IMG/VR virus record: IMGVR_UViG_3300026549_001501
Coordinates: 1 to 35,347 of that record
Strand: one strand, 5' to 3'
Length of the DNA stretch: 35,347 nucleotides
DNA from: a virus
Taxonomy: Duplodnaviria > Heunggongvirae > Uroviricota > Caudoviricetes
Shown: positions 1-35,347 of the stretch, in pieces
Position numbering within the stretch: the first letter of the stretch is position 1
Layout of the letters: the number at the start of each line of letters is the position of its first letter
The notes under the pieces: model-generated
Databases searched by the model: none
Seen by the model: the letters and a program-made list of their open reading frames with translations, nothing else
What the model was told of the DNA's origin: nothing
Program-made: the position numbers and the translations under genes

Positions 1-2
1 AA

Positions 3-2156
3 GGCAGCGAAGGTGCTGAAGGCACGCTCGGAGACACAGGCACCGCAGGTTACGAAGGAACACAGGGTGCACACGGAACGCAAGGTTCCATGGGTACTCA
101 GGGTAATGTCGGTGCTCAGGGCGCGATGGGTGCTCAGGGTGAGCAAGGCAGCAAGGGTGCTGATGGTACTCCCGGTGAAATAGGTACCACGGGTTCAACG
201 GGTACACAAGGTCCTAAGGGTACACAGGGTGTACGTGGTACACAAGGTAATACGGGCGTTCAGGCAGGAACAGGTGCACAAGGTGCCAAGGGTGGCAACG
301 GCGTAACAGGTACCGCAGCAGCAGCAGGTACTACAGGATGGGACGGTACACAGGGCCCTAAGGGTACACAGGGCGTACGTGGTACACAAGGTAATACGGG
401 CGTTCAGGCAGGAACAGGTGCACAAGGTGCCAAGGGTGGCAACGGGGCAACGGGTACCGCAGCAAATGCAGGTACTACAGGATGGGACGGTACACAGGGT
501 CCTCACGGTACACAAGGCCCTCGTGGTACACAAGGCAATACGGGCGCTCAGGCAGGAACGGGTGCTCAAGGCGGCAAAGGCGGCGGCGGCGCAACAGGTA
601 CTGCGGCAGATGCAGGTACCACGGGTTCAACGGGTACACAAGGTCCTAAGGGTACACAGGGTGTACGTGGTACACAAGGTAACACGGGTTCTCAGGCAGG
701 AACGGGCGCACAAGGCGGCAAAGGCAGCGGCGGTGCAACAGGTACTGCGGCAGCAGCAGGTACTACGGGATGGGACGGTACGCAAGGTCCTCGTGGTACA
801 CAAGGTTCTCGTGGTACGCAAGGTAACACGGGTTCTCAGGCAGGAACGGGCGCACAAGGCGGCAAAGGCGGCGGCGGCGCAACAGGTACTGCGGCATGGG
901 TAGGTACAGGTGGCCCTACAGGTACACAAGGCCCTATGGGCGCACAAGGCCCTCGTGGCACACAAGGTGGCACGGGAGCTCAGGGCGGTACAGGCGCACA
1001 AGGCGGCAAAGGCGGCGGCGGCGTAACGGGTACAGGCGGTTGGCAAGGTACGCAAGGCCCTCGTGGTACACAAGGCCCTCGTGGTACGCAAGGTGGCACA
1101 GGCGCACAAGGCGGTACGGGTGCTCAGGGTGCCAAGGGTGGCAACGGCGTAACAGGTACTGCGGCAGATGCAGGTACCACAGGTTCAACGGGTACACAAG
1201 GTCCTAAGGGTACACAGGGTGTACGTGGTACACAAGGTAACACGGGTTCTCAGGCAGGAACGGGCGCACAAGGCGGCAAAGGCAGCGGCGGTGCAACAGG
1301 TACTGCGGCAGCAGCAGGTACTACGGGATGGGACGGTACGCAAGGTCCTCGTGGTACACAAGGTTCTCGTGGTACACAAGGTAACACGGGTTCTCAGGCA
1401 GGAACGGGCGCACAAGGCGGCAAAGGCGGCGGCGGCGCAACAGGTACCGGTGGTTCAACGGGTACAGGCGGTTGGCAAGGTACGCAAGGCCCTCGTGGTA
1501 CACAAGGCCCTCGTGGTACACAAGGTGGCACGGGTGCTCAGGGCGGTACAGGCGCACAAGGCCCATCTGGCAATGGTGGTGCTAACGGAACACCTGGTGT
1601 TACAGGTACGGGTGGCGCGACTGGTACAATGGGATATGGTGGTACACAAGGTCCTCGTGGCACACAAGGTTCACGCGGTACACAAGGTTCATCCGGTTTA
1701 CAAGGATACAACGGAACTCAGGGTGTTGTAGGCACAACAGGTACGATTGTTAATTTAACAAAGAGCACCGCCCAAGCATTCCTTATTGGAAAAAATAGCA
1801 ATTCTGATGGATGGAATGGAGCATTTTACGTATCATCTGCGTATACCCAAAATGGAGCAGTTTATGAGGGCTCTGATGAAAAATTAAAAGATTTTTATGA
1901 TGATATTGAAATTGACTTCAATAAACTTCGTACGATTGTGAAGAAATATTTCACATGGAAGGGTGACGAAAATAAGGATATGCAAATTGGCGTCTCCGCT
2001 CAATCAGTACAAAAAGTTTATCCTGAGATAGTAAGTACAAATGAAATCGATGGCTATCTATCTGTTTCTTACGAAAAACTTGGAGTTATCGCTCTTGCAG
2101 CAATTGACAAGCTATATGAAAAGATAGAAAATCTCGAAAAGAAGCTCAATAATTAA
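3..2156 (+). CDS. Collagen-like tail/surface fibre protein with C-terminal peptidase S74 intramolecular chaperone; 5' end lies outside the window
   Basis: The frame is open from base 3 (GSEGAEGTLGDTGTAGYEGTQ...), so the ATG at 90 is internal. G-X-Y repeats run to about 1748. The C-terminal SDEKLK...FTWK...IGVSAQ...YPEIV...LSVSYEKL...IENLEKKL matches the S74 chaperone pattern. Confidence 0.85.
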   Translation, partial: GSEGAEGTLGDTGTAGYEGTQGAHGTQGSMGTQGNVGAQGAMGAQGEQGSKGADGTPGEIGTTGSTGTQGPKGTQGVRGTQGNTGVQAGTGAQGAKGGNGVTGTAAAAGTTGWDGTQGPKGTQGVRGTQGNTGVQAGTGAQGAKGGNGATGTAANAGTTGWDGTQGPHGTQGPRGTQGNTGAQAGTGAQGGKGGGGATGTAADAGTTGSTGTQGPKGTQGVRGTQGNTGSQAGTGAQGGKGSGGATGTAAAAGTTGWDGTQGPRGTQGSRGTQGNTGSQAGTGAQGGKGGGGATGTAAWVGTGGPTGTQGPMGAQGPRGTQGGTGAQGGTGAQGGKGGGGVTGTGGWQGTQGPRGTQGPRGTQGGTGAQGGTGAQGAKGGNGVTGTAADAGTTGSTGTQGPKGTQGVRGTQGNTGSQAGTGAQGGKGSGGATGTAAAAGTTGWDGTQGPRGTQGSRGTQGNTGSQAGTGAQGGKGGGGATGTGGSTGTGGWQGTQGPRGTQGPRGTQGGTGAQGGTGAQGPSGNGGANGTPGVTGTGGATGTMGYGGTQGPRGTQGSRGTQGSSGLQGYNGTQGVVGTTGTIVNLTKSTAQAFLIGKNSNSDGWNGAFYVSSAYTQNGAVYEGSDEKLKDFYDDIEIDFNKLRTIVKKYFTWKGDENKDMQIGVSAQSVQKVYPEIVSTNEIDGYLSVSYEKLGVIALAAIDKLYEKIENLEKKLNN
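201..1700 (+). repeat. Coding tandem array of about 11 units, mostly 144 bp (48 aa)
   Basis: The GTQGP(K/R/H/M) unit starts at 201, 345, 489, 633, 777, 921, 1047, 1191, 1335, 1479 and 1641. All spacings are 144 except one of 126 and one of 162. Confidence 0.9.
593..1447 (+). repeat. Near-identical 297-bp higher-order duplication (593-889 vs 1151-1447)
   Basis: Manual alignment at offset 558 shows two mismatches, both at third codon positions. Confidence 0.8.
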
Positions 2157-2177
2157 AAACACTAACATATTGCAATG

Positions 2178-2203
2178 AAACCGAGGTTAATCCTCGGTTT
2201 TTT
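2178..2203 (+). terminator. Intrinsic terminator after the fibre gene
   Basis: AAACCGAGG-TTAAT-CCTCGGTTT followed by further Ts. Confidence 0.85.
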
Positions 2204-2228
2204 GTTTACTAATGAGTGAAAAATTTTA

Positions 2229-2239
2229 TATTTATAATG
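2229..2239 (+). promoter_or_regulatory. TATTTATAATG motif, candidate phage-specific (late-type) promoter
   Basis: It sits directly upstream of the glycan operon ATG (2241). The same 11-mer lies upstream of the LAGLIDADG gene (26255-26265, - strand). Confidence 0.4.
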
Positions 2240-2240
2240 T

Positions 2241-3608
2241 ATGAAAAAGTCACAAATTTTATTTTGTATTCTTAATTATAAGCATAGTGAAAATGCGATA
2301 AAATGGGCAGAATCGTTAAAGAATGATTTTGCCGTTTCAATATTGGACACATATGTTTTAGATAACCCCGATTCTGACGATGCATTAAAGGATTATAAGG
2401 GTAATGTTTTATTTTTCCACAATATATATCTTGGCGGGATAACGCTTGAAGCATTTAAAATTTGTGTGGGCGGTGGATTCAAGTTTTTAGTGATAATAAC
2501 TTCGGATGTGGAGATAGATGAAGAAAATTTAGAACAATTAAAGAAGCATTTTGAAAATCTACCTGACAATATTGGGATATATGAGACAAGCACTACCATG
2601 AATAGTTGTGTAATGGGGGTTGTTGGTCCAATACCGTACACTGAGCGTTATTTTAGCCACAGTAATAAAGACTTCAAAGAGAATGGTTTAGCAGAGGGGT
2701 GGTTATATGGGATAAACGTTGAGTGTGTCAAAAAGATAATTCCGCATATTTTTCCCGAAAAGCATAAACACGGATGGGGAATAGGGGGTGCATTATTAAA
2801 TATTTCTAAATCTTTGGGGTATAGAAATGTTATTGATTCAAAGGTGTTTATTTATCATCCCAAAGGAACAGCATATAATGCATTAGATGCAAAACATGAA
2901 TGGTATGCATTTGACCGTACTTCTGAAAAAATAGGCATTTCTGACGCATTTATCACATTGGGGTTTTGTACAAAGGAGCACAACAAAGATTATATAAAAT
3001 ATATTGAATCATGTTTTTCTAATGCTTGCCCTATTATAGAGAAAGTATGCAACACAGATAATAAGGAAGAAATGCTTAAAGCATATAATGAGATAATAAA
3101 TGAATCTGTAACAAATGGTATTCTCCTGATTCAAGAAAACGCACGTTTCGCAAGTCGAGAAAACTATACGGATTTGTTTCAAAAAATCTTTTTTGAAAAT
3201 AAGCAATACGGTATTATAGGTTGCGCAGCAAAGTATGCCTTAGATGATGATATTGTAAAGAGGAATAATGGTGCAGTTTTCGGCTTTAATGAAGTCGAAG
3301 AAAATAATAGAATTTTTCGTTATGAAAGTAACCGTGGAGAAATGTTTTCGAAAGAAGTTTTTGAAGATGCCGTTTTAGATGGAAGATTTTTAGCAATACG
3401 GAAAGATAGAATTAAGCAATACTTTAACACGGCTGAGCTTGAGTTACCGTACGATGCAGAATTTTGCATTTCAAACTATTTGGAGGGGGTTAAAATTGGT
3501 GTTACAAAGGCGTTATGGCTTACTTATACAAAGAAAAATGCTATTATCCAATCAGAAACAGAAAGATTGAAAGAGAAATATAAAGATATTCTACCAATAA
3601 AGATATGA
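2241..3608 (+). CDS. Two-domain GT-A fold glycosyltransferase-like protein
   Basis: The N-terminus has a GT2-like start (ILFCILNYKHSENA), ITSDV and HGWGIG. The C-terminal half resembles Glyco_tranf_2_5 (KAYNEII...ILLIQEN...GIIGCA...VLDGRFLAI...YDAEFC). Confidence 0.6.
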   Translation: MKKSQILFCILNYKHSENAIKWAESLKNDFAVSILDTYVLDNPDSDDALKDYKGNVLFFHNIYLGGITLEAFKICVGGGFKFLVIITSDVEIDEENLEQLKKHFENLPDNIGIYETSTTMNSCVMGVVGPIPYTERYFSHSNKDFKENGLAEGWLYGINVECVKKIIPHIFPEKHKHGWGIGGALLNISKSLGYRNVIDSKVFIYHPKGTAYNALDAKHEWYAFDRTSEKIGISDAFITLGFCTKEHNKDYIKYIESCFSNACPIIEKVCNTDNKEEMLKAYNEIINESVTNGILLIQENARFASRENYTDLFQKIFFENKQYGIIGCAAKYALDDDIVKRNNGAVFGFNEVEENNRIFRYESNRGEMFSKEVFEDAVLDGRFLAIRKDRIKQYFNTAELELPYDAEFCISNYLEGVKIGVTKALWLTYTKKNAIIQSETERLKEKYKDILPIKI

Positions 3609-4261
3609 AAAGACTTACAAGGATAGCAAATATTTGTGACACTGATAAAGGCTCTGCGTGCGGGGACATGCACTGCTATACTGAATTTTATGAGCCTTAT
3701 TTTGAGAAATATGATAATCCGAACATATTGGAAATTGGAACATACAAAGGTGGTTCCGCAAAGATGTTTTCTAAGTTTTACGACGATGAATGTAAGATAT
3801 GGACGTGCGATTGTTATAGCGGTTTTGCTGAATCTGTTTCAGGGATGCCTAATGCTACCTTTATTGAGCTAAATCTTGAATATAAGGATGATATTAAAAA
3901 ACTCCACGACTATTTTAAAAATGAAGGAATAGAGTTTGATATAATTATAGATGACGCATCTCACGTTTGGCAACATCAAATGAATGCAATATCCGGCTTT
4001 CATGATTTGCTTAAAGAAGGCGGAATATATATTATAGAAGATTTGAATTATTCCCTAATATGGACGGATCCGGAAAACAGCCCTTTGTATTTCATAAATT
4101 TTCAGCAAGAAAACATAATGCTCACCAACGAAGAATATGCTGAGTTGAAATCAAAGATGAAGGATGTAGTAATTTTCAATAGGAAGAACGAATCTACTGA
4201 CACTATGAAAGAACGCTTTGGAGGAAGAAGTATAACATCGATAATAACATTTGAAAAATAA
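3605..4261 (+). CDS. Class I SAM-dependent methyltransferase (sugar O-methyltransferase-like)
   Basis: TDKG...HCYTEFYE, ILEIGTYKGGS (motif I), FDIIIDDASH, LLKEGGIYIIEDL. ATGA overlap with the upstream gene. Confidence 0.8.
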   Translation: MKRLTRIANICDTDKGSACGDMHCYTEFYEPYFEKYDNPNILEIGTYKGGSAKMFSKFYDDECKIWTCDCYSGFAESVSGMPNATFIELNLEYKDDIKKLHDYFKNEGIEFDIIIDDASHVWQHQMNAISGFHDLLKEGGIYIIEDLNYSLIWTDPENSPLYFINFQQENIMLTNEEYAELKSKMKDVVIFNRKNESTDTMKERFGGRSITSIITFEK

Positions 4262-4262
4262 T

Positions 4263-5264
4263 ATGAAAAAAAGTGTTTTAATAACGGGTAATGCGGGGCT
4301 CCTTGGCTCCCGTTTTGCAGATTGGATTCTCGAAAATTACCCCGAATACGAGGTTGTCGGTATTGATAATCTGTTTGGCGGATACATTGAGAACGTTGAC
4401 GATAGGGTTGTTTTTTATAAGAGAGAACTTTCCCTTGATTCTGTTAAGGACATATTCGATAAGCACGAATTTGAATATGTTTTTCATTTTGCTGCGTATG
4501 CTGCAGAAGGGCTTTCCCCCTTCATGCGAAAATTTAATTATTCCAACAATGTGCTTAGCACGGTAAATATTATTAACGAGTGTATTTCCCATAAGGTTAA
4601 AAGGCTAATATACACGTCTTCAATGTCTGTTTATGGATGGGGACTTGAGCAGGGAAGAGTATTTGATGAAAATGATCGCCCTGAGCCGATTGACCCCTAT
4701 GCCATTTCAAAATATGCTTGCGAAATGGATATAAAAGTGGCGGGTGAGCAACATGGGCTTGACTGGTGTATTATACGCCCTCACAACGTTTACGGCATCA
4801 AGCAGAATATATGGGACAAATATCGCAATGTCCTTGGTATTTGGATGTATCAAATCCTCAATGATAAGCCAATGCTTATTTATGGCGACGGTGAACAGAC
4901 CAGGGCATTTAGTTATATAGATGATTGTCTTGAGAGTTTCTGGAATGCTGCAGTACTTGACGACGCATCGAAGCAAATAATTAACGTTGGCGGCGAAGTT
5001 GGAATTTCCATTAATGAAGCAGCAAAAACGCTGTGTACTATTACGGGGTACAATAATATAGAGCATAAAGAAGCGAGGCACGAGGTTAAATACGCAGTGC
5101 CGTCCCCCGAGAAATCCAAACGAATTCTTGGCTACAAGCAAAGCACAAATCTTGAAAAAGGGCTTACCGAAATGTGGAAATGGGCGCAAATGCAGCCTAA
5201 TCGCAAACAGTATCGGTGGGAAAATTATGAAATAACTGACGGAATATACAGCTATTGGAAATAA
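4263..5264 (+). CDS. NAD-dependent NDP-sugar epimerase/dehydratase (extended SDR)
   Basis: ITGNAGLLGS (GxxGxxG), VFHFAAYAAE, YTSSMSVYG, YAISK (YxxxK), RPHNVYG, IYGDGEQTRAFSYIDD. The ATG at 4263 is preferred to the ORF-track TTG at 4251. Confidence 0.92.
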   Translation: MKKSVLITGNAGLLGSRFADWILENYPEYEVVGIDNLFGGYIENVDDRVVFYKRELSLDSVKDIFDKHEFEYVFHFAAYAAEGLSPFMRKFNYSNNVLSTVNIINECISHKVKRLIYTSSMSVYGWGLEQGRVFDENDRPEPIDPYAISKYACEMDIKVAGEQHGLDWCIIRPHNVYGIKQNIWDKYRNVLGIWMYQILNDKPMLIYGDGEQTRAFSYIDDCLESFWNAAVLDDASKQIINVGGEVGISINEAAKTLCTITGYNNIEHKEARHEVKYAVPSPEKSKRILGYKQSTNLEKGLTEMWKWAQMQPNRKQYRWENYEITDGIYSYWK

Positions 5265-5286
5265 CATTTTTTTAAGAGCAAAGTTA

Positions 5287-6900
5287 ATGGAAAAAATAGG
5301 TAAGAAGCTTGTTTTCCATTTTTATATTGGAAAGGATGGTATAAACACTGAGTGCAATCGGCTTCATTTCAAATGCCTTGAACATTACGCAAAGAGCATT
5401 TTTAATAATGTTCTGTTTGCTATCGTTGTTGATGATGCAGAAGCGCAGAAAGATGAAATAATAGCGTTAGAAGAAAAAATAGTAGGTATTTTTGATACAC
5501 AAGAATTAGAAATTAAGGTTAATAACAACACATACTTACGGGATTCAAGAACATTTTATGATGAGGTTGCTATGAAGTTAAAGGATACAGAAGAAATTGT
5601 GTTCTTTGCTCATAATAAAGGAACAACCAACGTTGAAAAATTTGAGAGGGAAAAAATCATGAAATGGGTTGCTGCAATGTACTTTGCTTGTTTCAATGAT
5701 ATGAATGAAGTGGAATGGGCTCTAACTGATTGCAGAATGGCAGCATATGGCGGCTTATTGAACATAGTAGATAAGAATATAATAGAAAGAACGCCGCTTT
5801 TGGGCATGGAATTGGGTAAAAACGCCTTTTTGTATACGGGAACATTTTTTTGGATGAACCCAAGGACCATTTACGAATATATGGAAAATAATGGCGTTGA
5901 ATTACCGCAAATAAATGATAGGTGGTATGCTGAGAATTTTTTGGCAAATATTGTTCCACAAAATGCTTGCACATCACTTAAAGATTGGCGAGCAGTAAAC
6001 TATTTGGACGCTCATGATAAGATTTTGGATCTCATCAAATTGTCTTTTACTGAAGAGTCCTTTATTGAATTAAATAAATTTTATAAAACAATGGGTATTG
6101 TGAAGGACGAAAGTACACCCGTAATAGAAATTGTATACATTGCGACAAACAATTATATAAACTATATGCAGCAATTCTTAGATAGCATTCAATATTTCTA
6201 TCCGGGGGCAAGAAAGATATTGAAAATCCTCACAAATCACGACATTAAGGTTGAACCGCCATGTGACGATGTTATTAAATGTGAGGTGATAAAAATGTTT
6301 GATTTGTTTTACCCTTGCATCAACCTCCATAAAACAAAATTCATAGAACAGCTTAAGCACGAAGATATAGTTGATTATATATTTTATTTTGATGCTGATA
6401 CAAAATTCATAAATAATCCCGATTATGATTGGGAAGGTTTAAGGCGAAGCATGGAACAGGGGTATTTTATCATGTCGCCACACCCGATTTATTTGATAAA
6501 AGATGAAGAATGGAAACATGCGTTTCTTAATAATTTATATCATAACGGCATTACTGACAGATTGGAAACCCTTGCTGCGGCAATCCCGTCAGATGAATAT
6601 ACTTATGTTATTTCATCGTTCTTCTGTGGAAAAAAGGATACAATGCTCCACGTGTGCAAAGGCATAAATGAAATGATAAAGTCGGATATGGTATGGCAGA
6701 AATGGTATCATATACCAAGATTTTCGGATGAGAATTATTTTAATAAGCTTGTTTACAATCGTGAGCATGGTTTAGATAAAACTTATTGCATTCGTGTTGA
6801 CTTCTTTACGTGTATTGAAGAATTAGATAATAATATCCCGCCAACGGTATTCATTTACCAAAAAGGTATGGATGAAAAATTTAAATCAGAAAAAAGATAA
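5287..6900 (+). CDS. Fusion of an unassigned HxKG/GTFFW domain (N-terminal) and a GT6-like glycosyltransferase (about 6121-6900)
   Basis: N-terminal FFAHNKG, YTGTFFWMN, RWYAENF. C-terminal IVYIATNNYINYMQQFLDSIQYFY, YIFYFDADT (DxD) and SDENYFNK parallel the GT6 motifs. Confidence 0.65.
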   Translation: MEKIGKKLVFHFYIGKDGINTECNRLHFKCLEHYAKSIFNNVLFAIVVDDAEAQKDEIIALEEKIVGIFDTQELEIKVNNNTYLRDSRTFYDEVAMKLKDTEEIVFFAHNKGTTNVEKFEREKIMKWVAAMYFACFNDMNEVEWALTDCRMAAYGGLLNIVDKNIIERTPLLGMELGKNAFLYTGTFFWMNPRTIYEYMENNGVELPQINDRWYAENFLANIVPQNACTSLKDWRAVNYLDAHDKILDLIKLSFTEESFIELNKFYKTMGIVKDESTPVIEIVYIATNNYINYMQQFLDSIQYFYPGARKILKILTNHDIKVEPPCDDVIKCEVIKMFDLFYPCINLHKTKFIEQLKHEDIVDYIFYFDADTKFINNPDYDWEGLRRSMEQGYFIMSPHPIYLIKDEEWKHAFLNNLYHNGITDRLETLAAAIPSDEYTYVISSFFCGKKDTMLHVCKGINEMIKSDMVWQKWYHIPRFSDENYFNKLVYNREHGLDKTYCIRVDFFTCIEELDNNIPPTVFIYQKGMDEKFKSEKR

Positions 6901-8357
6901 TGGCAAATAATTTTTATATTTTTTTAAATGAATATCCGTCAATTGATTTAGCGGGTGCGGCAATTTATTCGTTTTTGAAAAAATATTACCTTTATAATGA
7001 CGCAATCTTTGTTGTTTATGATGATATCTCAAAAGAGGATAAGAATCTGTTAACAAGAATATATTATAAATTAGCATTCAAAAAATTTGCAAAGGATTTC
7101 GTCATTGACGGTAAAAATATATCTCAATTTGATTCCACGTTTACTTCAGAACAAATTCAGTCTAATGTGGAATTGTTAAAGGATTTTGAAGATTGGAAAA
7201 CAAATTATTCTTTTAGAAATAATATTGCATTTCCGAAACATCTTGAGGACTCTGACAAATATATTGTTTTTACCTGTGCAAAAGGCGAAAACGATTATAT
7301 CGTTGAATGGGTAGAACATTATCTTAACCTTGAGTTTGATAAGATTATTATTTGCGATAACAATGATGATGATTCATTGTTGGGTATACTTGCTGAGTAT
7401 ATAGACTGCGGACGGGTTGAGATTTTTGACTGTCGAGGCTTTACAGAAATTCAGGAAAGGGCATTTCAGATGTTTTGCGAGGAGGGAAATTATAAATGGT
7501 GCGCATATTTTGACTGCGATGAATTCCTTGAACTTGGGGTGTATTCAAGTATAAAAGAATACACTGGCACAAAAACAGAAGATTGCTTGGCATTTAACTG
7601 GGTGATGTACGGCTCAGATGGGCAGTTAGACAAGAAAGACATCAAGTTATCAGAAAGATTTAAAAAGCCATCCTTGCCTTTATCAAGCATTTATAATATG
7701 TTCTTAAAGGGAATAGTGAGAGGTGGCAGATTCAGGTTTAGGCATATAGAATTCAGGGGTGGGCATTTACCCTATCCTATTGATGATACTAAACAAAGTA
7801 ACACTTTCAGTATCGGGGGTTATTACACAACGGACGTTGCGCCGTTTCAAACGTCATCCCCGTTAAGATATAAAGAAGGATATATTAAGCACTACTACAC
7901 GAAGTCGTTTGAAGAGTGGATAGACAAAGCAAAGCGTGGATGGCCGCTTGACACTGATTCGCTTCCATTTTATAGATATTTTGCCCTTAAGGGTACAAAT
8001 AATATGCCTTCCAATTTTTTTGAAAAAAATCTATTTTTAAAGGACGATTGGTTTGTAACAAATACGAAGAGCATGTTAGAATTCCTTCAAAATAACGAAA
8101 TCGTTGAATTGGCGAGGAGCAAGAGTTCAGTTTATGGATTTACATCATTAGTGCTTTATGTCATGAGTCAAGTCAGCGGAAAAATAATTTTAGTTAAATG
8201 TGAAGATATTAACGATTTTTTATTCACAATAATGTTGGAATATGCATTTATTACCGATAATAAAGTAATATATTGTAAAAATGACAACGAAGTTGACATT
8301 GCGTATCGCAAATATAGAAAATCTGAAGAATCTGTTTATTTTTGGGAGTTAATATAG
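6900..8357 (+). CDS. GT92/Glyco_tranf_2_4-like glycosyltransferase with an N-terminal extension
   Basis: CAKGENDYIVEWVEHYLNLEFDKIIICDNND, WCAYFDCDEFL, FNWVMYG, IKHYYTKSFEEW. Confidence 0.8.
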   Translation: MANNFYIFLNEYPSIDLAGAAIYSFLKKYYLYNDAIFVVYDDISKEDKNLLTRIYYKLAFKKFAKDFVIDGKNISQFDSTFTSEQIQSNVELLKDFEDWKTNYSFRNNIAFPKHLEDSDKYIVFTCAKGENDYIVEWVEHYLNLEFDKIIICDNNDDDSLLGILAEYIDCGRVEIFDCRGFTEIQERAFQMFCEEGNYKWCAYFDCDEFLELGVYSSIKEYTGTKTEDCLAFNWVMYGSDGQLDKKDIKLSERFKKPSLPLSSIYNMFLKGIVRGGRFRFRHIEFRGGHLPYPIDDTKQSNTFSIGGYYTTDVAPFQTSSPLRYKEGYIKHYYTKSFEEWIDKAKRGWPLDTDSLPFYRYFALKGTNNMPSNFFEKNLFLKDDWFVTNTKSMLEFLQNNEIVELARSKSSVYGFTSLVLYVMSQVSGKIILVKCEDINDFLFTIMLEYAFITDNKVIYCKNDNEVDIAYRKYRKSEESVYFWELI

Positions 8358-8358
8358 T

Positions 8359-9519
8359 ATGGAAGAGTTTTATCATTTTCAAACGGATGTTATTGATACA
8401 TATTTTAGAAAGGATCCCGCAGATGCGGAGAAATACATTGTTTGCGCGTGTGCAAAAAATGAAAACGATTATATCGTTGAATGGATAGAACATTATCTCA
8501 ATCTCGGGTTTGATAAAATTATTATTTGCGATAACAATGATGATGATTCGTTGGAAGCAATTGTCGCAGATTACACGTCCCGAGGGGTGGTTGAAATTTT
8601 TAACTGCCGTAATTTTGGCTCTTTTCAGGTTCAGTTCTATTCAATGTTCTGTACGGAAGGAAACTACAAATGGTGTGCATATTTTGACTGCGATGAATTC
8701 CTTGAATTAGGTACATATTCAAACATAAAAGAGTACCTTGAAACAAAGCCAAATGATATTTGTGTTTCATTTAACTGGCTGATGTACGGAAGTGGTGGAG
8801 AATACTCAAAAAAAGAAGGTGGCGTACAGGAAAGATTTAAACTACCTATATCGCCGATATCATTATTCACTGAAAATTGTTTTGTGAAATCTATCGTCAG
8901 GGGTGGCGACGTGTTTAAAAATGGCTGTTGGTTCAACGGTTCACACATACCTATTACAACGCCAATGTTTTGGCATAATGTAGGAGGATATTATCAAAGT
9001 AACAACAATTCGCACATGTACTTCGTTCCTCGTTATAAGGAAGGATATTTAAAGCACTATTATACAAAATCTTTTGAGGAGTGGATAAAGAAAGCGGGAA
9101 GGGGTTGGCCTGACGGAACGGATAAGCTCAAATGCAAAAATTATTTTGTGATGTCTGATTGGGCAAATTTCCCTTTAGATCAGATGAGGCGCGGGCTATT
9201 TTCGGAAGAAACAAACTATTCATCCGAAGGATATGTGGAACTTTTGGAAAATTTTGATATTATTAAAATAAGGAATAGCAATGAGCGAGTGTATGCTTTA
9301 ATAATGGGCGCATTTAATTTAATGTATAATACCACCGGGCACACGTTCTGTGTTGGCGACCCACATATAGATGATACCCTTTATAACTTACTTTTTGAAT
9401 ATGCGTTAAGAACCGGCAATAAGTTAGTGTGGACACCTACAGACGATGATGTGTGGCGTGTTTACGAAACATACAGTGATAAACGTAATCCAACATACTA
9501 TATTATAGATTTCATGTAA
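8359..9519 (+). CDS. GT92/Glyco_tranf_2_4-like glycosyltransferase, paralogue of 6900-8357
   Basis: CAKNENDYIVEWIEHYLNLGFDKIIICDNND, WCAYFDCDEFL, FNWLMYG, LKHYYTKSFEEWIKKAGRGWP. Confidence 0.8.
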   Translation: MEEFYHFQTDVIDTYFRKDPADAEKYIVCACAKNENDYIVEWIEHYLNLGFDKIIICDNNDDDSLEAIVADYTSRGVVEIFNCRNFGSFQVQFYSMFCTEGNYKWCAYFDCDEFLELGTYSNIKEYLETKPNDICVSFNWLMYGSGGEYSKKEGGVQERFKLPISPISLFTENCFVKSIVRGGDVFKNGCWFNGSHIPITTPMFWHNVGGYYQSNNNSHMYFVPRYKEGYLKHYYTKSFEEWIKKAGRGWPDGTDKLKCKNYFVMSDWANFPLDQMRRGLFSEETNYSSEGYVELLENFDIIKIRNSNERVYALIMGAFNLMYNTTGHTFCVGDPHIDDTLYNLLFEYALRTGNKLVWTPTDDDVWRVYETYSDKRNPTYYIIDFM

Positions 9520-9521
9520 TT

Positions 9522-10988
9522 ATGATAAGAACAAGTGCAATAAATTATTTAATTAAAAGCCGTGGCTATAAAAGTTATTTAGAAATAGGACTATCTTGGC
9601 CTCACTTTAATTATAACAAGATAAAATGCGAGCATAAAGAATCTTGTGACCCGTACTTTCCTTCAACTCGTGATTCTCTTGCAACCAGAGATAACCTTCC
9701 TGATGAAATAAAGGAAGCTCTTACATATCTAATGACATCAGACGAAATGTTTGATGCTATGCCCGAAGATAAAAAGTATGATATTATTCTTATTGATGGC
9801 TTACATACTGAGGGACAATGCTGCAAGGATATAGCGAATTCAATGGCACACTTAAATCCGGGTGGTGTTATTTTAGTGCATGATACAATTCCGGCTAATA
9901 AGAAGTCACAAGAGGAGGATAGTGATGAACTATTATGGGTTGGCACTGTATGGAAGTCAGTAGTTAAATTAAACAACACCAATATAACATTTCACACAAT
10001 TAAAGAAGATGTCGGATTGACAATAATAGATTACAACCCAACGCCCGATTTTACGGGGTATTTCGAGCCAAGTGGATATGAATTTGAAGATGACTTTTCA
10101 ACAAACGCTGTACATCTCATAACTGATAGGGAGTTTCGTGATATGTATCGCCCGATGGGGCTGTTTAAAACGGGTGAACCGCTTAATTTAATAGTGTATA
10201 TTGATATTGATGAGAATTCAAGAACACTATCACATTCGCTTAAAACACATTTTCACTGTATAGAGTATTATAAGAACCTGTTTTCAAGTGTAACCTTTAT
10301 TCTTGGTGTCGACAAGGACTGTGATGCCGCCATTGAGAATATTTACCGAGATAAGATTTTTTCTATTGGTTTTAATTGCAATATTGCGATAAAGTTAATA
10401 AAAAAGAATATATTTGGAGGGGGCTCGGTATTTTACACCGAAATAGCGAATAAATTGAACGAACTTAATGGACTTACAGCATTTATTAATTGCGAAAAAG
10501 GTTCAATAAGTGATGAAAAAAGAGTTATGGATTCGGACATTAAACGAATAATCTCTTCATATTACCAAATGTTTGAGGATCCGGATTTTGTTAGATTTGC
10601 CCTGTTAAAGAAGCAAAATGGAGTATGCTACGGCGCATTTGCATTTTTTGGCGATTCTGTACCCACGAAGAACAAGTGGTACTATTATGGCGGTTTTCAA
10701 TGGATAAACACCAAGAAATTGTACAAGTATATGGAAGAAAATAATATTTCTTTACCTAACTTGGAAAGCAAAACATTTGATGAGGAATTTCTTCCATCTA
10801 TATTGCCCATGGATTACTCGTTAATTAGCTCTTGGGATGACAGGTATATAACATCTGATATCTCAATTATGAATGAAAATTCAAATAGTTCAAGCGTTTT
10901 TATTTTGGAAGAAAACGATAGCTATTTTACATATGATTGTTTTGTGGAAGACGTATATAATATATTATGCATACCTTTAAACGATTAG
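9522..10988 (+). CDS. Fusion of a class I methyltransferase (Methyltransf_24-like) and a diverged copy of the unassigned domain (about 10180-10988)
   Basis: N-terminal YKSYLEIG, KYDIILIDGLH, HLNPGGVILVHD. C-terminal THFHCIEYY...FINCEKG...YYGGFQWIN...FDEEF. Confidence 0.7.
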   Translation: MIRTSAINYLIKSRGYKSYLEIGLSWPHFNYNKIKCEHKESCDPYFPSTRDSLATRDNLPDEIKEALTYLMTSDEMFDAMPEDKKYDIILIDGLHTEGQCCKDIANSMAHLNPGGVILVHDTIPANKKSQEEDSDELLWVGTVWKSVVKLNNTNITFHTIKEDVGLTIIDYNPTPDFTGYFEPSGYEFEDDFSTNAVHLITDREFRDMYRPMGLFKTGEPLNLIVYIDIDENSRTLSHSLKTHFHCIEYYKNLFSSVTFILGVDKDCDAAIENIYRDKIFSIGFNCNIAIKLIKKNIFGGGSVFYTEIANKLNELNGLTAFINCEKGSISDEKRVMDSDIKRIISSYYQMFEDPDFVRFALLKKQNGVCYGAFAFFGDSVPTKNKWYYYGGFQWINTKKLYKYMEENNISLPNLESKTFDEEFLPSILPMDYSLISSWDDRYITSDISIMNENSNSSSVFILEENDSYFTYDCFVEDVYNILCIPLND

Positions 10989-11782
10989 TATACCACCTTT
11001 TTCTATATGACGGGTGTTTCGATTCGAATGTATATAAATTACATTTGGCATGCTTGGCGTATTTTGCGAAAATTTTTGATCAGGCAATTTTTGTGCTCGC
11101 AATAGACGACACGGATAATCGGGATTTAATTAAAACAGCAGAGAAAACACTTTTAAAGAATATTCCGATACGAGATATTAAATTCATTGTTGAAAAAAAT
11201 AATGATTTTCGTGAAGCTTCAACATTTTATGAACAAATAGCAAAAAAACTTGAGAGTTTGGACGGTGTTACATTCTTTGGACATATAAAGGGCGCGAGTA
11301 ACGAGTTTAATCCAAATATTGATATATGGCAGGTGTATAACTGGATAATTGCCGTTTATTTTTTTAGCTTGTTTTACATGGATGAAGTAATATGGTATCT
11401 TATAACAAGCCCAAGTTTTAATACTTATGGCTCCCTTAAGTGCAAATGGGAAAATATAGAAAACAAATACTCATGGCTGTATTCGGGCACCTTTTTCTGG
11501 ATAAATGGGCAACGCACCGCTGCATTTATGAAAAAAAATGAAATAGAATTACCACCGCTCAACAACAGATATTGTGCTGAAACATTTTGTGGTAATATAT
11601 TTAAATTTAATAATGCAGAGGCCGGTTCTCATAAATGTTTTCACTATGTTGCAAGTTCGGACGTCTTGTTTTTAAATTGGTATAAATACGCTGAGGCATT
11701 TATTGAGGATTTTCTTGATGATGATACCAAGGATGATTATTATAATTTTAGAGCTGAAATGCTAAAAACAATTGAAATATGA
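10967..11782 (+). CDS. Standalone unassigned HxKG/GTFFW-domain protein (putative glycan-modifying enzyme)
   Basis: LVYHLF...LHLACLAYF...ASTFYEQIA...FFGHIKG...LYSGTFFWIN...RYCAETF, collinear with the N-terminus of 5287-6900. Confidence 0.55.
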   Translation: MHTFKRLVYHLFLYDGCFDSNVYKLHLACLAYFAKIFDQAIFVLAIDDTDNRDLIKTAEKTLLKNIPIRDIKFIVEKNNDFREASTFYEQIAKKLESLDGVTFFGHIKGASNEFNPNIDIWQVYNWIIAVYFFSLFYMDEVIWYLITSPSFNTYGSLKCKWENIENKYSWLYSGTFFWINGQRTAAFMKKNEIELPPLNNRYCAETFCGNIFKFNNAEAGSHKCFHYVASSDVLFLNWYKYAEAFIEDFLDDDTKDDYYNFRAEMLKTIEI

Positions 11783-13011
11783 GAAACAAAATATCAGCAG
11801 TTATTATAGACAAGAAAAAAAGCGAGCACGATTATGACAAAGTCATAACTTATTATCTTCCTGAATGGGTAGAGCGTAAATATGATATTGCTGTGTATGA
11901 TAATGCGGATAATATTCTTTCTAAATTAAACATTAACCGTGGGTTTGATTGCATCATAACCGTGGGCGATATTGGCAATTTTGATGAATTAAATGCCCTT
12001 CCGTATGAAATTCGTAGAAAATGGTGCCATGTAGAGGAATTTAATGAGAAAAAACTCTCTGATTTAATTATAAACACATTCCTTTTGAATAATGGGCGTG
12101 AGGGCGACGATAAATTGTTCTCAATCTTTACCTGCACATTCAATACCCCCAAATCGGTTATATTAAGACTCTATGAGTCACTAAAAAGACAAACTTACAG
12201 GAATTGGAATTGGTGGATACTTGATGATAGTAAATCCCCTACCACTGCAGAGTATATTGAAAAATTGCATGACCCAAGGATAACCGTTTTTAGAAATTTT
12301 ACTAATCATGGTAATATTGGCTTCAATAAACATTCAATCGCAATGCTTTGCAATGGGGATTATCTTGTAGAAGTGGATCACGACGATGAATTGACGTCCG
12401 ACTGCCTTGAAAAATTGCTTGAATGCTATGAACAATCTGACGCTGACTTCGTGTATTCGGATTGCCTTGAAATTATTGACGGCGCCCCCATATGGTACGG
12501 AGACAACTTTTCATTTGGGCAGGGCTATTACCGCGATGAAACTGTAGAAGGCGTAGAATATAAGAACGTTGCTATAACGTGCAGGAACATCAACGTAAAA
12601 AGCATTAGGGGCATTTATGCGTTACCTAATCATATTAGAACTTGGAAGAAGGAATTCTATCATCAAATTGGTGGGCACTATCCTGAATTGTCCGTATTGG
12701 ATGATATGGATGTTGTAATAAGAACATTCCTTAAAGGGAAAATTGCAAAGGTTGATAAAGTCCTTTATATTCAGAATCAGGGCGAATCTCGGGCTAATGG
12801 GCGCGGTGACACCGCAACGGGTAGTCGCTTGAACGAGATTGCACGTACCAATATACTCTTGAAGTGGAAATACGAGGTACCAATTCATGAACGCATTCTT
12901 GAACTTATTGGCGAAGACCCTGTTTGGAATGAAGAGATAAAAGAAAGTGACGTTTATAAGGAAATAAATCCTGAAGATTTGAAGCCGATGGATTGTTTGA
13001 TTATAAAATAA
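11779..13011 (+). CDS. GT2 family glycosyltransferase with about 110-aa N-terminal extension
   Basis: FSIFTCTFNT, YRNWNWWILDDS, GDYLVEVDHDD (DxD), LDDMD. ATGA overlap with the upstream gene. Confidence 0.88.
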   Translation: MRNKISAVIIDKKKSEHDYDKVITYYLPEWVERKYDIAVYDNADNILSKLNINRGFDCIITVGDIGNFDELNALPYEIRRKWCHVEEFNEKKLSDLIINTFLLNNGREGDDKLFSIFTCTFNTPKSVILRLYESLKRQTYRNWNWWILDDSKSPTTAEYIEKLHDPRITVFRNFTNHGNIGFNKHSIAMLCNGDYLVEVDHDDELTSDCLEKLLECYEQSDADFVYSDCLEIIDGAPIWYGDNFSFGQGYYRDETVEGVEYKNVAITCRNINVKSIRGIYALPNHIRTWKKEFYHQIGGHYPELSVLDDMDVVIRTFLKGKIAKVDKVLYIQNQGESRANGRGDTATGSRLNEIARTNILLKWKYEVPIHERILELIGEDPVWNEEIKESDVYKEINPEDLKPMDCLIIK

Positions 13012-13047
13012 ACAAAAACCGCAGGAGTAAATCCTGCGGCTTTCTTT
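13012..13047. terminator. Probable bidirectional terminator between convergent blocks
   Basis: CCGCAGGA-GTAAA-TCCTGCGG (13019-13039), with an A-run on the left and a T-rich tract on the right, between the stops at 13011 and 13048. Confidence 0.8.
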
Positions 13048-16000
13048 TTACATTTCTGTGTACCATGCTGGCGGTATACCCTGTGCATCAATAATTTCTA
13101 GTGAAATTCCGGCAAATGTATTCTCAAATGAAGGAACAATCCATTTTGTTTCATCCCAGAACGTAGGAACCCTTGAAGTATTCATGAGATGAACGCATCT
13201 GAATAAGAAGCTTGACGTATTCTTAATATTCGGGTTGTTTCTCTCATTGAATAAGTTGCTGCTCATACGATAAGGCCCTTCGTATGCAAATAATCCCGAT
13301 AGATTCGATAGTTTAGAATTATTTACAAACAATGTAATCGGGAATTGCTCTGTCACAGTATCTTCCACCCACTTCATACCGTTCCATATACTTGATATAT
13401 CAGCTAATTCCGTATTGGTTGAGAAGAAGCTTTCCGGAACTGTTACTCTGCCCCACATGGTACAGTTGGAGAACATTGTACTGAAAGTGCTGAGATTTGT
13501 CATGCCACTTATCAACGTTGAAGGATAAGCCGTTCCTGCTGAGTAGGGTACACCTGATATATACGTAGCCCACCTATGAGGAAGCAACCCCTTACAATTA
13601 TAGAATACCCTTGACAGGGTGATGGCATTGCGTATAGGTTCGAATATATAAGGGGGTATTCTACCTTTTACGCCGCAGCTCCACATGTCGGCGGTATGGG
13701 TAATCGTAGGACACTCATTCTCAAACGCACTGTTTACCATCGTGCTTCGGTTATTCGCACAGTATCTAAAGATGTCCTGAGGAACAAAGTAATTTTGGAT
13801 GCTAAACAAACCTGTGCCCGGGTTATAGATAGGATAGGTGTCAGTATCTTTTTCAATACCCGTATCTTTGTCAGACAATGCGGACAAATCAAAGTAGTCA
13901 TCGTAATCTCTGAAGCCGTCGGGAAAATCTTTATCAAGAATCGGGTTTCCGTAATCATCCATATATTCAGGAATGATTTCGCCTGCGTATACTCTCAATA
14001 GTGTTTGATATTGTACTGACGCTTCAACCATTTGTGTAAATGCTTTTGTGCCATCATATACAAATTTGTTCCATTTCTTCTTATAAGGATTATAACTCAT
14101 GTTATATGAGTAGACAGTATTACCGCTTTCATCCTGTGAAGTATAGAACATTATAGGATTATAGTTTTCATTATCTTCAATCCATTCCTCGTAAGGCATG
14201 TCTAAACTTGAGAATTGTACGAGTTCCGTAGAATCCGAGAATTCAAAGACACTTGATAGATTGTTAATAATGCACTTTGGTAACTTATAAGTAAAGTTAA
14301 GGGAAATCTTATCTGCAGTATCAGTACCAACATAGCGGTATTCTTCAGGATTACCTGACAAATCTTCAATATAATGTTCGAAATCTGCCAAGATACCCAT
14401 GCTATCCGCAGTTTTCTCGGTGATACCAAGCTTGCTATCGGAAATGGTATTTTCAACATCACCTTGATAGAAAAGTTTATAAGGCACCATTCCTATTCTT
14501 TTGGCAGAATTGGCGGCATTGCTTTCCTTAAATAAGTTAGATGCACTTTCAATAGCACAATCCTCAAATGCACACCCTGATGAAAGAGTGTACTTAACAT
14601 TTTTCATTGTGCTGAAGAGCCCCGTAATATTTTTCAATTTCGTTAAGCCCTTGAACATGCTATTTCCATTTCCATCAAAAAGAAGAGAAATAGATGAAGG
14701 CCCTCCGATAACGTTGAAATCCATACCCTCAAAGAAGTAAGGAACTTCTTCAAGATTATCGCAGCCGTTGAATATTTTGTAGCAGAAATTTTCGCCATCG
14801 CAATCGTCCAAGTCAATGTATTTTCTAATAGCGTTGGTTTCGCGTACAGAATTACGTTCAGAGAAAAAACACTTTTCTTCATAATAGCTACGGCTTTTCC
14901 CACCAATGGCTTTAATAGAACCTTTTATTCTCTTAAAGAAACTATTGCCAATAGGCATCAGTACTCCTTTGTGCCCCGTATCGTGATTAATAGGGCACTC
15001 ACCTGAAATGGATTCATGGTCGCAATAAGGATCCTCAATGAATGAGAATGAACCTCTTATTTCCTCCAATGCTTCGGGGAATTCTGATGGCGAAGAACTG
15101 TTGCCACCAAAGATATTCTTTAAGGAACCTGTGCCAATAACGCGTAAGAACGACCTTCCAATTTTCTTTAATTTTACGGTTGTCTTAAATAAGTCACAGT
15201 TTACGTCCCCTTCACCATTAGTAAAATCTATCTTACAATCGTTGAAAGAATTTTCAATAATTTCTACCTTTGTAAGAGTTTTGAGCATTTCCGTATCGAA
15301 GACAGGATTAGGAACCTCATATTCCGTATTGTAAGGCAACGGATTAAATCCTTCTACAACAGTTATGTTGTTTCCACTCGGGAAGAAACATTCATCATCC
15401 TTTGTATAATATTTTTCAATATTAGTTTCATTGGTTCCGAATACGTTGACGAATTCTTCAATATTGTCTTTAATCGGAATAAGAATTGTATTATCTATGT
15501 ATCCGCCAATATTTGCACCATTGAAAATATTGTTAATATTAGTCAATTCAGGTAAATTGCTGAAAATACCCGGGTTAATGCTATCCTGCATTGTCGTACG
15601 GAGACTCTTACAATCCCTAAACATGCTTTCACCTGATTCTATGTCAGTAAGAGCAACACCGTGTCTGCATTGTTTAAAAATATAGTAAACATCACTAATA
15701 CTGCAGCTCGTCATACGGAACGCGCTGCTCATGTCGCTTTGATTGATAACCACGTTTGTTCCGTAGCTGCTACTGTTGTCCCACTGATAATAAGAATCAT
15801 CAAAAGGAGTCTTACCGCCTTCCAAATCGAGCGGTTCCCTTACATAGAATTTAGCAAATTGGAAGAATTGTTCTATTTCTGTTATTGCAAAACATCCGAA
15901 GATTCTTGTAAGAACATTTTTACTACCGTCTATGAGCCCATGCCTTAAATCGAAAGGATGTTCGGCATCATTAGGAACCCTGATATAAACCATAGTAAGA

Positions 16001-19000
16001 ACATTCCTTGCAGAGATGTTCTCTCCCTCCAAAGAAGTAAACGGAGTTAAGTCAAGAACATAGTTGTTGTCTTCTCCGTATGTCTCGATATCCTCAGTTC
16101 CGTATTTAAACCCGCCGAAATAGTAGCAATTATCAATGCTAATACTCGTAACACCCGATAAGAATGCACGGCTCGGCAGAGTGACAGGAATGGTGGTGTT
16201 AACCTCGTTGATAGTAATATTCTGTAATGCGGAACCATTGATATTGATTTTCAGATTGGCGGAACGACAGTTGACTATTCTAACCGTCTTTAAATTCCGG
16301 TTATTTGAAAGTTCAATAGTTGTAAGACTGGTATTCCCTGAAATTGTTACAGAATTGAGAGAATCACAGTTAGTGATAGATATTGTTGAAAGATTTATCT
16401 TATCACTTATGTTCAAATCAGTAATTGCATTGCAATTATCAATATGAATACTTTGTAATTTACTGCATCCGTCGAAGCTAATACCTGTAAGAATATTTTG
16501 ATTAACGAGAGTGAAACTTACAAGATTAGAATACCTGATATCAAGCCTTTGAAGTGATGTACGAGGTAAACCAAGAGCCGTCACATCAGAGTTGGAGATG
16601 TTGACATTGATGAGTTTGTCAAAATCGCCCAAGTCAACCACGTAGTTATTGAGTGGAGAAGGCCCTCTTGTATTGCTAAGGTTAATAGTCTCAAGAGAAG
16701 ATTTTCCTCCAAGAATAAATACCCTACTTGTAAAAGGCGATTCGGTAAGCCCGTTGGATGATTCTACATTAAATTCAGATAAAGCACGAGCAACGCCAGG
16801 CTCATTGTTACCAATTGCTTGGAAGCCGCCTTGTAATCCTTCTAATTTAGATATTAAGGTACTGCCTTTAATGTTAATCTGTGCATTTGAAGATGTGCCG
16901 TTGACAAAATAAAGCCTTGTATCAGTATTTTCTGTATCAATATAATATTTCTTGAAAGTATCACTACCTACATTGATTCCTAAGAATGTGGGCGTTGTTA
17001 CTTTAACTGTAAACGCGAGTATTGGTATTGCACTGCTGAATGATGCAACAATATCGAAAATATCGGAGTTGTAAGGGCTATCGGCATAAGAGAATGAAAC
17101 ACCCTGTCCGAGCCTATTTGCATCGAACATACCGTCAAGGAAATAAAAGTGCTTTCTAAGCCAGTCCTTAACAAATTCCACACGAGTACCGTGCAAGAAA
17201 GTAATGGCGGGTGTAACACCTGAATCCTGCGTATTAGTATCGTCTATGTATTTGGTATTATAGTCATAGTCATAAACCATTTCACCGCACTTATCAACCC
17301 TGTCTGCCATAATATCCGTAAAATTGGAAGCACGGGAAAGTTTACCATTTGTGCTTCTCATTGAGTTCCAAATGTATTCGTACCTATCTTGAGGGTTGTT
17401 ATGTCTATTTATAAACATGTCATCCCTGAATACGCCCCAAATCTTTGAAAGGTAGGCAGCATATTTTGATTGTTCATCATGATATGTTGTGCGAAGCACT
17501 GATGTTTGAGTTTCAGGGTCGGAAACCATTGTAACCTTATCAATAGAAACGGTTACGGGGTTACTTTCAGAGCCGTCGTTTGCAAGAGCAAGAGCAGTAT
17601 CCATATCGTAGAAGCAGGTGTACCATGTTTCACCATTATCCCACGTCCTTAATGTCATGTTCTTACCGAGAGAGTCTGTCATACCAAATGCATTGGCAAT
17701 TACAAAGTAAGCTATCGCATTGTGAACGTTTATATGGTCTTCAATATCTTGAGTGGTAAGATTCTGTTGAGCAATTTCATCACCGGTATCAATATATTTC
17801 CCCGCAATTTTATCATAAATAAAATCGTGAATATTTTGATATCCCGTGTAAGAATCAGTATAGTATGACGTAATTTCAAATCTCGCTATTGATTCAAATG
17901 CAGTACAAAGTTTGTTCCATATATCATCAGTGGTACCAACAGAAGGATATTTAAAATCGCCGTATGTTTGAATAACACTATTTCTATATTGTGACCATAC
18001 GGGGTGCTCAGCAATATGCTCGTTAGCGGCATTGCCCATTTCAAAACTGAATATATCGCCCGCTTTTACTTCGCCAAGCGTGTCCTTTTCTTCGTAGTAA
18101 TTGATAAGTTTAGGACAAGCCACTTTCTGCCCTCCGGCGTCTCTTCTTGAAAATGATTTCAAGAATTTCATACCCATATTATAGTATGAGTAACGTCCAA
18201 GGTTGAATGAGTAGATTCCAAGGAACGTATAGGCGTTGCTATCTGAAAAAGCAATGAACATAAGGATAGGGAAACCCTCAAGTGTATGCTTGATTGTTAC
18301 ATCTTCGTGAACAGCGCCGGGAACGGGTTCGTTACCCGCATCATCAACATCCAAGGGCCTGTTTCCTTCAAGATTTGCCATTGCGGGGTTATTTTCAAAT
18401 GCCCCAGAATTGTTAATCCATTCACCCAACACGGCGTTGTTAGCGTGGGCGGAGTCAACGACATCTGCCTTCAATGTAAATTGGCTTTCGGGGAACCATT
18501 CTTTTTTCGGCTGAAACAGTTTTACATAAGTGCCCGTTTCGGTTGTAAAGGTTTCATCTACGTACATTTCAAGGTTTTTAATACGATATCCAAGGGTACT
18601 AGTGCCTTGAAGTGTTACTTTTACCGCAAATTGAACTGTTCTCTGTGTGTCAGGATCGTAATACGTGGCTACGCCGTCAAACGTTCTACCCGTTTCTTCG
18701 GCAGTGTGCTTTGCATAGAACCAATCCTTATTAAAGCCCGCATCTTGTGAGAAATATATATATAAGGTAGGGTTTGTGCTACGGGAAGCAATATTAGAAA
18801 CTTGCGCAGTACTAAACTCTTCAATATAGTCACCGTTATTGAAAAAAACAGATTCGGGTATTGCAGGATTTAGCTCATTAGCAGTAATGAAGTTTTTTGT
18901 TTTCCACTGATTATAATCGGCAAGCGTATAGAAACGGGAATTCTTACTGTTTACAATGATTTGTAAGTCGTTCAAATTTCTCGTATAGATGCTGAACTCA

Positions 19001-21075
19001 TATATATTTAAATCAGCATATCTTTCAATAGAGCCATTTCTGTAGTTTGCGCCGAAGTAAGCAATATTAGGGAAGATATGTGCCGCTCTCGGGCTCATTC
19101 TATATATATTAGCTGCCGCATTGAGGATACCATTGACATATATTCTAGCGGTGGCGCTGTTGCTGTCATTGATAACATATGAGAAATCAACCGTAGTACG
19201 CACATCGGGTGAAATAGGGCATATTAAATCATGTGGAAGTGGATTGCCCACTTTTGTTATTTCCCAAACTCTCCAACGTACCTTATCAGAATCAATTCTA
19301 ATACCATTGATAAGCGAATTGTCAACGCCACTGTCACCCCAAAGGAGAAGCGTATGCTCGTTATCATTTAACAAATCAGCTTTAATACTGAAAGAAATTG
19401 TGAAACCATAATAATTGGTATCATCGATATTCGTAGTAAGAGCAGCAATTTCCGCTGCATACCTTGACATATCAGTATAGGCATAAGCGTGGTTTTGAAG
19501 CCTCATATATGGAGTAGGAATCTCCCCATCTTCGACATGAATACCGCTTGCATCATTACCATTAAGAACATTAATGTCCAAAGTTACCGTATTACCTGTA
19601 AATTCATTACTGATAAAAGCATAGTCTGTCTGATTGGACGTCCATTTCATCTTTGAAACTTCAGATGCGTCATCTTTGTTCCATGAAGCAAATATAGTTC
19701 CTCCCGTCGTACCAATACCGCTTCTTGAATTAGATTGTCTTGGGAAAATTTCATTAGATTCTTCGACAATTGTAATATTTGTCATGGCAGATTGCGTACG
19801 GGTACCCAATGCATCCCATACTTGCACGCAGAGTTGAACAGTTTGCCCTTCTTGGAAACCGTGGGCAGCAGAGAGTGCATATTGAGATGATATTAGCGTA
19901 CCGACAGATGCTGAAGGATTATCAGAGAAAGTCGCCCCAGGCTCATGAGTATTTTCATCATAGTATTGTCCAAGAATAAGTGTTGAACTTGCCCCGTTAA
20001 CAATTTTTGCCGCATAGTAAGTTGCGTCAATAGGCGGACTGAGCACGGGGACATAAGTCTTGAAATTATAGGCGAGTGATGAATTAAGGGGAGCTTCTAC
20101 ATCTTCGCCGCTCGTGCCGTTTACGCCAAGAACGATTGTCATTTCTGTGGGGCTGACAATAAATACGCGGACCAGTATTTCATTAGAATAAATTGTGTTT
20201 GTACCAAGTGTGGCTGACGCGCTGAAACTTACAACATAGTAACGCCCCGGCGCTGGTTCGGAAAGTATATTCCAAAGAGAGAATGCCACCTTTTGTGGAT
20301 TAGTTGTAGAATTAACAAATTCAATGTTACTCCGTTCCATGTTGTAGGCACCGGTAAGAACTGTAGTCGAGTTCATAAGGCCGTTCGTAATAAGGAGTGG
20401 AATATTTCCGTAAGTACTGTTTTTCCTTATATTGTAAACGCCGGTAGCCTTGTTGTAATCATCGCCTGCAGTATCAACGTCAAAAGCAATGGAAAGTGAA
20501 GACTCGTAAATTGTAAAGTTCTTTGCAGTAATATTTGTGCCATAAGGGTTGATTGCCCTAATGAGCATTGAGTGTTCTTTTTTGGTACTGGTAGTATTGT
20601 CAATGTGCACCTTAACACTCTTATTAACTTCAATAGGGATATAGTCCGTAGGCGTTCCATCATAGGCATAAGAATATGTACAGATGTCTCCTTCAGAACC
20701 ACCCGTTATCATGAATTCAATGTCAAATGTCTTGCCTGTAACATATGCGGCGTTGTTGACAAGTGCAGGGCTGATAACTTCAATACCGAATGATTTTACG
20801 GTACCACCGCCACCGCCGCTTCCACCCGCTCCGCCGTGTTCGGTAAGCCAAGAAACGTTGCGTTGAAGTCTTGAAATGTCATCACCGATAACCGTAAGTG
20901 TTTCGTCGAGAGTAGTATCGCCGCTCTCTTTCGCATAATTTACGTTTGTCACGAAGACATTGGTATCGGTTATATTACTTCCGTCTTCAAGTCTTTGTTC
21001 AACAGAAACATCTGGAGCTGAAACCAACTCCCATTGATTTGTTTCCTTGTTATATCTTTTAAGATATTTTGCCAT
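13048..21075 (-). CDS. 2675-aa multidomain probable virion protein: beta-rich N-terminus, LamG-like domain, CotH-like kinase, LRR and BspA/DUF285-like repeats
   Basis: Gly linker GGAGGSGGGGG; LNIYEFSIYTRNL (LamG end); LQGTSTLGYRIKN, FTLKADVVDS, EGFPI, LGIYSFN, DSLGKN, FYDMDTAL (CotH-like order); LxxLxIxxC LRR run; repeated LxNxxxLFxxC units. Confidence 0.7.
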   Translation of the reverse strand: MAKYLKRYNKETNQWELVSAPDVSVEQRLEDGSNITDTNVFVTNVNYAKESGDTTLDETLTVIGDDISRLQRNVSWLTEHGGAGGSGGGGGTVKSFGIEVISPALVNNAAYVTGKTFDIEFMITGGSEGDICTYSYAYDGTPTDYIPIEVNKSVKVHIDNTTSTKKEHSMLIRAINPYGTNITAKNFTIYESSLSIAFDVDTAGDDYNKATGVYNIRKNSTYGNIPLLITNGLMNSTTVLTGAYNMERSNIEFVNSTTNPQKVAFSLWNILSEPAPGRYYVVSFSASATLGTNTIYSNEILVRVFIVSPTEMTIVLGVNGTSGEDVEAPLNSSLAYNFKTYVPVLSPPIDATYYAAKIVNGASSTLILGQYYDENTHEPGATFSDNPSASVGTLISSQYALSAAHGFQEGQTVQLCVQVWDALGTRTQSAMTNITIVEESNEIFPRQSNSRSGIGTTGGTIFASWNKDDASEVSKMKWTSNQTDYAFISNEFTGNTVTLDINVLNGNDASGIHVEDGEIPTPYMRLQNHAYAYTDMSRYAAEIAALTTNIDDTNYYGFTISFSIKADLLNDNEHTLLLWGDSGVDNSLINGIRIDSDKVRWRVWEITKVGNPLPHDLICPISPDVRTTVDFSYVINDSNSATARIYVNGILNAAANIYRMSPRAAHIFPNIAYFGANYRNGSIERYADLNIYEFSIYTRNLNDLQIIVNSKNSRFYTLADYNQWKTKNFITANELNPAIPESVFFNNGDYIEEFSTAQVSNIASRSTNPTLYIYFSQDAGFNKDWFYAKHTAEETGRTFDGVATYYDPDTQRTVQFAVKVTLQGTSTLGYRIKNLEMYVDETFTTETGTYVKLFQPKKEWFPESQFTLKADVVDSAHANNAVLGEWINNSGAFENNPAMANLEGNRPLDVDDAGNEPVPGAVHEDVTIKHTLEGFPILMFIAFSDSNAYTFLGIYSFNLGRYSYYNMGMKFLKSFSRRDAGGQKVACPKLINYYEEKDTLGEVKAGDIFSFEMGNAANEHIAEHPVWSQYRNSVIQTYGDFKYPSVGTTDDIWNKLCTAFESIARFEITSYYTDSYTGYQNIHDFIYDKIAGKYIDTGDEIAQQNLTTQDIEDHINVHNAIAYFVIANAFGMTDSLGKNMTLRTWDNGETWYTCFYDMDTALALANDGSESNPVTVSIDKVTMVSDPETQTSVLRTTYHDEQSKYAAYLSKIWGVFRDDMFINRHNNPQDRYEYIWNSMRSTNGKLSRASNFTDIMADRVDKCGEMVYDYDYNTKYIDDTNTQDSGVTPAITFLHGTRVEFVKDWLRKHFYFLDGMFDANRLGQGVSFSYADSPYNSDIFDIVASFSSAIPILAFTVKVTTPTFLGINVGSDTFKKYYIDTENTDTRLYFVNGTSSNAQINIKGSTLISKLEGLQGGFQAIGNNEPGVARALSEFNVESSNGLTESPFTSRVFILGGKSSLETINLSNTRGPSPLNNYVVDLGDFDKLINVNISNSDVTALGLPRTSLQRLDIRYSNLVSFTLVNQNILTGISFDGCSKLQSIHIDNCNAITDLNISDKINLSTISITNCDSLNSVTISGNTSLTTIELSNNRNLKTVRIVNCRSANLKININGSALQNITINEVNTTIPVTLPSRAFLSGVTSISIDNCYYFGGFKYGTEDIETYGEDNNYVLDLTPFTSLEGENISARNVLTMVYIRVPNDAEHPFDLRHGLIDGSKNVLTRIFGCFAITEIEQFFQFAKFYVREPLDLEGGKTPFDDSYYQWDNSSSYGTNVVINQSDMSSAFRMTSCSISDVYYIFKQCRHGVALTDIESGESMFRDCKSLRTTMQDSINPGIFSNLPELTNINNIFNGANIGGYIDNTILIPIKDNIEEFVNVFGTNETNIEKYYTKDDECFFPSGNNITVVEGFNPLPYNTEYEVPNPVFDTEMLKTLTKVEIIENSFNDCKIDFTNGEGDVNCDLFKTTVKLKKIGRSFLRVIGTGSLKNIFGGNSSSPSEFPEALEEIRGSFSFIEDPYCDHESISGECPINHDTGHKGVLMPIGNSFFKRIKGSIKAIGGKSRSYYEEKCFFSERNSVRETNAIRKYIDLDDCDGENFCYKIFNGCDNLEEVPYFFEGMDFNVIGGPSSISLLFDGNGNSMFKGLTKLKNITGLFSTMKNVKYTLSSGCAFEDCAIESASNLFKESNAANSAKRIGMVPYKLFYQGDVENTISDSKLGITEKTADSMGILADFEHYIEDLSGNPEEYRYVGTDTADKISLNFTYKLPKCIINNLSSVFEFSDSTELVQFSSLDMPYEEWIEDNENYNPIMFYTSQDESGNTVYSYNMSYNPYKKKWNKFVYDGTKAFTQMVEASVQYQTLLRVYAGEIIPEYMDDYGNPILDKDFPDGFRDYDDYFDLSALSDKDTGIEKDTDTYPIYNPGTGLFSIQNYFVPQDIFRYCANNRSTMVNSAFENECPTITHTADMWSCGVKGRIPPYIFEPIRNAITLSRVFYNCKGLLPHRWATYISGVPYSAGTAYPSTLISGMTNLSTFSTMFSNCTMWGRVTVPESFFSTNTELADISSIWNGMKWVEDTVTEQFPITLFVNNSKLSNLSGLFAYEGPYRMSSNLFNERNNPNIKNTSSFLFRCVHLMNTSRVPTFWDETKWIVPSFENTFAGISLEIIDAQGIPPAWYTEM

Positions 21076-21091
21076 TGGCTATTTTATTTTT

Positions 21092-23884
21092 TTACTTGCT
21101 TATTGAAATAATTCTTGTGTCAGTTTCTGCTTGAGGAACTTCCATATTTGTAATGCCATTGATTGAATGAATTGTAGTTTGCCAGTCTTTTTCAACGGCG
21201 CTATACCCTTTTTTAACAAATGGCCAATCAATATTGATATCAAATTTACCACTGCCATTAAATCCGCCGTAAGTTTTTCTTACTTCGCCCGTAATGGTGT
21301 TTGCATTTATAGTCCAAACAGTGTAGAAGGGGAATTTCTGTGCCGCGGCGGCGGTAGCGCTGTCTTTGTCAGCATCATAACTTGCGCGGGGGAAATAATA
21401 CCTCAACCAAGGAATATTTAGCCCAGGAAGCTCCTTGTTGGATGTATGCTTGTAAGCAGTTGCTTGCGACATTGCATAAAGAACAGGCGTTGAACCTGCA
21501 TGAATATCATTTTCAAACATGAAGGTACACATTTGCACCGCACTTGAGTAATCATCTTTAAGAGTGCCGTCATTTTTGAACCACGTGTTTGGATACTGAT
21601 AGCCCTCATATGAAGTAAGATCAGTGGCGCCAGCGTCGCCCTCATGCCCTAAAACTCGGTAATTTCCGATGTAGAAAGGTGAACTTGTATCTTTGCTTAC
21701 AACAATAATCGGATGCATAGAATCAACGCTTCTTACTTCGCCGTCATAAGCAACGTTCTCAAGAATTTGCCATGTACTTGCTTCTGTATGCTTATGCCCG
21801 CCAATACAAAGTTTAACGTTATGAGTTTGGCAGAATTCACTAAGCCAGAAATCTCCTGTCCCTTTTTCTGCAGGAACCTTGATATTTTGATTAGCATTAC
21901 TACCGCCTGTGCGTACTTTTAGCATACCTGAAGCCGTTTCAGTTACTTTTGGAGTTAAAATGGTAAAAGGCATCTCATGGCAAAAAACAATTTTCCAAAT
22001 GCTTGAATCTCCACTATAAGGTTCAATGTCGTTTTCACACCAATTCCAAATTTGAGGATAGAAATTACCCCAGTTTTCGCCGCCAAAGTTATATCCGTAT
22101 GCGTTAGTCTCCGTTGTCTTTTTAATTTCAGTGTTCATGCAAAGGAAGTGAGCCTTTCCATAGTTGAATGAATAAAGGGAAGGAATGTAATAATCATTTC
22201 CGTCGTATCCCGTAAAAATAGGCGCATTGTTTGGATCTATTTCGGCTGTATAGAAGAAAGTGTAATTCTCGTGCCAAAGTTTATTGTTATCTTCACCGTT
22301 ACCCATTTCATAAAGAACGTTGAGAGAAAGGTCATTGTTGCCTATGGTTGCCATTTCTTCCATATTATTAAAGAAATCTCCCTTTGCATCAAAGTAATCC
22401 TTCCATTCGTTTACACGATTACCATTCTGCGTCATGTCGCCTGTGTTAATCATGAAATGTGCGTCGTTGCTTCTTGTTTCTTTGGATATAAGTTTTGAAG
22501 AAGCTTCCCAAAGGCGATATTCTTCCCAGTTGAAGCCCTGTTGGTCACTTGTCTGAATAAATTTAAAGCCTGTATTTACCTCTGTGTCGGTTCTTACTGT
22601 AAAAGTACAAACAGGCGTACATTCGTTAAGATTAGGAGTGCCGTCATCATTCATTGAACCCGCTATATATTCGTAAGTTCCCGCGGTAAATCCACTCTGT
22701 ATATACTTATTTACAATAATAACGGTGTCGTTGGTATATTCTTTCATTATCCTGTCATATACAGTTCTTTCGGCAGGAGTATTATAGACTAACCTTCCAT
22801 CACCAGCACAGAAAGATTCGTGTGCCTTACCCCAAGATGAAGTACCCGCAGGACGTATCCAAATATACTTATTGTCAATACTCTTTGTAAGCCAATTGAA
22901 ACACCTTGTGGCACCATTTCCGTTATCAGTTGCCTGTCTACCAAATGAGCAGGTAATGATAGATGGCTTGTTATCAAAAAGCTTTGTTTTATTGTAGAAA
23001 ATATTTTTATGTTCTTCTGATGCCATAGGACGGTAAACTTCGACGCAAGGAATTATTTCCCCATCTTTCTTGGTTAAATCAACATAGCACCAATCATTAC
23101 TATTATTACGAGCGTTAATTGCTTTGGTTGCCTGCTTGACAGGATCCATGGCGTAGTATTTTCTAAATAATTTAGTATTAGAAAGCCCATCATAGAAAGC
23201 ATTTTCAAATCCGCCGGGGCTTTCGGTACCTTTCACGCCAATTAAATCAACGTATCCTATTGCGTCGGTTTTTGCGTTTTTAGCGTCTTTGTCATACGGC
23301 TGTTCGCCATTGTACTTATTAAGGTTGAATGCGAGGTAAAATTTAGCAGAAGTCTCGCTATCAAATTTAATAAGTTCCCCATTTTCAAGCCGCCATTCAA
23401 TGTCATACTTATCAACTTTTATTCTTGTGGTTGGAGAGTTGAGCATTGAGCATTGTGCACCACGGATAACGAATGTTGAACCCGCTTTAATAACGCCACT
23501 AAGAGGTAAGACAATCCAGTCAGCTCCGTTAATTGCATATTGAAGGGATATCCCCTTGAGGTTAATATCATTATTGGTGAGATTAGAAAGCTCTACAAAG
23601 TTATGGGAGCAATAATTAAGGGTATGTTCGTTTGCATCTTTTCCGCCACAATAGAAAGAATTGATATACAGTTTTGCCAATGTGCTACCCGTAGTACTAG
23701 GAGGCGTAAGAGGACCAGGGATACTTTTTTCATCGACAGCATAAAGATTACCCTCGTTATCTACTTTGAGAGTATATTCTATTAAGCCGTTAGGGGATGT
23801 AAGATGCCCCACTGTAGAAAGGTCAACGTCCGCAAAAACGCCATTAACTTTTATTTTCTTTGCTTTTTTTATTTCTTCTGCCAT
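21092..23884 (-). CDS. Lamin-tail-domain + calcineurin-like (purple acid phosphatase-like) metallophosphoesterase protein
   Basis: LYINSFYCGG...HNFVELSNLTNNDINLKGISLQYA (LTD), then TSDQQ, NTGDMTQNG, IGNNDL, FCHEMPF, GGHKH (metallophosphoesterase motifs). Confidence 0.8.
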   Translation of the reverse strand: MAEEIKKAKKIKVNGVFADVDLSTVGHLTSPNGLIEYTLKVDNEGNLYAVDEKSIPGPLTPPSTTGSTLAKLYINSFYCGGKDANEHTLNYCSHNFVELSNLTNNDINLKGISLQYAINGADWIVLPLSGVIKAGSTFVIRGAQCSMLNSPTTRIKVDKYDIEWRLENGELIKFDSETSAKFYLAFNLNKYNGEQPYDKDAKNAKTDAIGYVDLIGVKGTESPGGFENAFYDGLSNTKLFRKYYAMDPVKQATKAINARNNSNDWCYVDLTKKDGEIIPCVEVYRPMASEEHKNIFYNKTKLFDNKPSIITCSFGRQATDNGNGATRCFNWLTKSIDNKYIWIRPAGTSSWGKAHESFCAGDGRLVYNTPAERTVYDRIMKEYTNDTVIIVNKYIQSGFTAGTYEYIAGSMNDDGTPNLNECTPVCTFTVRTDTEVNTGFKFIQTSDQQGFNWEEYRLWEASSKLISKETRSNDAHFMINTGDMTQNGNRVNEWKDYFDAKGDFFNNMEEMATIGNNDLSLNVLYEMGNGEDNNKLWHENYTFFYTAEIDPNNAPIFTGYDGNDYYIPSLYSFNYGKAHFLCMNTEIKKTTETNAYGYNFGGENWGNFYPQIWNWCENDIEPYSGDSSIWKIVFCHEMPFTILTPKVTETASGMLKVRTGGSNANQNIKVPAEKGTGDFWLSEFCQTHNVKLCIGGHKHTEASTWQILENVAYDGEVRSVDSMHPIIVVSKDTSSPFYIGNYRVLGHEGDAGATDLTSYEGYQYPNTWFKNDGTLKDDYSSAVQMCTFMFENDIHAGSTPVLYAMSQATAYKHTSNKELPGLNIPWLRYYFPRASYDADKDSATAAAAQKFPFYTVWTINANTITGEVRKTYGGFNGSGKFDINIDWPFVKKGYSAVEKDWQTTIHSINGITNMEVPQAETDTRIISISK

Positions 23885-23916
23885 TTTTATTTTGTTTTAT
23901 TTTCCTTTATTCTTTT

Positions 23917-25137
23917 TTAGTTTATCGCCGTATCGTCAATATTGATAATGCCATCATTATCTATTGTTCCGACAAGGACAATTGTTCCATCTTCGTCAAT
24001 AGTAACAGAGGTACCATCTTCAGCAACTGCTGTGATTGTTCCATCGTCATCGATAGTATAAGTAATGGTGCTACCCGTAGGAGTAACACTTCCGCCCCCG
24101 TTAATCTTGAAGAGTTGAATTGTGCCGTTAGCTGCCTGCGCCTTATAATAGAGGGCATTTTCAGCAATGCACCAACAGAACTCATTAACAGCAAGATAAT
24201 CTGAATTGTTCATCAGAATATCCAAACTATCTGCATGCTTGGTAATGAGGTGCTTTACATTATATTGAGATTCATAGTCGGGTTTTTCGTTTTTTTCAAA
24301 AACAATGTAATATTGTTTGCTACTTGTATAGCCACTGTGCTCATCATCAGTGATAGTGGCGTTGAATTCAGTATCACCAGTGGTAAAGGCATAAAGCGTG
24401 CCGCCCGTAAAACTAATCGTTGCCGTGCCTGTGCCGACGGATAAATCAACTGTAATAGCTGTAGTTATTTCAATTTCTTCACCTGTAGAGTTCCATGCAC
24501 GAAGATAAGGATAGTACCTTTGTTCTGTATAGATACCCCCTTCAGAAAAATCAGTAAGAGGCGAATCCGCAATGTAGATATCCCATTTGTAAATTTCGGT
24601 ATCCCCCGTTGTATAAGGAGATGTTCCATCTTCGGGCATTTCGGGCGTATATTCATTTTCAAGCCAATATTTGTAAGAATTGGTAATGATGTCGCCTCCT
24701 CCGAGTGTGTTTGTAAGAGCTTCCTTACACTTTGCAAGCTCTTCCTTTAACACGCGTATTTCGGCTACCATATATTTAACGGTAGTCTTTAAATCGCTTG
24801 CAGGATAAGCACTTGCCACTTCTGTATCCCAATTGTCGGAAAGCCAAAGAGATTCTTCATCTTCAATGGGCTCAAGCCCATCTTTTTCAACAATTTTTAT
24901 TGTATCTTTTTCCCCAATCTCAACACTTAAGGAAGCAACGCCTTCAGTAATGTCTACGATTGCATTTACGGAGGAAATTGTGCCGTCCTTCGCATTTTTA
25001 TATCGTAATGTTATCTCTTCCCCATCAATAAAGTCCGAAAGATTGTCGTTAATATATTGAGTCAATGTCTCAATCGCTTCATTCTTCGCTTTATTGACAA
25101 AATATCTTGGGAATTGTATTTGAGTTTTTTCAACCAT
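23917..25137 (-). CDS. Acidic probable structural protein with C-terminal DxDG repeats
   Basis: 409-aa ORF (TTG at 25146, first ATG at 25137). It has a coiled-coil segment (VAEIRVLKEELAKCKEAL) and a C-terminal IDDDGT/AEDGT/IDEDGT/IDNDGI run. Confidence 0.5.
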   Translation of the reverse strand: MVEKTQIQFPRYFVNKAKNEAIETLTQYINDNLSDFIDGEEITLRYKNAKDGTISSVNAIVDITEGVASLSVEIGEKDTIKIVEKDGLEPIEDEESLWLSDNWDTEVASAYPASDLKTTVKYMVAEIRVLKEELAKCKEALTNTLGGGDIITNSYKYWLENEYTPEMPEDGTSPYTTGDTEIYKWDIYIADSPLTDFSEGGIYTEQRYYPYLRAWNSTGEEIEITTAITVDLSVGTGTATISFTGGTLYAFTTGDTEFNATITDDEHSGYTSSKQYYIVFEKNEKPDYESQYNVKHLITKHADSLDILMNNSDYLAVNEFCWCIAENALYYKAQAANGTIQLFKINGGGSVTPTGSTITYTIDDDGTITAVAEDGTSVTIDEDGTIVLVGTIDNDGIINIDDTAIN

Positions 25138-25162
25138 TTCGCTCAATGCATAGTATTTTTAA

Positions 25163-25170
25163 ATAAATAC
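25163..25170 (-). promoter_or_regulatory. GTATTTAT motif upstream of the structural operon
   Basis: The - strand reads AAAAGTATTTATTTAA, similar to GAAAGTATTTATAATG upstream of the LAGLIDADG gene. Confidence 0.3.
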
Positions 25171-25202
25171 TTTTTCAGGGTGAAATGGCTGTTTGCTAAA
25201 GC

Positions 25203-25256
25203 AAAAAACGCCCACTTATTGTGGGCTGATAATAAAAAAGGCTACATTTCGTAGCC
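25203..25256 (-). terminator. Two tandem intrinsic terminators after the homing endonuclease
   Basis: - strand GGCTAC-GAAAT-GTAGCC-TTTTTT (25240-25256, overlapping the stop) and GCCCAC-AATAA-GTGGGC-GTTTTTT (25210-25226). Confidence 0.7.
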
Positions 25257-26240
25257 CCATGTGTATCCATTTACGTTCAATTTCTTTTTGATTCTTACTT
25301 TTATTCCTTGAGGGGTTATGCCTGCATCTTTTCCGGCATTGGTCAAGCTATCAAACCTCGATATTATTGAGCCATTAAAGTATTTTAATATTTTCGGTTT
25401 ATCCGGCTTAATATTGTATGATAAGTATTTTTGTAATTTGCGCTTCAAATAATATTTCTTTCCTTTGTATAAAATTTCCATTATTTTTTTAAAATCTTTT
25501 TTTCTATTAATTTCAATAAGGAAATTTCCCTTTTTATCGTTTATAATATTTGAATGAATATCGTATTTCCTATTAAGAAATGATTTTATAATGTTTAAAT
25601 GCTCGGAACGTTTACTAATAATTGACCAATTATAGTTTTGATAGTTAAATGTTGTCGTCTCTCCATTCTTTTTATTATATGGCTTCTTTGAAGACGTAAC
25701 GCAAACCGTTCCATCGCCGTCAAAATATCCTCTTATAAAATCAATCATAAACTCATCGGGAATCATATTAAGAGCAGTCGTTGTTTCATATGTCTTCCTG
25801 TGTCCCATTCCGTATTTTTCAAGACGTTCACATAGATAATCAGATTTTATATCTATCGCCACCATTGGTTTTGATACATAGCCGGTCTTTTTATTTGTTT
25901 GTTCATTTATTTTGCGAATTTTTCTATTTGGTGAAATAAAACTTTTGAATAATTCAATAATTTCTCTGTCTTCTTCCCCGATAGAAATCTTAAGCATTCC
26001 TTTATATATTCCTCCGTCGGCGAAATAAAACCCAAGTAAATATGCCTTTATTTCACTATCAATTGTGTCGAAAAAAGTGTGAACGGTTGTATCATAAAGA
26101 TATTGCCTTCTATATTTTAAATTGTGTTCTTTAAAATATAGTTTCAACTCATACTCAGTGGTATGAAATTCTTTTATCATATCAGTTAAAGACGTATTAC
26201 CTGCTAAATAAGATTCATAAATTCTATTGTTAAAGTTCAT
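25242..26240 (-). mobile_element. Free-standing LAGLIDADG homing endonuclease with a NUMOD1-like C-terminal DNA-binding domain
   Basis: Two LAGLIDADG motifs (KAYLLGFYFADGG; FIRGYFDGDGTV), a C-terminal FDSLTNAGKDAGI...GYTWGY segment, very AT-rich. Confidence 0.85.
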
Positions 26241-26254
26241 ATCAGTTCTCTTTT

Positions 26255-26265
26255 CATTATAAATA
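26255..26265 (-). promoter_or_regulatory. TATTTATAATG motif upstream of the endonuclease
   Basis: Exact match to 2229-2239. Confidence 0.4.
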
Positions 26266-26316
26266 CTTTCATTTTTTAAAATATACTAAAAAATAGTGAA
26301 AAAATAACAAAAAAGC

Positions 26317-26344
26317 AAAAAAAAGTTCCGCATTTCTGCGGAAC
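26317..26344 (-). terminator. Intrinsic terminator after the RNA ligase
   Basis: - strand GTTCCGCA-GAAA-TGCGGAAC followed by a long T-run. Confidence 0.85.
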
Positions 26345-26348
26345 CTTT

Positions 26349-27740
26349 CTAAGCTAAATCTTCGATATTTTCCTCTCCCTTGTCAAGCTCAGCCTGTTCC
26401 TTATTGAGGAAGGCAAAACACTTAAGCTTGACTGCGCGTGGAATCATATCTTCTTTCTTTAGAACAATCCCTTCGTGTGGCACTTTGTTTTCACAATCGG
26501 GAGAATTCAGTTCCATATAGAATCTCTTATCGGAAGCAAGTGCCTCAATGAAGTTTTCGTTCCAATGCAGTTCTGTGTTAAGGTTCGGATACAAATCCTT
26601 TGCCTTTCCGTAGTAGCGTTCGATAACAGGGGTTAGCCCGTTGTACTTGCACCACTGCTGAACCTCCAATGTTGAGAACTCGTGAGCAATTCCGTCCACA
26701 TTAGTAAGTGTAATACGGTATACGCGAACCTTATAGTGCTTTTCGGGAGTGTACTTCTCGCCCGGTTTTGGTGGAACACAGCCATAATCGTAGTTTTTTT
26801 GAATGTACCCCCCATTTGGAAGGTAGCCTACGATTTCGGCGTAGATAGTCATACCCTTCACAAGGAACGGCTTTACATACTCGAAAGCCTCTTTCCACAC
26901 ATCGTTACCCTCTCCATAGAAGCCGGGGTGTGCGTTCTCTTCTTTACGAATCTTTCCGTTCTTTACGACAGAGCGAGAAGCGTAAAGATACTCGTAACGA
27001 TTGAACTCTTCACCGGTAAGCCACTTTGCAATCTTCTCCTTGAAGGTAAGAGGATGCTTGCAGAGAACATATGCAAAAATTGCACTAGTTCCGTGCCACT
27101 TATCAGAAATGTGAATCAAGTCATCCGGTTCAATGAACTGAGGCTCCTTACGATAGATTACAGTTGTATAGTGGAATCTGAACTGATCTTCAATTGTCCT
27201 ATCGAACAGTTTGACACGCTTATCGTAGCGGCCCTTTCCTGCTCCACCACCGCTACCCTGCTGATTATGGACGACAAATTTCTTGTTAATCCAGAAAGAC
27301 TTGCCATTGTGCTCAACCTCGTCGAATTCGGTTCCAACGGGGCAGTCATTTTCATCAAAGGCAACATTCGTTGAATCAACGACGAAATTGCAAAGAATCT
27401 GCAGGGGGAGCAAGAAGCCCTCAGAAACCTGTCCCTTCAGCTTAATCGCCTTTACGCGTCCGTTATCCTCGAACATGCCCGTAGCCTCTGGGTTCGCATT
27501 CTTCTCTGCGTGACGATAGAGGTTGGCAAATGAAAGGAACTGCGGGTTAATGCAGCAGGAGGTAGGGAAGTAGACGAATTTTCCGGGCTTCTCGTCAATA
27601 CCGACGAGAATGCTGAACCCATCTACGTGAGCCGCCTTAAGTCTTGTGACTTCAGGATTCGAATGTGGAGTAAAATCCTTAATCTCAACAATTTTCGCTA
27701 GATAATTTACATTTGCTTTTGCGCTTTTGTTTAGCTTCAT
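26349..27740 (-). CDS. RNA ligase, DRB0094/Rnl5-like, with N-terminal OB-type domain
   Basis: N-terminal YLAKIVEIKDFTPH...RVKAIKLKGQVSEGFLLP. Nucleotidyltransferase motifs SDKWHGTS (I), YAEIVG (III), EGIVLK (IV), VKLK (V). Confidence 0.82.
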   Translation of the reverse strand: MKLNKSAKANVNYLAKIVEIKDFTPHSNPEVTRLKAAHVDGFSILVGIDEKPGKFVYFPTSCCINPQFLSFANLYRHAEKNANPEATGMFEDNGRVKAIKLKGQVSEGFLLPLQILCNFVVDSTNVAFDENDCPVGTEFDEVEHNGKSFWINKKFVVHNQQGSGGGAGKGRYDKRVKLFDRTIEDQFRFHYTTVIYRKEPQFIEPDDLIHISDKWHGTSAIFAYVLCKHPLTFKEKIAKWLTGEEFNRYEYLYASRSVVKNGKIRKEENAHPGFYGEGNDVWKEAFEYVKPFLVKGMTIYAEIVGYLPNGGYIQKNYDYGCVPPKPGEKYTPEKHYKVRVYRITLTNVDGIAHEFSTLEVQQWCKYNGLTPVIERYYGKAKDLYPNLNTELHWNENFIEALASDKRFYMELNSPDCENKVPHEGIVLKKEDMIPRAVKLKCFAFLNKEQAELDKGEENIEDLA

Positions 27741-27810
27741 TTTTTAAAAGTTTTAATTGTTAATTATTTTCTCCGCACCACCTGCATTTAAGGATATGCA
27801 GGAAACCATA

Positions 27811-28974
27811 TTAGTCTTGAAGTTGTTTCTTAATGAAAAACTCGTCATATTCGTCAGCAGTGGGCCAATCAAATTTTTCAATCATATCATTGAAAGCGCT
27901 TGCCTTGATTTGCCCTTCCCTTCTGTTGATATTTGATTGAAGTGTAGGAGCCTCAATATAAACATAAATCCACTCAATATTGTTGACAGACGCGTGGTTT
28001 GCCATCGTATGATAGTCGTCTCTGTACTTCTTTTTAAGATTAATGTTATTAATGACAAAATCAACTCCATTCTTGGCATATTCGGACAATCTATTGTTGA
28101 ATATTTCGGAAACTTTCTTTTCCTGCTCGGGTGTTCCGATAATTTTGTCGTCTTTTCCGCAATATCCGAGTTCCGCACGAATGTCGTCGCGACTAAGAAC
28201 CTTAATATTCCTGTCCTTAAACATATCATCAATGGCGGTGTTCTTTCCTGCGCCGGGAAGCCCAATGAACATAAATGCCTGCGTCTTTCCCTTATCAGGA
28301 TCCGTTGATTCCCAATTCACATTTTTTCCGAAGATTTTTCTGCGATCAAATGAACGCTTGTAAACGGTTATATCATAACAGTTCATTTCTGTAGAGAACC
28401 TTCTGAGGAATTGGAGTTTTGCCATGTCGATATTCGTCTGATTCTTGTCCTCTGGCTGGCTTCCAAGGCAATCACATGTTTTGACGAAAATAGCACTCTG
28501 CCAAGTGAAAAATTGATAGCAAGACATTCTCAACATCTTAGTGGCGAAGTCCCTTGATTCGGCTACCCTAAGAACGTCCATATGCCAACGGATAAGCGTG
28601 CATACAGTCTCCCTTGCACCGAAATCTTCGTCCCATAGAATTCTTCGGGCGATACGCTCTCCGGCAACCTCATGGCCGTAGGAGTGCCAATTCCCCTTGG
28701 TGAACTCCGTAGTCGTCCCCTTTCCGATATCGTGGAAGAGAACGGCCGTAAGAAGAACTCGTTTTTGTGAGTCGGTAAATCCCTCGTATCTTTTCTCGAA
28801 CATGTCGTACGCAGCCTCCACGCATTTCACTGTATGCTGCCATGCGTTTCCTTCTCCGTGCCATTTCTGATTCTGCTCGCACTGCTTGAGCTTTGCGAAC
28901 TCGGGAACAGTCTCTACGTAATCCCACTTTACCTTGTAGTCGTCAGTTATGTATTTTTCAAACAGTTTAGTCAT
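27811..28974 (-). CDS. HD-domain phosphohydrolase fused to a P-loop polynucleotide-kinase-like domain
   Basis: WHGEGNAWQHT...LFHDIGK...IRWHM (HD); FIGLPGAGKNT (Walker A), LSRDDIR, VINNINL. Confidence 0.82.
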   Translation of the reverse strand: MTKLFEKYITDDYKVKWDYVETVPEFAKLKQCEQNQKWHGEGNAWQHTVKCVEAAYDMFEKRYEGFTDSQKRVLLTAVLFHDIGKGTTTEFTKGNWHSYGHEVAGERIARRILWDEDFGARETVCTLIRWHMDVLRVAESRDFATKMLRMSCYQFFTWQSAIFVKTCDCLGSQPEDKNQTNIDMAKLQFLRRFSTEMNCYDITVYKRSFDRRKIFGKNVNWESTDPDKGKTQAFMFIGLPGAGKNTAIDDMFKDRNIKVLSRDDIRAELGYCGKDDKIIGTPEQEKKVSEIFNNRLSEYAKNGVDFVINNINLKKKYRDDYHTMANHASVNNIEWIYVYIEAPTLQSNINRREGQIKASAFNDMIEKFDWPTADEYDEFFIKKQLQD

Positions 28975-29287
28975 ATGCTATATAATAATCCTTAAATTTT
29001 TCGTATTCAATGCATCCTGTCATTACACTTTCCCTATGGAAATTTGTAAGAACAGAGTTGTTGAGCTCTTCCTTGGAATCTGAAACAGCGATAATCCTCT
29101 TGTGATTACCGGAGACATACGGGGCGTGTACAACCTCGAACGAAATTCCGTCGTCCTCAGCCCAAAGCTCAAATGGGCGGCTCAAATCTGGCTCTACACC
29201 AAGTCTCGTAACCTTGAAAGCGTATTTTCCGAAATTCTTTTCAAGATATTGCCTTGCGATTCTTCTGCGTGTTTCTTTGCTGAGCAT
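28967..29287 (-). CDS. Hypothetical protein (106 aa)
   Basis: It overlaps the next gene's start. The ATG at 29287 is preferred because the track's TTG at 29314 lies inside the promoter box. Confidence 0.6.
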   Translation of the reverse strand: MLSKETRRRIARQYLEKNFGKYAFKVTRLGVEPDLSRPFELWAEDDGISFEVVHAPYVSGNHKRIIAVSDSKEELNNSVLTNFHRESVMTGCIEYEKFKDYYIAYD

Positions 29288-29311
29288 AATCGTTATTTTT
29301 ATCGTTCTCAG

Positions 29312-29319
29312 CAAATATA
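29312..29319 (-). promoter_or_regulatory. Bacteroidota-type -7 box (TATATTTG)
   Basis: It matches the TAnnTTTG consensus in the intergenic gap upstream of the HD-kinase/ligase operon. Confidence 0.6.
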
Positions 29320-29344
29320 GGAATTATTCTTCAATTTTCCAAAT

Positions 29345-29923
29345 TTAATCCCACCATAGTTCCTCTTTTTCGAGGCGAATTTTATGATAAAGATACCTGG
29401 CCTTTCTTTTATATAACTCGTGTGGATATTTTGTGAAATATTCCTTTTCATGCTCGTTAAAGACAAACCTGCCCATGTTTCTCATATTCACATTAACGTC
29501 ACAAACATATTCAAAATCGTCCGTGGGCCTCATTTCATATGTATCATCGCCGTCTTCGTCATTTACGTCGCTTTTAACGAATTCGATATCGCCGTTATGG
29601 TGGTATAGTTTTGTTTCGTCACCGTTGAATATGTCGATCAATTTTGCACAGATTCGCAAATCGCGAACCGCGAATTCAACACCGACAAATCTATCGTTCG
29701 CCTCAAGATAATCAGCCATTTCGATGATTTTAGCCTTCTCAATGTCAATCATGAACGAGCTATCATACGGATAACTCGCAAGAGTAGCCTTAAGAACTCT
29801 CAGGAAACGTTTCTTAGTATGCATACGCACCCAATACCACGCCTCTCTTAACTTTGAACAGAGAGAGGGGTGCATAATGTTCTTCAAATCCTCGAAAAAT
29901 TTATTTGTGGCTGTTACTTCCAT
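29345..29923 (-). CDS. Hypothetical phage protein (192 aa)
   Basis: Intact ORF with a TAATG overlap with thg1; no recognisable motif. Confidence 0.65.
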   Translation of the reverse strand: MEVTATNKFFEDLKNIMHPSLCSKLREAWYWVRMHTKKRFLRVLKATLASYPYDSSFMIDIEKAKIIEMADYLEANDRFVGVEFAVRDLRICAKLIDIFNGDETKLYHHNGDIEFVKSDVNDEDGDDTYEMRPTDDFEYVCDVNVNMRNMGRFVFNEHEKEYFTKYPHELYKRKARYLYHKIRLEKEELWWD

Positions 29924-30720
29924 TATCGCTTAGGTATCAATGTCCTTATGATGTTGTCTTCCTCGTCGAACGGAGTGGCGCCGAACGGAGTCCATACGTT
30001 TCTGTCGTACTCAATGGTTTCTCCGTCAATTTCCTTCGACATTCTCGTTCCTACCTTATAGATAAGACGTCCGTATTTTTCTCCGTCGGTATATTGGTAC
30101 CAATCAATACCCTTTTCCGATTTCAGCTTCTCAATTTGCTCGTCTGCGCTGAGTTTGAGAAGAGATTTGTGAGAAAGGTACGTCTGTGCTGCCTGCTGTT
30201 TGCTGTTCCTTGTGCAGTCGTGCTGACGATACAGGAACCACCCGAAAGCCTCATTGTAGGAAGGAACACTCCAAACCTTGCAATCAAACGCAGCCGGCTT
30301 CATATCTGAAACAACGTTGGAATCGTCAAATTTTCCATCGTTCTTTTTAAGCAAATCAATTGCTACAAGTTGGTTAAACTTTCCTGCAGCCATTGACGCA
30401 AAAAGCGACTGCATTTTACATAGACGATAACTGAAGCATGCGTCAGTCTCAGGAGTGTCAAAGTCGGTGATCAAGATTGAAATCTCGTCAGATTGTACAT
30501 ATGCGAACTTCGCGCCCTGAATGTTCTGAAGAAGATAGCTGGCAGTATCGTTCATATATTTCATAAAATTCTCATCAAATGGAAGTTTATATTTCTTCTT
30601 TACCATTTGGCTGAAGCAGTGCCCATCGAGCATAGCGATAACGTAACTGTTCGGGGTAAGCCTATAATCAGTAAGCCCCCTGAAATATTCGCTCTTTTCT
30701 TTAAGTGTTCCGAAATGCAT
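29923..30720 (-). CDS. thg1: tRNA(His) guanylyltransferase Thg1-like 3'-5' polymerase
   Basis: IAMLDGHCFS, YVQSDEISIL, FDCKVW, LYRQHDCTRNS, K.G.DW and KYGR, the conserved Thg1/TLP motifs. Confidence 0.9.
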   Translation of the reverse strand: MHFGTLKEKSEYFRGLTDYRLTPNSYVIAMLDGHCFSQMVKKKYKLPFDENFMKYMNDTASYLLQNIQGAKFAYVQSDEISILITDFDTPETDACFSYRLCKMQSLFASMAAGKFNQLVAIDLLKKNDGKFDDSNVVSDMKPAAFDCKVWSVPSYNEAFGWFLYRQHDCTRNSKQQAAQTYLSHKSLLKLSADEQIEKLKSEKGIDWYQYTDGEKYGRLIYKVGTRMSKEIDGETIEYDRNVWTPFGATPFDEEDNIIRTLIPKR

Positions 30721-30722
30721 AT

Positions 30723-31142
30723 CTATTCGTTATTTTTATTTGTTATTGTTATTGTGAGTTCAGGCAACTCTATAAATTCTTGTTCAGCAATCTTCTTGCT
30801 ATAGTAAATTCCTGAAAATTTACTATCAACGTGGGCTCTATGATTTTCAATTTTTTTATTAATGGATATTGCGTCGGAAATGATGTAGCTAATTGTTTCC
30901 GTTGACATCTTATCGTTAATGCTTTGAACTAAGTTTTCGCAACGTGCTTTCCTGTTGCAAAGATACTTTGAATCGCTTGGAATTGATGCGATGATTACGA
31001 CAGATACGATGAATCCCGTAAGAACAAATGCGAGAGGAAGTGCAAAGAGTTCAATGCTGGCATCGTTATCTTTTTTGATAGAAATCAAAAGCCCCGCGAT
31101 AAGAGCAACCATAAGTACGGTAAGTAAAATAAATCCAATCAT
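30723..31142 (-). CDS. Predicted membrane protein (two N-terminal hydrophobic helices)
   Basis: MIGFILLTVLMVALIAGLLI and LFALPLAFVLTGFIVSVVIIA. Confidence 0.6.
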   Translation of the reverse strand: MIGFILLTVLMVALIAGLLISIKKDNDASIELFALPLAFVLTGFIVSVVIIASIPSDSKYLCNRKARCENLVQSINDKMSTETISYIISDAISINKKIENHRAHVDSKFSGIYYSKKIAEQEFIELPELTITITNKNNE

Positions 31143-31153
31143 TTGTTTAATTT

Positions 31154-31837
31154 TTAAATTCTATAACCTTGTTTTAACATTAAATTGTCGATGTATTCTT
31201 GGAAGGTATTGCACCCGGCAGCCTTAATCTTATCTTTCATATATCGGTAAACCTTATCAAGGCTAATGAGGCTATAATTTGCGAGGTTTCCGTCTAATCC
31301 GACGTCCACACGAAGTTCCTCACTTTTTTCGTTTATTAAATCGAGTGTTCCGTGAACATGTCCATGTAGATGCGTTGTTCCGTGTGTTCTCCTATTCCAA
31401 GCAATCATTGGAAAATGACACATTTCAACACAGAAAGTCTCACTTGGATCAATGAATGGAAACATTTCGTGAGTAAACTTTGCCTCCTTTATGCTACCAA
31501 CCCATTCGAAGTAGTTTTCAAGCCCCTTGCAACTCTTATCATGATTGCCAGTTATTAGGTACTTTTTTCCGTGAAGCTGACGTAATATTTTCTCGGTTCT
31601 TTCCTTATTCCCAAGACAAAAGTCGCCAAGAATGTAAACCACATCGTGTTTTTCTACCTGTTCGTTCCATAGATTTATCAGCCACTTGTCATGGATATCC
31701 ATACATTGATTCTTGTCCCCCTTCTGCAGGTGTTCAAGTGATATTCCAGCAAGGTTCCTCCGCTTCGGCTTGAAGTAAAGGATATTTGCGTGTGTGAAAT
31801 GCAAATCTGATATGAACCACACTTTATACTTTTCCAT
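31154..31837 (-). CDS. Calcineurin-like metallophosphoesterase
   Basis: WFISDLHF, YILGDF, GNHD, CHFP, HLHGHVH. Confidence 0.9.
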   Translation of the reverse strand: MEKYKVWFISDLHFTHANILYFKPKRRNLAGISLEHLQKGDKNQCMDIHDKWLINLWNEQVEKHDVVYILGDFCLGNKERTEKILRQLHGKKYLITGNHDKSCKGLENYFEWVGSIKEAKFTHEMFPFIDPSETFCVEMCHFPMIAWNRRTHGTTHLHGHVHGTLDLINEKSEELRVDVGLDGNLANYSLISLDKVYRYMKDKIKAAGCNTFQEYIDNLMLKQGYRI

Positions 31838-31841
31838 ATTG

Positions 31842-31873
31842 CAAATATAACGATAATTTTTCTATTTTACAAC
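31842..31873 (-). promoter_or_regulatory. Bacteroidota-type promoter (GTTG-N20-TATATTTG), 4 nt from the ATG
   Basis: The -7 box is at 31842-31849 with a -33-like (G)TTG 20 nt upstream; the ATG is at 31837. Confidence 0.65.
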
Positions 31874-31883
31874 TTTTCTACAA

Positions 31884-31919
31884 AAATCTACGGCTTTTTT
31901 CAAAATTAGCCGTAGATTT
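31884..31919. terminator. 12-bp inverted repeat downstream of dnaK
   Basis: AAATCTACGGCT-N12-AGCCGTAGATTT. Confidence 0.5.
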
Positions 31920-31977
31920 GTTCAAATTTAGACAATTTTGCCCGGTTTAGTGCCTGAATTTGGAAAATTTTACCAAC

Positions 31978-32007
31978 AAAAAACCAACCTTCATTTCTGA
32001 AAGTTGG
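31978..32007 (-). terminator. Intrinsic terminator of dnaK
   Basis: - strand CCAACTTTCA-GAAA-TGAAGGTTGG-TTTTTT: GNRA loop, one G-U pair. Confidence 0.8.
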
Positions 32008-32031
32008 CTTCCTGAACATACGGTAAACAAA

Positions 32032-33873
32032 TTACTTCTCAGGCTCTGCAGTTGCTTCTGCCTCTGGCTGTCCCTGTGGGGCGCTTTCCTGATAGATTCT
32101 TGTTGCGATAGGAATCCACTTTTCCTGAAGAGCCTTCTGCGCAGCGTCAATATCCTCGATTTTCTTCTCCGCAGCGGCTTTCTTGAGGTTTTCGATAAGG
32201 GGTTCAAGTTCCTTCTTTTCGTCCTCAGTAACTTTTTCTCCGAATGATTCGATTGCCTTGGAAATCTGGAAAGCGAACGAGTCGGCTGCGTTGATTTTAT
32301 CAACTTCTTCTTTTGCCTTCTTGTCAGCCTCTGCAAATTCCTCAGCTTCTTTCTTCATTCGTTCAACCTCGGCGTCGGTTAAACCGCCCTTAGCCTCAAT
32401 CGTGATATGCTGCTCTTTTTCAGTAGCCTTATCCTTAGCGGAGACGGAGAGAATACCGTTGGCGTCAATGTCGAACGTAACCTCGATTTGAGGAATGTGA
32501 GCAGGAGCAGGCGCAATTCCGTCAAGGTGGAAAATGCCAATCTGTTTATTATCCTTAGCCATAGGACGGTTGCCCTGAAGGACGTTGATTTCAACACCCG
32601 GCTGATTGTCAACAGCCGTAGAGAATATCTGCGTTTTCTTGGCAGGGATAGTAGTGTTAGCCTCGATAACGGTTGTCATAACGCCGCCCATAGTCTCAAT
32701 TCCGAGGTTAAGCGGTGTAACGTCAAGGAGAAGCAAGTCTGTGTTCTCGCCTGCAAGGATACCGCCCTGAACAGCGGCGCCGAGAGAAACAGCCTCGTCT
32801 GGATTGGCAGTCTTGATAAGCGTTACGCCGAACTCCTTCTCGAGTCTCTCCTGAACATAGGGGATACGGGTTGAACCACCGACAAGGAGAATTCCGTCAA
32901 TATCCTTAGACGTTAATTTCGCACGTTTTAGAGCCTCTTTACCGCAGTTGATAACCTTGGTAATCTCCTTGTCTATAAGTGCCTCAAATTTCGCCTTAGA
33001 AAGCGATTTTACGAGGTGGATAGGCTGATTGTCAACCGCCGTTATATACGGGAGGTTAATTTCTGCCGTTGCAGTGTTGGAGAGTTCAATCTTAGCCTTT
33101 TCAGCAGCCTCGAGAACACGCGACATAGCCATAGGATCCTTGGATAAGTCAACGCCGTTCTCTGCCTTGAACTCTGATACAATCCAATCGGATACAAGTT
33201 TATCCAAGTCACTACCACCGCAGTAAACGTCACCGTATGAAGCCTTGATTTCAACCACCTTATCGGCAATCTCTGCAACGGAGAAGTCAAGCGTAGCGCC
33301 ACCATAGTCAACTACCATATACTTACCTTCCTTCTCCATGTCAATGCCGGAAGCAAGGATTGCAGCAGTAGGCTCGGAAATCACTCGGAGCACATTAAGT
33401 CCTGCAATCTCGCCGGCTTTCTTCGTAGCCTCACGCGCCTCGTTTCCGAAGAACGCAGGAACGGTAATAATCGCGTCTTTCACAGTCTCGCCAAGATAAG
33501 CCTCCGCAGAAGCCTTCATTTTAGCTACAATCATAGCGGACAGTTCCTCAGGGGTGTACTCCTTACCTTCCACAATCACCTTAGGATAGCCGTTTACGTT
33601 TTTCACTTCATATTGAACGTGTGAAATGTTGTCTTTCACCTCGTCGTAAGTTCCGCCCATGAATCGTTTGATAAGGACGATGGTTTCTTTCGGGTTGATA
33701 ACAGCCTGTCTCTTAGCGGCGGTTCCGACTTTTCTTTCTCCGTTCTTAAGCGATATTACGGACGGGGTTGTTCTTCCGCCTTCTTCATTTACAATAATTG
33801 TTGGTTTTCCGCCTTCCATGACGGAAACTTCGCTCAATGTTGAGCCCAAATCAATTCCAATAACTTTACTCAT
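32032..33873 (-). CDS. dnaK: Hsp70 chaperone DnaK
   Basis: [88 protein letters not shown]. Confidence 0.97.
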
Positions 33874-34376
33874 GATAAATCTGTTATAGCATATAATTTT
33901 TGTCCATCATTTTGCACGATTCGGAATCTGTCTCCGATTTTGACATCACCGCATACGTGAATGATTACAGTTTCCTTATTTTCAAAAAGCTCGCCAACAC
34001 ACGAAATGTCGCCATCAACCTTAGGCTTTCCTTCAATTATGTCGATAATCGTGCCTTCTTTATCAACAAAATTAACTTGTTCTGACATTTTGTCAGTGGT
34101 GGTTGGCACGTCAGGAAACTCAATCTTATTAACGTTGTATGCAATGCAGAGGATACAAGCTGAAATGCCGAAAAAGATGCCTATAGGCGGGTTTGAAGCC
34201 ATTCCGAACAACGCCGATACCCAGAAATACGCGGCAATACCTGATACGATAGCCATCACAACCCTCCAATATGGAGAGCCGTGAAATTCATTATCAAATT
34301 TAAGCTCGGAAGATAATTTTCCTACTATATACACAAACGTCGCAATCGCTGCGGCCAATATCTTAAAAGGTATCAT
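33870..34376 (-). CDS. NfeD-like membrane protein (TM helices + C-terminal OB-fold-like domain)
   Basis: Three hydrophobic segments, then GTIIDII...VKIGDRFRIVQNDGQKLYAI. ATGA overlap with dnaK. Confidence 0.5.
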   Translation of the reverse strand: MIPFKILAAAIATFVYIVGKLSSELKFDNEFHGSPYWRVVMAIVSGIAAYFWVSALFGMASNPPIGIFFGISACILCIAYNVNKIEFPDVPTTTDKMSEQVNFVDKEGTIIDIIEGKPKVDGDISCVGELFENKETVIIHVCGDVKIGDRFRIVQNDGQKLYAITDLS

Positions 34377-34711
34377 AGTGTCTTTTCTCCAATATACGTA
34401 TCAGGGACGTCTCCGATGATTTGATCAATTTCGTCCCTATCGAAGACTATTGGCTCAAGAAGAGCCTCACCGTCAGGGCCGCATTCACTCAGGCTCATTG
34501 TAACGTCCACGTATTTGTGCTCTTTCTTCTTTCTGAATAGATTCAAGAACGCATCCACAGAGCTATCCTTCACGTTGCAACGTATGACGCAGGTGAACAA
34601 ATAGTTATCATACTCGTTAACCTTGCTGAAGAAATACGGGTGCTTTTGAAGAATCTTAACAAGGGTTCTCTGCGAATCGTAATTTTCTGTCTCTTTAAAA
34701 TTGATGTTCAT
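34373..34711 (-). CDS. Hypothetical protein (112 aa)
   Basis: Intact ORF with an ATGA overlap with the next gene. Confidence 0.6.
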   Translation of the reverse strand: MNINFKETENYDSQRTLVKILQKHPYFFSKVNEYDNYLFTCVIRCNVKDSSVDAFLNLFRKKKEHKYVDVTMSLSECGPDGEALLEPIVFDRDEIDQIIGDVPDTYIGEKTL

Positions 34712-34730
34712 TTTACGTATCTAATTTTTG

Positions 34731-34738
34731 CAAAAATA
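34731..34738 (-). promoter_or_regulatory. Bacteroidota-type -7 box (TATTTTTG)
   Basis: It matches TAnnTTTG, 19 nt upstream of the first gene of the dnaK operon. Confidence 0.55.
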
Positions 34739-34745
34739 AGCACTT

Positions 34746-35345
34746 TTATTCAGAATCCAAATTTTTTCCGATAATAAGTTCATTTGCATAAGGAAGTTCG
34801 CGTACAAATTTACAAAATTCACCCCAATCTTCGCGAAGCTTGTGTGTCTTTCTCTGCCAATACATTGTCTGCAGTTGCTTGTAATTTGTTGATACCCTTA
34901 CAAATAACTCTGCGCCCATAGGACAGTCGCTGATACACTTCATATAAGCCCAGTAAAGAGCCTCTCCCTTGTTCCTGGTTATTAGCTCCGTTCCGTCGCG
35001 AAGAACAAACGTTGCCCCTTTAAAATCTTCCCATTCAGCAATGCTATTGTACCTCTCAATATCTTTATTAAGCCTGTCAATGCATTCTTGGGAAACATAC
35101 TTATTACAAATTTTATCAGCGTCCATCTTTACGAGGCGGTGCATCATAGAATTACTTGAAACGTAGTCGAACCAATGATAACGTTGAAATTGCTTCGTGA
35201 TATATTGGCTGTATTTTAAGTCAAATGATACACGGATTCCCGTAAGAAAGTTGTCGTGGCATTTTACGTTCGGGCTTTCCGCGGAAGTTTTAACCAGCTT
35301 CTTTGCCCGCTCAAGCCCCTTCTCAAACTCCTCATCAGTATACTC
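34746..35345 (-). CDS. Divergent ThyX (FAD-dependent thymidylate synthase)-like protein; 5' end beyond the window
   Basis: The frame stays open past the track's ATG to the window end: EYTDEEFEKGLERAKKL...HDNFLTGIRVSFDLKYSQYITKQFQRYHWFDYVSSNSMMHRL. C-terminal STNYKQLQTMYWQRKTHKL..DWGEFC. Confidence 0.55.
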   Translation of the reverse strand, partial: EYTDEEFEKGLERAKKLVKTSAESPNVKCHDNFLTGIRVSFDLKYSQYITKQFQRYHWFDYVSSNSMMHRLVKMDADKICNKYVSQECIDRLNKDIERYNSIAEWEDFKGATFVLRDGTELITRNKGEALYWAYMKCISDCPMGAELFVRVSTNYKQLQTMYWQRKTHKLREDWGEFCKFVRELPYANELIIGKNLDSE

Positions 35346-35347
35346 CG

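What the first reader, a model, noticed from the sequence alone, without database searches (positions are those of the whole stretch)
3..13011. Candidate phage-encoded virion glycosylation system: Thr-rich collagen fibre followed by a 9-gene glycan operon
Seen: nine overlapping or abutting genes with at least five GT-like domains, two methyltransferase domains, an NDP-sugar epimerase/dehydratase and three copies of an unassigned domain. They directly follow a fibre gene whose repeats (GTQ, GTT, GTA, GVT) are packed with Thr. Established: the Bacillus anthracis collagen-like BclA is O-glycosylated on GXT repeats with methylated deoxysugars, and some phages and giant viruses glycosylate their virions. 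Inference: this phage builds a multi-sugar, partly O-methylated glycan on its own fibre or capsid, for shielding from antibodies or proteases, mucus binding, or host recognition.
Basis: partly seen in the sequence, partly recalled or inferred. Interest (0 to 1): 0.85.

Follow-up and report, generated by a model that had tools for sequence, protein, structure and literature searches.

The report
Megaphage collagen fibre with glycosylation cassette
An uncultured giant phage from the cattle rumen carries a threonine-rich collagen-like tail-fibre gene followed by nine soluble sugar-handling enzyme genes, and related phages keep this pairing, so the phage probably sugar-coats its own fibre, although no glycan has been measured.

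Summary
The window is the start of a 138.7-kb viral contig. It begins inside a collagen-like fibre gene (193 Gly-X-Y triplets, 18% Thr, 3% Pro) that ends in a Peptidase_S74 chaperone domain.

Nine co-directional genes follow. I count nine GT-A-type glycosyltransferase domains, not five:
- two in g2;
- a GT6 domain with DAD and a conserved Asp-Glu;
- two GT92-like paralogs;
- one GT2;
- three copies of the "unassigned" domain, which AlphaFold2 shows to be a divergent GT-A fold from a mostly viral family.

There are also two methyltransferase domains, one nearest to sugar O-methyltransferases, and an SDR enzyme of the 4-epimerase type.

None of the nine has a membrane helix. The contig has no priming phosphoglycosyl transferase, no multi-pass membrane protein and no thymidylate-synthase-like gene.

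In at least 11 of 12 assessable related cassettes a collagen fibre gene abuts or sits inside the cassette, even where gene order and domain fusions differ.

The acceptor is inferred, not shown. Smaller modules with the new domain occur without collagen genes. I found no deoxysugar pathway.

This scan has noted similar fibre-plus-transferase pairings in many other phage genomes.

Verdict: a new variant of virus-encoded virion glycosylation. Confidence about 0.5. Interest moderate.

The parts
3..2156 (+). g1: collagen-like tail-fibre gene, cut at its 5' end by the contig end (717 aa seen)
   Evidence: PF01391 at E 9e-43. PHROG tail-fibre families reach E 2e-54. The non-collagen C-terminus alone hits the C-termini of many PHROG tail-fibre families (to 3e-17).
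3..1739 (+). Collagen-like region: 193 G-X-Y triplets in roughly nine copies of a 144-nt (48-aa) unit; 18% Thr, 3% Pro
   Evidence: GC is 54-61% here against about 33-38% in the cassette, driven by amino-acid composition.
1872..2153 (+). Peptidase_S74 intramolecular chaperone domain, starting at the SDEKLK autocleavage-type motif
   Evidence: PF13884, 26.3-30.1 bits (cut-off 22), profile positions 1-57, starting at residue 624.
2177..2201 (+). Terminator-like hairpin plus T-run between the fibre gene and the cassette
   Evidence: 10-bp stem. Six relatives keep it at the same position with different, complementary stems. RNA-library contigs of one sample stop at 2174/2185 and resume at 2256/2285, while DNA contigs bridge the gap (weak hint).
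2241..3608 (+). g2: double GT-A protein (N-terminal half GT2-like, C-terminal half Glyco_tranf_2_5)
   Evidence: PF13712 at 30.3 bits (cut-off 27) on residues 270-438. N-terminal half: Atlas feature score 0.98 to viral glycosyltransferase clusters and TM 0.7-0.77 to GT2 clusters.
3605..4261 (+). g3: class I SAM methyltransferase, candidate sugar O-methyltransferase
   Evidence: PF13578 at 28.1 bits (cut-off 26.3); phrog_21658. Nearest solved chains are the sugar O-methyltransferases TylE (8ia9) and MycE (3ssm), E 2e-6.
4251..5264 (+). g4: extended-SDR NDP-sugar enzyme, 4-epimerase type
   Evidence: PF01370 at E 3e-40. Best solved relative is the UDP-hexose 4-epimerase 4zrm, E 9e-45, followed by UDP-GlcA 4-epimerases and UXS. 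The motifs YTSSMSVYG and Y150-x3-K lack the acidic pair of 4,6-dehydratases (the motif rule is from my own knowledge).
5287..6900 (+). g5: the new GT-A domain (domX, residues about 1-260) fused to a GT6 domain (about 270-537; DAD at 369-371, Asp-Glu at 481-482)
6900..8357 (+). g6: GT92/GT2_4-like glycosyltransferase with an extra 100-aa N-terminus; paralog of g7
   Evidence: PF13704 at 55.9 bits; PF01697 at 23.4 bits (cut-off 23); 46% identical to g7; DCDEF motif.
8359..9519 (+). g7: GT92/GT2_4-like glycosyltransferase
   Evidence: PF13704 at 60.9 bits; PF01697 at 44.4 bits. Weak PDB sequence hit to the flagellin O-GlcNAc transferase GmaR, E 0.013, a lead only.
9522..10988 (+). g8: Methyltransf_24 domain (N-terminal) fused to domX (residues about 237-431)
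10967..11782 (+). g9: domX alone, a divergent GT-A fold from a mostly viral family
   Evidence: 393 clusters at E<=1e-3 among 1.8 billion representatives. No Pfam or PDB sequence match. AF2 pLDDT 96.9. GT-A fold at Z 8-10 with no family standing out. Atlas clusters at TM 0.88-0.91 are 88-94% viral.
11779..13011 (+). g10: GT2 glycosyltransferase with N- and C-terminal extensions; found in every related cassette whose downstream end was seen
   Evidence: PF00535 at 74.6 bits; 47-85% identity across relatives.
13014..13044 (.). Bidirectional terminator-like hairpin between the cassette and the convergent 2675-aa gene
   Evidence: RNA-library contigs break here (12987-12989 to 13054-13101) while a DNA contig bridges it.

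Best explanation
The nine genes are a phage-encoded, cytoplasmic glycosylation cassette that acts stepwise. It builds a multi-sugar, partly O-methylated oligosaccharide directly on a phage protein, most likely on Thr/Ser of the adjacent collagen-like tail fibre.

Proposed steps (all inferred):
1. The SDR enzyme g4 converts host UDP-Glc or UDP-GlcNAc into the 4-epimer (UDP-Gal or UDP-GalNAc).
2. One of the GT-A enzymes primes Thr/Ser on the fibre. g10 is found in every related cassette whose downstream end was seen. g2 follows the fibre gene in this sub-lineage.
3. The GT92-like pair, the GT6 domain (a retaining alpha-1,3-Gal/GalNAc transferase type) and the three domX domains extend the chain.
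4. The methyltransferases g3 and g8-N O-methylate sugars. The g8 fusion may cap the sugar that its own domX domain adds, as the chlorovirus protein A064R does.

The fibre trimerises with the help of its C-terminal S74 chaperone. Cleavage at Ser624 would then release the chaperone and leave only about 44 non-collagen residues at the tip. A glycan coat would therefore dominate the exposed surface.

Gene content and domain fusions differ from phage to phage, as in a glycan-diversity locus.
For: Shown:
- Enzyme identities.
- Nine GT-A-type domains, including three copies of a mostly viral GT-A family. Pattern scans found 2 loci in about 185,000 prokaryote genomes and 32 loci in IMG/VR.
- No membrane helix in any of the nine proteins.
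- No ORF with four or more hydrophobic segments, no Bac_transf priming enzyme, and all GT2 hits confined to this cassette within the 138.7-kb contig.
- The only collagen-like gene of the contig lies directly upstream.
- A collagen fibre with the same S74-type C-terminus abuts the cassette in the window, L009, L012, L013/14, L015, L017, L022, L023, L027 and L032.
- In L033 and L037 the collagen fibre gene lies inside a split cassette with a different gene order; only the L037 fibre matched the S74-type C-terminus.
- In L015 the fibre stop codon overlaps the first cassette start codon.
- RNA-library contigs from a bovine sample cover both the fibre 3' end and the whole cassette, and break at the two predicted terminators where DNA contigs bridge (weak hint).

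Precedents:
- SgtA, encoded next to bclA3, puts beta-O-GlcNAc on Thr of the collagen repeats (PMC7157674).
- BclA carries oligosaccharides on its collagen-like region (Daubenspeck 2004, cited in PMC9614988).
- Chlorovirus A064R is a GT+GT+methyltransferase protein that builds the capsid glycan (PMC9614988).
- Mycobacteriophage capsid and tail-tube subunits are glycosylated (Freeman 2023, as cited in PMC12619734).
Against: - No glycan, acceptor or enzyme activity has been measured.
- No member of a known protein-priming transferase family (SgtA/OGT, TibC-type, GtfA/B) was recognised.
- All loci with the large cassette belong to one broad group of rumen megaphages (SDR 68-92% identical), so conserved synteny is only partly independent evidence.
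- A terminator-like hairpin separates the fibre gene from the cassette in most relatives.
- The module lies beside replication and nucleotide-metabolism genes, not in a recognised structural block.
- One large cassette (L034/L035) has no collagen gene within 10 kb. About 18 contigs carry a small SDR + methyltransferase + domX module without a collagen gene.
- Ser+Thr content of the paired fibres ranges from about 3% to 24%.
- Only 61% of the genome is held, so the absence of flippase or priming genes is provisional.
Confidence: 0.5

Rival explanations
1. The cassette glycosylates phage virion proteins other than the collagen fibre. Candidates are the capsid, the tail, or the convergent 2675-aa LRR/CotH protein. 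The fibre would be only a conserved neighbour.
For: - In the known phage case, the capsid and tail-tube subunits are the acceptors (Freeman 2023, as cited in PMC12619734).
- Small domX modules occur in phages without a nearby collagen gene; one lies 6 kb upstream of a baseplate wedge gene.
- The giant gene is as conserved a neighbour as the fibre in the core lineage.
- A terminator separates the fibre from the cassette.
Against: - In L033 and L037 the gene order changed, yet the collagen gene stayed embedded in the cassette and no ORF over 1500 aa lay within the locus.
- The giant protein and the LTD protein have no Ser/Thr-rich tracts comparable to the fibre (best 40-residue window 38%, in an LRR region).
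Confidence: 0.15
2. The cassette remodels a host envelope glycan such as LPS O-antigen, capsule or another lipid-linked polysaccharide. It would extend host undecaprenyl-linked intermediates at the inner face of the membrane and rely on host flippases, for superinfection exclusion or receptor masking.
For: - GT2, GT92-like, GT6, GT8, GT25 and DUF4422 enzymes, NDP-sugar epimerases and sugar methyltransferases are typical contents of O-antigen and capsule loci.
- The nearest NCBIfam hits of g10 are WcaA and TuaG types, far below cut-off.
- The nearest solved relative of the GT6 domain is the Bacteroides enzyme BoGT6a.
- Content varies from strain to strain, as in surface-polysaccharide loci.
Against: - No priming transferase, flippase, polymerase, ligase or exporter appears in the cassette, in any of the related cassettes examined, or in the 138.7 kb held.
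- domX is nearly confined to viral contigs. One of its two prokaryote-genome hits is a fibre-plus-cassette contig binned into a rumen MAG.
- Known phage serotype converters are small membrane-bound sets (my own knowledge).
Confidence: 0.2
3. The enzymes hypermodify phage DNA with glycans to evade restriction.
For: Phage glycosyltransferases that decorate DNA bases with one to several sugars are known (Pyle 2024, as cited in PMC12619734).
Against: - No thymidylate-synthase-family hydroxymethylase was found in the contig held.
- Nine GT-A domains plus sugar-type methyltransferases, placed beside a fibre gene, are unlike the known DNA-glycosylation sets.
Confidence: 0.03

Closest known systems
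BclA (Bacillus anthracis exosporium) and BclA3-SgtA (Clostridioides difficile)
   Same: A Thr-rich, collagen-like surface filament is encoded next to its glycosyltransferase gene(s). O-glycans sit on Thr of the collagen repeats, and in Bacillus the glycan carries methylated sugars (PMC7157674; Daubenspeck 2004, cited in PMC9614988).
   Different: - Those are spore proteins with GPT repeats (Thr in the Y position). Here Thr is mostly in X (GTQ) and Pro is only 3%.
- SgtA is a single O-GlcNAc transferase; no SgtA homolog was recognised here.
- There are no rhamnose, anthrose or other deoxysugar genes here.
- This cassette has nine GT-A domains.
Mycobacteriophage virion glycosylation (Freeman et al. 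2023, Cell Host Microbe; known here through citations in PMC12619734 and PMC11256854)
   Same: Phage-encoded glycosyltransferases modify the phage's own structural proteins in the host cytoplasm.
   Different: - There, one or two transferases act on the C-termini of the capsid and tail-tube subunits of siphoviruses of actinobacteria.
- Here there is a 9-gene (8-15 genes in relatives) cassette, a collagen fibre as candidate acceptor, and a rumen megaphage, probably of Bacteroidota.
- A tblastn search with g10 found no mycobacteriophage homolog.
Chlorovirus PBCV-1 capsid glycosylation (A064R, A111/114R, A061L)
   Same: A virus-encoded, host-independent, cytoplasmic pathway uses multidomain GT-GT-methyltransferase proteins, an orphan metal-independent transferase domain, and O-methyl capping of terminal sugars (PMC9614988, PMC7826918). 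A 638-aa viral protein of unknown name is among the BFVD matches of domX; A064R is also 638 aa, but I did not check their identity.
   Different: That is a eukaryotic algal virus with N-linked glycans on the major capsid protein and rhamnose/xylose/fucose chemistry. No sequence-level homology was shown here.
Serine-rich-repeat adhesin glycosylation islands of streptococci (GtfA/B, Gtf3, dGT1/GalT1 and others)
   Same: Several soluble GT-A enzymes encoded beside a Ser/Thr-repeat fibre build an oligosaccharide on it in the cytoplasm, step by step. g10 has a weak hit to GalT1 (5hea), E 1e-3.
   Different: No GtfA/B-type GT-B priming pair and no accessory Sec system. The acceptor here is a collagen triple-helix protein, not an SRR region. 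The comparison rests mostly on my own knowledge.
CAZy family GT6 (ABO transferases, alpha-1,3-galactosyltransferase, Bacteroides ovatus BoGT6a)
   Same: The C-terminal domain of g5 has the GT6 fold, matches BoGT6a by profile (E 5e-11), and keeps the Asp-Glu of the catalytic motif.
   Different: - It scores below the Pfam gathering threshold (15.6 against 25 bits).
- It has DAD where BoGT6a has NAN, so it resembles the metal-dependent vertebrate enzymes.
- It is fused to domX here, fused to GT92 in L013, and free-standing in other relatives.

Membership tests
Phage collagen-like tail fibre with C-terminal S74 intramolecular chaperone | Long uninterrupted Gly-X-Y repeat region | tested here: met
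   193 triplets with register kept throughout (179 Gly, 14 Ala at position 1). PF01391 at 144 bits.
Phage collagen-like tail fibre with C-terminal S74 intramolecular chaperone | Peptidase_S74 domain above the curated cut-off, with the Ser-Asp cleavage motif at its start | tested here: met
   26.3-30.1 bits against a cut-off of 22. The profile starts at S624-DEKLK, and the motif is conserved in relatives (SDENWK, SDETLK, SDERWK). Cleavage itself was not tested.
Phage collagen-like tail fibre with C-terminal S74 intramolecular chaperone | N-terminal virion-attachment domain, or presence in virions | not testable with these tools
   The gene is cut by the contig end. The complete relative in L013 has a 95-aa N-terminus with no Pfam or PHROG match.
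CAZy GT6 (C-terminal domain of g5) | GT6 fold and sequence-profile relationship | tested here: met
   All top-50 Foldseek hits are GT6 (E 1e-14, TM 0.61-0.66). The profile matches BoGT6a at E 5e-11.
CAZy GT6 (C-terminal domain of g5) | DXD/NXN nucleotide-sugar motif and the catalytic Glu of the (H)DE motif | tested here: met
   DAD at 369-371 and Asp481-Glu482 are invariant in 35 homologs and align to the NAN and DE motifs of BoGT6a.
CAZy GT6 (C-terminal domain of g5) | Pfam PF03414 gathering score | tested here: not met
   15.6 bits against a cut-off of 25. It is a divergent relative, not a curated member.
Virus-encoded virion protein glycosylation (mycobacteriophage / chlorovirus type) | Viral glycosyltransferases encoded with or near structural genes | tested here: met
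   The cassette directly follows a tail-fibre-type gene here and in at least 11 related cassettes.
Virus-encoded virion protein glycosylation (mycobacteriophage / chlorovirus type) | Glycan demonstrated on a virion protein | not testable with these tools
   Needs glycoproteomics or staining of virions.
BclA/SgtA-type collagen O-glycosylation | Thr in collagen triplets plus an adjacent transferase gene | tested here: met
   106 Thr in 193 triplets (45 in Y as in GPT, 61 in X). The first transferase gene starts 84 nt downstream of the fibre stop codon.
BclA/SgtA-type collagen O-glycosylation | Homolog of the known priming enzyme (SgtA) or of rhamnose/anthrose genes | tested here: inconclusive
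   No Pfam, NCBIfam or PDB hit pointed to OGT/SgtA-like enzymes or Rml enzymes. No SgtA sequence was available for a direct comparison.
Lipid-carrier-dependent surface polysaccharide locus (O-antigen / capsule) | Priming phosphoglycosyl transferase | tested here: not met
   No PF02397 match in the 138.7-kb contig. PF00953 was not searched. Only 61% of the genome is held.
Lipid-carrier-dependent surface polysaccharide locus (O-antigen / capsule) | Flippase/polymerase or ABC exporter (multi-pass membrane proteins) | tested here: not met
   No ORF in the contig has four or more hydrophobic 19-mers, and none of the nine genes has any. The test is a crude Kyte-Doolittle scan.
Phage DNA base glycosylation | Base hydroxymethylase (thymidylate-synthase family) supplying the acceptor | tested here: not met
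   No PF00303 match in the contig. The genome is incomplete.

The most novel reading that the evidence does not exclude
Rumen megaphages carry a hypervariable, virus-specific glycan-diversity locus. It is built largely from a glycosyltransferase family that is almost confined to viruses (domX), together with a DXD-type GT6 and GT92-like galactosyltransferases.

The locus would write strain-specific, methyl-capped oligosaccharides onto a collagen fibre. These might resemble alpha-Gal or blood-group epitopes.

The fibre's protein tip is only about 44 residues after chaperone cleavage. The glycan, not a protein domain, would then be the working surface of the fibre, serving adhesion, host recognition or protection in the gut.
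Probability: 0.25. Interest if true: 0.8.

Novelty: new variant of a known kind. Interest (0 to 1): 0.55.

Why it matters
Virion glycosylation by phage-encoded enzymes has been demonstrated only for a few mycobacteriophages, where it uses one or two transferases.

If this cassette acts on the fibre, it would be a far more elaborate, strain-variable glycan system in gut and rumen megaphages. Such a system bears on how phage particles meet hosts, mucus, proteases and immune systems, and on the reading of phage "auxiliary" carbohydrate genes.

The work also assigns a fold (GT-A) to a sizeable, mostly viral, previously unassigned protein family. It identifies a phage GT6 with the vertebrate-type DXD motif.

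Tried and rejected
- Megablast of the cassette against GenBank phages found nothing. tblastn with g5 and g10 found only distant single-gene hits in huge uncultured phages and in Synechococcus phage S-CRM01. Their surroundings showed no collagen gene or cassette.
- The search for related loci with single proteins found nothing. The 79-sequence alignment was too diverse for pattern search, so a 15-sequence alignment was used instead.
- Pfam, NCBIfam and PDB sequence searches gave nothing for domX or for g2.
- Structural searches for domX showed the GT-A fold but no single nearest family (Z 8-10). Nucleotidyltransferases such as IspD and GlmU score alongside glycosyltransferases. I rejected the nucleotidyltransferase reading because the N-terminal Gly-rich loop is absent, but that is a judgement.
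- A shared promoter motif (variants of TATATTTA) upstream of the cassette in relatives could not be tied to a gene class in the genome. No TAnnTTTG motif lies in the fibre-cassette spacer.
- PHROG annotation around the small domX modules (L042, L039) gave only a baseplate wedge gene 6 kb away and unnamed proteins.
- The genome search on the related loci and on "relatives" is not available for these records. PF27674 (DUF8361), named by the Atlas for 10% of one domX cluster, is not in the Pfam copy held.
- Freeman et al. 2023 could not be read.
- Contig depths in the RNA libraries cannot rank expression and were not used for that. Parts of the collagen repeats had no RNA-library cover, which proves nothing.
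- I did not run complex prediction, because an enzyme-substrate pair is a poor use of that test.

Full report
**Where the window lies.** The window is bases 1-35347 of a 138,689-bp linear IMG/VR viral contig that CheckV rates 61% complete. All three stop codons are used and 86% of the contig is coding under table 11. Public runs holding the sequence are almost all bovine gut or rumen metagenomes: 20 runs in 14 studies. Related contigs reach 290-376 kb, so this is a rumen megaphage.

**The fibre (g1, 3-2156).**
- The ORF is open at the contig start. Its first 579 residues are one unbroken Gly-X-Y register of 193 triplets. Position 1 is Gly in 179 of them and Ala in 14, and the Ala triplets recur every 48 residues.
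- Thr makes up 18.3% (61 in X, 45 in Y; GTQ occurs 36 times). Pro is 3.3% and Ser 3.3%.
- The DNA is a 144-nt unit repeated about nine times at 75-84% identity. This explains why this contig and most related contigs break inside the gene.
- The last 138 residues match the C-termini of many PHROG tail-fibre families (to 3e-17). They contain a Peptidase_S74 intramolecular chaperone domain whose profile starts at S624-DEKLK.
- By analogy with endosialidase-type fibres (my own knowledge), cleavage there would leave about 44 non-collagen residues at the mature tip.
- It is the only collagen-like gene in the contig.

**The nine genes (2241-13011).** They overlap by 1-22 nt or are 1-22 nt apart.

| Gene | Reading | Evidence |
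|---|---|---|
| g2 | Two GT-A halves: Glyco_tranf_2_5 above cut-off in the C-terminal half; N-terminal half GT2-like |; Atlas features 0.98 and model TM 0.7-0.77, |
| g3 | Methyltransf_24; nearest solved relatives are the sugar O-methyltransferases TylE and MycE (E 2e-6) | |
| g4 | Extended SDR; best solved relative a UDP-hexose 4-epimerase (4zrm, 9e-45), then UDP-GlcA 4-epimerases and UXS | |
| g5 | domX fused to a GT6 domain | |
| g6, g7 | 46% identical GT92/GT2_4-like enzymes with a DCDEF motif | |
| g8 | Methyltransf_24 fused to domX | |
| g9 | domX alone | |
| g10 | GT2 with extensions at both ends | |

The motif YTSSMSVYG with Tyr150-x3-Lys in g4 lacks the acidic residues of 4,6-dehydratases (the rule is from my own knowledge). 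None of the nine proteins has a segment hydrophobic enough for a membrane helix.

**The "unassigned domain" (domX).**
- The three copies share 27-31% identity.
- An exhaustive profile-free search found 393 clusters at 50% identity, mostly free-standing proteins of about 265 aa.
- Neither Pfam nor PDB sequences match.
- AlphaFold2 on a 79-sequence alignment gave pLDDT 96.9.
- The fold is GT-A, the nucleotide-diphospho-sugar transferase fold. AFDB glycosyltransferase clusters score TM 0.64. An all-against-all structural search gave Z 8-10 to many GT-A families with none standing out.
- The nearest ESM Atlas clusters (TM 0.88-0.91) are 88-94% viral.
- Pattern scans found 2 loci in about 185,000 prokaryote genomes against 32 in IMG/VR. 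One of the two "prokaryote" loci is itself a fibre-plus-cassette contig binned into a yak-rumen Paludibacteraceae MAG.
- Nearly invariant residues include His106, Lys108 and Gly109 at the end of the strand where GT-A enzymes usually carry DXD, and Glu205. This hints at a metal-independent mechanism, which is inference.

**The GT6 domain.**
- A profile of 35 homologs matches Bacteroides ovatus BoGT6a (4ayj) at E 5e-11 and the ABO transferases more weakly.
- The AF2 model (pLDDT 91) returns only GT6 structures in the Foldseek top 50 (E 1e-14, TM about 0.65).
- DAD (369-371) aligns with NAN of BoGT6a, and Asp481-Glu482 aligns with the catalytic DE.
- Pfam PF03414 scores below its cut-off. The domain is a divergent GT6 relative of the DXD, vertebrate-like type.

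**Comparative genomics.**
- Homologs led to contigs from several rumen and gut studies. In the window, L009-L012, L013/14, L015, L017, L022, L023, L027 and L032 the order is fibre (same S74-type C-terminus), then a cassette of roughly 5 to 15 genes.
- A convergent gene of about 2600-2700 aa closes the cassette in the window, L009, L010, L012, L013/14, L019, L022 and L023.
- L013 gives a complete fibre gene.
- In L015 the fibre stop codon overlaps the first cassette start codon.
- In L033/L036 and L037 (344- and 302-kb contigs) the gene order is different, yet the collagen gene lies inside a split cassette.
- L019 could not be assessed, because the locus starts inside the cassette. L034/L035 has no collagen gene within 10 kb.
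- Thus 11 of 12 assessable large cassettes are next to a collagen fibre gene.
- Cassette content is fluid. domX occurs in 2-6 copies. GT6 is fused to domX, fused to GT92, or free. The g8-type methyltransferase is fused to domX, fused to GT92, or free. Extra GT8+GT92, GT25, GT4-like, DUF4422, UDP-glucose dehydrogenase and UDP-galactopyranose mutase genes appear in some relatives.
- The SDR stays 68-92% identical and g10 stays 47-85% identical across relatives. This is the pattern of a glycan-diversity locus.
- Limits: all these phages are kin, and fibre Ser+Thr content falls from 24% to 3% in the most distant pairs. About 18 other viral contigs carry only SDR + methyltransferase + domX with no collagen gene nearby.

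**Transcription signals.**
- A 10-bp hairpin plus T-run follows the fibre stop codon (2177-2201). A bidirectional hairpin closes the cassette (13014-13044).
- Six relatives keep the first hairpin at the same place with different but complementary stems.
- Two RNA-library runs from one bovine sample have contigs covering the fibre 3' end and all nine genes. These contigs stop at 2174/2185, resume at 2256/2285, and break again at 12987-13101. DNA-run contigs bridge both places.
- This is a weak hint that the fibre and the cassette are separate transcription units, both expressed. DNA carry-over cannot be excluded.

**What is absent.** The 138.7 kb held has no Bac_transf priming enzyme, no ORF with four or more hydrophobic segments, no GT2 outside the cassette, and no thymidylate-synthase-like hydroxymethylase. 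With 39% of the genome missing, these are provisional.

**Interpretation.**
- The enzymology (shown by homology) says that a multi-sugar, probably Gal/GalNAc-containing and partly O-methylated glycan is made in the cytoplasm without lipid-carrier export machinery.
- The acceptor is inferred. The adjacent collagen fibre is the best candidate, for three reasons:
  - the pairing survives rearrangement;
  - the fibre offers 125 Ser/Thr in 579 residues;
  - adjacent-gene O-glycosylation of collagen repeats has a direct precedent (SgtA-BclA3, PMC7157674; BclA).
- Virus-encoded cytoplasmic glycosylation with GT-GT-methyltransferase fusions has a precedent in chloroviruses (PMC9614988). Phage virion glycosylation has one in mycobacteriophages (Freeman 2023, via PMC12619734).
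- My probabilities: about 0.5 for the fibre as acceptor, 0.15 for other virion proteins, 0.2 for host envelope glycans, 0.03 for DNA, and the rest unknown.

**Novelty.**
- The idea of virus-encoded virion glycosylation is known. This scan has already recorded many phage collagen-fibre-plus-transferase pairings on other DNA, mostly with TibC- or SgtA-like enzymes.
- This case is new in four respects:
  - the scale and variability of the cassette;
  - its enzyme families (domX, DXD-type GT6, GT92-like);
  - the lack of any recognised protein-priming transferase;
  - the setting in rumen megaphages.
- I class it as a new variant of a known kind.

Noticed in passing
window 13048-23884 (- strand): Convergent with the cassette lies a 2675-aa protein with a weak CotH kinase match (28 bits, residues 1107-1224) and Ser/Thr/Asn-rich leucine-rich-repeat-like tracts. 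Beyond it is a 930-aa lamin-tail-domain plus metallophosphoesterase protein. Neither has a PHROG match. In most relatives the giant gene is as conserved a neighbour of the cassette as the fibre is.
   Followed up: partly
window 25242-31837 (- strand): An RNA-repair-like cluster: endonuclease, RNA ligase, polynucleotide kinase/ATPase, tRNA-His guanylyltransferase (Thg1-like) and phosphoesterase (PHROG hits). A full-length Hsp70/DnaK homolog lies at 32032-33873 (692 bits).
   Followed up: no
window 2157-2240, and the matching spacers of L009, L012, L013, L017, L022, L023: The hairpin after the fibre gene is conserved in position but not in sequence; the stems differ and stay complementary. It is followed by an AT-rich motif resembling GTATATTTA about 10-30 nt before the first cassette start codon. 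This may be a phage promoter; I could not tie it to a gene class.
   Followed up: partly
L041-L059 (IMG/VR contigs; for example L042 7934-10242): About 18 viral contigs of another lineage carry a compact three-gene module: an SDR about 60% identical to g4, a methyltransferase, and domX. No collagen gene lies within 10 kb. In L042 a baseplate wedge gene lies 6 kb downstream on the same strand.
   Followed up: partly
L039 6631-7515: In a further lineage, a 294-aa protein with a near-pure poly-Ser N-terminal tract (75% Ser/Thr over 40 residues) lies 2.5 kb upstream, on the same strand, of a transferase cluster with two domX genes. It may be a different kind of Ser-rich acceptor.
   Followed up: partly
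L015 16939-18264; L019 2126-3247; L023 13813-14595: Related cassettes carry extra sugar-nucleotide and transferase genes: UDP-glucose dehydrogenase (L015), UDP-galactopyranose mutase, which implies galactofuranose (L019), and a GT25 enzyme, the family of collagen galactosyltransferases (L023).
   Followed up: no
L027 (JAGCWQ010000115.1, filed as a Paludibacteraceae MAG from yak rumen): This 29.7-kb contig, filed in a bacterial MAG, starts with the same fibre C-terminus and a 13-gene cassette. It is probably phage DNA binned with, or integrated or co-varying with, a Bacteroidales genome, which is a weak host hint.
   Followed up: no
window 1-2000: GC content is 54-61% in the collagen gene against about 32-39% in the cassette. 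The difference follows from Gly, Thr, Ala and Gln codons and is not a sign of foreign origin.
   Followed up: yes
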